DNA from: Paramoeba atlantica | Lineage: Eukaryota > Protista > Discosea | Assembly: GCA_977017575.1 (NCBI GenBank) | Contig: CDRNVI010000017.1 | Location: 1-64,000, forward strand | Length of the DNA: 64,000 nucleotides | Reading direction: 5' to 3' | Shown here: in pieces, positions 1-64,000 of the stretch | Layout: every line of letters starts with the position of its first letter | Position numbering within the stretch: the stretch's first letter is position 1 | Notes under the pieces: generated by a model | Told to the model about the DNA's origin: nothing | Database searches by the model: none | The model's input: only the letters and a program-made list of their open reading frames with translations | Made by a program: the position numbers and the translations under genes

Positions 1-3000
1 CCTCTTTCTTCCTCCCAGCACCTCTTCCGGTAGACAACGAAAACAACCCGTCGATCCCACTACCGATCGGTGAACTTTACACTGCCGGAGTGGTTGAAAG
101 AGAGGATGGTGTTTATAGCATAGGGGAGATAATTCAACCCACCGAAAATCAGGAAGGTACGACAGAAGGAGGATACGAGCCCGACAATGTCAACTCGATC
201 GATCCGCATGCCAGACACGACGACTTAGAAAGAATTTGCTTCGACGAAGAAGTCGATTCTGGACGGCTATGCACTGAGCTTGGGTCTATGTCACCGCAGT
301 CTCACTATCCGATTCCCGCCGATCATTTGTGGAATGCCTCGAAACATGTCAAAAAGGGAGCGATGTGCACCATCGCATGGACATTCGATAACCGAGACCA
401 GATCAATATATCTATTGGCAAAGTTACCAGCGTGAATAGGAGAAAAGGTGCCGCCAAATTGAACTTGCAATACAAAGGTATTGCAGGCCACAAGATCGAT
501 GAAGAATTTTTCGGAACGCTGCCACCACAAGAAACGGTTAGAGTGTACAAAATTATATGGCACTGTACTCCACCGCCCCCAGAAACCTGTCCACCGAAGC
601 TGAACCAGTCGATCCCGCACATTCCCAATGCAGCCCTTCCCGTCCCTGATTGGACTGACGACGATCTGGACCGAGCACCTATCCCAACATCACGAGTTAT
701 GAGGCCTGAGTTAATACCAGGCGTCATCGCCACATACCGAGAAATAATGAGTGACTACGCGAACAGCCCTTACCCACAAAGACACAAAATCTGGCACGCG
801 GTCCTCTCGGCCATGAAAACATCCTTAGCTACACTTCGACAACAATCCAATCGCAACAGACGTCGGCGACCATTCCCGCCGGAGGAAACAGCGCGAGACT
901 CAGCCCAACAGAATATGAAAGATGGGAAAGCACTTTTGGATCGTTCGAATGGAAAAGAAGACAATGGAGACGAACTTTCGGAGAACAAGGGAGACCTCAC
1001 GGCTTCTGATAAACGAGCCATTAAAAGAGCAACACGGCTCGTGATAGAAGGATATGCCAGGAAAGGAGCTCAAGTGCTTGACCGCAAAATTGAGAAGCAA
1101 TACTTATCCGAAGAAGAGACATTCAAGAAACTTCAAGACTTACACCCACAAAACCCATACGAACTTGATCTTCCATGTGACGCCCACCTAATAGGCGGAC
1201 TCACCCCTACTGAACTCCGCTCTGCTGGGTTGCGCCTCGCCAAAGGAGCTAGCCCCGGACCAACTGGTACGACGGACACGATAGTACGCATACTCATCGA
1301 TGACCCTGTATGCTGCGGGAGTCTTTGCCACATGATTCAGGACCTGATCAATGGATTTCTCACTAAAGAACTGATGCGCCGATTAACACGAGCAAGGTTA
1401 ATTGGTATTCCCAAGCCTGATGGAGGCATCCGCCCGATCGCAATTGGTGAAGTCCTAATGAAACTTTCTGGCTTGGTCCTTGTTCAGCGATTTGAACCCA
1501 CCCTGCAACCGCTATTTGCGCCGCTCCAACAAGGAGTTCTATCTAAGTCAGGCTGCGAGAAGATTGTACATCGGCTAAACTCCCTATATCGCGACGGCTC
1601 GTGCATCCTATCCGTAGATGTAAAAAACGCCTTCAACTCCCCATCGCGACCAGCTCTGGCGAAAGCCGTATATGGTCTTGCTACATTGAAACCCTTCCAG
1701 AGGTTTTTCCATGCTGAATACGCAACGGCATCTGAGTTGCTATACTACGGAAATCAAGGTCACCATGTAGGAACAATTCCAAGCACAAATGGTGTCCGAC
1801 AAGGGTCCACACTTTCATCGGTTTATTTCTGTGCCCTATTGCAACCAATCCTTGAAACTCTGTCTGCAGAGCACCCTGATATCACAATCAACGCTTATGT
1901 CGATGATGTAACTATTGCGTCAAAAAACCCCGAGCGATTGGCCAGTGCCTTCTCCCGACTAAAAACGCTTCTAGAGGAACAAAATCTAATAGTTGCTCCC
2001 AAAAAATGTGTCTGGTTTGGCGGACTGGAAGAAGAACCATTACCACAAGAATTAGAGAGCGCCGGGGTAATCACCAAAAAAAAAGCAACAAAAATCCTTG
2101 GGGCTTTCATCGGGGACGACAAATCGGTCAGCGAACGCCTAATACAGTCACTGACGAAGCACAACGACAGCTTTCGACGGCTCAAATTGATGGGGGTTAA
2201 CAATGTATCGTGCAATCTGCTTTCCAGATGTATAAACGTTAGACAGGCCTACCACCTCCGTGCACACAACCCCACCGCTTCAGCTGAACTAGCGACCCGA
2301 TTCGACAAAGAGGTAGAAAACGTTCTTACATCATGGTTCGGACATCTCTCGGATGAACAAATCGCGTTGCTGCGAATGCCCACAAAAAAAGGAGGACTTG
2401 GCTTGACAGACTGCTCTTCCACGCGAGAGGCCGCGTACCGCTCCTCATGCCACTCTGTTCTTGAGCGCCCCATAAACAATTCAGCTCGGACAGATGGAAT
2501 CAGGGAGCGAAATGTTGGATCAGCGGACCACCTTCAGAGCAACATACCTCCGGTAGACGAAACCACGACGGCGGCTCAAAAGCACATCAAAATTTGGAAA
2601 AAGATGACCCGCGAGCAATCAAACATAGCGAAGGTACTCGAAAAAGTAACACACAAAGGCAATAACGGATGGACGAACTCTGACGCGCGACTCATACCAT
2701 CACACCTGTTCAGTCTCGCCGTCATGCCCCGATTGGGAATCGCTCACCCAGATCTGCCATCACACATCACATGCCCCGGCTGCAGAATTCTTCTTGACTC
2801 CGATTCAATCTTGACACACATCATGGGCTGTACAAAATGCGGTGGTCTCAATGCCACGACTAAACACAACACTCTGGTCAACTTCATTTACGAACTCTGT
2901 ATGAAAACAGGCATTCCGTGCGAAAAGGAGCCCCGTGCACTGTCAACTTTCCGCTGCACACAATGTAACGAGATCGTTAACCCCAATCACCGAAAACTTC

Positions 3001-3519
3001 ACGAGAAAACGTGTGGTGGGCGGTCGTTTCATCGGTCCGGTCCTGACATTGTTATATATTGGGCAACCGGCGAGATATACTACGATCTAACAGTCATCCA
3101 CGAATTGGCACCCTCAAACCTTGACACAAAGTGTGCACATTTATTCCGCGACGCCTGTCGACGAAAACATGACACATACGTCAAGACCGGGAAGATCATG
3201 GCTGAAAGCTTTCAATGTATACCTGTCCTCTCAGGGGGTGCAATGCATTCAAACACGAAGGCTCTTATGGATGCTCTCGCAGATGCCTGTGGAATGCAGC
3301 GCAAACGCGTTTATGCCGAATTTCAGCTATTGTTGCAGGAGCTTAATGGGGCGGTAGCATATTCACAGCTGAGTCGATACCTTCGCAAGGAGGACAAAAC
3401 TCGGGAACATGCCTTCTAAAGCACGGAACAATGCGCCTTCGCCAGTGCACTGATTTCAATTCGCTGAGAATCTAACGCTGAGAATCTAAGAACATATAAT
3501 ATAAGAATGAAAAAAAAAA
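1..3519 (+). mobile_element. RLE-type non-LTR retrotransposon, type G1 (5' end outside window), short 3' UTR and A10 tail
   Basis: Single RT-CCHC-RLE ORF, stop at 3419, then ~90 nt UTR and poly(A) 3510-3519. Confidence 0.9.
3..3419 (+). CDS. RT + CCHC zinc knuckle + restriction-like endonuclease polyprotein (frame is open back to the window start)
   Basis: RT motifs GIRPIAIGE, SVDVKNAFNS, GVRQGSTLS, AYVDD; CPGC..H..GC knuckle; KHN; RSGPDIVIYW...YYDLTVIH RLE motif; no stop in frame from nt 3 to the GTG at 90. Confidence 0.92.
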   Translation, partial: SFFLPAPLPVDNENNPSIPLPIGELYTAGVVEREDGVYSIGEIIQPTENQEGTTEGGYEPDNVNSIDPHARHDDLERICFDEEVDSGRLCTELGSMSPQSHYPIPADHLWNASKHVKKGAMCTIAWTFDNRDQINISIGKVTSVNRRKGAAKLNLQYKGIAGHKIDEEFFGTLPPQETVRVYKIIWHCTPPPPETCPPKLNQSIPHIPNAALPVPDWTDDDLDRAPIPTSRVMRPELIPGVIATYREIMSDYANSPYPQRHKIWHAVLSAMKTSLATLRQQSNRNRRRRPFPPEETARDSAQQNMKDGKALLDRSNGKEDNGDELSENKGDLTASDKRAIKRATRLVIEGYARKGAQVLDRKIEKQYLSEEETFKKLQDLHPQNPYELDLPCDAHLIGGLTPTELRSAGLRLAKGASPGPTGTTDTIVRILIDDPVCCGSLCHMIQDLINGFLTKELMRRLTRARLIGIPKPDGGIRPIAIGEVLMKLSGLVLVQRFEPTLQPLFAPLQQGVLSKSGCEKIVHRLNSLYRDGSCILSVDVKNAFNSPSRPALAKAVYGLATLKPFQRFFHAEYATASELLYYGNQGHHVGTIPSTNGVRQGSTLSSVYFCALLQPILETLSAEHPDITINAYVDDVTIASKNPERLASAFSRLKTLLEEQNLIVAPKKCVWFGGLEEEPLPQELESAGVITKKKATKILGAFIGDDKSVSERLIQSLTKHNDSFRRLKLMGVNNVSCNLLSRCINVRQAYHLRAHNPTASAELATRFDKEVENVLTSWFGHLSDEQIALLRMPTKKGGLGLTDCSSTREAAYRSSCHSVLERPINNSARTDGIRERNVGSADHLQSNIPPVDETTTAAQKHIKIWKKMTREQSNIAKVLEKVTHKGNNGWTNSDARLIPSHLFSLAVMPRLGIAHPDLPSHITCPGCRILLDSDSILTHIMGCTKCGGLNATTKHNTLVNFIYELCMKTGIPCEKEPRALSTFRCTQCNEIVNPNHRKLHEKTCGGRSFHRSGPDIVIYWATGEIYYDLTVIHELAPSNLDTKCAHLFRDACRRKHDTYVKTGKIMAESFQCIPVLSGGAMHSNTKALMDALADACGMQRKRVYAEFQLLLQELNGAVAYSQLSRYLRKEDKTREHAF

Positions 3520-3532
3520 CTATAAATTTAGA

Positions 3533-4730
3533 TATAAATTTAGAGCTCATTCTGAACCGAAGCAAAGAAGCGAACTTACATTTAGAGAGTACGAATGACT
3601 ATGTGAATCCTTACCTTTTCCGCTACACCCTAATGATGCGACTTGGAATAAGTCTACCGAAAGCGCCAATAAACGTCGTATGCCCGGGATGCTGTGGTCC
3701 AGAAACATCTTTTAGTATTATTCCACATATCGCAGGATGCTCGAGATGCTCAGGTATGAACTGCACTCGTAAACACTCTCACATCGTGCGCTATCTAGCT
3801 GACTTGTGCGCGAAGGCAGGACTTCCGTGTGTTATCGAACCGCGAATTCACTCCTCATTTTATTGTACAAAGTGTAAATGCTCTATTTCTGCGGAGGTTT
3901 CTGACCAACATCCATGTAAGGCGCGCAGGATTCGATCTGGCCCCGACCTCGCTATCATGTGGCCCCATATGGGAGAAGTCCTCTATGATTTCACAGTGGT
4001 TCACACTTGCTGCAACAGTTACAAGAAACAAACAAGCAACTACCTACTGCAGCAAGCCCAGGAAAGGAAGTTCAAGAAATATGTGACAGAGAAAGGTGTG
4101 GACAGTGAGGCATTTCGTTGCATCGCCGCCTCAGATTGTGGTGTGTTGCACAACGACACAAAACAACTATTAAAGGCGTTGGCTCAGCGCGCGAATCGAA
4201 AATATGAAAACGTGCGTGAGGCTTTTCAGCTGGAACTTGAAAAGCTATCGGCTTACACGGTAGTGTCTCAACTCCGAGATTACATCACCGATGAAAAGTG
4301 GATTGGGAGTTTACGACTCTAAAAGAGTTCACTACCACACGTATATCTCCGTACAAATAAGTATTGATTAGTTGCCTTCGAATATATTAGGTCCTTTCGA
4401 ATGTATTAGATACTGCTACTTCTGCATTGATTCTTCATCACGTTTGACAACAATTGGCGCGTATACAATAATTGATCCGGGAACTGTTCTTTTTTACTTT
4501 GAGGCTTTGCTGGTTTCGAGGGGACAAGTGTCATCCATGCTGTTTTATGCTGTTTTATGTGGTCCAACATATATTCGATCATTGAAAATTGTTGATCTTA
4601 CCATGTGAATGGAACGATGCGTATTGCATCGGTACACGAACATTGCCCCGTAGTTTGTTCAAATTGGTTTCTACGGATAGTTGCCGGGGATTTCCAGACG
4701 GCGAGTAAGTTCAAAAAAAAAAAAAAAAAA
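3533..4730 (+). mobile_element. 5'-truncated RLE retrotransposon type F (copy 1): CCHC + RLE coding tail, 390-nt 3' UTR, A18
   Basis: Near-identical to 20823-22016; CPGC/CSRC/RKH, RSGPDLAIMW..YDFTVVH; the ORF-track start MKKK is read from the upstream poly(A). Confidence 0.9.
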
Positions 4731-4973
4731 GCGATGACCGTAAATTTCTGGTAGAGTGAAGTTCGAGTTGTGTCATCGCAACTTTCCTTTTGCGAGTGGA
4801 AAAAGGTTATAAGTCACTAGAGTAAAATAATGTATAGTATAGTATGCTAAAAGTATAATTACATGGTTCCCCCCGGAGGGGGCAAAATCAGGTACATATA
4901 TGTATATGTGCCCCGTAGGGCCACGGTCAAAGAATAAATGTTTTCTTCAAGCAATTCTTTCCGTAAACTCTAA
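4731..4973. other. ~245-bp non-coding spacer between F poly(A) and truncated A; also at 22017-22259 and 38656-38898
   Basis: Three near-identical copies; GCGATGAC...GTCATCGC inverted repeat at its start; no homology to other elements in the window. Confidence 0.7.
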
Positions 4974-7900
4974 GGATAACCGATCACCTAGGCGACCCTT
5001 GGAAACACGAAGGCAACACCAACAGACTATTAAGGACAGCACCCTCGGCGAACAAACGCCGACACGCTCTCAGCCAGCCCACCAGATCCAATCACCTCCA
5101 AAGCATTCCTCCGGCACAAAACCCATGACTAGCGAAACTGGTTGTTCCGAAGCACAATCGGACGGTAGGCGCGAAGACTTTGGCAACAGATATGCCCCAC
5201 GAAACGGAAGCGACAAGCCCCCACCACTTCCGCAGAGCGCTCCCAAACACCGCATCTGTCCTGCTGAAGGATGCGCCTGGCGCACGATTGCACATGGAGG
5301 GTCTTGGCAAGCATATTATAACCACGTAGCGTACCACCACAGTACCGGCGTCCCGGCTGCATGGTGGGCAGCGGAAGGCAAGTTCCTTTGTGAAACGTGC
5401 GGCAAACACTACACGCTCAACCGTAAAACTACGCACCCGAAGACCTGCATCGGTCAATCAAGTCAAGCAGCACAAATGTCAGTAGATATTTTTTCGCAGC
5501 ACTCCATCGTAACAGAAACCGCCGAATTACCTACTTTGGCAAGTGTCTGCACACTCGAGAAGAGCACATGTAAAGACGTGCCCCACCGATGCCGTCAGCT
5601 GTGGGCGGAGATCTTAACTAGCGCTTTGAAGGCAGCACTACAAGAAAACTCAGTAGCGACATGGACACTCCTTGCCATGCTCCCAAAGTGTGTGTTACCG
5701 GCCCCTCGACGCGGAGGGCGTAAAGGCTACATGGCGTACTCATCCCACGTTCGAAAGTGCATGGAGCGATGGATGGCAAAGGAATACACTCAGTTGTGGA
5801 AAGAGGCAGCCGCTAATAGACGACAACGAAACCCTGACCCCATTTCGGAACAACATGAGGCCCAGAAAGCCGTCATCCGCGCAGAACTTCTAGTCAGACA
5901 AGGTGAATTCTCTAGAGGTATGGCTGCCTTAACCGCAGCGCCGATGGCAGATGAAAACGAAGAAACATATGCGAAGCTGTTGGAGAAGCATCCGGCACGT
6001 CAAACTACTACGGAAGCCCTCGCCGACCCTCCACCACATGTCAAACATTTGAACCTCGAAGAATCCGATATTAAAGTAGCCATAAACAGTTTTCGTCGAG
6101 GATCTTCAGCAGGTACGATGGGTCTCCGCCCGGAACACTTACAATCCGCGCTTCTTTCCTACGAAGACAAGAATGTTCACCCGCTTCAGGAACTCACAAA
6201 CCTAGCTAATCATCTTCTTTCTGGCAAAGCACCCATCGAAGTACAAGCATATTTCGCAGGTGCGCGACTATGTGCGCTCAAGAAGGGGGAAAACGACGTT
6301 CGCCCTATCGCAGCGGGGGAGACTATTCGTCAGTTAGTGAGCAAGGCCGCATGCAGTAGTGTCCGAATGAAAGCGGGGAAATACTTTGAAGCACAACAAT
6401 ATCGAGTGGCCACCCGAGCAGGGGCAGAACGTATCATTCACCTTTGTAGGCTTGCAATGGACACTGACACAACAAATTCCGATATAGTTTTATGCAAAGT
6501 TGATTTGTCCAACGCATTTAACAACGTTAGCCGTGACGCATTCATCAGTCTCACCAGAGAGCACTTCCCGGAATTGTCCATATGGGTAGAATGGTGCTAC
6601 GTCGAAAACAGTAGCTTAACTTACGGGCACCGTTTCGTACCGTCCGCGGAAGGGGTACAACAGGGCGATCCCCTCGGTCCTCTTCTCTTTTCCTTAGTCA
6701 TGTTGGAGGTTACCAAACAAATTCAGTCGTACACGGAACTTCTTCTAAACCTGTGGTACTTAGACGATGGAGTTTTTATAGGGAAAGCAGAAGAAGTAAG
6801 AAAAGCCCTCGACATACTTGATCACCTCGGACCAGGTCAGGGACTACACCTCAATAGCAAGAAATGCGAGATCATCACACTACCCTCATCTGCACACCAA
6901 ACATCTCTTTTCCCAGATATACCAAAAGACAAGCAAAACACAGAAGGAAATTTCGACATCCTAGGAAGCCCTATCGGATCCCACAAACACTGCGCCGAAT
7001 ACCTCATGACCAATGCGATCGAACCAGCAGAAGATACTTTAGTTGCTTCCAGTTTAATTGAGGACCCGCAGGTCGCCATGGCACTGATACGACAATGTGC
7101 TGGCTTTTGTCAACTGGTCTACGCCCTACGTACAACACCCCCACAATGCATACAACGCGTTTGCGAACATCTAGACAATTCACTGTTGAGCACAGCTGAG
7201 GAAATACTTTGCCCACTGAACGCCCCTGCCCGCGCTCAGATCCAACGCCTGAAGAGACACGGAGGTTTCGGTCTGCGTTCATCGGAAATGTACTCGTCTT
7301 CAGCTTACGTAGCATCTGTGGTGTTCGCAGCAAGCAAGGACGGATGGAATCCACTGGACGCGGAAGGTTTTTCACCTGCCGTCAACGACGTGAACGCAAA
7401 AGCCGGAGGCACTCTCGTAGATCCCGAAACGGGTCGTTTCCTTTGCCCCACCACCCAACAGCGCGACCTATCACATCCCTCTTTTCCCCCAAAGCCACCC
7501 ATTCACTCTTCCACACAGGTCGATACAGCCCGCGAGCCATCAGACACCGGACCTTTTTTAGATGCTGACCCGCCGTTGGGCGCTGACCTTGACATAGATA
7601 TTGACCCGCCAGAATGGGACGAAAGTATCATCCCACGTCAGAAAGATATCATCCGCGCTATAGGGGAAAGGGAGTTTAATATAGCATACTGTTCCGCTGA
7701 TACGCGAACGCGAACCAGATGGGTATCACAATCAGGGAAAGGGGCTAGCAGCTGGGCATTCGTCACCCCATCGAAGGACCTGGGCTATGCATTCAAACCC
7801 GCGGAGTTTCGAACCTTCTGTCGATGGTGGTTGGGGGTGGATGTATACGGAGAAACTCGTCCATGTCCCTCGGATGAATGCAAACTCCCTCTGGGTTAAG

Positions 7901-8388
7901 TTCTTAGTGTTTCTGATCCCCTGAAGGGGATCACGCACTCGTGTGCAAACATGGACAAGGTATAATAAACCGGCACAATTCCCTGGTTGAACATTTTTCC
8001 TCCTTCTGCGGGCATGCCTCTTTGGCACCCCAACGAGAGCACAGTCTTGGCAATCGAGGTCCCGGAGGGGAGCTCACCAGGCCAGGCGATGTGTTTCTCC
8101 CCACGTATTCCAAGGCTAAAGGCATGGTCCTTGATTTTGCAGTTACCCACGCTCAGCAAACTAAATACACGGACAAAGTTCGTAACGCTAGCTGGGTAGC
8201 TGCAGGATCATTCGTCGAGCACTACGCAGAGGAAAAAAAGGTGCACCAACGGTTGGAGGCTGAGGAAGCAGGCCATGAATTCACAGCCATGGTGGTAGAG
8301 AGCTATGGCTCCTGGAGCGTGAGCGCAACGTCCGTTCTAAAGGGAGTCGGAAAGAGGCGGGCACAGGCCTCAAATGGGACCCTTACGG
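4974..8388 (+). pseudogene. 5'-truncated, disrupted CRE-like element type A (copy 1): 2x C2H2, RT, CCHC, RLE
   Basis: Near-identical to 45727-48662 + 54078-54548; WYLDD RT motif; a 23-bp insertion at 7897-7919 gives a stop; interrupted by a LINE after 8388 and resumes at 17459. Confidence 0.92.
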
Positions 8389-9543
8389 TCCGGTGCGCAG
8401 GAGTCCACGCGCATTATGAATCTTCTTTTGCGTTCCACGCTTGATCGGGGGGCCTTGTTTCGTCCTCACAAGGGCGGGAGGAGTCCTGCTAAGCTCCGCG
8501 CGAGGTCGTTGAGACAGTTGTTGCTGCGTATGGAAAAGGGGGCGAGGCTGGCAGTGGTGTGGAGATACGGGTATAGTGATGATTTGAAGTTGTGGGAGGG
8601 GGTCTTCGAACGATGGCTTGGCTTGTGGCGCATTCGATACACCGATCGCCCGCGTGAAACACTTCCGTTTCCCCCTTTAAGTCCTTTGATCGTTCTCTGC
8701 GCTGCTCGTGTTTTCAAACCTTTTTCCCTGTCCAGCAGAAAAAAGCGACATCGCAAAAGTAGGGCATTGTCCGGCAAACGTGCTCTTCATGACTCGGAGG
8801 GTCCTAGAGGCCCCGCTGTGAAGGGAAAGCTTAACGTGGCAACCTTGAATGTGACTAGTCTAAAGCTAAAGGGTGAGGATGAGTTTAGTTTGAGAAAGTG
8901 CGGGCACCTGTATGAAGTACTTAATTTTATGAATATGAAAGGAATCAATATTCTGGGAATGCAGGAGACAAGGTACAGATTTTCGTCTTCTGAAAAGTCG
9001 GAGGTACTTTGCCGCAAAGTACATTACCAGAATTCGGAATATTTCTTCAACCTCATTACAGCTCGCGCGAAGGATGCGTACAATGGAATGGGCATCGTAA
9101 GCTCAATGCCTATGTCCAAGGTATTTCGAGTAAGTGAAAGGATCATGGTTGGTGAATTTGAGATGGAAGACGGAGTTGGGACAGTTGTTAATGTTTATGC
9201 TCCTACAAGAGATTCTTCGGAACTCGCGCTATCAACATTTTACGGAGATTTAGAAAAGTGTTGCACAAAAGCATTAGAAAACAATCTGCGACGCCCTCTT
9301 TTCGTGATAGGAGATTTCAACGCCCCCTTAACGCTTATATCAAACAAAGAAATGGACCCACTGGCTGTTGCTCGTCTCAAAGGTCTTTCCTGTGCTATGG
9401 GATGCAAATCCGCGCATAGTCTGTGCCCTAGTAGTAGGAAGTGGACCTGTGAGCTGCCAAACAAAACTTTGCGTCAATTGGATCATATATTTATAAGCAG
9501 CCGATTCGCATCAGCCATTCAGCGCCACAAGGTCGTAAAGGCA
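8389..9543 (+). mobile_element. APE-RT-RNase H LINE type L1 (copy a), 5' part (N-terminal domain + APE)
   Basis: Near-identical to ~56205-57359; NVATLNV, GMQETR, NVYAP, GDFNA, LDHI; left TSD TGGGACCCTTACGG 8375-8388. Confidence 0.92.
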
Positions 9544-9999
9544 ACAACAACAACAACAACAACAACACTGATATAATCAGTTAAGGGGTTAATATTTTCC
9601 CTTAAACATCTTCACACCTTAGATTAAAAACACTGACCACACAACTGTTTGCCATATCTCAAATTTAATGTTTGTTTTAATGAGTCCTCGCATAATGATG
9701 AGTCTTTTCATTACAATAAACAAGGAAATGGAACCACCAACGCCCCTAGAGTTCAACGCAAATTGAAGGTATCAACTACTTGAGCGCTAAAATAAAACAA
9801 TACAACTAACATATAAACATGAACATAAAACTTATAACCTTATATATCTACAATAAATAATAAATATAGTAATAAGAATAAAAACAATCTGACAGAAAAA
9901 ACATGAATAAGAGCTGCTCGCCTTGTCCGGGCTACAAAATCGCTACTCAAAATTTGAAATTAGGGGGGGGGAATATATTTCACAAGATTTCAAATACCA

Positions 10000-12900
10000 T
10001 TAGTCACGTGAAACGCGTTCTGTAGAATGCTTTCTTTTTGTTTGTGGGCTTCGCAGCTTTGGTTTAATTTCACTTTTCCCGTCTATATTTGTCTGAGCCT
10101 TTTGGTTCTTGTTGTTTCGTTGAAGTTTTAGACGTTCTGGATCTTCGCTTCGCGTTCGTTTCGGAATATTATTCATCACGTCGTTTTTAGATGATTCCTT
10201 TGTTTTTACTTTGGTGTCACGTTTAGTTTGAAATTTTTCTTTTGGAGGATATTTTTCTTTTGAAGGATTGGGGTTCCTCTTTCCTGCTGGGTGATTGTCA
10301 ATACCCTCACGGGTGCTAATTAGTCTCTTCCCTATCACATTTCCGGAGCATCGCCTATAAGTGACGGCGTTGGTGTGATCAAGTGTTCCTGCTTCCTTGG
10401 AAAGCCAATCCGCTATTTCATTATGGGGGTTCCCCTCGTGGGCGCGAACTTTTACGCAAAACAAATTTTTCGATCCTGATTCAATTTTGATACAAATGTT
10501 GCACAGCTTTCGTAGGATTTCTGGATTTTGAAAGTCACTAAACCCTATCAATCTATTGCGGTGCCTGTGGATGTGAAAAAATTCCCATATGTAATGCGAA
10601 TCTGTGTGTACAACGATGTCTGTTCCATAATCTTTGGAAAATTGAAGTGCCTCAATCACCGCATAAAGTTCAACCGCTGTAATTGTACTTTCAATATCTT
10701 CCGGGGGCTTTTTGCTTACCATGACTTGATCAAAACCTTGTCCCAAAATATAAAACCCAGACCCACCTACAGATGCACCTTTCTTTGTGGATAGAGAACC
10801 ATCTGTATATATATGCAATTCACCTTTACGCCGAGCGTATGGTTTGGGACCTTCTTCTACGAATTGTGACGCTTTTGTGTTAGTGATTGCAGAAATTTTT
10901 CTTTCCCATCCAGATTTATTGAACTGTGTGTATGAAGGTCTTGGCTCCAACCGATCGCGAAGTTGATCAACTTTCTTTGCCCATGACGTTCGACTTACTG
11001 GATAATACAGCATCTCTGCTGTACTTAAATTGAGATCTTTCGCGCATAATTCGGAGACTGATCTATTTTTACTGGAATCTTCATCGCGCCATGACATTGT
11101 ATTACAGAAAACTGGTGAATGTCGTACTAAATGCCCTATTGAACTTGCTCGCTGACATTTAGAGACTGTACTGAGCTTGTTTTCTCCCTGATACAATGAT
11201 TCAAGACGCATGCTTCGTTGACCGTCCCAGGATTTATGTACGCAGCACACTATTCGTCTCATTTTAGAAATTTCAGTGTCCATTTTCAGTAAATCGGAGG
11301 TCGAGATCTTCCACGTGCTACAACCATAGGAAATAACTGGCATAACTAAAGTTTGAAATATACGAGTGCGGCAAAGAATTGAAAGAGGTGAGTTCCAAAC
11401 TGGACGCAGCCTGTGCATAGTATACCACCCAAGTCTAATCCGGTCCCTTGGGGTTGATAAGTTATCTTCGGGGTTTGTTGCATTACCTAAGTACCTATAT
11501 GTCTTCACTTTTGGTATTAGACCGAGGGAAGGCAAGACAAGTTCCTCATTTGTATCGGGACATTTTCCGATTGTCATCCATGCAGTTTTATTTATTCCCA
11601 TGTTCATTTTTAAATTTACTTTTCCTGCAACTTCTGCTAATTTTTCAAGCATATTTCCGAGTTCCTGCTTTGTATGCGCAAATAAAGCAATGTCATCTGC
11701 ATAATTTACATCCGAAATTCTAATAGCTTTTTCACCTCGACTTTTTGTTCCCGTAGAGTGCGTGACCAAGCCGTATGAGTTTTTATCAATTGCAGTTTCA
11801 AGAACGCGATCAAGAACCATAATAAATATGTAAGGGGCAAGAACATCACCCTGAAGTGTTCCCGTTGAAATTGGAAATTCTTCAGTGTTTCCGTATGGAG
11901 TCCTGATATACGCTCGTAAATCTGTGTAAATAGACATTATGACTCGTTCTAGGTTTTCAGGGATACCAAAAGCTTGCAGAGCTGCTCGAATAGCCTGCCA
12001 TGTAACCGATGGAAATGCTTGCTTAAAATCCACAAACCCGACAACCACACCACTACCCCTCATCGCCTTGGACGAAATTTCATTAAAAACCGCTTGTGCC
12101 CCATTTGTGGAGTGATGGGGGCGAAATCCAAATTGATTAGGACGCAGCATAGATTCTACCGCAGGTTGTATCCTTGTTAACACCATCCGGTTAAGCAATT
12201 TTACGACGTGATTCACTATACAAACAGGTCTCCAGTTGATGATTTCGCTAAGATTCCCCTTCTTAGGTATCGGAATTTGAAGAATTGTTTTCCATGAATC
12301 CGGAGATGCCCCTGTGAGGTAAATTTCATTCATAATTTCTAGGAGGATGCTGGATAGCTCGTCTTCTTGAACGATGGATCTTAAAACTTCTGCTGGAATA
12401 TTGTCAGCTCCAGGGCATTTTCCATACTTCATCTTAGAAATGGCATCCATTAATTCCACTTTTGTAAACATTTCGTCTAGTATAGGAATCTTGCACTTAC
12501 TAGAAGGCGTAAAAGCAAAGGATTGTGAGGCTATCGAGAGTGTATCTGTACTGTGAAAATGATTTCGTACAGCTATCAAGCCTTTTTGTGGAGAATCTCC
12601 GAAAACGGGAAAGTCCTTCTTATGTTCTCCAAGCATGGTTCTAATTGCTTTAAAAGCGGATTTAGGTTTTCGCTTTAAATCTTTCTCGATATTGTTGCAT
12701 TCAGAAATAATACATTCGTTCATTTCATTTGAATAGCGTTGTTCGCATACCTTAAATTTTTCCTTGTTTTTTGCGAGCCGTATTATTGACCCTAAGTTGA
12801 GATTATGAGTATTTGGTGATTTCTTTTCCTCAACGCTGCTAGCTAGTTTTGGAAGAGTTTTCGATGCAGCGATCAATGAGGAAGAGAATCTGCCCCATCG

Positions 12901-14268
12901 ATTAGTTTCTTCGGATTCTTTCTGGGATCTTTTACATGGAGCACGCATAGCTGCTTTGACACTTGCATTAAATTTTTGACTTGTTTCTGAATTTTTAAGA
13001 GAGTCCCAATATGGCCTATCCTCCTGTTCTCTGGCCTTGGTTTTCCAACGAATTTGGAAATTTACAATGACTGCACAATGGGGTGTCGGACAAGGGGCCA
13101 TCATTACTCGTTGTAAACGTACAGCTGAACAAAAGCGCGAATTAAAAACTATGTGATCTAATTGTTTTGTCTTCCCGTCTGGGTTTTTTCTGGTTGGTGG
13201 AAAACGAAAAGTCCATTTCCGAGGCGAGGTACAGGTCTCGTGGGCTGATTTCGCACCCAAACTCTCAAGAAACTCTCTTAAAGCCTTAGCTCTCTTTGAC
13301 GAGCATTTTCGGCCCGACGGATTCTGTAGAGGAGCGTTAAAGTCACCACAGATAATTTTTAGTGCTGCATTAGACTCGTGCCAAGCGTCAAACAGTGACT
13401 TATTAAAATCCTCCTGAATATCTTGTTTTGAAGAAGCAATGGGGGAATAAACATTGAATAGCGTTGCTTTTGTGCTTCCAAAACGAACCGTCCCTTTCAT
13501 AATTCTGTCAGAGACCTTTTCAACAAATAATTGCATGCGGCTAATAAATGCCATACCATTATATCCATTTATTGCGCTCATAAGATATACATGTAGCCAA
13601 ATGCCTTCAATATAGAGTTTACGATGAACTATCGGTTCGCTGCTTTCAAAAGTGAGCCTAGTTTCTTGCAATCCAAAGATAGGAGCCTTACAGCTCTTCA
13701 TAAAAACAACCACCTTTTGCAATCTGAGACACTTCCGCAGAGCGTTTACATCAGCGCTTTTAACCTTCAACGTGTCAATATTTAAGGTACCGATATTCAA
13801 CCCCTCGTTCATAGCTGATATCATGGGCTTCTGCTCTCGGACGCCGCGCCGAGAGCAGCATTTGCGATTCCTAAACCTTTTGCGATATACCTTTACCTTC
13901 AGAGTTGCTACTTTTCCGCCTTGAATTAAAATTCGGGAATCCTTCGGAGGGAATGGAAAAAGACAATCCTTAGCTACATCGTATCTGATCAGGCTGGACC
14001 CGTTCCCACACGATATAACCGTCCCTTCCCATAGCCTCGTACACTTATCATACGTAGTACACCACGCGACAGCAAAGCGCTTCCCTGAAGATAAAGATAA
14101 AGCCAGCCGGCTCAGGGCCCGCGGCCGGAGTAAAGCTACTCCCTCTCTCTGCCGAGGAGGCAAAAAGAGGTTTCCCCGCTTGAACGTGGCCCTTCGAAGT
14201 TTGTCCTGGATCAAAAGCAAAGATTCAAAGGGTCCGGACGCCTCCGCCCGAATTTTATCAATTTCCAT
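10000..14268 (-). CDS. LINE polyprotein: N-terminal beta-barrel-like domain, APE endonuclease, RT, RNase H
   Basis: 1422 aa; GLQETR, NVYSP, GDFNA, LDHI (APE); RPNQFGFR, FVDFKQAF, GTLQGDVLAP, NYADD (RT); IYTDGS, VELYA, HTDS, VRAHEGNPHNEIAD (RNase H). Confidence 0.95.
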   Translation of the reverse strand: MEIDKIRAEASGPFESLLLIQDKLRRATFKRGNLFLPPRQREGVALLRPRALSRLALSLSSGKRFAVAWCTTYDKCTRLWEGTVISCGNGSSLIRYDVAKDCLFPFPPKDSRILIQGGKVATLKVKVYRKRFRNRKCCSRRGVREQKPMISAMNEGLNIGTLNIDTLKVKSADVNALRKCLRLQKVVVFMKSCKAPIFGLQETRLTFESSEPIVHRKLYIEGIWLHVYLMSAINGYNGMAFISRMQLFVEKVSDRIMKGTVRFGSTKATLFNVYSPIASSKQDIQEDFNKSLFDAWHESNAALKIICGDFNAPLQNPSGRKCSSKRAKALREFLESLGAKSAHETCTSPRKWTFRFPPTRKNPDGKTKQLDHIVFNSRFCSAVRLQRVMMAPCPTPHCAVIVNFQIRWKTKAREQEDRPYWDSLKNSETSQKFNASVKAAMRAPCKRSQKESEETNRWGRFSSSLIAASKTLPKLASSVEEKKSPNTHNLNLGSIIRLAKNKEKFKVCEQRYSNEMNECIISECNNIEKDLKRKPKSAFKAIRTMLGEHKKDFPVFGDSPQKGLIAVRNHFHSTDTLSIASQSFAFTPSSKCKIPILDEMFTKVELMDAISKMKYGKCPGADNIPAEVLRSIVQEDELSSILLEIMNEIYLTGASPDSWKTILQIPIPKKGNLSEIINWRPVCIVNHVVKLLNRMVLTRIQPAVESMLRPNQFGFRPHHSTNGAQAVFNEISSKAMRGSGVVVGFVDFKQAFPSVTWQAIRAALQAFGIPENLERVIMSIYTDLRAYIRTPYGNTEEFPISTGTLQGDVLAPYIFIMVLDRVLETAIDKNSYGLVTHSTGTKSRGEKAIRISDVNYADDIALFAHTKQELGNMLEKLAEVAGKVNLKMNMGINKTAWMTIGKCPDTNEELVLPSLGLIPKVKTYRYLGNATNPEDNLSTPRDRIRLGWYTMHRLRPVWNSPLSILCRTRIFQTLVMPVISYGCSTWKISTSDLLKMDTEISKMRRIVCCVHKSWDGQRSMRLESLYQGENKLSTVSKCQRASSIGHLVRHSPVFCNTMSWRDEDSSKNRSVSELCAKDLNLSTAEMLYYPVSRTSWAKKVDQLRDRLEPRPSYTQFNKSGWERKISAITNTKASQFVEEGPKPYARRKGELHIYTDGSLSTKKGASVGGSGFYILGQGFDQVMVSKKPPEDIESTITAVELYAVIEALQFSKDYGTDIVVHTDSHYIWEFFHIHRHRNRLIGFSDFQNPEILRKLCNICIKIESGSKNLFCVKVRAHEGNPHNEIADWLSKEAGTLDHTNAVTYRRCSGNVIGKRLISTREGIDNHPAGKRNPNPSKEKYPPKEKFQTKRDTKVKTKESSKNDVMNNIPKRTRSEDPERLKLQRNNKNQKAQTNIDGKSEIKPKLRSPQTKRKHSTERVSRD

Positions 14269-14375
14269 TAATAAAATTTACAAGCTTAATAAAATTTACA
14301 AGCTTAATAAAATTTACAAGCTTAATAAAATTTACAAGCTTAATAAAATTTACAAGCTTAATAAAATTTACAAGC
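14268..14375. repeat. Tandem repeat (TTAATAAAATTTACAAGC)x6
   Basis: Read directly; abuts the L2 start codon. Confidence 0.97.
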
Positions 14376-17300
14376 TCTCTTGGGCCTTTCTATTTACACT
14401 CTCTTGGGCCTTTCTTCGAAACAGTGAAAATCGTCAAGCATTTATTACCAAAGTTCACTCTCAATCTGAGAAGGGGGGTAATATCAAGCAAGGGTGGGAA
14501 CGACTTTCGAACAGTATAATAACCGCCGCCAAAAATTTTAAGAAGCCACAAAAACGTACGATAAACAGAGAACCTATTAAGCATGTGAAGATAAATAACC
14601 TGCGGGGCCTTTATCAGAGAAGCAGACAGAAGACTACGTTTAATGAGTTAATAAAAGAACATAAAAAAGATATTGAACAGACCATTTCGGAAGAATGCTT
14701 AGAACTTGAGAACAAGCTTCGCAAGAATCACTCAAATCCATGGAGAACTCTTCGGCAAATATGTGGACAATACCGTACTCAGTTCAATACAAATGGTGAG
14801 ACGCGTGATATGAAACTACAAGCGATCGGTGAACATTTCTTAAAATTCAGTAATTATGATGCAGGAGATCCAAATATCAGTTTCGACCCTATTCCACCAT
14901 TATTCGTGCCGATCGAGGGTGGCCCATTTATTGTTGAGGAGTTGACTTTGTCAGTGAAGCATTTTGGGAGAGGACGAGCACCCGGAAGCGACGGAATACC
15001 TATGGAGGCCCTACAAGCTATCGCAAGTCACGAAGTTCTAAGAGAGCATCTTTTAGGTATAATAAACAAAGTTTATGAGACCGGGTCTACGGATGAAGCT
15101 TGGCGAATGACACTCCAGATACCCATACCAAAGAAAGGGGATCTCACTGACATTTCAAACTGGAGGCCGATATGTGTGGTGAATAGCGTTGTTAAACTGA
15201 TGAATCACATGATTCTTTCACGCATTCGGCCCAGCGTAGAAGGTTTCCTACGCGATAATCAGTATGGGTTTCGGCCAAACAGATCTACAGCTGGCGCCCA
15301 AATCATTATGAACGAGGTTAAAACCAAGGCTTTTCGAAAAGACGGAATAATGGTAGCCTTTGTAGATTTTGCTAAAGCATTTCCCTCCGTATCCTTTGCT
15401 GCTATAAAAGCCTGCCTAAATGCTTTCCGAGTTGGCAATCGATTGTCCACCACAATCTTGTCCATCTATCGCGACTTGAAAGGAACAGTTCGAACGCCGT
15501 TTGGTAATACTGAACCTTTTCCAATCACCACAGGGATTCTACAAGGGGATGTATTAGCTCCCTATCTATTCGTTATGGTGATGGACAGGATTCTACACAA
15601 GGCTCTCGACGACGGATCAGATGGTGTTCTTCTGAAATCTAGAGGTACACGAAAGCGAGGGTTAAACGAAAAACGACTGAGTGATATCGATTATGCCGAC
15701 GACGTCGCGCTATTTAGTGATTCGAGGGAAGGTTTGCAAAATATGATAAACAGCGTTTCTCGGGAAGCAGTCAAAGCTAATCTACGACTTGCGGTTGGTC
15801 AAACGAAAACTGCATGGATGTCTTTTGGTAAAGTTGCACGTTCCGAAAACGACCCCGTCATCTACAACAACAACTTGGAGGTACCAAAGGTGGGGTCATA
15901 CAGGCATCTGGGGCAACGTCAAGATCAAGATTTTTCTTCCACCGTAAAAGATCGATTAAAGCTTGCATTGGGATCACTCCATCGTTTAAATGGAATTTGG
16001 TCTTCTCCTCTAAGTGAAGGGATGAAACTTCGACTTTATGATGCCTTAGTTTACCCTGTGCTGAATTTTGGAATGGGAGCAGTTCATATTTCTCAAAAGG
16101 AGCTCCGTAAAATTGATATTGAGGTCAACACAATGAGAAGAATTGCCACCCGTTCAAACAAAGTTGATGAGTACGGGTTATGCTACCCCAACGCTTCTCT
16201 CTATGTTAATACCGACCGGTTTTCTACTATTCATAAAGTACAGCGAGCAAAACTGGTGGGACATATGATCCGTCATTCTTCAGACTTTCGGGAACTGATT
16301 CAATGGAAACAACGTAGCAACGCTAGATTACCTTCCCCAAGTGAAGCTTGTGTTAAAGATCTTGGCATTACTATTGAACAAGCATTGGTTTACGCCATGG
16401 ACCGCGAGCATTGGTTCAGAATTACAGAACAACTTCGTGACAACCTTGAACCAGCTGCAACCTATATAAAATCTGGCACGCAAAAGTGGAGAACCGCCGT
16501 CACAAAAGCCAAGAAGACTAAAGACTTGCGCGAGTTACAGTATATTGAAGAGTCAACGGATCCTTTCCCTAACTTTAAAGCTATGCAGATATATACGGAT
16601 GCTTCTATTAAGAGTATGGTTAGTTCTCAGGAAATTCGAAGTGGCGCTGGTATTGTGGTTATACCAACGAAAAAAGATCCAATAAGATGTTCAATCCCAC
16701 TGGAAGTTACAACAATTGAGAGAGCAGAACTTCAATCGTTTTATTTAGCTCTCAACAAATTGCCAGAAAATTCATGCGCGTGCTTGTTTCACACAGATTC
16801 GCATTACGTTTGGGACTTCTTTCACAATTTACGAAATAAACGGCGCATTGTGGGATACACTGGGACAAAAAATGGCGACCTAATGTATGATGTGGACGCA
16901 AAGCTCAGGTTACTAAAATTCCATTCGTATAATATATATTTGTGCAAGGTAAAGGCGCACATTGGAAACAAATGGAATGAGGAGGCAGATGGTCTAGCAC
17001 TTTTGGCATCACGAAAAGTGGCACGGGCTCCGACCCAAAAAAGGAGAAAAACGACTGCTAACTCGGAGGATAGTGAGAATTCACAACCGTTATGGTCTTT
17101 GAAAGCCTTACTCAAAAGGAAGTCCCTTGGAAATAAGCAAGCACGAGACATTCCATCATCCAAGCGCGAAGCTGAGGCGGAAGGGGTATTTCGAGGGAAG
17201 GTTGCGAGAGCTGGCGGTAATAGGAAACCGTCTAAGTAAGGAGAGAATTGATGGAATTATTTCTTTGCCAACTTAGAATACCTTGAGGATTATTCATAGG

Positions 17301-17444
17301 TTATCGGAAAAATATTGTTTGTTTGTACCGTATCAGACACATATAAACTCTGAACGTGGAAGCGATAGATGAAAGCTTTCAAGGTGTAAACATTAAGTTT
17401 TTCAACCGACTTTACGTCGGTCTTTTGGATTGGATTGGATATAT
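14376..17444 (+). mobile_element. LINE L1 copy a, 3' part (RT + RNase H, stop 17239, 3' UTR, (TTGGA)3 tail)
   Basis: Near-identical to 57445-60483; DYADD, IYTDAS; right TSD TGGGACCCTTACGG 17445-17458; the N-terminus of track ORF 14180 is spurious repeat translation. Confidence 0.93.
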
Positions 17445-18044
17445 TGGGACCCTTACGGAAAAGCAGGCTACAAATAAATTGTATGCCGAATTGAATGTGA
17501 CCCTCATGCGAGCACAGGCTCGTATGATGGTTACACGCATGGCTGTGCCCGACCCGAACGAGCCCATCACGGAAGGATAGTGTCGGACCCAACGGATCCT
17601 ATGGTGGTGACATAGGCCACGGGTGCTGGTCGGGTCGACAGAGTCTATGCTCACGCCTAGCCCGCGAGGGCTAGGTACCCCAAGTGAGGTAGTACACGGG
17701 TAGTGAATCTCCTCCCCGTCGGCCAGCATCCTGTTTCGCGACCGTGTCGCTGTCGACACAGGCCCGCGCCTGCGCCCTCCCATATAGCAAGGGAAGGGTT
17801 CACAAGTCAGGCCGTGGAGTGGTCGAAAGACCCGGTCCGGAACGCGCGGATGGATTGGGCGTGGATTGCTTCCTTTTTTATTATTATTGTTATCAGAATC
17901 ATAAATAGCTTAAGGCAGGTTGAATTACTAGTTTTGGGCCACAACATGTGAAATTGCTAATTTGATTGCTTGTTTACAAATGATATACCCCCCCCCCAAT
18001 GGACCTTCATGGTTCATGTATTGGGTAATAAAAAAAAAAAAAAA
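17445..18044 (+). mobile_element. 3' remainder of type A copy 1 (ORF end at 17580, structured 3' UTR, A15)
   Basis: Continues A sequence after the TSD (EKQATNKLYAELN...PITEG*), matches 54535-54948. Confidence 0.92.
17621..17859 (+). ncRNA. Conserved structured 3'-UTR RNA module, type A copy
   Basis: Helices GGGTGCTGGTCG/CGGCCAGCATCC, CTCAC/GTGAG, CCTAGCCC-GCGA-GGGCTAGG, GTGTCG-CTGT-CGACAC, GGTC-GAAA-GACC; shared by families A-E. Confidence 0.7.
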
Positions 18045-19575
18045 GCGGACGGGGTCCTGGGGTTTGGAGGTTGTCCCTATAATTTTGGAAGGTTATGGAT
18101 GTTAATCGGTTAACAGCTCTTTATTCTCACGCCTTGTTTTTTCGGAAGCAAGGTTCCCCAATGTGAGGTAGAGATGAGTAAAGGTTTCCTTTGCTCTGCG
18201 GTTAGCGCCTTAATGTTTTTTAGCCGCGTCACTGTTGACACGGCCCTACGCATCACGCCTAGTTGCTCTACACTTCTAGGTACACAAGTTGGTCTAGGGC
18301 AGGGGTTAAAAGCGTAACCTGCGTAGCTCGTGTGAGCTTGTAAAGGGCGTGGCAGTGGACTGGTCATCTATTGCTATCGTTATCCTTTTGTGAGTTCTGG
18401 GATGGTATATGAAAAATTATTTTACTATGTGATTGGGCATTTCTTTGTTATTTTATTTTGATTGTGTGACGTGTGTGTGGGCAGGTTGGCCGAGGGTTCC
18501 GGTGGGGGGGAACCCCGTTAACAACGTGACACATTATTATTGGTTCTATGCAGGCTTTCTTTTGAACTATGTTTGTGCATGTGAATTCTATCTATATATC
18601 GTATTATGTGTTCTTTGATTTTGGGACGATTTGGAAGTGTGATTATATTAGTCATATGTATTTACTTTATATGTATTTATTTTTTTGAGGCTTTTGGGAG
18701 ATATGATTCAGGTACGTAATCACCTCCAGGCTCTTATTCTGTTGCTATCTGGTTTTTGATCGAACTACGGCACTGCCCGGTACCAAACATAACAAGGTAC
18801 TAAACAACTAGGGTGAGTGACCTGCATGCTTATTTTCATGTTTTCTTATTCTACATTTCACATTGTAGATTCTTTTATTGCTGTCCGGTTTCGATTTGAT
18901 TGTGGCACCATCCGGTACCGAATATAACAAGGTACTACACAACTAGGGTGACTGCCACACAGGATTTTTTTTCGGTTCGCGAGGCGAGTGAGTGTTCCTT
19001 ATTGTAAGACCTTTCCTTATTGTAAGACCTTTCCTTATTGTAAGACCTTTCCTTATTGTAAGACCTTTCCTTATTGTAAGATTTACTTATATTTGTTTGT
19101 TACTTATAAGTTTCATGGAGCCCCCTCGGCTTGGATTTCTAATAGTCCACGTTTTGAAATTTAGCCGAGGGGCTGTTATATATTTGCCTGCTGGCCCTTC
19201 GTGGCACATAGTTTCTTCGAATTATGATTTGTATTCAGAATTTTACATGGGATGGGTATTTACTATTATCTTATATATCCTTGTTAGGTTGTTATTTTAC
19301 TTTGCTTTAAGTTTTTGTGCCCACCCACCAAGCCCCCAGCCATTTGGCCGAGGGTTCCGGTGGGGGGGAATCCCGTTAACAACGTGACACATTATTATTG
19401 GTTTTATGCAGGCTTTCTTTTGAACTATGTTTGTGCATGTGAATTCTATCTATATATCGTATTATGTGTTCTTTGATTTTGGGACGATTTGGAAGTGTGA
19501 TTATATTAGTCATAGGTATTTACTTATATTTGTTTGTTACTTATAAGTTTCATGGAGCCCCCTCGGCGTGGATTT
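18045..19575. repeat. AT-rich non-coding region with internal direct repeats (unassigned)
   Basis: ~185-bp repeat at 18486-18670 / 19344-19527; ~55-bp repeat at 19081-19138 / 19518-19575; ~40-bp core repeat at 18777 / 18912. Confidence 0.75.
18995..19081. repeat. Tandem repeat (TTCCTTATTGTAAGACCT)x~4.8
   Basis: Read directly. Confidence 0.95.
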
Positions 19576-22016
19576 CACAAGTAAAAATCTTCGCATTCAT
19601 CGACGACATAAACCTAGCATCTGAGGACCAACTTTGAACACATGGAAGCGGGAGAACATCTTAGTGAGGCACAACGTCTGGAATTGGAAATCGACCGTCG
19701 CTCGATAAGGAATGCACTACAAGCGGCCAAGGCGGACAACCTCAGCAAGGCAACAAGAATTCTAGACAATATATACAAAGATTCATTCCTCAATGCTGAT
19801 GAGAAGTCGAACAAGCTTAGCGACCTTCACCCCAAAGGTCCCTTACCACAAAACATCGATGGAGACTTCCCTCGAATCGGGGTAGTTGATCAATCGGAGT
19901 TGCGTCAAGCGACGGCAAGGCTATCAAAAGGATCATCGCCAGGGCCCACAGGATTCAGTGAAAACATGATGAGACTTCTAGTAGAGGATGAGGAATCGTG
20001 TCTCGCACTCTGTCACATGTTCCGCGACGTCATCAACGGAGATCTCGCAGAAAACGTTCGTCAACGCCTAACTCGCTGCAGGATCATCGCGTTAGCAAAA
20101 CCTCAGAACGGGATACGACCAGTGGCAATGGGAGACACTATCCTCAAGATCTGCGGAACGATTCTTTTAATGCGACACAGCAATACAGTGGTTCCAGAAG
20201 GTTTTCCATTACAGTGGTTCCAGAAGGCCCCTCCCTGCGCTACCCAACCACTTCCATTAGAATCTTTGGGGGTAAACTTTCGGACGGATGCCATTAAGAT
20301 TCTTGGTGCTTACATTGGCGCGGACCAGGTGGTAGAAAGTTTGCTTCTTCAAAAACTCGAGAAACACAAATGTCTGTTCCGCAGACTCCTAAAGATGGGT
20401 CCGAGCAACCTCTCACTGGCCATTTTGCGACGCTGTACAATTCCGCGACACGATTATCATCTTCGCGTACACAGACCGAATGCCACTCTTCATTTAGCGC
20501 ATGTTTTCGACACAGAGGTGGGTAAGGTCTTGGAAAAGTGGTGCGGAGCTGACTCCAATGCTTTGCAACTCGCAGCACTTCCAAAAAAATTTGGTGGTTT
20601 AGGTATCACATCCACGATTCTGAAACACAAGTACTTCTTTGAAGCTGCCCAAACATCTATCGAAGAGCACCCAAAACCCATTAACGCTCCGGTAGGTTAT
20701 AAAGGTAGCGACAAAGGTCAGAAGAAAATGCAGGATCGAAAAGAGGTGGCACGAAAACTTCTGAAGAAGAACTTAAACACGGAGTATGAAAAGCAAGTCG
20801 CAGAACTTAAGAAACATTCGCATTTAGAGCTCATTCTGAACCGAAGCAAAGAAGCGAACTTACATTTAGAGAGTACGAATAACTATGTGAATCCTTACCT
20901 TTTCCGCTACACCCTAATGATGCGACTTGGAATAAGTCTACCGAAAGCGCCAATAAACGTCGTATGCCCGGGATGCTGTGGTCCAGAAACATCTTTTAGT
21001 ATTATTCCACATATCGCAGGATGCTCGAGATGCTCAGGTATGAACTGCACTCGTAAACACTCTCACATCGTGCGCTATCTAGCTGACTTGTGCGCGAAGG
21101 CAGGACTTCCGTGTGTTATCGAACCGCGAATTCACTCCTCATTTTATTGTACAAAGTGTAAATGCTCTATTTCTGCGGAGGTTTCTGACCAACATCCATG
21201 TAAGGCGCGCAGGATTCGATCTGGCCCCGACCTCGCTATCATGTGGCCCCATATGGGAGAAGTCCTCTATGATTTCACAGTGGTTCACACTTGCTGCAAC
21301 AGTTACAAGAAACAAACAAGCAACTACCTACTGCAGCAAGCCCAGGAAAGGAAGTTCAAGAAATATGTGACAGAGAAAGGTGTGGACAGTGAGGCATTTC
21401 GTTGCATCGCCGCCTCAGATTGTGGTGTGTTGCACAACGACACAAAACAACTATTAAAGGCGTTGGCTCAGCGCGCGAATCGAAAATATGAAAACGTGCG
21501 TGAGGCTTTTCAGCTGGAACTTGAAAAGCTATCGGCTTACACGGTAGTGTCTCAACTCCGAGATTACATCACCGATGAAAAGTGGATTGGGAGTTTACGA
21601 CTCTAAAAGAGTTCACTACCACACGTATATCTCCGTACAAATAAGTATTGATTAGTTGCCTTCGAATATATTAGGTCCTTTCGAATGTATTAGATACTGC
21701 TACTTCTGCATTGATTCTTCATCACGTTTGACAACAATTGGCGCGTATACAATAATTGATCCGGGAACTGTTCTTTTTTACTTTGAGGCTTTGCTGGTTT
21801 CGAGGGGACAAGTGTCATCCATGCTGTTTTATGCTGTTTTATGTGGTCCAACATATATTCGATTATTGAAAATTGTTGATCTTACCATGTGAATGGAACG
21901 ATGCGTATTGCATCGGTACACGAACATTGCCCCGTAGTTTGTTCAAATTAGTTTCTACGGATAGTTGCCGGGGATTTCCAGACGGCGAGTAAGTTCAAAA
22001 AAAAAAAAAAAAAAAA
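19576..22016 (+). mobile_element. Type F element copy 2, 5'-truncated, with in-frame internal loss of the RT core; A20 tail
   Basis: ORF 19642-21606 has GIRPVAMGD then jumps to the thumb region; no D..NAF, QG or YxDD motifs; CCHC and RLE intact. Confidence 0.88.
19642..21606 (+). pseudogene. RT-deleted F polyprotein (654 aa; retains CCHC + RLE)
   Basis: Comparison with the G1 ORF shows the segment between ..LKICGTILLMRH and ..VVPEG/WF is missing. Confidence 0.8.
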
Positions 22017-22259
22017 GCGATGACCGTAAATTTCTGGTAGAGTGAAGTTCGAGTTGTGTCATCGCAACTTTCCTTTTGCGAGTGGAAAAAGGTTATAAGT
22101 CACTAGAGTAAAATAATGTATAGTATAGTATGCTAAAAGTATAATTACATGGTTCCCCCCGGAGGGGGCAAAATCAGGTACATATATGTATATGTGCCCC
22201 GTAGGGCCACGGTCAAAGAATAAATATTTTCTTCAAGCAATTCTTTCCGTAAACTCTAA

Positions 22260-22903
22260 GGATAACCGATCACCTAGGCGACCCTTGGAAACACGAAGGC
22301 AACACCAACAGACTATTAAGGACAGCACCCTCGGCGAACAAACGCCGACACGCTCTCAGCCAGCCCACCAGATCCAATCACCTCCAAAGCATTCCTCCGG
22401 CACAAAACCCATGACTAGCGAAACTGGTTGTTCCGAAGCACAATCGGACGGTAGGCGCGAAGACTTTGGCAACAGATATGCCCCACGAAACGGAAGCGAC
22501 AAGCCCCCACCACTTCCGCAGAGCGCTCCCAAACACCGCATCTGTCCTGCTGAAGGATGCGCCTGGCGCACGATTGCACATGGAGGGTCTTGGCAAGCAT
22601 TTTATAACCACGTAGCGTACCACCACAGTACCGGCGTCCCGGCTGCATGGTGGGCAGCGGAAGGCAAGTTCCTTTGTGAAACGTGCGGCAAACACTACAC
22701 GCTCAACCGTAAAACTACGCACCCGAAGACCTGCATCGGTCAATCAAGTCAAGCAGCACAAATGTCAGTAGATATTTTTTCGCAGCACTCCATCGTAACA
22801 GAAACCGCCGAATTACCTACTTTGGCAAGTGTCTGCACACTCGCGAAGAGCACATGTAAAGACGTGCCCCACCGATGCCGTCAGCTGTGGGCGGAGATCT
22901 TAA
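22260..22903 (+). pseudogene. Type A internal fragment (2x C2H2 region); duplicated at 38899-39542
   Basis: Same 5' breakpoint as 4974; ends at GAGATCTTAAC and joins G2. Confidence 0.9.
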
Positions 22904-23628
22904 CCTCGGCAATTTTCTTCAACCTCGGCAATTTTCTTCATTTCAGTGCTCCGGATGCCAGAATAGTGTAACCGAGGAAAATCTCACAGAACACCAGCGC
23001 AGCTGTCGCGGCAGTGTCCGCAGATCTGGGCCCGACCTTATGATCTACTGGGCAGACGGTCCGATGTATTATGACCTAACTGTAGTTCACGAGTTTTCAG
23101 CAGCTCACATAAACAAAACGCCTCAAAAAATGATGAACGAAGTCATCACGAAGAAACGCGACCGTTACGTAACTTCTGGGATGATTGCGAATGATCGTTT
23201 CATGTGTATCCCTGTCCTTTCGGGTGGAGCGCTACATAAGCATACAAAACGTCTATTAACAGCTTTAGCAGATCGTTGCCTTATTTAGAATTCAGGAGCG
23301 ATGTCTGACCCAGATGGAGCGATAACTCTAGAGCGCCCAAAACTCCCTTTCAGCTCGGGCTGTCGATCCACCAGGTTCAATTTCTCCTTACGCTTTTTAA
23401 GACTGAGAGGATAAAAATGGAGGCTCTCCAAGAAGACGTGCAGAGCGGCAGTATTAGGGAAGTTGGAAAGAAGTGTGAAGGTGAGTAGTCAAAGGCTGCG
23501 AGTTGCAGCAAACAGATCGTGCGTCCTTCTAATGTTGAAGGCTTGAAAGTAGTAGTGCTTGATATGCTTTTTTTTGTTTACTAAAAGTTTACGAAAAGAA
23601 TTGTACAATGGAAATTTTGATTTCTGAG

Positions 23629-23663
<35 letters not shown>
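22904..23663 (+). mobile_element. 5'-truncated G2 fragment (RLE C-terminus, stop 23288, ~345-nt trailer, A31); duplicated at 39543-40302
   Basis: FQCSGC..RRSGPDLMIYWADGPMYYDLTVVHE is homologous to the G1 RLE; poly(A) 23633-23663. Confidence 0.85.
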
Positions 23664-23665
<2 letters not shown>

Positions 23666-23699
23666 TTAACGATAAAGATACAGTTTCTGTACCTTGTTG
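23662..23699 (+). other. Spliced-leader-like sequence at the 5' end of B copy 1
   Basis: AACTTTAACGATAAAGATACAGTTTCTGTACCTTGTTG; the core ACAGTTTCTGTAC..TTG matches euglenozoan SL exons; followed by AATT, not GT. Confidence 0.78.
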
Positions 23700-23735
23700 A
23701 ATTATTTTTCTTTCCCTATTTCTTTTATCCGGACA

Positions 23736-26700
23736 ATGAGGGAGGCTGATTCATGCGGCTCGACGACGATACGAGAAGATGACCTTTTTGCCCAAGAGGA
23801 GAAAACACACACGCCAGGCTCCTGGGACCAGTTTGAGGGTAATCAGCATCTTATCGCTGCAACTAGTACATACGATGAATCCCTCTACACGACGCCCATA
23901 CCAGAAAATATTACACCAGCCTGGCAAGACAAAATGGAAACGGCACTACAATCTTTGCACCGAGAGAAGCAGACACCTGACACGGGGATGATTTTATCGG
24001 CAGACGAAGAGAGAAATCATTCCAGCGTATCAAGAGACTGTGCCCCCAATACGTCTGGCAAAGGTCAAGAAGTAACAAGCCAAACCCCAGAGCGGTACGA
24101 ACCACATTCCATGGCCACAGCGAGGCTTCTCCCACGAAAAAGCCCTCTTTCTAGCCAAAAGTCGACGCCCAAAATTTTCGAGAGAGGGGTTAGTAAAGAT
24201 TCCAAGACTCGCCAACCAGCTAGACGAGACACAATGAGACGTCGCACCTGTCCAGTCGAAGTGTGCAACTGGAGCACCGCATCACACGGAGGGAAGTGGC
24301 AGGCCTACTACCATCACGTCGCAAGCCAACATAGCGATACTGTGCCTTCGGAATGGTGGGAAAAAGAAGGACGTTTCTTATGCCCCTCATGCGGCAAGCA
24401 CTATGATCACAATAAAAAAGCTTCCCATGAGGAAAAATGTCAAGACTCCTTGGGCTCTTACACCTCGTCGCTAACCTGTGAGCCAGAAACCGAAGAGGCT
24501 TCCATTTCCCAAATTTACAAGGATTCGCTCCCGTCTCTTGATTGTGTCTGCTCTTACGCCATCAACACATGCAAAGATGTACCATTCCGATGCAGACAAC
24601 AGTGGGCCTCCGTTTTGACTCAAACAATGGCTGCAGTGGTTAGAGAGAACTCGGTTGAGGCCTGGACACGCTTAGCGATGCTCCCAAAATGTGTCCTGCC
24701 CGCGCCCAAAAGAGGGGGACGAAAAGGAAATTCGTCCTATACCACGAAAACGAGCCAACGCATGGATCGCTGGGAATCCAGGGAATACGCGGCACTGTGG
24801 AACGAATCTGTTGCGCAAATGGTAAAGAAGCGGGAGAGGAGCGATGATGAGGAAGTGGACGAGTCCGGCAAGGCGGCGAAACGAGCCGAGTTGCTGGCCA
24901 GACAAGGGGAGTTTTCCCGTGCGATGGCAGCCCTTACAGCAGCACCGATGGCACCTGAATCCGAAGAAACTTACGAAAAACTCCAATCGAAGCACCCAGG
25001 TAGATTGCCTTTATCATCTTCCGTCACATTCCGACCCATAGAAGGAGAGCCTTTACATCTATCCGAAGGCGAAGTTGAAAAGGCACTACGCAGTTTCCGG
25101 CGCGGAACATCGGCTGGCACCATGGGCCTCCGCCCTGAGCATCTCCAGAGCGCCTTAGCAGCACACCCTGATGACAAGGTACAGCCGCTTTTCTATCTCA
25201 AGGAAGTCATGAACCTCTTGCTGTCCGGGAAAGGTTGTCTCCAAGTCCAGAAGTTCTTCGGCGGCGCCAGACTATGTGCCTTAGAAAAAGGAGAAAATGA
25301 TGTCCGTCCTATTGCTGCCGGCGAAACAATAAGGCGACTTGTGAGCAAAGCGGCCTGCTCCGCAGTAAAGGAAAAGGCAAGCAAACTACTCTGGCCTCAT
25401 CAATACGGAGTCGCAACACCTGCAGGGGCCGAACGCCTGATCCACCTGTGTAGGCACGTGATGGCCTCTCAGGCGGGAAGTTCTGATTTCACGCTATGTA
25501 AAGTGGATCTGCGAAATGCCTTTAACAACATCTCAAGAACTGCCTTTGCTGCACTTACGAGGGAGCACTTCCCGGAGCTCTCCCCGTGGGTTGAATGGTG
25601 TTACACCACCGAGAGTATTCTCACTTACGGTTTCCGTCAGATTTCTTCAAAGGAGGGTGTGCAACAAGGGGATCCGTTGGGTCCTTTACTTTTTTCCCTC
25701 GTCATGCAAATGGTTACTACCGAGATAGATCGACAACTTCCTGGTCTTCTTAAGCTTAATCTGTGGTATTTGGATGACGGCATTCTCGGGGGGAAGGCTC
25801 AAGACGTCAGACGAGCTTTAGACATCATCGAACGAGTCGGCCCACAGTGGGGCATCTTCCTAAACGCCAACAAGTGCGAGGCGATCACACATCCTGAATC
25901 CGCCGAACACCTGGACAGCTTCGGCAACATCCCGACGACTAAAAAGACAAGCGAGGGAAATTTTTCAATTTTAGGTAGCCCTGTAGGAACGACTGATTTC
26001 TGCACAGAATTTCTCCGTGAACACACCCTGTTGCCTGCTGAAGAATCCCTAGCCGCGATCGAATACATGGAAGACCCGCAAGTTTCCCTCGCACTCATCC
26101 GACAATGTGCTGGTTTCAGCCAAATGGCATATTCTCTTAGAACCACACCCACCAATTCCGTCCATGAGCTATGCGAAGAACTTGACACAGCAATACTACA
26201 TACCACGGAACGCTCTATATGTCCTTTAAATGAAGATGCTGCCGCACAAGTACAACGTCCAAAATCTTACGGTGGATTCGGGCTGCGCTCTTCAGCGATG
26301 CATGCCTCATCGGCGTACGTTTCCTCAGTCTCTTTCGCAGCGGATAAGGACAACTGGAACTCCCTCGACGCAAAAGATTTTGCTGATGCAGTACTGGACG
26401 TCAATTCACGAGCGGGCACCAGCGTCCTGGAAGAGAAAACCGGTCTAATTTCCCCTCAGCACGCTTCCTCTCTCTCTCACCTCAAAAAAGTACTGGGTCT
26501 CCGTGGATCAAAACGACCTCTCCCGGCGAATCTTCCCGTAGCACCACCCGGAGACACGACGACCCCTTACTTTGAACAAACGAAACTCGACCACGAGTTT
26601 TCATCTTCCAACGACCGAGTCGCACGCCAAAAGGTGCTCAGCCGTGCAATTTCTTCCCGCGAGTACACCGATGCATATCAGAAAGCTGATCCTCAAACGA

Positions 26701-27575
26701 GGGCACGTTGGATATCTCAATCTGGAAAAGGGGCAGGTGACTGGCTGTTTGTCACGCCCTCCAGGGAAAAGGGGCACGCCTTTACTAAAACGGAGTTCCG
26801 CACCCTGTGCACCTGGTGGCTAGGACAAAAAGTATATCCAGAAACACACCCCTGTCCCGTCTCAGGCTGCACGCTTCCGATGGGACCACAAGGAGACCAC
26901 GCATTGGTCTGTAAACACGACTACGGGATCTCTGCGAGGCATAATGCCTTGGCCCTCCAGTTCTTTGACGTTTGTCAAAAGGCCAATTTGTCTCCGAAAA
27001 GGGAGCACAGCCTCGGCAACAGAGGTCCAGGGGGGGCACTCACAAGACCAGGGGATGTGTTCCTTCCGAGCTACACGCTCGGTAAAGGCCTTGTCTTTGA
27101 TTTTGCGGTGACCCACGTCCAGCAACAGAAATATACGGACCTGGTCCGTTCTGCTGGCATGGTAGCTGCAGGGGCCTTCGCAGAGAAATATGCAACGAAC
27201 CACAAGCGTGGACAAAGGCAAGAGGCTATAGAGGCCGGGCATGATTTCACCGCCATGGTAGTGGAATCGTACGGATCATGGAGTCCGACGTCCCTCCATA
27301 TGCTGAAGAAGATCGCGGGAAAAAGAGCCGCAACATGTAAGGGTGATATGTCCGAGCAAGCGTCAATGTTTTTTCTTCTCCAGGACATGAACGTTACGCT
27401 CATGCGGTCTCAGGCACGAATGCTTGTAAGACGCATGGCAGACGTGTATATCCATGCCAGTCTCGCTTTACTGCACGAGGCACCCTCTGACACCACACCA
27501 AATCGTGCCAGCTGCGGACCGGCAGGAGCGATCGAGCCTACAGTGCCTATTCTCACGCCTCGCCTTCGTGAGTGA
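23736..27575 (+). CDS. B polyprotein (1279 aa from ATG): N-terminal GSWDQF domain, 2x C2H2, RT, CCHC, RLE
   Basis: CPVEVC..HVASQH, CPSC..HEEKC; RPIAAGETIRRL, KVDLRNAFN, GVQQGDPLGP, WYLDD; CPVSGC..HALVC; RPGDVF..FDFAVTH. Confidence 0.95.
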   Translation: MREADSCGSTTIREDDLFAQEEKTHTPGSWDQFEGNQHLIAATSTYDESLYTTPIPENITPAWQDKMETALQSLHREKQTPDTGMILSADEERNHSSVSRDCAPNTSGKGQEVTSQTPERYEPHSMATARLLPRKSPLSSQKSTPKIFERGVSKDSKTRQPARRDTMRRRTCPVEVCNWSTASHGGKWQAYYHHVASQHSDTVPSEWWEKEGRFLCPSCGKHYDHNKKASHEEKCQDSLGSYTSSLTCEPETEEASISQIYKDSLPSLDCVCSYAINTCKDVPFRCRQQWASVLTQTMAAVVRENSVEAWTRLAMLPKCVLPAPKRGGRKGNSSYTTKTSQRMDRWESREYAALWNESVAQMVKKRERSDDEEVDESGKAAKRAELLARQGEFSRAMAALTAAPMAPESEETYEKLQSKHPGRLPLSSSVTFRPIEGEPLHLSEGEVEKALRSFRRGTSAGTMGLRPEHLQSALAAHPDDKVQPLFYLKEVMNLLLSGKGCLQVQKFFGGARLCALEKGENDVRPIAAGETIRRLVSKAACSAVKEKASKLLWPHQYGVATPAGAERLIHLCRHVMASQAGSSDFTLCKVDLRNAFNNISRTAFAALTREHFPELSPWVEWCYTTESILTYGFRQISSKEGVQQGDPLGPLLFSLVMQMVTTEIDRQLPGLLKLNLWYLDDGILGGKAQDVRRALDIIERVGPQWGIFLNANKCEAITHPESAEHLDSFGNIPTTKKTSEGNFSILGSPVGTTDFCTEFLREHTLLPAEESLAAIEYMEDPQVSLALIRQCAGFSQMAYSLRTTPTNSVHELCEELDTAILHTTERSICPLNEDAAAQVQRPKSYGGFGLRSSAMHASSAYVSSVSFAADKDNWNSLDAKDFADAVLDVNSRAGTSVLEEKTGLISPQHASSLSHLKKVLGLRGSKRPLPANLPVAPPGDTTTPYFEQTKLDHEFSSSNDRVARQKVLSRAISSREYTDAYQKADPQTRARWISQSGKGAGDWLFVTPSREKGHAFTKTEFRTLCTWWLGQKVYPETHPCPVSGCTLPMGPQGDHALVCKHDYGISARHNALALQFFDVCQKANLSPKREHSLGNRGPGGALTRPGDVFLPSYTLGKGLVFDFAVTHVQQQKYTDLVRSAGMVAAGAFAEKYATNHKRGQRQEAIEAGHDFTAMVVESYGSWSPTSLHMLKKIAGKRAATCKGDMSEQASMFFLLQDMNVTLMRSQARMLVRRMADVYIHASLALLHEAPSDTTPNRASCGPAGAIEPTVPILTPRLRE

Positions 27576-27652
27576 GGTACCCCAAGGTGAGATAGGTAGG
27601 GATTCGGACTGACAGTCCTATTTCAGCACGAAGACGCCATGGTATCCAGGAC

Positions 27653-27891
27653 GGGTGCTGGTCGGGTCGACAGAGTCTATGCTCACGCCTAGCCCGCGAG
27701 GGCTAGGTACCCCAAGTGAGGTAGTACACGGGTAGTGAATCTCCTCCCCGTCGGCCAGCATCCTGTTTCGCGACCGTGTCGCTGTCGACACAGGCCCGCG
27801 CCTGCGCCCTCCCGTATAGCAAGGGAAGGGTTCACAAGTCAGGCCGTGGAGTGGTCGAAAGACCCGGTCCGGAACGCGCGAATGGATTGGG
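27653..27891 (+). ncRNA. Structured 3'-UTR module, B copy 1 (B copy 2 at 44292-44530)
   Basis: Nearly identical to the type A module despite divergent ORFs. Confidence 0.7.
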
Positions 27892-28028
27892 CCTGGATTG
27901 CTTGTTTTTATTTTTACTGTTTCTTGTTTGTCGTATATACTTAGGGGAGATTGAATTGCTAGTTTTGGGCTTAGAAAAAAGAAAAAGAAAATATACTTCT
28001 GTGGAAATAAAAAAAAAAAAAAAAAAAA

Positions 28029-28191
28029 GACGGCTGCACGCAAACTCAAGAATATAGTATATAAGTTCTAAACACAATATCACTATAAGCTGAGTCAGCT
28101 TATAAAATTATATAGATTTCATTTTCGGGATAGTTTCTCTTTGAAAATTGAGAGAAGGGGGGAAGGTAAAAAAAAAAAAAAAAAAAAAAAA
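28029..28191 (+). mobile_element. Short poly(A)-tailed 3' fragment ('tag') of unknown element
   Basis: ~140 nt + A24; contains hairpin TATAAGCTG-AGT-CAGCTTATA. Confidence 0.6.
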
Positions 28192-28534
28192 GCTCCTCAA
28201 GGGCTAGGTACTCCAAGTGAGGTAGGACATGGGTCGGGAACTAAAACTTCCTCCCCGTCGGCCAGCACCCTGTTTCGCGACCGTGCCGCTGTCGGCACAA
28301 GCCCGCGCCTGCGCCCTCCCATATAACAAGGGAAGGGTTCACAAGTCAGGCCGAGGAGTGGTCGAAAGACCCGGTCCGGAACGCGCGAATGAATTGGGCA
28401 TAAATTGCTTCTTTTTATTATTATTGTTATCAAAATCATAAATAACTTAAGGCAGGTTGAATTACTAGTTTTGGGATACAACATGTGAAATTGCTAATTT
28501 GATTGCTTGTTTAATAAAAATAAAAAAAAAAAAA
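28192..28534 (+). mobile_element. Tag consisting of a partial structured 3' module, distal UTR and poly(A)
   Basis: Begins inside the module (GGGCTAGGTACTCC); variant helix GTGCCG-CTGT-CGGCAC; distal part resembles 17860-17990. Confidence 0.85.
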
Positions 28535-28699
28535 GATTAAAAGTTTACGGATTGAAATTCAGGAGGGATTATATTTGAATAGGGTTTGTTAATAATTATG
28601 TACGTGTATGAACTGTATGCATTTTCGCGTGAAATTGATTTTATTCTTATGTGACAGTAAAAATATACTTCAAAAAAAAAAAAAAAAAAAAAAAAAAAA
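28535..28699 (+). mobile_element. Short AT-rich poly(A)-tailed tag
   Basis: ~137 nt + A28 (28672-28699). Confidence 0.6.
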
Positions 28700-28763
28700 G
28701 TGAATCTCACTTTTTACACCCACATCAAAGATCTCCGATGAAGCTCGGACGCTCAAATCCGCA

Positions 28764-31700
28764 GTGAAGGATGCTCTTTCCCACCAAGGTCGAAACACTT
28801 CCCCATCGAAAGGAGTGACCAAAGCGGACTCGCGCTCGTCAAGGCGAACACCGGAGCCCCGGACATATTTCTCTTCACCGCGACACGCCGCAAACCAAAA
28901 TAACTTCGCTGAAAAGACACAAACAAGAGAAGAGACTCGGGAATGTCCGGCCATGGGATGCACTTGGAGAAGTCTGCCGCACGGAGGGTCTTGGCAAGCG
29001 TTTTATAACCACGTCGCGTGTCGCCACGGAAACGGAGTTCCCGCTACCTGGTGGGATGCAGAAGGCCGATTTCTTTGCAACTTATGCGGGCGCCATTATG
29101 ACATCAACAAAAGGGAAGCTCATCCACAAGCCTGCAAAGGGAACGTTGCGAACCCCCAAATCCCATCGCGCGCAGCACACTCGAGCGACCCAAGCCACCT
29201 TCCGGGGACTCAAACTCATCACTCTGAACTTCCCTCGCTATCCTCTATCTGCACGCTGCGCCTGAACACTTGCAAGGACGTGCCTCCACGTTGCCGTCAA
29301 CTGTGGGGAGAAATTATCACCAAAGCAGCCCAAAACGCAGTCACCGAAAACTCTACAGCCGCGTGGACCCTATTCGCCATGCTCCCCAAGTGCTTACTAC
29401 CCGCCCCACACCGAGGAGGACGTAAGAACCACACAACTTACGCATCATACGTCCAGAAGTGCATGAACCGATGGCTCGCGCAAGATTATGTCTCCCTATG
29501 GAATGAAGCAGTAGACAACGCACTCAAGAAACAATCTGTAGCCCCTACAACCGTTCACGACGAAGAGGAAAAGGCAGCTATCCGAGCAGAGCTTCTAGCT
29601 CGACAAGGCGAGTACTCTAGGGGTATGGCTGCACTCACGGCGGATGCTATGGCGCCTGACGACGAAGACACACTCCTCAAACTTCAGAGCAAGCACCCGC
29701 CCCGACATCCAGACAGTGACATCATCGACTATACGCCTCCGCCCACAGCGCCCCTAATAATGGATGAACCCGTGGTAGCGAAAACTATCAAGAGCTTTCA
29801 CCGGGGTTCCTCGTCCGGAACCATGGGTTTACGACCCGAGCACTTGCAAGCTGTACTCCTGGCGCACGTAGATAACACCGTGAAACCCCTTACTGCCCTT
29901 AAAAACCTCGTTAATCATCTACTAGCCGGGAAAGCACCCCTAGAGGTACAACCATATTTTGCGGGAGCCAGACTTTGCGCGCTTGAAAAGGGCGAAAATG
30001 ACGTCCGCCCCATAGCAGCGGGAGAAACGATACGTCGATTGGTAAGCAAAGCGGCTTGCAATGCAGTGAGGAGCAAAGCCAGGGAATTTTTTAAGGGACT
30101 ACAGTTCGGCGTCGCGACACCGGCCGGTTCGGAACGAATAATTCACACTTGCCGGCACGCAATGACAAATCATACGGACAACCCCGACATGGTATTATGT
30201 AAAGTCGACCTAAGCAACGCATTCAACAACGTTAGCAGAGCAACTTTCTTGAAACTTGTAGGCGATCATTTTCCGGAATTGTTCCCCTGGGCTAGCTGGT
30301 GCTATACGACAACTAGTGCTTTGACCTATCGTGACCACACACTCCTTTCGGATGAAGGCGTCCAACAGGGCGATCCCCTGGGACCACTTTTCTTTTCACT
30401 GGTCTCCTTGGAACTTGCAAAAGAAATCTATCACCAGGCCGACCTGGACTTGCAGCTATGGTACCTAGACGACGGGATTCTCATTGGCAGGGCAGAAGAC
30501 GTCAGGAACTCGTTGGATACAATCGCCAGAGTAGGTCCGCGATGGGGCCTATATCTGAACATGTCCAAGTGCGAAATAATCACCCCCCCTGCCTCGGCTA
30601 ACGTTGTAACCATATTTCCGGACATACCCGACGCCAAAATAAACGTGTGCGGTAACTTTAGTGTCCTAGGAAGCCCAATTGGGTCCCCTGAGTACTGTAC
30701 TGAATATCTGCTGACACACGCGGTTGAGCCCGCTGAAATGGCCCTTGATGCCATAACCAGAATCCGGGACCCCCAGGTAGCCATGGCGCTAATTCGACAA
30801 TGTGCTGGATTCTGCAAATTGGTACATGCTCTACGAACGACGCCCCCGCAATCAGTTATGAACCTCTGCAAGCGGCTCGACGACTTCCTAATGCACGCGG
30901 TCGAATCCACTCTATGTCCTTTGCCTCCCTCCGCACGCGCCCAAATTCAGCGCTTGAAAAGACACGGAGGTTTCGGTTTAAAATCGGCGACCGTGCACGC
31001 ATCCTCCGCTTACGCCTCCTCTGTAGTTTTCGCGGCGGCCACGGACTCATGGGATGCTTCAGAAGTGGAGGGCTTTCTACAATCGATTGAAGACGTGAAT
31101 TCGAAAGTTGGTATCAGTCTACTCGACTCAAACGGACTCGTGCGTTCCATCCCGCGCCATAAATGTGAAGAACTCTCCCCCAAAGCTCGCTTCACCAAGA
31201 GATCTCGCGAGGGAGAAACCAGACATCCCTTTGAACCCGCAAATCCGCCTTCCCTTCCTCGTGACCGCGCATTGCCTCATTCCGAAGACTTTCCACACGA
31301 TACAAACCCCCTTTACGCATCCGAAGATTGCGTTGACGCGCAGCCACCCGACTGGGCAAGTAATAGCGTCCCCCGCCAAAAAGACATAAGTTACGCGATC
31401 TCTGCCACAGAGTTCTCGCACGCATATGAAAACGCCGACGCCCGGACTCGCGCACGCTGGGCTTCTCAGTGTGGTAAAGGAGCAAGCAGTTGGGCGTTCG
31501 TAACTCCTTCCAGAGACACGGGCCACGCCTTTAACCCCACAGAATTCCGCATCCTATCCCGCTGGTGGTTAGGTGTGCCCGTGTACGGGGAAGAAGGTAC
31601 ATGTCCCAAGGGGAACTGCACACTCCCATTGGACATACACGGCGATCACGCTCTCACATGCAAGCACGGGGACGGTATCATCGGCCGTCACAACGCCTTG

Positions 31701-32225
31701 GCCGATCACTTTGCCGATACTTGCAGTAACGCACGCCTAGCTCCCCAACGGGAAAAAAGCCTCGGGAACCGGGGCCCCGGAGGCGCTCTGACTAGACCCG
31801 GGGACGTCTTCCTTCCGAGTCTCTTCCTCGGGAAACCTATCGTGCTTGACTTCGCGGTCACTCACGCCCAGCAATCTAAATACACGGACACAGTCCGAAA
31901 TGCTAGCTGGGTGGCCGCGGGGTCCTTCGCAGAGCATTATGCCTCAGAGCAGAAAGTCCGGCAACGCCGTGAATCTGAAGATGCCGGAAGCGATTTCACA
32001 GCTATGGTGGTCGAGAGCTATGGCTCTTGGAGTGCCAGTGCTTTAGCCGTTCTCCGGAAGGTTGGAGAACGAAGGGCAAAAGCGTCCAACGGTATCTTGA
32101 CAGACGAGGCCTCTACGCTCCGTCTCGTGACCGACATGAACGTAACATTGATGCGTTGCCAGGCGCGCATGATGATTACGCGCCTGCCGGCTGTGGACCC
32201 CTTGCCCCCTTTAATCGAGCAATAG
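28764..32225 (+). CDS. C polyprotein (N-truncated): 2x C2H2, RT, CCHC, RLE
   Basis: CPAMGC, CNLC; WYLDD; CPKGNC..HALTC; RPGDVFLP; lacks the GSWDQF domain seen in full-length relatives. Confidence 0.9.
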   Translation: MKDALSHQGRNTSPSKGVTKADSRSSRRTPEPRTYFSSPRHAANQNNFAEKTQTREETRECPAMGCTWRSLPHGGSWQAFYNHVACRHGNGVPATWWDAEGRFLCNLCGRHYDINKREAHPQACKGNVANPQIPSRAAHSSDPSHLPGTQTHHSELPSLSSICTLRLNTCKDVPPRCRQLWGEIITKAAQNAVTENSTAAWTLFAMLPKCLLPAPHRGGRKNHTTYASYVQKCMNRWLAQDYVSLWNEAVDNALKKQSVAPTTVHDEEEKAAIRAELLARQGEYSRGMAALTADAMAPDDEDTLLKLQSKHPPRHPDSDIIDYTPPPTAPLIMDEPVVAKTIKSFHRGSSSGTMGLRPEHLQAVLLAHVDNTVKPLTALKNLVNHLLAGKAPLEVQPYFAGARLCALEKGENDVRPIAAGETIRRLVSKAACNAVRSKAREFFKGLQFGVATPAGSERIIHTCRHAMTNHTDNPDMVLCKVDLSNAFNNVSRATFLKLVGDHFPELFPWASWCYTTTSALTYRDHTLLSDEGVQQGDPLGPLFFSLVSLELAKEIYHQADLDLQLWYLDDGILIGRAEDVRNSLDTIARVGPRWGLYLNMSKCEIITPPASANVVTIFPDIPDAKINVCGNFSVLGSPIGSPEYCTEYLLTHAVEPAEMALDAITRIRDPQVAMALIRQCAGFCKLVHALRTTPPQSVMNLCKRLDDFLMHAVESTLCPLPPSARAQIQRLKRHGGFGLKSATVHASSAYASSVVFAAATDSWDASEVEGFLQSIEDVNSKVGISLLDSNGLVRSIPRHKCEELSPKARFTKRSREGETRHPFEPANPPSLPRDRALPHSEDFPHDTNPLYASEDCVDAQPPDWASNSVPRQKDISYAISATEFSHAYENADARTRARWASQCGKGASSWAFVTPSRDTGHAFNPTEFRILSRWWLGVPVYGEEGTCPKGNCTLPLDIHGDHALTCKHGDGIIGRHNALADHFADTCSNARLAPQREKSLGNRGPGGALTRPGDVFLPSLFLGKPIVLDFAVTHAQQSKYTDTVRNASWVAAGSFAEHYASEQKVRQRRESEDAGSDFTAMVVESYGSWSASALAVLRKVGERRAKASNGILTDEASTLRLVTDMNVTLMRCQARMMITRLPAVDPLPPLIEQ

Positions 32226-32280
32226 CACGATGACGGATGTGCAAGATGGGCCGCTCAGCCGGAACCCGAACAGCTGGTCC

Positions 32281-32525
32281 GGATGCTGGTCGATGCCGGC
32301 AGGGTCTATGCTCACGCCTAGTCCGCCAGGGCTAGGTACTCCAAGTGAGGTAGGACATGGGTAGGGAACTTTGTTCCTCCCCGTCGGCCAGCATCATGCT
32401 CCGCGACCGTGCCGCTGTCGGCACAGGCCCATTGCTTGCGCCCTCTCGTACAACAAGAGAAGGGTTACCAAGGCAAGCTGGGAGAGGTCGAAAGACCCGG
32501 TCCGGAACGCGCGAATGGTTCGGGG
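32281..32525 (+). ncRNA. Structured 3'-UTR module, divergent C copy
   Basis: Compensatory changes: CCCTCTC/GAGAAGGG, GCTTGC/GCAAGC, GTGCCG/CGGCAC. Confidence 0.72.
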
Positions 32526-32791
32526 AAAGTCTGCCCCTCCTAGCCGAGGGAGACCTTACCCTCCCTGGAAAGCTGGTAAGATTGGTAAGGGGAAGTGGGT
32601 AATATGGGAAAGCATGTATTTGCTAGTTATATATTTTGCTCGTTTTCAAAATGGGGGGAAGTGAGGGAAAGAAGTTGAGCAAGTGGGAAAGTAAGTGAGA
32701 AAGTCATACCGTACATACATATATAAAGTTAGAACTCGTACTCTTCCCCCCCTATTATCTGCAAAAAAAAAAAAAAAAAAAAAAAAAAGAT

Positions 32792-32828
32792 ACTTTAACG
32801 ATAAAGATACAGTTTCTGTACCTTGTTG
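32792..32828 (+). other. Spliced-leader-like sequence at the 5' end of D
   Basis: ACTTTAACGATAAAGATACAGTTTCTGTACCTTGTTG after poly(A)+GAT. Confidence 0.78.
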
Positions 32829-32873
32829 AATTATTTTTATTAATTTGTTCTTTGTTACCCGGGTCGCGATCCC

Positions 32874-35800
32874 ATGCCCACATCCGTTGAAGAGCAAAAT
32901 CCGACCTTCGAGGAGGAGGCGTCGTCTCACACACTTGGGTCCTGGGATCAATTTGCGGCAAACAAATCTTTAGCGAAGGGACCTAGCACGTACGATGAGC
33001 TAATCTACACCACAGCCCTCCCTAATGATATTCCTCAGGACTGGGAAAAGAGAACGGACGAAATCCTTCGAAGTATGAAGACGGCAACGCAGGACTCAAC
33101 GCCAGATTTGGGGCATGCGAATGAACTATCAAGTGAAAGAACCGAGGAAGAGATACACTGCAGTGTGCGTCGGGACGATGAACCTTCCCCTTTCCATTTC
33201 GAGGGAACGCACTCAAATTCACCCAGCCAATTACAAACTTCAAACAGGGCTGTGAAGGAGAGATGCCTGCGTCGAACAAGGGGAATGGAAGGTGCCGTTG
33301 ACACAGAGAACGCGATGATGTTTCCAGACCTCACGCCTACTGAACTTGACTTCACAATCACAACAAAACGCAAAGGTAGGAGAAAGAAGAAACGAATAAA
33401 ACGAACGGCAACGACGTGTACTGACGGTACCAACTCTTCAAGCCCCGAGGGTGACGAGCACGAAGACAGCGTGACACCTGAGCCCACTCAAAACGGTAAA
33501 CAAAAGCGCCGCCGAGACATAGCGAAAAGCTTCTCGAATTATTTTCCTACGACAGGTCACCGGACAGACAAAACACCAAGCGGCAAATCCCAACTTCCTC
33601 CGTCTGTAGCCGCATTCCGCAGCACGCCTCAGGACTCTTTGAAAACTTGCCCAGTTAAAGGGTGCGTGTGGAAAACACTCGCTCATGGCGGCAGGTGGCA
33701 AGCTTACTACAACCACGTAGCTACAAGACACGCGAATGAAGTGCCCGAATCCTGGTGGACGAACGAAGGGCGCTTTCTCTGCCAGAAATGCGGGCGACAT
33801 TACGAAGAAGGCAAACGAGCAACACACGACAACGCTTGCAAAGGAACCTCGACTGACTCTGTAGCCAATCCCGCGAATAACTTGACGCAGAGTTCATTGG
33901 ACCACGGTTCGCGCAGCACCGATGTCTCACAGAGTGTCCAACCTCTTCCTTTACCATCGCTTTCTGATATTTGCATGACTCCTATCAACACTTCTAGGGA
34001 TGTTCCATTCCGATGCCGCTACCAATGGGCGAAAACGCTCACCGATGTATTATCCTCCGTAGCCAGCGAGAACTCCGTAGCGGCATGGACCCGTCTCGGC
34101 ATGCTGCCTAAATGCGTTCTACCGGCCCCGAACCGCGGGGGGCGCAAAGGTCGTCTTTCTTATGCCTCACATGTGACAAAAAGCCTAGAAAGGTGGGGAA
34201 AAGGGGAATTTACCGCTCTGTGGATTGAAGCGACCAAAAACAACACGAAGTCGTCGCACCCATCAACCAAAGACCAAGATCAAGACCAGGAGCTTGCGCA
34301 AGAAGTAAGAAGGGCAAAAGAACGATGCGAAAAACTTGTACGCCAGGGTGAAGTCTCTCGTGGAATGAGTGCACTAACGGCGGCACCCTTTGCACCTGAC
34401 AACGACGAAACGTACTGCAAGTTGATGGCAAAGCATCCCACTCGTGCGCAGGACTGCATGCTTCAAGATCTCCCGTACCCTAACGCACCTCCCTTGAAAG
34501 TAAACGAAGAAGAAGTTAAGCACGCTTTGGGCAGCTTTCGCAAGGGATCATCTGGCGGAACGATGTCGCTGAGAGCTGAGCACCTTCAGATAGCACTACG
34601 TGCCCACGTGGACGAGAAAGTACACCCTCTCACCGCTCTTACAGACGTAGTCAATGTGCTTCTTTCTGGAAAAGCTCCATTCGAGATTCAGGAACGTTTC
34701 GCTGGGGCCAGATTGTGTGCACTTCAGAAAGGAGAATGTGACGTCCGACCTATAGCCGCAGGCGAGACAATCCGTCGTTTGGTTGGTAAAGTGGCATGTC
34801 TAACAGCCAAGAAAAAAGCTAGTCGCTTGTTTAAAGGAATACAGTATGGGGTTGCCACGCCAGCCGGATCGGAGAGGGTGATCCACCTCTGCCGACAGAC
34901 TATGTCCCGCCATGCCGATGACACGAACTTTGTGCTATGTAAGGTGGACCTAGCGAACGCGTTCAATAGAGTATCCAGATCTGCGTTCATCGCCTTACTT
35001 CGCAAACATTTTCCAGAATTGTCAGCATGGGTGGAGTGGACCTACTCCACGGATAGTCTCCTAACTTACGGTTCCAGAACTCTTCCATCATCCGAGGGGG
35101 TTCAACAAGGGGACCCCCTAGGGCCTCTCCTTTTTTCCCTCGTAATGCTCGAAGCCGCGAAAATGATCAAAGAAGCACTCCCAGGCAGTCTCCAGCTTCA
35201 CCTCTGGTACCTCGACGACGGGGTAATAGCCGGTAAGGCCGAAGACGTCAGTTTCGCTTTAGAGACTCTTTCTCGAGTTGGTCCTAAGTGGGGTCTTCAC
35301 ATCAATACCTCTAAATGCGAAATAATAACGAACCCTGCCTCGGCACACCAAACTGCTCTTTTTTCCGATATTCCGGAACCCAAGATAAACCGCGAAGGAA
35401 ATTTTGACATTCTTGGGAGCCCCATAGGCTCTGCTCAACATTGCATAGATTTCCTTACGACACACGCCGTGGAACCGGCAGAAGAGACCCTGGAAGCTAT
35501 AGAAATGCTCGAAGATCCTCAAATTGCCTTGTCATTGATCAGACAGTGTGCGGGTTTTTGTCAAATGGTCCATTCGCTTCGAACTACCCCACCACATGAG
35601 CTTTCTGCACTCTGTCAGCGCCTTGATGAAGCAGTCCTCCATGCGTATGAATGGAATATATGCCCGCTTAGCTCCTCAGCTCGATCACAAGTTCAACGCC
35701 CGAAACGGTATGGAGGTTTTGGTCTCCGATCTGCATCTGCGCACCGCTCAGCGGCGTACGTGTCTTCAGTTGCTTTTGCTGCAGAGACGGATCGTTGGCT

Positions 35801-36815
35801 ACCGTCAGATGCAGAAGGATTCTCTTCCGCAGTCCTGGACATCAATCGCCGGAGCGGAGGCCCCGTAGTTGATCCGGACACGGGAAGAGCATTAGAGGAG
35901 ATCAGCTCCCCTTTTCCGACAGGATCTAGTCAAAGTACAGAAACGGACAATTCTTGCACCCCCCGTCAACGTGCCTTGAGCGACGCAATCTCGGCGCACG
36001 AATTTTCATGTGCGTACGCAGCGGCGGACAGTAGCACTCGCGCGAGGTACACCTCTCAGACTGGAGATGGGGCCAGCAGCTGGGCATTTTGCATCCCATC
36101 AACAGAGCTTGGCCACGCTTACACACCCACAGAATTCCGCGCCCTCTCCAGGTGGTGGTTAGGTGCCAAGGTCTACAACGAGTTGAGCACGTGCCCAATT
36201 AACACATGCCAACAACCTCTCGACCTCGAAGGAAACCATGCAGTGTCTTGCAAAAGTGGGAATGGACTGATCTCCCGCCACAATGCGCTCATTACACAAT
36301 TCACCGACACGTGCTCCAAGGCGAATTTATCACCTTCACGTGAGGTAAGCCTGGGGAACCTAGGGCCTGGCGGCTGTCCCACGAGGCCGGGCGATGTCTT
36401 TATTCCGGGCTATGAGAAAGCTCAAGGTCTGGTGCTTGATTTTGCTGTCACCCACGTTCAGCAACCTAAATACACGGACTTAGTCCGCAACGCTAACGGG
36501 GTGGCGGCAGGATCATTTGCGGAGCACTACGCCGCTTCTCACAAGGTGAAAGAGAGAGAGGAGGCGGAACAAGCAAAACATGTGTTTGTTGCCATGGTGG
36601 TAGAATCATATGGTGCTTGGAGTGCAAGTGCCCTATCAATCCTTAGATGGGTTGGGAAGCATCGCGCCTCATGTTCCCAGGGGACTCTATCTCAAGAAGC
36701 AGCTACCCGTCAGCTGCTTCAAGAGCTTAACCTCACCCTGATGCGTTCTCAATCGAGAATGCTTGTCTCACGCATGCCGGCTGAAGATCCACAACCGGCA
36801 CTTATTTTGCAGTAG
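32874..36815 (+). CDS. D polyprotein (1313 aa): GSWDQF domain, 2x C2H2, RT, CCHC, RLE
   Basis: HTLGSWDQF; CPVKGC, CQKC; KVDLANAFN, GVQQGDPLGP, WYLDD; RPGDVFIP..LDFAVTH. Confidence 0.95.
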   Translation: MPTSVEEQNPTFEEEASSHTLGSWDQFAANKSLAKGPSTYDELIYTTALPNDIPQDWEKRTDEILRSMKTATQDSTPDLGHANELSSERTEEEIHCSVRRDDEPSPFHFEGTHSNSPSQLQTSNRAVKERCLRRTRGMEGAVDTENAMMFPDLTPTELDFTITTKRKGRRKKKRIKRTATTCTDGTNSSSPEGDEHEDSVTPEPTQNGKQKRRRDIAKSFSNYFPTTGHRTDKTPSGKSQLPPSVAAFRSTPQDSLKTCPVKGCVWKTLAHGGRWQAYYNHVATRHANEVPESWWTNEGRFLCQKCGRHYEEGKRATHDNACKGTSTDSVANPANNLTQSSLDHGSRSTDVSQSVQPLPLPSLSDICMTPINTSRDVPFRCRYQWAKTLTDVLSSVASENSVAAWTRLGMLPKCVLPAPNRGGRKGRLSYASHVTKSLERWGKGEFTALWIEATKNNTKSSHPSTKDQDQDQELAQEVRRAKERCEKLVRQGEVSRGMSALTAAPFAPDNDETYCKLMAKHPTRAQDCMLQDLPYPNAPPLKVNEEEVKHALGSFRKGSSGGTMSLRAEHLQIALRAHVDEKVHPLTALTDVVNVLLSGKAPFEIQERFAGARLCALQKGECDVRPIAAGETIRRLVGKVACLTAKKKASRLFKGIQYGVATPAGSERVIHLCRQTMSRHADDTNFVLCKVDLANAFNRVSRSAFIALLRKHFPELSAWVEWTYSTDSLLTYGSRTLPSSEGVQQGDPLGPLLFSLVMLEAAKMIKEALPGSLQLHLWYLDDGVIAGKAEDVSFALETLSRVGPKWGLHINTSKCEIITNPASAHQTALFSDIPEPKINREGNFDILGSPIGSAQHCIDFLTTHAVEPAEETLEAIEMLEDPQIALSLIRQCAGFCQMVHSLRTTPPHELSALCQRLDEAVLHAYEWNICPLSSSARSQVQRPKRYGGFGLRSASAHRSAAYVSSVAFAAETDRWLPSDAEGFSSAVLDINRRSGGPVVDPDTGRALEEISSPFPTGSSQSTETDNSCTPRQRALSDAISAHEFSCAYAAADSSTRARYTSQTGDGASSWAFCIPSTELGHAYTPTEFRALSRWWLGAKVYNELSTCPINTCQQPLDLEGNHAVSCKSGNGLISRHNALITQFTDTCSKANLSPSREVSLGNLGPGGCPTRPGDVFIPGYEKAQGLVLDFAVTHVQQPKYTDLVRNANGVAAGSFAEHYAASHKVKEREEAEQAKHVFVAMVVESYGAWSASALSILRWVGKHRASCSQGTLSQEAATRQLLQELNLTLMRSQSRMLVSRMPAEDPQPALILQ

Positions 36816-36857
36816 CCTAAACCAAGGCTCGCGGATCCCGGAATGTTCGAAGGCTGA

Positions 36858-37092
36858 GGGTGCTGGTCTCGTCGACAGAGTCTATACTCACGCCTAGTCC
36901 GTCAGGGCTAGGTACCCCAAGTGAGGTAGTACACGGGTAGTGAATCTCCTCCCCGTCGGCCAGCATCCTGTTTCGCGACCGTGTCGCTGTCGACACAGGC
37001 CCGCGCCTGCGCCCTCCCGTATAACAAGGGAAAGGTCCACAAGTCAGGCCGTGGAGAGGTCGAAAGACCCGGTCCGGAACGCGCGAATGGTT
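36858..37092 (+). ncRNA. Structured 3'-UTR module, D copy (second D copy at 44760-44993)
   Basis: Central ~120 nt essentially identical to the B module. Confidence 0.7.
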
Positions 37093-37291
37093 GAGGAGCC
37101 GCCTGCAGGCCGGGTGAGGCGAAGCTGAGGGAGACCTTACCCCCCCTGAAAAGTTGAAAAGTTGGGTAGGGGAAAGCAGGAAAGTAGGGAGAAAGGTGGG
37201 AAAAGTATGTCAAGAGGTGAGAAAGAGGAGAAAGAGAGAGAAAAATTTTCTTTATTTGCATAAAAACAAAAAAAAAAAAAAAAAAAAAAAA

Positions 37292-37497
37292 GACTTTTCA
37301 CTGCATTTCTCTTCAGGGAGGCGGCTTCGTGGGGGGAAATTGTTTGCTAGTTTGGGGTGGGCTGATTGCTTGTGGAAGGAGGAAAAACTAAGAAATTTAC
37401 ATACATTCATATCCCCCCCAATGGACCTACTTAGTTCGCATAATGGGTAATATAGAGGCAATGCCGCGTTTCATACATCTCCCCCCTTATTAATTGC

Positions 37498-37524
<27 letters not shown>
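37292..37524 (+). mobile_element. Poly(A)-tailed tag with distal-UTR motifs of the A-E group
   Basis: Contains CTAGTTTTGGG and CCCCCAATGGACCT (also at ~17995); ends ..CCCCTTATTAATTGC-A27, like the C 3' end. Confidence 0.7.
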
Positions 37525-37525
<1 letters not shown>

Positions 37526-37528
<3 letters not shown>

Positions 37529-37736
37529 ACGATAAAGATACAGTTTCTGTACCTTGTTGAATTAATTTTTCTTTCCCTATTTCTTTTATCCGGACAATGA
37601 GGGAGGCTGATTCATGCGGCTCGACGACGATACGAGAAGATGACCTTTTTGCCCAAGAGGAGAAAACACACACGCCAGGCTCCTGGGACCAGTTTGAGGG
37701 TAATCAGCATCTTATCTCTGCAACTAGTACATACGA
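37526..37736 (+). mobile_element. SL-like motif (37526-37559) + B 5' fragment, fused to F
   Basis: Matches 23664-23873; junction ACATA-CGA-AGGCAGG has 3-nt microhomology. Confidence 0.88.
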
Positions 37737-40267
37737 AGGCAGGACTTCCGTGTGTTATCGAACCGCGAATTCACTCCTCATTTTATTGTACAAAGTGTAA
37801 ATGCTCTATTTCTGCGGAGGTTTCTGACCAACATCCATGTAAGGCGCGCAGGATTCGATCTGGCCCCGACCTCGCTATCATGTGGCCCCATATGGGAGAA
37901 GTCCTCTATGATTTCACAGTGGTTCACACTTGCTGCAACAGTTACAAGAAACAAACAAGCAACTACCTACTGCAGCAAGCCCAGGAAAGGAAGTTCAAGA
38001 AATATGTGACAGAGAAAGGTGTGGACAGTGAGGCATTTCGTTGCATCGCCGCCTCAGATTGTGGTGTGTTGCACAACGACACAAAACAACTATTAAAGGC
38101 GTTGGCTCAGCGCGCGAATCGAAAATATGAAAACGTGCGTGAGGCTTTTCAGCTGGAACTTGAAAAGCTATCGGCTTACACGGTAGTGTCTCAACTCCGA
38201 GATTACATCACCGATGAAAAGTGGATTGGGAGTTTACGACTCTAAAAGAGTTCACTACCACACGTATATCTCCGTACAAATAAGTATTGATTAGTTGCCT
38301 TCGAATATATTAGGTCCTTTCGAATGTATTAGATACTGCTACTTCTGCATTGATTCTTCATCACGTTTGACAACAATTGGCGCGTATACAATAATTGATC
38401 CGGGAACTGTTCTTTTTTACTTTGAGGCTTTGCTGGTTTCGAGGGGACAAGTGTCATCCATGCTGTTTTATGCTGTTTTATGTGGTCCAACATATATTCG
38501 ATTATTGAAAATTGTTGATCTTACCATGTGAATGGAACGATGCGTATTGCATCGGTACACGAACATTGCCCCGTAGTTTGTTCAAATTAGTTTCTACGGA
38601 TAGTTGCCGGGGATTTCCAGACGGCGAGTAAGTTCAAAAAAAAAAAAAAAAAAAAGCGATGACCGTAAATTTCTGGTAGAGTGAAGTTCGAGTTGTGTCA
38701 TCGCAACTTTCCTTTTGCGAGTGGAAAAAGGTTATAAGTCACTAGAGTAAAATAATGTATAGTATAGTATGCTAAAAGTATAATTACATGGTTCCCCCCG
38801 GAGGGGGCAAAATCAGGTACATATATGTATATGTGCCCCGTAGGGCCACGGTCAAAGAATAAATATTTTCTTCAAGCAATTCTTTCCGTAAACTCTAAGG
38901 ATAACCGATCACCTAGGCGACCCTTGGAAACACGAAGGCAACACCAACAGACTATTAAGGACAGCACCCTCGGCGAACAAACGCCGACACGCTCTCAGCC
39001 AGCCCACCAGATCCAATCACCTCCAAAGCATTCCTCCGGCACAAAACCCATGACTAGCGAAACTGGTTGTTCCGAAGCACAATCGGACGGTAGGCGCGAA
39101 GACTTTGGCAACAGATATGCCCCACGAAACGGAAGCGACAAGCCCCCACCACTTCCGCAGAGCGCTCCCAAACACCGCATCTGTCCTGCTGAAGGATGCG
39201 CCTGGCGCACGATTGCACATGGAGGGTCTTGGCAAGCATTTTATAACCACGTAGCGTACCACCACAGTACCGGCGTCCCGGCTGCATGGTGGGCAGCGGA
39301 AGGCAAGTTCCTTTGTGAAACGTGCGGCAAACACTACACGCTCAACCGTAAAACTACGCACCCGAAGACCTGCATCGGTCAATCAAGTCAAGCAGCACAA
39401 ATGTCAGTAGATATTTTTTCGCAGCACTCCATCGTAACAGAAACCGCCGAATTACCTACTTTGGCAAGTGTCTGCACACTCGCGAAGAGCACATGTAAAG
39501 ACGTGCCCCACCGATGCCGTCAGCTGTGGGCGGAGATCTTAACCTCGGCAATTTTCTTCAACCTCGGCAATTTTCTTCATTTCAGTGCTCCGGATGCCAG
39601 AATAGTGTAACCGAGGAAAATCTCACAGAACACCAGCGCAGCTGTCGCGGCAGTGTCCGCAGATCTGGGCCCGACCTTATGATCTACTGGGCAGACGGTC
39701 CGATGTATTATGACCTAACTGTAGTTCACGAGTTTTCAGCAGCTCACATAAACAAAACGCCTCAAAAAATGATGAACGAAGTCATCACGAAGAAACGCGA
39801 CCGTTACGTAACTTCTGGGATGATTGCGAATGATCGTTTCATGTGTATCCCTGTCCTTTCGGGTGGAGCGCTACATAAGCATACAAAACGTCTATTAACA
39901 GCTTTAGCAGATCGTTGCCTTATTTAGAATTCAGGAGCGATGTCTGACCCAGATGGAGCGATAACTCTAGAGCGCCCAAAACTCCCTTTCAGCTCGGGCT
40001 GTCGATCCACCAGGTTCAATTTCTCCTTACGCTTTTTAAGACTGAGAGGATAAAAATGGAGGCTCTCCAAGAAGACGTGCAGAGCGGCAGTATTAGGGAA
40101 GTTGGAAAGAAGTGTGAAGGTGAGTAGTCAAAGGCTGCGAGTTGCAGCAAACAGATCGTGCGTCCTTCTAATGTTGAAGGCTTGAAAGTAGTAGTGCTTG
40201 ATATGCTTTTTTTTGTTTACTAAAAGTTTACGAAAAGAATTGTACAATGGAAATTTTGATTTCTGAG

Positions 40268-40304
<37 letters not shown>

Positions 40305-43300
40305 TTAACGATAAAGATACAGTTTCTGTACCTTGTTGAATTATTTTTCTTTCCCTATTTCTTTTATCCGGACAATGAGGGAGGCTGATTCATGCGGCTC
40401 GACGACGATACGAGAAGATGACCTTTTTGCCCAAGAGGAGAAAACACACACGCCAGGCTCCTGGGACCAGTTTGAGGGTAATCAGCATCTTATCGCTGCA
40501 ACTAGTACATACGATGAATCCCTCTACACGACGCCCATACCAGAAAATATTACACCAGCCTGGCAAGACAAAATGGAAACGGCACTACAATCTTTGCACC
40601 GAGAGAAGCAGACACCTGACACGGGGATGATTTTATCGGCAGACGAAGAGAGAAATCATTCCAGCGTATCAAGAGACTGTGCCCCCAATACGTCTGGCAA
40701 AGGTCAAGAAGTAACAAGCCAAACCCCAGAGCGGTACGAACCACATTCCATGGCCACAGCGAGGCTTCTCCCACGAAAAAGCCCTCTTTCTAGCCAAAAG
40801 TCGACGCCCAAAATTTTCGAGAGAGGGGTTAGTAAAGATTCCAAGACTCGCCAACCAGCTAGACGAGACACAATGAGACGTCGCACCTGTCCAGTCGAAG
40901 TGTGCAACTGGAGCACCGCATCACACGGAGGGAAGTGGCAGGCCTACTACCATCACGTCGCAAGCCAACATAGCGATACTGTGCCTTCGGAATGGTGGGA
41001 AAAAGAAGGACGTTTCTTATGCCCCTCATGCGGCAAGCACTATGATCACAATAAAAAAGCTTCCCATGAGGAAAAATGTCAAGACTCCTTGGGCTCTTAC
41101 ACCTCGTCGCTAACCTGTGAGCCAGAAACCGAAGAGGCTTCCATTTCCCAAATTTACAAGGATTCGCTCCCGTCTCTTGATTGTGTCTGCTCTTACGCCA
41201 TCAACACATGCAAAGATGTACCATTCCGATGCAGACAACAGTGGGCCTCCGTTTTGACTCAAACAATGGCTGCAGTGGTTAGAGAGAACTCGGTTGAGGC
41301 CTGGACACGCTTAGCGATGCTCCCAAAATGTGTCCTGCCCGCGCCCAAAAGAGGGGGACGAAAAGGAAATTCGTCCTATACCACGAAAACGAGCCAACGC
41401 ATGGATCGCTGGGAATCCAGGGAATACGCGGCACTGTGGAACGAATCTGTTGCGCAAATGGTAAAGAAGCGGGAGAGGAGCGATGATGAGGAAGTGGACG
41501 AGTCCGGCAAGGCGGCGAAACGAGCCGAGTTGCTGGCCAGATAAGGGGAGTTTTCCCGTGCGATGGCAGCCCTTACAGCAGCACCGATGGCACCTGAATC
41601 CGAAGAAACTTACGAAAAACTCCAATCGAAGCACCCAGGTAGATTGCCTTTATCATCTTCCGTCACATTCCGACCCATAGAAGGAGAGCCTTTACATCTA
41701 TCCGAAGGCGAAGTTGAAAAGGCACTACGCAGTTTCCGGCGCGGAACATCGGCTGGCACCATGGGCCTCCGCCCTGAGCATCTCCAGAGCGCCTTAGCAG
41801 CACACCCTGATGACAAGGTACAGCCGCTTTTCTATCTCAAGGAAGTCATGAACCTCTTGCTGTCCGGGAAAGGTTGTCTCCAAGTCCAGAAGTTCTTCGG
41901 CGGCGCCAGACTATGTGCCTTAGAAAAAGGAGAAAATGATGTCCGTCCTATTGCTGCCGGCGAAACAATAAGGCGACTTGTGAGCAAAGCGGCCTGCTCC
42001 GCAGTAAAGGAAAAGGCAAGCAAACTACTCTGGCCTCATCAATACGGAGTCGCAACACCTGCAGGGGCCGAACGCCTGATCCACCTGTGTAGGCACGTGA
42101 TGGCCTCTCAGGCGGGAAGTTCTGATTTCACGCTATGTAAAGTGGATCTGCGAAATGCCTTTAACAACATCTCAAGAACTGCCTTTGCTGCACTTACGAG
42201 GGAGCACTTCCCGGAGCTCTCCCCGTGGGTTGAATGGTGTTACACCACCGAGAGTATTCTCACTTACGGTTTCCGTCAGATTTCTTCAAAGGAGGGTGTG
42301 CAACAAGGGGATCCGTTGGGTCCTTTACTTTTTTCCCTCGTCATGCAACTGGTTACTACCGAGATAGATCGACAACTTCCTGGTCTTCTTAAGCTTAATC
42401 TGTGGTATTTGGATGACGGCATTCTCGGGGGGAAGGCTCAAGACGTCAGACGAGCTTTAGACATCATCGAACGAGTCGGCCCACAGTGGGGCATCTTCCT
42501 AAACGCCAACAAGTGCGAGGCGATCACACATCCTGAATCCGCCGAACACCTGGACAGCTTCGGCAACATCCCGACGACTAAAAAGACAAGCGAGGGAAAT
42601 TTTTCAATTTTAGGTAGCCCTGTAGGAACGACTGATTTCTGCACAGAATTTCTCCGTGAACACACCCTGTTGCCTGCTGAAGAATCCCTAGCCGCGATCG
42701 AATACATGGAAGACCCGCAAGTTTCCCTCGCACTCATCCGACAATGTGCTGGTTTCAGCCAAATGGCATATTCTCTTAGAACCACACCCACCAATTCCGT
42801 CCATGAGCTATGCGAAGAACTTGACACAGCAATACTACATACCACGGAACGCTCTATATGTCCTTTAAATGAAGATGCTGCCGCACAAGTACAACGTCCA
42901 AAATCTTACGGTGGATTCGGGCTGCGCTCTTCAGCGATGCATGCCTCATCGGCGTACGTTTCCTCAGTCTCTTTCGCAGCGGATAAGGACAACTGGAACT
43001 CCCTCGACGCAAAAGATTTTGCTGATGCAGTACTGGACGTCAATTCACGAGCGGGCACCAGCGTCCTGGAAGAGAAAACCGGTCTAATTTCCCCTCAGCA
43101 CGCTTCCTCTCTCTCTCACCTCAAAAAAGTACTGGGTCTCCGTGGATCAAAACGACCTCTCCCGGCGAATCTTCCCGTAGCACCACCCGGAGACACGACG
43201 ACCCCTTACTTTGAACAAACGAAACTCGACCACGAGTTTTCATCTTCCAACGACCGAGTCGCACGCCAAAAGGTGCTCAGCCGTGCAATTTCTTCCCGCG

Positions 43301-44667
43301 AGTACACCGATGCATATCAGAAAGCTGATCCTCAAACGAGGGCACGTTGGATATCTCAATCTGGAAAAGGGGCAGGTGACTGGCTGTTTGTCACGCCCTC
43401 CAGGGAAAAGGGGCACGCCTTTACTAAAACGGAGTTCCGCACCCTGTGCACCTGGTGGCTAGGACAAAAAGTATATCCAGAAACACACCCCTGTCCCGTC
43501 TCAGGCTGCACGCTTCCGATGGGACCACAAGGAGACCACGCATTGGTCTGTAAACACGACTACGGGATCTCTGCGAGGCATAATGCCTTGGCCCTCCAGT
43601 TCTTTGACGTTTGTCAAAAGGCCAATTTGTCTCCGAAAAGGGAGCACAGCCTCGGCAACAGAGGTCCAGGGGGGGCACTCACAAGACCAGGGGATGTGTT
43701 CCTTCCGAGCTACACGCTCGGTAAAGGCCTTGTCTTTGATTTTGCGGTGACCCACGTCCAGCAACAGAAATATACGGACCTGGTCCGTTCTGCTGGCATG
43801 GTAGCTGCAGGGGCCTTCGCAGAGAAATATGCAACGAACCACAAGCGTGGACAAAGGCAAGAGGCTATAGAGGCCGGGCATGATTTCACCGCCATGGTAG
43901 TGGAATCGTACGGATCATGGAGTCCGACGTCCCTCCATATGCTGAAGAAGATCGCGGGAAAAAGAGCCGCAGCATGTAAGGGTGATATGTCCGAGCAAGC
44001 GTCAATGTTTTTTCTTCTCCAGGACATGAACGTTACGCTCATGCGGTCTCAGGCACGAATGCTTGTAAGACGCATGGCAGACGTGGATATCCATGCCAGT
44101 CTCGCTTTACTGCACGAGGCACCCTCTGACACCACACCAAATCGTGCCAGCTGCGGACCGGCAGGAGCGATCGAGCCTACAGTGCCTATTCTCACGCCTC
44201 GCCTTCGTGAGTGAGGTACCCCAAGGTGAGATAGGTAGGGATTCGGACTGACAGTCCTATTTCAGCACGAAGACGCCATGGTATCCAGGACGGGTGCTGG
44301 TCGGGTCGACAGAGTCTATGCTCACGCCTAGCCCGCGAGGGCTAGGTACCCCAAGTGAGGTAGTACACGGGTAGTGAATCTCCTCCCCGTCGGCCAGCAT
44401 CCTGTTTCGCGACCGTGTCGCTGTCGACACAGGCCCGCGCCTGCGCCCTCCCGTATAGCAAGGGAAGGGTTCACAAGTCAGGCCGTGGAGAGGTCGAAAG
44501 ACCCGGTCCGGAACGCGCGAATGGATTGGGCCTGGATTGCTTGTTTTTATTTTTACTGTTTCTTGTTTGTCGTATATACTTAGGGGAGATTGAATTGCTA
44601 GTTTTGGGCTTAGAAAAAAGAAAAAGAAAATATACTTCTGTGGAAATAAAAAAAAAAAAAAAAAAAA
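37734..44667 (+). repeat. ~6.9-kb segmental duplicate of 21095-28028 (F tail - spacer - A fragment - G2 - SL - B)
   Basis: Constant offset of 16639 across all ORF-track entries; a few substitutions distinguish the copies. Confidence 0.95.
40301..44667 (+). pseudogene. Full-length B copy 2 (SL-like 40301-40338) with nonsense mutation
   Basis: CAA>TAA at 41542-41544 splits the ORF into 40375-41544 and 41563-44214. Confidence 0.93.
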
Positions 44668-45196
44668 TCTCACGCATGCCGGCTGAAGATCCACAACCGG
44701 CACTTATTTTGCAGTAGCCTAAACCAAGGCTCGCGGATCCCGGCATGTTCGAAGGCTGAGGGTGCTGGTCTCGTCGACAGAGTCTATACTCACGCCTAGT
44801 CCGTCAGGGCTAGGTACCCCAAGTGAGGTAGTACACGGGTAGTGAATCTCCTCCCCGTCGGCCAGCATCCTGTTTCGCGACCGTGTCGCTGTCGACACAG
44901 GCCCGCGCCTGCGCCCTCCCGTATAACAAGGGAAAGGTCCACAAGTCAGGCCGTGGAGAGGTCGAAAGACCCGGTCCGGAACGCGCGAATGGTTGAGGAG
45001 CCGCCTGCAGGCCGGGTGAGGCGAAGCTGAGGGAGACCTTACCCCCCCCTGAAAAGTTGAAAAGTTGGGTAGGTGAAAGCAGGAAAGTAGGGAGAAAGGT
45101 GGGAAAAGTATGTCAAGAGGTGAGAAAGAGGAGAAAGAGAGAGAAAAATTTTCTTTATTTGCATAAAAACAAAAAAAAAAAAAAAAAAAAAAAAAA
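44668..45196 (+). mobile_element. 5'-truncated D (last ~50 nt of ORF + 3' UTR + A26)
   Basis: Matches 36766-37291. Confidence 0.93.
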
Positions 45197-45232
45197 CTTT
45201 AACGATAAAGATACAGTTTCTGTACCTTGTTG
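45195..45232 (+). other. Spliced-leader-like sequence at the 5' end of A copy 2
   Basis: Same 38-nt motif directly after poly(A). Confidence 0.78.
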
Positions 45233-45274
45233 AATTATTTTCTTTTTTCCTTTCCCCTTTTTGGTTCAACTAGT

Positions 45275-48200
45275 ATGTCCTGCCGCGAACGTCCATGTAC
45301 ACACTCCTCAGAAAATGAAGCGTCCTTCGCAAGAATGGTGAACACAGACGACGTTACATTGAACGAGGCGGAGAAATCACACCTTCTTGGTAGTTGGAAT
45401 CAATTTGAGGGCAACAGACATCTCATCTCAGCTCCCAGTACCTATGACGAAAGTCTGTACACAACGGAAATCCCGAGGAATATCCCTGCAGAATGGCTAC
45501 GCCTCGCTGAAAAAAAATCAGACGACCGCGAAACACCGGACACGGGACACCACCTAGCCGAGAATGAGGAAATACAACACTGCGCAGTACAACGAAAGGG
45601 TACGACAGCCAACCTTGCAGCTAGTATTTCTACTCTGAAATCAGGGCCAGCAATCAACGCTGCACTGAAGGATGCAATATCACGTCAACAGCGCAATGCG
45701 GATGGGATCAAAGGAGTTTCAAAGACGGATAACCGATCACCTAGGCGACCCTTGGAAACACGAAGGCAACACCAACAGACTATTAAGGACAGCACCCTCG
45801 GCGAACAAACGCCGACACGCTCTCAGCCAGCCCACCAGATCCAATCACCTCCAAAGCATTCCTCCGGCACAAAACCCATGACTAGCGAAACTGGTTGTTC
45901 CGAAGCACAATCGGACGGTAGGCGCGAAGACTTTGGCAACAGATATGCCCCACGAAACGGAAGCGACAAGCCCCCGCCACTTCCGCAGAGCGCTCCCAAA
46001 CACCGCATCTGTCCTGCTGAAGGATGCGCCTGGCGCACGATTGCACATGGAGGGTCTTGGCAAGCATATTATAACCACGTAGCGTACCACCACAGTACCG
46101 GCGTCCCGGCTGCATGGTGGGCAGCGGAAGGCAAGTTCCTTTGTGAAACGTGCGGCAAACACTACACGCTCAACCGTAAAACTACGCACCCGAAGACCTG
46201 CATCGGTCAATCAAGTCAAGCAGCACAAATGTCAGTAGATATTTTTTCGCAGCACTCCATCGTAACAGAAACCGCCGAATTACCTACTTTGGCAAGTGTC
46301 TGCACACTCGCGAAGAGCACATGTAAAGACGTGCCCCACCGATGCCGTCAGCTGTGGGCGGAGATCTTAACTAGCGCTTTGAAGGCAGCAGTACAAGAAA
46401 ACTCAGTAGCGACATGGACACTCCTTGCCATGCTCCCAAAGTGTGTGTTACCGGCCCCTCGACGCGGAGGGCGTAAAGGCTACATGGCGTACTCATCCCA
46501 CGTTCGAAAGTGCATGGAGCGATGGATGGCAAAGGACTACACTCAGTTGTGGAAAGAGGCAGCCGCTAATAGACGACAACGAAACCCTGACCCCATTTCG
46601 GAACAACATGAGGCCCAGAAAGCCGTCATCCGCGCAGAACTTCTAGTCAGACAAGGTGAATTCTCTAGAGGTATGGCTGCCTTAACCGCAGCGCCGATGG
46701 CAGATGAAAACGAAGAAACATATGCGAAGCTGTTGGAGAAGCATCCGGCACGTCAAACTACTACGGAAGCCCTCGCCGACCTTCCACCACACGTCAAACA
46801 TTTGAACCTCGAAGAATCCGATATTAAAGTAGCCATAAACAGTTTTCGTCGAGGATCTTCAGCAGGTACGATGGGTCTCCGCCCGGAACACTTACAATCC
46901 GCGCTTCTTTCCTACGAAGACAAGAATGTTCACCCGCTTCAGGAACTCACAAACCTAGCTAATCATCTTCTTTCTGGCAAAGCACCCATCGAAGTACAAG
47001 CATATTTCGCAGGTGCGCGACTATGTGCGCTCAAGAAGGGGGAAAACGACGTTCGCCCTATCGCAGCGGGGGAGACTATTCGTCGGTTAGTGAGCAAGGC
47101 CGCATGCAGTAGTGTCCGAATGAAAGCGGGGAAATACTTTGAAGCACAACAATATGGAGTGGCCACCCGAGCAGGGGCAGAACGTATCATTCACCTTTGT
47201 AGGCTTGCAATGGACACTGACACAACAAATTCCGATATAGTTTTATGCAAAGTTGATTTGTCCAACGCATTTAACAACGTTAGCCGTGACGCATTCATCA
47301 GTCTCACCAGAGAGCACTTCCCGGAATTGTCCAGATGGGTAGAATGGTGCTACGTCGAAACCAGTAGCTTAACTTACGGGCACCGTTTCGTACCGTCCGC
47401 GGAAGGGGTACAACAGGGCGATCCCCTCGGTCCTCTTCTCTTTTCCTTAGTCATGTTGGAGGTTACCAAACAAATTCAGTCGTACACGGAACTTCTTCTA
47501 AACCTGTGGTACTTAGACGATGGAGTTTTTATAGGGAAAGCAGAAGAAGTAAGAAAAGCCCTCGACATACTTGATCACCTCGGACCAGGTCAGGGACTAC
47601 ACCTCAATAGCAAGAAATGCGAGATCATCACACTACCCTCATCTGCACACCAAACATCTCTTTTCCCAGATATACCAAAAGACAAGCAAAACACAGAAGG
47701 AAATTTCGACATCCTAGGAAGCCCTATCGGATCCCACAAACACTGCGCCGAATACCTCATGACCAATGCGATCGAACCAGCAGAAGATACTTTAGTTGCT
47801 TCCAGTTTAATTGAGGACCCGCAGGTCGCCATGGCACTGATACGACAATGTGCTGGCTTTTGTCAACTGGTCTACGCCCTACGTACAACACCCCCACAAT
47901 GCATACAACGCGTTTGCGAACATCTAGACAATTCACTGTTGAGCACAGCTGAGGAAATACTTTGCCCACTGAACGCCCCTGCCCGCGCTCAGATCCAACG
48001 CCTGAAGAGACACGGAGGTTTCGGTCTGCGTTCATCGGAAATGTACTCGTCTTCAGCTTACGTAGCATCTGTGGTGTTCGCAGCAAGCAAGGACGGATGG
48101 AATCCACTGGACGCGGAAGGTTTTTCACCTGCCGTCAACGACGTGAACGCAAAAGCCGGAGGCACTCTCGTAGATCCCGAAACGGGTCGTTTCCTTTGCC

Positions 48201-48662
48201 CCACCACCCAACAGCGCGACCTATCACATCCCTCTTTTCCCCCAAAGCCACCCATTCACTCTTCCACACAGGTCGATACAGCCCGCGAGCCATCAGACAC
48301 CGGACCTTTTTTAGATGCTGACCCGCCGTTGGGCGCTGACCTTGACATAGATATTGACCCGCCAGAATGGGACGAAAGTATCATCCCACGTCAGAAAGAT
48401 ATCATCCGCGCTATAGGGGAAAGGGAGTTTAATATAGCATACTGTTCCGCTGATACACGAACGCGAACCAGATGGGTATCACAATCAGGGAAAGGGGCTA
48501 GCAGTTGGGCATTCGTCACCCCATCGAAGGACCTGGGCTATGCATTCAAACCCGCGGAGTTTCGAACCTTGTGTCGATGGTGGTTGGGGGTGGATGTATA
48601 CGGAGAAACTCGTCCATGTCCCTCGGATGAATGCAAACTCCCTCTGGGTCCTGAAGGGGATC
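45275..48662 (+). pseudogene. Full-length A copy 2 ORF, 5' part; interrupted by LINE L3 in the CCHC region
   Basis: ATG 45275; joining 45275-48662 to 54092-54669 restores a 1321-aa open frame (..LPLGPEGD|HALVCKHG..). Confidence 0.93.
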
Positions 48663-51600
48663 CAATCCAATCCAATCCAAAATACCGACAAAGTCGGCTA
48701 AAATACTTAGCACTTTCACATCAAACACTTCCATCTCTATCACCTCCAAATTCAGAGTTTTTGTGCCTCCAATACTAGAGCACACAAACCGCATAAAGTA
48801 ATGGAATATAAAAACTTCCTCAAGGCATATTCTAGCACACGTACGGAGATACACAGCAAGCACTCACACTTACTTTGGTGTCCCCCTTCCACCGCCAGTT
48901 CTCGTAACTTTCTGGCGAATAACAACTCTTTCCTCTGCCTCACGTTTAGGCGCGGATGAGGCTTTCACTGCACGCTGACTTTTCGCGTTTCGTTTTGCAA
49001 ACTGCTGAGCAGTGGTTTGCGAATTTGAAGACTTTCTTCTCTTTATTTCAGGTTCGCTTACTTTCTTTCTAGATGCAGACAATGCGAGCGAGTCTGCTGC
49101 CTCGTTCCAAGGATTTCCCGAGTGAGATTTAACTTTACACATGTATATTTGTACCCCTTGACCCTTCAACGCGCGTAATTTATGGTCGATTTGATCCATC
49201 AAGTCTCCATTTGCAATTCCGATGTAGCCTACAACGCGAAAACGTGATCTTAAACTGTGAAAATATTGCCAAACGTAACAAGAATCAGTATGAAAAACGC
49301 AAGAGAGTGATCCTTCTGGAATTTTCGAAATAGCCTCACGAAATGCTAATAATTCGGCCCTCTCACTTGTTCCCACCTCCAACGGAATAGAGTAGTAATC
49401 AGGGTCACCCTTAATTTTCAAGAAAACAACACCAGCACCGCTACGCACCGTTTGTGTTCCGCGCAAAACTCTCACTGAACCATCCGTGTAGAAATGTATA
49501 GATTTAAGTTTGGGGAATGGCACGCTAGATTCTTCAATGAATTGTAGCTCTTTATAACTCTTGTTCTTGATAGCTGTGGCTTTCAATGCTTTCCATTTTT
49601 TTGTAGTAGCACGCTCGTAGTCAACCACTGGCTCAAGTGAAAGTTTTAGCTTTTCGGTGAGACGAAACCAATGTTCTCGATCTGTAGCATAAACCAATGC
49701 CTCTTCTAAAGTTATACCCAAGTCTGAAATACATGCTTCGCTTGGAGAAGGACGTCTCGAATTAGATTTATGTCTCCATTGCACCAGCTCTCGATAGTTC
49801 GAAGAATGTCTCAGCATGTGTCCGGTAAGTTTGGCTCTCTGAACTTTGTGAATGGTGGAAAATCGTGATGTATTTACGTAGAGAGAGTCTGTAGGATAGC
49901 AAAAACCATACTCGTCCAATTTGTTGCACTGAGATGCGATTCTTCTCATCGTATTAATTTCGACATCAATCGAACGCAACATTTTTTGAGAAATGTGCAA
50001 TGCGCCTGAACCAAAGTTCAGAATAGGGTATATAAGCACGTCGTATAGTCTGAGTTTAAGATGAGAGCTTAAAGATGAAATCCATATTCCTCGCATGCGG
50101 GCAAATGAGGACCAAGCAAGTTTCAAACGATCTTTGATTGTAGATGATGTTTCATTGTCTTGAAGATGCCCTAGATGTCGATACGAATCTACTCTAGGTA
50201 CCTTTTCCAGTTCTTTTGTCTGGAGATTCTTATTTGAGCCGGCAACCTTACCGAAAGGTATCCATGCGGTTTTTGTAACACCTACAGCTATCTTTAGGTT
50301 CGCCAAGGAAGCATCCTTTGACGTTTCGTCAATCATTTCCTGGAGACCTTCCTTTGTATCACTGAACAATACAATGTCATCTGCAAAATCAATATCAGAA
50401 ATTCGTTTTTCCTGTAGGTTCCGTTTTCTTGTCCCGCTTGAACTCAAAAGTAATCCGCGATTTTCCAGGTCCAGCGACTTATTAAGAATGCGATCCATAA
50501 CCATCACGAAAAGGTAAGGGGCCAACACATCCCCTTGGAGTATTCCTGTAGTTATCGGAAAAGAATCTGTGATACCAAAAGGTGTGCGGACTACTCCTTT
50601 CAGATTTGAGTACAATGACATGATCATTTCGGATAGACGAACGCCCACGTGAAATGCTTTCAGACTCGCTTTTATCGCAGCGAAAGATACAGATGGGAAT
50701 GCCTTTGCGAAATCAATGAACGCTACACAAACACCTTTATTCCGAAATGCCTTGGACTTTATTTCATTCATGATTGTTTGCGCACCAGCGGTAGATCTAT
50801 TTTGACGAAAACCGTATTGATTGTCTCGAAGAAGTGGTTCAACGCTGGGGCGGATGCGAGTAAGAATCATAAAATTCATCAGCTTGACTATACTGTTTAC
50901 AAGGCAAATAGGGCGCCAGTTTGAAAGCTGCGATAAATCCCCTTTCTTTGGAATAGGTATTTGAAGAATGACTTTCCATGATGCTTCGGTAACGCCTGTT
51001 TCATGCACTTCATTGATTAGCTCCAGCAATAAATCTCTAAAATCCTGATGTGTCGAAATTGCTTGTAAGGCCTCCATGGGAATACCGTCCCCCCCTGGGG
51101 CTCTATTCTTCCCGAAGTGCGAAAGCGAATAAAAGAGCTCCTCGGCAGTAAACTTGCCATCTGAAATTGGTATAAAGGGAAGATGTACTTCATTAAAAGA
51201 AATGTTGGGGTCTCCCCGATCGTACCCTGTGAAATTCATAAAGTGCTTACGTACCTCTTGGAGCTTATTTTTCTTTGCATTACCAGGCGTAGTGAAGGAC
51301 ACGCGGTAGGTTCCGCACACTTGCCGTAGTGTTCTCCATGGGTTCGAGTGGTTTTTCTTAATACTTTTTTCGAGCTCTACACATTCATTGGTGATTTCCG
51401 TCTCGACTTCTGCTCTATGCTCCTTAACCAGGCTCTTAAAAGTTGCTATACTTTTACTCTGTTGGTATAACTCTCTAAGCCCATGAGCCATGGACTCTCG
51501 TGCGGGCTTTCTATCAGAATTCCGTTTTTGTGGTCTGTGGAGCTCTCTGGCTGCTTGTAGAATGCATTTTGAGAGAGCTGTCCACTTGGTTGGTGCATCG

Positions 51601-54077
51601 CTATTTTGCTCATATTTCTTATGCACATTCTTGACGTACTCCGCTCGTTTTGTTTCATCACGAAGTTGAAACCAAGGAATGATTTTTGATGCCTTTGAAG
51701 TACTTGATTTCCACTTGATTTTTACGAGCGCTTGTTCACAGCAGTGCGTTGTGGGAATAGGTGCCATAATAACTTTATGACGTTGTATTGCAGAAGCAAA
51801 TCTGTTGCAAATACATATGTGATCCAATTGCCGCAAGACTCTCTTTGGCTTCTTGACGTTCGTTTGTTTTTCACTCTTTGGTGTGTTGTTTGGCAATTCG
51901 CATGTCCATGTTCGGCTGCTTGGACAGAGAGCATGAGCAGATTTGCATCCGATTGAACACAATAATCCCTTGAAACGTGCAATTGCATGTGGATCTAAAT
52001 CCTTATTGGTCAAAAGTGTAAGTGGTGAGTTAAAGTCACCTAGAACGAAGAGAGGTCTGTGTAAATTGTTCTCCCGAATTCCTGCGCAGCAGGATTCTAC
52101 ATCCCCATGGAACTCTGTAATCTCTGTCTCGGCAGAGTCTCTAGTAGGAGAATAAACGTTGACAATGTGTCCAACTCCGTCCTCCATTTCAAATTCGCTT
52201 ACCATGATTCGCTCAGTCAGTTTTGAAACATTAATCAGTGGAGTGCTGCTAATAACACCCATTCCATTATATGCGTCTTTAGCGCGAGCCGATGTGAGGT
52301 AAAGATGATAATCCGTTTTCCGGTAACGTACTTTGCGATGTAGGACTTCAGCCATTTCGGTAGATGAAAACCTGTAGCGCGTCTCCTGCATACATAGTAT
52401 ATGAACTCCTTTCCGATTCATAAAACCAATCACCTCATACAGATGAGCACTTTTTCGTAGAGAAAATTCATCATCACCCTTCAGCTTTAGAGTAGTCACG
52501 TTTAATGTTGCAATGCTGAGCATTTTCTTCACAGCGAGGTCTCTTGGACCCTCCGAGTCGCGTAGAAAACGTTTGCCAGACTGTTTCCTCGATTTGCGAT
52601 GTCGCTTTTTCTTGCGACAGACATCCCTAGGCACTCGCAGACGTGCTGCACACAGTACTACTACTGGATTATAAGGCGGAAAAGGAAGTGTTTCACGCGG
52701 ACGTTGAGCATAGCGCACTCGCCAACGACCATCATTACGAGGATATCCTGCACGGAAAGGACTCCAACGTTCAACGACCCCCTCCCATAGCTTAAAATCT
52801 GATGTATTCTCGAGCCTCCATACAACTGCCAGTTCGCACCCAGAAGACATCTGCCGCGCTAGTTGGCGCAACGACCTCGCGCGGAGTTTAGCAGGCCTTG
52901 ATTTACCCACAGAAGGATAGAACAAAACCCCCCGATCAAGCGTGGAACGCGAGAGAAGATTCATGATTTCAGTGGACTCTCGTGGCCCGGACGCGTCCGC
53001 CATTTTATCAAATTAAATTAATAAAAAGGTTGATCTTAATAAAAAGGTTGATCTTAATAAAAAGGTTGATCTTAATAAAAAGGTTGATCTTAATAAAAAG
53101 GTTGATCTTAATAAAAAGGTTGATCTTAATAAAAAGGTTGATCTTAATAAAAAGGTTGATCTTAATAAAAAGGTTGATCTTAATAAAAAGGTTGATCTTA
53201 ATAAAAAGGTTGATCTTAATAAAAAGGTTGATCTTAATAAAAAGGTTGATCTTAATAAAAAGGTTGATCTTAATAAAAAGGTTGATCTTAATAAAAAGGT
53301 TGATCTTAATAAAAATGTTGATCTTAATAAAAAGGTTGATCTTAATAAAAAGGTTGATCTTAATAAAAAGGTTGATCTTAATAAAAAGGTTGATCTTAAT
53401 AAAAAGGTTGATCTTAATAAAAAGGTTGATCTTAATAAAAAGGTTGATCTTAATAAAAAGGTTGATCTTAATAAAAAGGTTGATCTTAATAAAAAGGTTG
53501 ATCTTAATAAAAAGGTTGATCTTAATAAAAAGGTTGATCTTAATAAAAAGGTTGATCTTAATAAAAAGGTTGATCTTAATAAAAAGGTTGATCTTAATAA
53601 AAAGGTTGATCTTAATAAAAAGGTTGATCTTAATAAAAAGGTTGATCTTAATAAAAAGGTTGATCTTAATAAAAAGGTTGATCTTAATAAAAAGGTTGAT
53701 CTTAATAAAAAGGTTGATCTTAATAAAAAGGTTGATCTTAATAAAAAGGTTGATCTTAATAAAAAGGTTGATCTTAATAAAAAGGTTGATCTTAATAAAA
53801 AGGTTGATCTTAATAAAAAGGTTGATCTTAATAAAAAGGTTGATCTTAATAAAAAGGTTGATCTTAATAAAAAGGTTGATCTTAATAAAAAGGTTGATCT
53901 TAATAAAAAGGTTGATCTTAATAAAAAGGTTGATCTTAATAAAAAGGTTGATCTTAATAAAAAGGTTGATCTTAATAAAAAGGTTGATCTTAATAAAAAG
54001 GTTGATCTTAATAAAAAGGTTGATCTTAATAAAAAGGTTGATCTTAATAAAAAGGTTGATCTTAATAAAAAGGTTGA
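48663..54077 (-). mobile_element. Full-length APE-RT-RNase H LINE type L3, with TSD TCCTGAAGGGGATC (48649-48662 / 54078-54091)
   Basis: (TCCAA)n at 48661-48680 is the (TTGGA)n tail on the - strand; intact ORF; 5' 18-mer array. Confidence 0.95.
48870..53003 (-). CDS. L3 polyprotein (1377 aa): N-terminal barrel-like domain, APE, RT, RNase H
   Basis: SIATLNV, CMQETR, NVYSP, GDFNS, LDHI; FIDFAKAF, GILQGDVLAP, DFADD; FYTDGS, ERAEL, FHTDS, VKSHSGNPWNEAAD. Confidence 0.96.
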   Translation of the reverse strand: MADASGPRESTEIMNLLSRSTLDRGVLFYPSVGKSRPAKLRARSLRQLARQMSSGCELAVVWRLENTSDFKLWEGVVERWSPFRAGYPRNDGRWRVRYAQRPRETLPFPPYNPVVVLCAARLRVPRDVCRKKKRHRKSRKQSGKRFLRDSEGPRDLAVKKMLSIATLNVTTLKLKGDDEFSLRKSAHLYEVIGFMNRKGVHILCMQETRYRFSSTEMAEVLHRKVRYRKTDYHLYLTSARAKDAYNGMGVISSTPLINVSKLTERIMVSEFEMEDGVGHIVNVYSPTRDSAETEITEFHGDVESCCAGIRENNLHRPLFVLGDFNSPLTLLTNKDLDPHAIARFKGLLCSIGCKSAHALCPSSRTWTCELPNNTPKSEKQTNVKKPKRVLRQLDHICICNRFASAIQRHKVIMAPIPTTHCCEQALVKIKWKSSTSKASKIIPWFQLRDETKRAEYVKNVHKKYEQNSDAPTKWTALSKCILQAARELHRPQKRNSDRKPARESMAHGLRELYQQSKSIATFKSLVKEHRAEVETEITNECVELEKSIKKNHSNPWRTLRQVCGTYRVSFTTPGNAKKNKLQEVRKHFMNFTGYDRGDPNISFNEVHLPFIPISDGKFTAEELFYSLSHFGKNRAPGGDGIPMEALQAISTHQDFRDLLLELINEVHETGVTEASWKVILQIPIPKKGDLSQLSNWRPICLVNSIVKLMNFMILTRIRPSVEPLLRDNQYGFRQNRSTAGAQTIMNEIKSKAFRNKGVCVAFIDFAKAFPSVSFAAIKASLKAFHVGVRLSEMIMSLYSNLKGVVRTPFGITDSFPITTGILQGDVLAPYLFVMVMDRILNKSLDLENRGLLLSSSGTRKRNLQEKRISDIDFADDIVLFSDTKEGLQEMIDETSKDASLANLKIAVGVTKTAWIPFGKVAGSNKNLQTKELEKVPRVDSYRHLGHLQDNETSSTIKDRLKLAWSSFARMRGIWISSLSSHLKLRLYDVLIYPILNFGSGALHISQKMLRSIDVEINTMRRIASQCNKLDEYGFCYPTDSLYVNTSRFSTIHKVQRAKLTGHMLRHSSNYRELVQWRHKSNSRRPSPSEACISDLGITLEEALVYATDREHWFRLTEKLKLSLEPVVDYERATTKKWKALKATAIKNKSYKELQFIEESSVPFPKLKSIHFYTDGSVRVLRGTQTVRSGAGVVFLKIKGDPDYYSIPLEVGTSERAELLAFREAISKIPEGSLSCVFHTDSCYVWQYFHSLRSRFRVVGYIGIANGDLMDQIDHKLRALKGQGVQIYMCKVKSHSGNPWNEAADSLALSASRKKVSEPEIKRRKSSNSQTTAQQFAKRNAKSQRAVKASSAPKREAEERVVIRQKVTRTGGGRGTPK

Positions 54078-54079
54078 TC
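53018..54079. repeat. Tandem repeat (TTAATAAAAAGGTTGATC)x59
   Basis: 1062 bp = 59 x 18; one visible variant unit near 53316 (G>T); begins 15 nt upstream of the L3 ATG. Confidence 0.96.
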
Positions 54080-55113
54080 CTGAAGGGGATCACGCACTCG
54101 TGTGCAAACATGGACAAGGTATAATAAACCGGCACAATTCCCTGGTTGAACATTTTTCCTCCTTCTGCGGGCATGCCTCTTTGGCACCCCAACGAGAGCA
54201 CAGTCTTGGCAATCGAGGTCCCGGAGGGGGGCTCACCAGGCCAGGCGATGTGTTTCTCCCCACGTATTCCAAGGCTAAAGGCATGGTCCTTGATTTTGCA
54301 GTTACCCACGCTCAGCAAACTAAATACACGGACAAAGTTCGTAACGCTAGCTGGGTAGCTGCAGGATCATTCGCCGAGCACTACGCCGCGGAAAAAAAGG
54401 TGCACCAACGGTTGGAGGCTGAGGAAGCAGGCCATGAATTCACAGCCATGGTGGTAGAGAGCTATGGCTCCTGGAGCGTGAGCGCAACGTCCGTTCTAAA
54501 GGGAGTCGGAAAGAGGCGGGCACAGGCCTCAAATGGGACCCTTACGGAAGAGCAGGCTACAAATAAATTGTATGCCGAATTGAATGTGACCCTCATGCGA
54601 GCACAAGCTCGTATGATGGTTACACGCATGGCTGTGCCCGACCCGAACGAGCCCATCACGGAAGGATAGTGTCGGACCCAACGGATCCTATGGTGGTGAC
54701 ATAGGCCACGGGTGCTGGTCGGGTCGACAGAGTCTATGCTCACGCCTAGCCCGCGAGGGCTAGGTACCCCAAGTGAGGTAGTACACGGGTAGTGAATCTC
54801 CTCCCCGTCGACCAGCATCCTGTTTCGCGACCGTGTCGCTGTCGACACAGGCCCGCGCCTGCGCCCTCCCATATAGCAAGGGAAGGGTTCACAAGTCAGG
54901 CCGTGGAGTGGTCGAAAGACCCGGTCCGGAACGCGCGAATGGATTGGGTCTGTATTGCTTGTTTTAGTTTTTACTGTTTCTTGTTTGTAGTATATACTTA
55001 GGGGAGATTAAATTGCTAGTTTTGGGCTGAGAAAAAACAAAAGGTACATCTGTGGAAACAAAAAGAATTGCTAATTTGATTGCTTGTTTTCAACTCAAAA
55101 AAAAAAAAAAAAA
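54078..55113 (+). mobile_element. 3' remainder of A copy 2 (RLE, stop 54669, 3' module 54710-54948, A17)
   Basis: Resumes after the TSD; RPGDVFLP, AMVVESYGSW. Confidence 0.93.
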
Positions 55114-55318
55114 GACACGTGTGTTTCGTGGCCTCCACGTCTCCCACCCTCGTACGGCAACCAAAAGTATTTATTACTGCTAACGGGGTGGGAGCGGAGG
55201 TGCAGGACCATACGGGCCTGGGTGCATGCGGATCGGTGAGTGGGGTAGGGAGTGAGGGAAGGGAAGTACGAGAGGGCTAAGAGGAGTAGGTGTGGAAAGT
55301 AAAAAAAAAAAAAAAAAA
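55114..55318 (+). mobile_element. Poly(A)-tailed tag with a long stem and purine-rich end
   Basis: CTCCCACCCTCGT...ACGGGGTGGGAG stem; A18 at 55301-55318. Confidence 0.6.
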
Positions 55319-55319
55319 C

Positions 55320-55356
55320 TCTTTAACGATAAAGATACAGTTTCTGTACCTTGTTG
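55320..55356 (+). other. Spliced-leader-like sequence at the 5' end of E
   Basis: TCTTTAACGATAAAGATACAGTTTCTGTACCTTGTTG. Confidence 0.78.
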
Positions 55357-55400
55357 AATTTTTTCTATTTCATCTCTTTCCGAGGTACGGGTTAATTTTT

Positions 55401-56168
55401 ATGTCTGGTATCATCCCCCCCGCAGACACACTTCCTCCCATAGACGACAACAGCGGAAATCCGGACCACGAAGCCGAAGCCATGGAGACGGACGACAAAT
55501 GCTTAGAAATTAATGGCAGAACTCACCGACCGGGGTCTTGGGACCAATTTAAAGGAAACGAACATTTAATCACGGGGACGAGCACATACCATGAAGACCT
55601 TTACACGACCCCCATCCCTCAGAATATTCCTGAAGATTGGATCCGCCGAACGAACGCGATCGTAGGTGGGGTTAATGAAACACCGGACACAGGTCACACG
55701 GAGGTCGAAAATGAAGAGATGCAACACTCCGCTGTTATCAGGCAAGTAACGCCAGCGAAGAAGACGAAAGAGGCTTTGAATGCTACACAGCATCTAAGTA
55801 CACCACTCAAAACTGCTCTATCCGCCCAAGCACGTAGCAATGAGGACATTAAAGGTCACTCCAAGAAAACCCCTACTCCACGGAGAAATAAGCTCATCCG
55901 ATACCGGGTAGACCCAGAGACACCTTCACTCTTGCATCCTTATGAACTTATTCCGGGTCCATCTCAAGAGCAACCAGGAAGAAGACACGAAACCCAGAAT
56001 ATTGAAAACGCTGGCGTTAGCCTCGCTGAGCCCAACTCATTGTCCCAAGGAAAGTCTGCCGCGCTCCGAGAGTGCCCGGCCCAGGGATGTTCATGGCGCA
56101 GTCCGTCGCATGGCGGATCCTGGCAAGCCTTCTATAACCATGTCGCATGCCGGCACGGTAACAGCATC
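55401..56168 (+). pseudogene. CRE-like type E ORF, 5' part (GSWDQF domain, start of first C2H2); fused in frame to LINE L1b
   Basis: ATG 55401; HRPGSWDQF; CPAQGC..HVACRHG; joining to 60498-63683 restores a 1317-aa ORF. Confidence 0.92.
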
Positions 56169-59100
56169 AACCTTTTTGTAAAATTTTGCAAAATGGCGGA
56201 TGCGTCCGGTGCGCAGGAGTCCACGCGCATTATGAATCTTCTTTTGCGTTCCACGCTTGATCGGGGGGACTTGTTTCGTCCTCACAAGGGCGGGAGGAGT
56301 CCTGCTAAGCTCCGCGCGAGGTCGTTGAGACAGTTGTTGCTGCGTATGGAAAAGGGGGCGAGGCTGGCAGTGGTGTGGAGATACGGGTATAGTGATGATT
56401 TGAAGTTGTGGGAGGGGGTCGTCGAACGATGGCTTGGCTTGTGGCGCATTCGATACACCGAGCGCCCGCGTGAAACACTTCCGTTTCCCCCTTTAAGTCC
56501 TTTGATCGTTCTCTGCGCTGCTCGTGTTTTCAAACCTTTTTCCCTGTCCAGCAGAAAAAAGCGACATCGCAAAAGTAGGGCATTGTCCGGCAAACGTGCT
56601 CTTCATGACTCGGAGGGTCCTAGAGGCCCCGCTGTGAAGGGAAAGCTTAACGTGGCAACCTTGAATGTGACTAGTCTAAAGCTAAAGGGTGAGGATGAGT
56701 TTAGTTTGAGAAAGTGCGGGCACCTGTATGAAGTACTTAATTTTATGAATATGAAAGGAATCAATATTCTGGGAATGCAGGAGACAAGGTACAGATTTTC
56801 GTCTTCTGAAAAGTCGGAGGTACTTTGCCGCAAAGTACAATACCAGAATTCGGAATATTTCTTCAACCTCATTACAGCTCGCGCGAAGGATGCGTACAAT
56901 GGAATGGGCATCGTAAGCTCAATGCCTATGTCCAAGGTATTTCGAGTAAGTGAAAGGATCATGGTTGGTGAATTTGAGATGGAAGACGGAGTTGGGACAG
57001 TTGTTAATGTTTATGCTCCTACAAGAGATTCTTCGGAACTCGCGCTATCAACATTTTACGGAGATTTAGAAAAGTGTTGCACAAAAGCATTAGAAAACAA
57101 TCTGCGACGCCCTCTTTTCGTGATAGGAGATTTCAACGCCCCCTTAACGCTTATATCAAACAAAGAAATGGACCCACTGGCTGTTGCTCGTCTCAAAGGT
57201 CTTTCCTGTGCTATGGGATGCAAATCCGCGCATAGTCTGTGCCCTAGTAGTAGGAAGTGGACGTGTGAGCTGCCAAACAAAACTTTGCGTCAATTGGATC
57301 ATATATTTATAAGCAGCCGATTCGCATCAGCCATTCAGCGCCACAAGGTCGTAAAGGCACCAGTTCCCACAACGCACTGCTGTGTAATTGCCAGTGTAAA
57401 AATTAAATGGAGAGCAGTAAACCCGAAAGCTGCAAATAATTATCTCTCTTGGGCCTTTCTTCGAAACAGTGAAAATCTTCAAGCATTTATTACCAAAGTT
57501 CACTCTCAATCTGAGAAGGGGGGTAATATCAAGCAAGGGTGGGAACGACTTTCGAACAGTATAATAACCGCCGCCAAAAATTTTAAGAAGCCACAAAAAC
57601 GTACGATAAACAGAGAACCTATTAAGCATGTGAAGATAAATAACCTGCGGGGCCTTTATCAGAGAAGCAGACAGAAGACTACGTTTAATGAGTTAATAAA
57701 AGAACATAAAAAAGATATTGAACAGACCATTTCGGAAGAATGCTTAGAACTTGAGAACAAGCTTCGCAAGAATCACTCAAATCCATGGAGAACTCTTCGG
57801 CAAATATGTGGACAATACCGTACTCAGTTCAATACAAATGGTGAGACGCGTGATATGAAACTACAAGCGATCCGTGAACATTTCTTAAAATTCAGTAATT
57901 ATGATGCAGGAGATCCAAATATCAGTTTCGACCCTATTCCACCATTATTCGTGCCGATCGAGGATGGCCCATTTATTGTTGAGGAGTTGACTTTGTCAGT
58001 GAAGCATTTTGGGAGAGGACGAGCACCCGGAAGCGACGGAATACCTATGGAGGCACTACAAGCTATCGCAAGTCACGAAGTTCTAAGAGAGCAGCTTTTA
58101 GGTATAATAAACAAAGTTTATGAGACCGGGTCTACGGATGAAGCTTGGCGAATGACACTCCAGATACCCATACCAAAGAAAGGGGATCTCACTGACATTT
58201 CAAACTGGAGGCCGATATGTGTGGTGAATAGCGTTGTTAAACTGATGAATCACATGATTCTTTCACGCATTCGGCCCAGCGTAGAAGGTTTCCTACGCGA
58301 TAATCAGTATGGGTTTCGGCCAAACAGATCTACAGCTGGCGCCCAAATCATTATGAACGAGGTTAAAACCAAGGCTTTTCGAAAAGACGGAATAATGGTA
58401 GCCTTTGTAGATTTTGCTAAAGCATTTCCCTCCGTATCCTTTGCTGCTATAAAAGCCTGCCTAAATGCTTTCCGAGTTGGCAATCGATTGTCCACCACAA
58501 TCTTGTCCATCTATCGCGACTTGAAAGGAACAGTTCGAACGCCGTTTGGTAATACTGAACCTTTTCCAATCACCACAGGGATTCTACAAGGGGATGTATT
58601 AGCTCCCTATCTATTCGTTATGGTGATGGACAGGATTCTACACAAGGCTCTCGACGACGGATCAGATGGTGTTCTTCTGAAATCTAGAGGTACACGAAAG
58701 CGAGGGTTAAACGAAAAACGACTGAGTGATATCGATTATGCCGACGACGTCGCGCTATTTAGTGATTCGAGGGAAGGTTTGCAAAATATGATAAACAGCG
58801 TTTCTCGGGAAGCAGTCAAAGCTAATCTACGACTTGCGGTTGGTCAAACGAAAACTGCATGGATGTCTTTTGGTAAAGTTGCACGTTCCGAAAACGACCC
58901 CGTCATCTACAACAACAACTTGGAGGTACCAAAGGTGGGGTCATACAGGCATCTGGGGCAACGTCAAGATCAAGATTTTTCTTCCACTGTAAAAGATCGA
59001 TTAAAGCTTGCATGGGGATCACTCCATCGTTTAAATGGAATTTGGTCTTCTCCTCTAAGTGAAGGGATGAAACTTCGACTTTATGATGCCTTAGTTTACC

Positions 59101-60483
59101 CTGTGCTGAATTTTGGAATGGGAGCAGTTCATATTTCTCAAAAGGAGCTCCGTAAAATTGATATTGAGGTCAACACAATGAGAAGAATTGCCACCCGTTC
59201 AAACAAAGTTGATGAGTACGGGTTATGCTACCCCAACGCTTCTCTCTATGTTAATACCGACAGGTTTTCTCCTATTCATAAAGTACAGCGAGCAAAACTG
59301 GTGGGACATATGATCCGTCATTCTTCAGACTTTCGGGAACTGATTCAATGGAAACAACGTAGCAACGCTAGATTACCTTCCCCAAGTGAAGCTTGTGTTA
59401 AAGATCTTGGCATTACTATTGAACAAGCATTGGTTTACGCCATGGACCGCGAGCATTGGTTCAGAATTACAGAACAACTTCGTGACAACCTTGAACCAGC
59501 TGCAACCTATATAAAATCTGGCACGCAAAAGTGGAGAACCGCCGTCACAAAAGCCAAGAAGACTAAAGACTTGCGCGAGTTACAGTATATTGAAGAGTCA
59601 ACGGATCCTTTCCCTAACTTTAAAGCTATGCAGATATATACGGATGCTTCTATTAAGAGTATGGTTAGTTCTCAGGAAATTCGAAGTGGCGCTGGTATTG
59701 TGGTTATACCAACGAAAAAAGATCCAATAAGATGTTCAATCCCACTGGAAGTTACAACAATTGAGAGAGCAGAACTTCAATCGTTTTATTTAGCTCTCAA
59801 CAAATTGCCAGAAAATTCATGCGCGTGCTTGTTTCACACAGATTCGCATTACGTTTGGGACTTCTTTCACAATTTACGAAATAAACGGCGCATTGTGGGA
59901 TACACTGGGACAAAAAATGGCGACCTAATGTATGATGTGGACGCAAAGCTCAGGTTACTAAAATTCCATTCGTATAATATATATTTGTGCAAGGTAAAGG
60001 CGCACATTGGAAACAAATGGAATGAGGAGGCAGATGGTCTAGCACTTTTGGCATCACGAAAAGTGGCACGGGCTCCGACCCAAAAAAGGAGAAAAACAAC
60101 TGCTAACTCGGAGGATAGTGAGAATTCACAACCGTTATGGTCTTTGAAAGCCTTACTCAAAAGGAAGTCCCTTGGAAATAAGCAAGCACGAGACATTCCA
60201 TCATCCAAGCGCGAAGCTGAGGCGGAAGGGGTATTTCGAGGGAAGGTTGCGAGAGCTGGCGGTAATAGGAAACCGTCTAAGTAGGGAGAGAATTGATGGA
60301 ATTATTTCTTTGCCAACTTAGAATACCTTGAGGATTATTCATAGGTTATCGGAAAAATATTGTTTGTTTGTACCGTATCAGACACATATAAACTCTGAAC
60401 GTGGAAGCGATAGATGAAAGCTTTCAAGGTGTAAACATTAAGTTTTTCAACCGACTTTACGTCGGTCTTTTGGATTGGATTGG
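56169..60483 (+). mobile_element. Full-length LINE L1 copy b with TSD ACGGTAACAGCATC (56155-56168 / 60484-60497)
   Basis: Intact ORF, 3' UTR hairpin ACCGAC-TTTAC-GTCGGT, (TTGGA)n tail. Confidence 0.96.
56193..60284 (+). CDS. L1 polyprotein (1363 aa): N-terminal barrel-like domain, APE, RT, RNase H
   Basis: MADASG start homologous to L3; APE, DYADD and RNase H motifs all present. Confidence 0.95.
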   Translation: MADASGAQESTRIMNLLLRSTLDRGDLFRPHKGGRSPAKLRARSLRQLLLRMEKGARLAVVWRYGYSDDLKLWEGVVERWLGLWRIRYTERPRETLPFPPLSPLIVLCAARVFKPFSLSSRKKRHRKSRALSGKRALHDSEGPRGPAVKGKLNVATLNVTSLKLKGEDEFSLRKCGHLYEVLNFMNMKGINILGMQETRYRFSSSEKSEVLCRKVQYQNSEYFFNLITARAKDAYNGMGIVSSMPMSKVFRVSERIMVGEFEMEDGVGTVVNVYAPTRDSSELALSTFYGDLEKCCTKALENNLRRPLFVIGDFNAPLTLISNKEMDPLAVARLKGLSCAMGCKSAHSLCPSSRKWTCELPNKTLRQLDHIFISSRFASAIQRHKVVKAPVPTTHCCVIASVKIKWRAVNPKAANNYLSWAFLRNSENLQAFITKVHSQSEKGGNIKQGWERLSNSIITAAKNFKKPQKRTINREPIKHVKINNLRGLYQRSRQKTTFNELIKEHKKDIEQTISEECLELENKLRKNHSNPWRTLRQICGQYRTQFNTNGETRDMKLQAIREHFLKFSNYDAGDPNISFDPIPPLFVPIEDGPFIVEELTLSVKHFGRGRAPGSDGIPMEALQAIASHEVLREQLLGIINKVYETGSTDEAWRMTLQIPIPKKGDLTDISNWRPICVVNSVVKLMNHMILSRIRPSVEGFLRDNQYGFRPNRSTAGAQIIMNEVKTKAFRKDGIMVAFVDFAKAFPSVSFAAIKACLNAFRVGNRLSTTILSIYRDLKGTVRTPFGNTEPFPITTGILQGDVLAPYLFVMVMDRILHKALDDGSDGVLLKSRGTRKRGLNEKRLSDIDYADDVALFSDSREGLQNMINSVSREAVKANLRLAVGQTKTAWMSFGKVARSENDPVIYNNNLEVPKVGSYRHLGQRQDQDFSSTVKDRLKLAWGSLHRLNGIWSSPLSEGMKLRLYDALVYPVLNFGMGAVHISQKELRKIDIEVNTMRRIATRSNKVDEYGLCYPNASLYVNTDRFSPIHKVQRAKLVGHMIRHSSDFRELIQWKQRSNARLPSPSEACVKDLGITIEQALVYAMDREHWFRITEQLRDNLEPAATYIKSGTQKWRTAVTKAKKTKDLRELQYIEESTDPFPNFKAMQIYTDASIKSMVSSQEIRSGAGIVVIPTKKDPIRCSIPLEVTTIERAELQSFYLALNKLPENSCACLFHTDSHYVWDFFHNLRNKRRIVGYTGTKNGDLMYDVDAKLRLLKFHSYNIYLCKVKAHIGNKWNEEADGLALLASRKVARAPTQKRRKTTANSEDSENSQPLWSLKALLKRKSLGNKQARDIPSSKREAEAEGVFRGKVARAGGNRKPSK

Positions 60484-63400
60484 ACGGTAACAGCATCCCT
60501 AATGAATGGTGGTACAGAGAAGGCCGTTTTCTATGCACCTCATGCGGACGCCACTACGACAACCACAAACGATCATCGCACACACACAGCTGCAAAGGAA
60601 CGAAAACCGTCGCGCTCCTTTCTCCCGAACTTCTTACTCCACCCAACGAAGTGAGCACCGCACCAACACCAGAGAACACCAACTTTGAGCTCCCACCTCT
60701 TCCTTCTGTCTGCTCTCTTCAGCTGAGTACGTGCAAAGACGTGCCTTATCGTTGCCGCCAGATCTGGGAAGAAATCCTCTCCTCCGCCATTCGGAACGCG
60801 GTCTCTGAAAACTCCTTACAGGCATGGACGCTTCTGGCCATGCTTCCCAAATGCGTTTTACCAGCTCCGCATCGAGGGGGCCGCAAAGGCCACATGGCAT
60901 ATGCCTCACATGCGTATAAATGCATGCAGCGTTGGGCGGAACAAGAGTACTCGGACCTATGGAGCGAAGCAATTGTAGCCTGTCGAAAAAAGCAAAAATC
61001 TCCAACGGAATTCCCTGACGAAGACGAGAAGGCAGCGATTCGAGCAGAACTCCTCGTCCGCCACGGCGAGCTCTCTAGAGGGTTGGCCTCCCTAACGTCA
61101 GATCCAATGGCGCCTGACGATGACGAGACATTTGAAAAATTGCTAGAAAAACACCCCCGTCGTCTTCAAATTGACTCGTGCGAAAACTGCCCGCCCCCGA
61201 ACTGCGCTCCACTGGAACTTGACGAACGCGAAGTTGCAAAGACGCTGAAGAGCTTCAACAGGGGTTCCTCTGCCGGCACTATGGGATTACGCCCAGAGCA
61301 CCTACAGGCAGCACTGCTCGTACACGGAAATGACTTTCTCCGATCCCTCACAAAGCTAACAAATCACCTCCTAGCTGGGAAGGCACCCTCTGAAGTACAG
61401 GCGCACTTCGCAGGGGCGCGCTTATGCGCCCTATCAAAGGGCGAAAATGATGTTCGTCCGATCGCTGCCGGTGAAACCCTTCGGCGATTAGCGAGCAAAG
61501 CCGTATGCAACGCAATCCGACCCAAAGCGAGCGAGCTCTTTGAAGGCAAACAGTACGGAGTGGCAGCGACAGCCGGGGCCGAAAGAGTCATTCACATGTG
61601 TCGCCTGGCCATGTCGTCCAATATGGAAAACCCGAACTTCGTCATGTGCAAAGTGGACCTACGTAACGCTTTCAATAACGTAAGCAGGGCTGCCTTCCTT
61701 CCACTAGTACAGGAATATTTCCCGGAACTCTTCCCTTGGATCAATTGGTGCTATTCCGACCCCAGCTCTCTTACCTACGGGGCCCGATTCATCTCCTCCG
61801 AGGAAGGAGTACAACAGGGCGATCCCCTAGGACCATTGCTCTTCTCGTTAGTGGCCCTGGAGCTCTCAGAAGCCATTAACCTTCAAACTGATATTCCCGC
61901 CCAACTCTGGTATCTCGACGATGGCGTCCTCGTTGGCCAGGCGCAGGAAGTTAGAGACGCCCTAGACACGATCGCCCGAGTAGGACCTCAATGGGGCTTG
62001 TATCTCAATACGTCGAAATGCGAAATTATTACTTCCCCCAGCTCGGCCCACCAGGCTGATTACTTCCCAGACATACCCGACGAGAAGATCAATTCGCAGG
62101 GGAACTTTGACATACTAGGGAGTCCTGTAGGATCCGCCGACCACTGCTCTGCTTATCTTCTTTCTCACGCCCTAGAACCAGCCGAGGATACCCTCGATGC
62201 CATCACCAACATTCAGGACCCCCAGGTCGCGCTTGCCCTAATTCGTCAATGTGCGGGGTTCTGTCAAATGGTGTATGCCATGAGAAGCACGCCCCCACAG
62301 TCCCTGATTCACCTTTGCTCCCGTTTAGACGACTTTCTCATGACCGCTATAGAGGCAATCATCTGTCCTCTGGACAGGTCAGCACAATCTCAAGCACAGC
62401 GACTGAAGCGTCATGGGGGATTAGGTCTGAGATCCGCAGCTCTCCACGCTTCCGCGGCTTACGTTGCATCCGTCGCCTTTGCCTCTGCCACAGATTCCTG
62501 GGATCCCACAGACGCTGAAGGTTTCTCGGAGGCCATCCTCGACATCAATCAGAAGGCCGGCACTGCTCTCCTCGATCCCCGAGGTCGTGTTCTCACGACT
62601 CCCAACGCCCCATGCGAGAAGGCCCTGAGCGCGCCGTACTCCTACCGGAAGAGAAGGCGCCCTCCGCCAGGGAATGATCCTCACCCCCCGGACGAGCCTC
62701 CGGGACATATTCTTCGTACGACTTCCCGCACGGCCAACACACCCACGGATGCCTACCCACTCTCGACTCCCCTCTACGGTTCTGAAGAATGCCAGGACAT
62801 GTTACCCCCACAGTGGCCCAAAGGGAAGATCCCGCGCCAGCGGGTAATCAGTTATGCTATTGCAGCCCATGCCTTTTCCCAGGAATATGAGACAACTGAC
62901 GCACGAACCCGTGCAAGGTGGATCTCCCAGTGTGGCACGGGAGCGAGCAGCTGGGCCTTTGTGACTCCTTCGAAAGACCTTGGGCACGCCTTTACCCCCA
63001 CACAATTCCGAACTTTGGCCCGTTGGTGGTTAGGCGTGGACATCTACCATGAAGATAGCACGTGCCCCATGCCGAAATGCTCGCTCCCCCTTGACAGCAA
63101 AGGGGACCATGCACTGTCTTGCAAACATGGCCATGGTATTGTGACCAGGCACAACGCTGTTACGGACCAGTTCGCGGACGTGTGCAGTCGAGCCCGCCTC
63201 GCCCCTCAACGAGAAAAGAGTCTCGGGAACAGGGGCCCAGGCGGGGCCCTCACCAGACCTGGCGACATATACTTGCCCAGCCTTTTTCTTGGAAATCCCA
63301 TTGTGCTTGACTTCGCGGTCACCCATGCTCAGCAATTAAAATATACGGACAAAGTCCGAAACGCTAGCTGGGTTGCCGCGGGGTCATTTGCCGAACATTA

Positions 63401-64000
63401 TTCCTCAATGGAGAAGGGCAAGCAGCGTCGAGAAGCCGTAGAGGCAGGATGCGACTTTACGGCCATGGTTGTCGAAAGTTATGGCGCCTGGAGCCCCAGC
63501 GCTTCAGCCGTGCTCCGCAAAGTCGGTGAGAGGTGTTCGCACGCCTCGGGGGGTCTACTTTCGGAAGGTGAGGCAACGAGCCGAATCTTCGCTGAACTAA
63601 ACATAACCCTTATGCGCTTTCAAGCGCGCATGATGGTTGCTCGTTCACCTTCCGAAGACCCCATCGCAACTCTGGAGGAATAGCCTCCAGAGCGGCCCGA
63701 GGCCGATCGAGCCGACAGTGCCTATCCTCACGCCTCGCTTTCACGAGCAAGGTACCCCAATGTGAGACAGGTATGGATTCGGAACATTCATCCGAATCCG
63801 GCGATCAAAACCCAACTTCGTGACCGTGCCGCTGTCGGCACATGCCCGCGCCTGCGCCCTCCCGCATAACAAGGGAAGGGTTCCCAAGCCAGGCCGTGGA
63901 GAGGTCGAGAGACCCGGTCCGAAGCGCGCACTGCTGGAAGAAGGGGTGGAGCACTCGCGGATTGATTTCTGGGGGGAAGTGAGGGAAAGAGGAGGGCAAA
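60484..64000 (+). mobile_element. Type E 3' part: second C2H2, RT, CCHC, RLE (stop 63683) and rearranged 3' module; runs off the window
   Basis: WYLDD, CPMPKC..HALSC, RPGDIYLP; module remnants at 63715-63775 and 63820-63930. Confidence 0.93.

Follow-up and report, generated by a model that had tools for sequence, protein, structure and literature searches.

In the window analysed here, a stretch of 64,000 nt, poly(A)-tailed retrotransposons are arrayed head to tail, and in the poly(A) map almost all of them lie on the + strand. The main occupants carry a single long ORF with an RVT_1 reverse-transcriptase (RT) domain. The C-terminus of this ORF has a CCHC motif followed by RPGD...LDFAV, which we read from its sequence as the signature of a restriction-like endonuclease (RLE). 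The best matches of these proteins among solved PDB structures were R2 proteins. We class the elements, which are the hosts of the RNA module described below, as poly(A)-tailed RLE-type (CRE/R2-like) non-LTR retrotransposons, the CRE-like label being taken solely from the order of domains and the PDB matches to R2. Nested among these elements are APE-RT-RNase H elements. One, at 8374-17290, interrupts a family A element and itself carries a second one in reverse orientation (10000-14268); this insertion makes the module at 17621 look as though it came after an RNase H ORF. A run of about 60 tandem 18-mers (52874-54091) separates a minus-strand APE-RT-RNase H element from the 3' portion of a family A element. 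Fragments of just 100-500 nt that end in poly(A), among which 5' truncation is extreme, are stacked head to tail at 28029-28191 and 28535-28699, and at locus L004 (1-4310). Insertion seems to target existing poly(A) tracts.

Full-length copies in four families begin with a 36-nt spliced-leader (SL)-like sequence directly after the poly(A) of the previous element, and their other end is poly(A). The 36 nt contain ACAGTTTCTGTAC, which occurs at six + strand sites in the window as compared with 0.09 expected by chance (the SL-like starts are at 23664-23699, 32792-32828, 37527-37559, 40303-40338, 45197-45232 and 55321-55356, each right after poly(A)). This 12-mer core is the kinetoplastid spliced-leader core of the published literature. 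With a kinetoplastid-type core on their 5' ends, the elements appear to have been copied from trans-spliced, polyadenylated RNA, and the genome carrying the array is very probably euglenozoan. Site-specific insertion inside spliced-leader RNA genes, as in CRE, was not seen: the SL-like sequence forms the first 36 nt of full-length copies and is fused to the 5' UTR of the element, and the copies sit after poly(A) tracts. The fusion is thus better read as trans-spliced RNA that was retrotransposed than as insertion into an SL gene. In one case (37525-38655), what follows the SL is just the final 1.1 kb of an APE-type element.

Copies of a 3'-UTR module behind at least seven ORF families

In families A, B, C, D and F, a GC-rich module of ~230-232 nt begins 15-77 nt downstream of the stop codon. 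Copies were sought with blastn, nhmmer and a covariance-model search (cmsearch), and all three recovered the nine copies listed in the original prediction. The window holds seven full copies, one truncated, one divergent, two partial F-like copies of domain I and one AT-rich paralog; the two partial copies and the paralog (18091-18334) had been omitted from that list.

The reference copy, in family A, lies at 17621..17852 (+ strand, as are all the module features given here), 40 nt after the ORF stop (17578-17580). It scored 302 bits, and its minimum free energy was -118.7 kcal/mol (z -3.3 as compared with shuffles). The variable tail downstream of it is AT-rich and ends in poly(A) (17853..18044, the poly(A) being at 18030-18044). 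The second family A copy (54710..54941; blastn, cmsearch) has a different, B-like tail, and tail types assort independently of ORF family. Family B carries the module at 27653..27884, within a full-length element (23664-28028), and at 44292..44523 (blastn, cmsearch). The stop codon of each family B copy is overlapped by a partial F-like domain I (P2-P3-P4), at 27529..27610 (nhmmer E 2.4e-12) and, as its twin, at 44168-44249, apparently a relic left when an earlier 3' end was replaced. The family C module (32281..32517) is 86-88% identical and has compensatory changes in the helices P6, P7, P8 and PK described below. Family D contributes the copies at 36858..37089 (blastn, cmsearch) and at 44760..44991, the latter a full module in a 5'-truncated element that starts at 44668, after poly(A). 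The module itself is 5'-truncated in variant E (28192..28391), which begins within P3 directly after poly(A). The last copy had been described as partial, at about 63820; it is complete and divergent, belongs to family F (63698..63928; 71-73% identical, 202 bits), and has a fully replaced P4, a shortened P1 and GAGA as its P9 loop.

The five families originally counted proved to be a lower bound. Further contigs of the same ENA assembly (n = 5) held more module copies and two more ORF families bearing the module, H and I, giving at least seven in all. Read contigs showed further upstream contexts. The module sits 130-400 nt upstream of poly(A), with the variable tail between. Word depth in three runs of the organism was 19,000-36,000 over the module as compared with 70-500 over the family B ORF, and summed word depth in these runs was higher for domain II than for domain I. 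The high depth fits many 5'-truncated copies from many families. The single RNA-labelled run yielded no contig for this stretch.

A two-domain fold maintained by double changes

RNAalifold applied to nine copies gave two domains, which were refined to nine helices, P1-P9. In the reference copy, domain I of this alignment-based fold (17621..17731) comprises P1 (17621-17632/17720-17731), P2 with its core CTCAC/GTGAG (17643-17654/17684-17695), the P3 hairpin (17655-17663/17668-17676), a conserved 3'-side internal loop, ACCCCAA (17677-17683), and the variable P4 hairpin (17696-17719). The same architecture was obtained in an independent fold of the AT-rich paralog, G. Domain II (17733..17843), also from the alignment-based fold, comprises P5 (17733-17743/17834-17843), the P6 hairpin with the loop CUGU (17744-17759), P7 (17763-17773/17806-17817; double changes in 6 of 10 pairs), P8 (17774-17781/17791-17799), a conserved CACAAG junction and the P9 GNRA hairpin (17821-17832). 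A small GAGT/GCTC hairpin in the RNAalifold consensus was rejected in favour of an extension of P2, which was backed by single-sequence folds and by folds of the G paralogs.

Pairs were counted in a structure-blind MAFFT alignment (A4) of twelve distinct sequences; a model-fitted alignment (A2), in which 5'-truncated copies were padded with unrelated sequence, was left out of the counting. Standard pairs were found in 91.8% of 854 cells, as compared with 32-45% when the 3' partners were slid by 1-3 columns. Double changes, drawn from about 5-6 independent lineages that all come from one genome, occurred in 24 of 75 pairs, as compared with 2-9 in the slid controls and 10+/-2.2 in shuffles, and none of 500 shuffles reached the observed value. 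Most of the unpaired cells in P2 resulted from a one-base misalignment of F and G; the CTCAC/GTGAG core is intact in every sequence. P4 forms a hairpin in all eight of its variants, which are unrelated in sequence (A, C, E, F, G1, G2, the B relic and a read-contig variant). Every helix originally listed was present, and the compensatory changes quoted for them were correct (alignments A1 and A4). The ACCCCAA loop, the CACAAG junction and the CUGU and GNRA loops are invariant while unpaired. The sense strand paired better than the antisense strand (91.8% as compared with 85.1%), with 78 G-U cells, which points to a role at the RNA level.

The cores of the two domains are alike, each with a short closing helix, a GCC...GGU hairpin and a C/A-rich 3'-side loop (ACCCCAA or UCACAA). 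The likeness was about 1.9-4.1 SD, mostly about 3, above shuffles, so that an internal duplication is weakly supported.

A long-range helix that competes with P6

Two pseudoknots had been suggested, of which one was borne out. TACCC/GGGTA lacks compensatory changes, and its pairing fails in F, G1, G2 and two A-like copies. The other, which we call PK, joins GTCGACAG at the P1/P2 junction (17634..17641) to CTGTCGAC (17750..17757), which is made up of the P6 loop and the first four bases of the P6 3' strand. Its strands are complementary in every lineage; 98.9% of cells pair, as compared with 23-64% in slid controls. Three of its eight pairs show compensatory changes: U-A to C-G in C and F, G-C to A-U in G1, and G-C to A-U in G2.

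PK crosses P1 and excludes four of the six P6 pairs. The same substitutions that keep PK also maintain P6, resulting in three-way covariation, and in every lineage the intrinsic stability of the PK duplex exceeds that of the P6 hairpin. PK may tie the two domains together, alternate with hairpin P6 or act between molecules.

A paralog near the 5' end of a different unit

The full-length AT-rich paralog G at 18091..18334 was recovered by the covariance model at 52 bits (E 7e-16), and a second copy, at locus L001 (2150-2423), scored 46 bits over the full length of the model. Its identity to the module is roughly 55-60% as estimated by eye, yet it matches the full covariance model. P1-P8 and PK are kept with many compensatory changes, and P9 is absent or ambiguous. 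The 3' end of domain II is ambiguous too, in that GGTTAAAAGC could be the P5 3' strand or a P9-like hairpin. When folded alone, the G paralogs recovered P1, the extended P2, P3, the internal loop and P4, that is, the same domain I.

The unit that bears G (18045-19640; L001 2104-3053) opens with GCGGACGGGG directly behind poly(A), and G is near its 5' end, about 50 nt in for the window copy. The window copy has internal direct repeats (18486-18681 = 19344-19538) and abuts an internally deleted APE-type RT ORF (19642-21606). At L001, the unit runs on into gag (CCHC) and RT/RT_RNaseH ORFs.

Taken together, PK and G admit a more far-reaching interpretation, which we hold to be distinctly unlikely: the module might be a bistable RNA that switches between P6 and PK, for example between an mRNA form and a template form for target-primed reverse transcription (TPRT), and the same domain might have moved between classes of retroelement. 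The first part is suggested by the retention of both P6 and PK through triple covariation, and the second by the position of G at the 5' end of a gag/RT_RNaseH element. A smaller share of the same slender probability goes to a new class of ribozyme.

Exchange of 3' ends accounts for most of the conservation

The module had been described as far more conserved than the ORFs. Mean pairwise identity over seven families was 82-90% for the module, as compared with 40-70% for ORF DNA, 37% for the 60 nt upstream and about 50% for the tail, and the C-terminal 700 residues were only 52-66% identical among eight families. The contrast is therefore real; that it arises mainly from purifying selection is contradicted by the pattern of identity. 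Modules of A and B are 100% identical, those of D, H and I 95-98%, C 86-88% and F 71-73%. Five families whose proteins are 52-61% identical share modules that are 95-100% identical, identical modules stand behind proteins that are 54% identical to each other, and the 5' boundary of module identity is sharp. Mosaics were read directly from the flanks, greedy clustering being too coarse. One family A ORF end and its module are followed by two different tails (17621 as compared with 54710 and L004 8223), the module and tail of family I are of D type and its protein is 58% identical to that of D, and family B keeps the F-like domain I relic ahead of an A-type module.

The near-identical modules behind diverged proteins, and the mosaic combinations of ORF, module and tail, show that 3' ends have been exchanged between families, with the crossover at or near the module. 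As judged from these comparisons, the extreme conservation of the module is mostly a product of recent 3'-end exchange and not mainly of purifying selection; selection alone could not account for 95-100% identity that extends to the loops. The older variants C, E, F and G are the sole source of evidence for functional constraint.

These observations raise the question of whether the module has any function of its own. It might be a GC-rich stretch homogenized by gene conversion or template switching within arrays, in which the helices are incidental; near-identity that includes the loops across such diverged families, the sharp 5' boundary and the mosaics show that most of the conservation comes from recent exchange and not from selection. 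Exchange does not explain why the older variants keep every helix via double changes, or why P4, replaced wholesale, is still a hairpin. In addition, the slid-partner controls, in which relatedness is preserved, yield far fewer compensatory pairs, and that several apparently active families have repeatedly fixed the same 3' end itself suggests an advantage. We consider a module devoid of function very unlikely.

A role at the DNA level is a further alternative, for instance as an endonuclease landing pad, a recombination hotspot or a source of cDNA-strand hairpins that promote head-to-tail growth of the array. Resident copies do have new copies inserted behind them, inter-family crossovers map to the module borders, and the antisense strand still pairs at 85%. 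The insertions, however, are at poly(A) tracts 130-400 bp away and occur also behind family N, which has no module, and the conserved G-U pairs favour the sense RNA. Such a role is highly improbable.

Recognition by the RT as the preferred role

The original prediction left the choice between an RT-binding signal and a new self-cleaving ribozyme or processing element that would cut read-through array transcripts into units. The second alternative now appears extremely improbable. In its favour, the fold is compact, conserved and pseudoknotted, with invariant unpaired bases, and there are precedents in non-LTR elements, namely HDV-like ribozymes in R2 and L1Tc (PMC4035085) and twister variants in Schistosoma (PMC8501958). 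None of the ribozyme core folds (HDV-like, hammerhead, twister) was matched in Rfam searches of the whole window and of the module regions. Across the whole window, no Rfam family, the R2 RNA element included, reached its gathering score; relaxing the threshold to E<=10 in the A/G and F module regions yielded nothing beyond fragmentary matches 14-23 nt long, none of them to a ribozyme family. Position argues in the same direction. To our knowledge, retrotransposon ribozymes sit at the 5' end of the unit. The module lies in the 3' UTR rather than at or upstream of the unit's 5' end, where a releasing ribozyme would be placed, and a cut within it would leave the ORF without its tail and poly(A). 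Full-length copies in four families start with the SL-like 36-mer and end in poly(A), which indicates that both ends come from host machinery, through SL addition and polyadenylation, and that no ribozyme is needed to release monomers. Finally, the 5' ends of truncated copies are scattered instead of falling at one site, and word depth is without a single step. Several of these ends lie just 3' of a helix (28192; L004 1815, 2727 and 3910; L001 15301), and RT pausing at structure would fit this small number of cases.

The first alternative fared better. A structured 3'-UTR RNA with covariation, common to diverged RLE-type families, is the setting expected for an RT-binding or TPRT signal. The R2 protein binds a folded, pseudoknotted 3' UTR that is needed for TPRT (PMC11194090, PMC12222951, PMC11601368), and stringent LINEs recognize a stem-loop in the 3' tail (PMC4176376, PMC1636434). 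As in an R2-type recognition RNA, the module is placed directly downstream of the RT-RLE ORF in the 3' UTR, and it has a conserved secondary structure with compensatory changes (in about 5-6 lineages of one genome). In its position after the RT-RLE stop, its size, pseudoknotted fold, invariant motifs and interchangeability, it resembles the R2 3' UTR and the stringent-LINE tails. The high word depth would likewise be expected of the part kept by every 5'-truncated copy. By analogy with the R2 3' UTR, we therefore favour, with a confidence somewhat above an even balance, a module that acts as an RT/RNP recognition domain for TPRT.

Such a module would work as follows. The two-domain pseudoknotted RNA in the 3' UTR would be recognized by the RT/RNP of the element as the template handle for TPRT, which would add new copies behind the poly(A) tract of resident copies. 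Because the elements appear to prime on poly(A)/poly(T) tracts, we infer that some feature other than poly(A) must mark the right template, and the module is the obvious candidate. The GCC...GGU hairpin and C/A-rich internal loop of each domain may provide two similar sites of protein contact. Proteins of different families would accept the same module, so that 3' ends (the module with or without its tail) could easily be swapped by recombination or template switching, and exchange within this shared sequence would in turn bring about the near-identity between families. Protein binding and the part played in TPRT are deduced from this context.

Three observations count against recognition by the RT. 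Family N (P0002; L001 10001-12836), which is CRE-like and 55-61% identical to the others, as close as they are to one another, has a short AT-rich 3' UTR lacking the module and has nevertheless left truncated copies (L004 1646-1756); the module is thus not obligatory in the clade. Secondly, the module is 130-400 nt upstream of poly(A), unlike the R2 structure at the very 3' end. Thirdly, the occurrence of G near the 5' end of a unit leading into gag/RT_RNaseH ORFs (L001) is at odds with a purely 3'-UTR signal for TPRT.

The first and third of these would suit some other post-transcriptional role, such as protection from exonucleases, export, localization, translation or evasion of silencing, in which the module spreads by raising RNA levels. 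The closely related family N manages without the module, and a paralog near the 5' end of a different class of retroelement is better suited to a general RNA-fitness element than to an RT-specific handle. The fold and the sense-strand bias argue for a function in RNA without specifying which. Conversely, the known stability and translation elements in Rfam gave no match, and the internal loops of the module are C/A-rich, unlike the U-rich loops of the ENEs that clamp poly(A). The position right after the RT ORF stop and the R2 precedent favour RT recognition, and we regard another post-transcriptional role as unlikely.

Should the module prove to be an RT handle, an RLE-type clade outside animals would have a defined RNA recognition domain backed by covariation, and with it a compact RNA-protein pair to compare with R2-based insertion systems. 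The elements would then offer natural swap experiments, in which proteins 54% identical to each other carry the same module and a sister family has none, and from these the protein regions that must co-vary with the RNA could be found; family N provides a natural control for module function. The module would also illustrate how crossovers at a shared 3' segment bring ORFs and tails of different families into new combinations.

Comparison with known systems

Within the sequences covered by our searches, the module seems to be confined to the present lineage. The conserved P2-P3 core had no match when JGI metagenome contigs were scanned for its pattern. Loci of distant RT relatives at 37-43% identity (L002, L005, L008 and L009) had no module in searches with filters off, over 3' flanks of 0-430 nt, of which three of the loci offered little or none. 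The RT relatives at 41-43% identity (L002 and L008, both JGI metagenome contigs) carry a PABP-type MLLE domain (PF00658) within the same ORF, and L008 has a long A-rich 3' region at its end.

Of the systems compared, the Pr77 hallmark of trypanosomatid L1Tc/ingi, which includes an HDV-like ribozyme (PMC4035085), is similarly a conserved structured RNA common to several retroposon families in a euglenozoan-type genome. Pr77 is 77 nt long, lies at the 5' end of APE-type elements and acts as promoter and HDV-like ribozyme (PMC4035085), whereas the module is 3', about 232 nt long, without an HDV-like match and carried by RLE-type elements.

The 3' tails shared by stringent LINEs and their partner SINEs (UnaL2, ZfL2; PMC1636434, PMC4176376) are closer, being 3' RNA structures common to different mobile elements that use the same or related RTs. 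In these tails an internal loop is functionally important and, as with the module, 3' ends have been exchanged between lineages. The same 3' structure in different elements was indeed found here, behind at least seven ORF families. The tails of UnaL2 and ZfL2 are single short stem-loops next to terminal repeats; the module has nine helices in two domains, belongs to at least seven autonomous families and is separated from poly(A) by a variable tail of 130-400 nt rather than being adjacent to a 3' terminal repeat or poly(A).

The 3' UTR of R2 is likewise a folded RNA of about 250 nt directly after the single RT-RLE ORF of an RLE non-LTR element. It contains a pseudoknot, and its structure is conserved more than its sequence, as in the older variants of the module. 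The module has no detectable homology to it in sequence or structure and no Rfam match, and is followed by a 130-400-nt variable tail and poly(A), whereas the R2 structure ends at the target junction. The hosts also differ, being CRE-like elements of a protist that uses spliced leaders, which insert behind poly(A) tracts and not in rDNA. The module thus represents a folded RNA family absent from Rfam, of a kind that is known, and new in its detail: the two domains, the competition between hairpin and pseudoknot, and the cross-class paralog.
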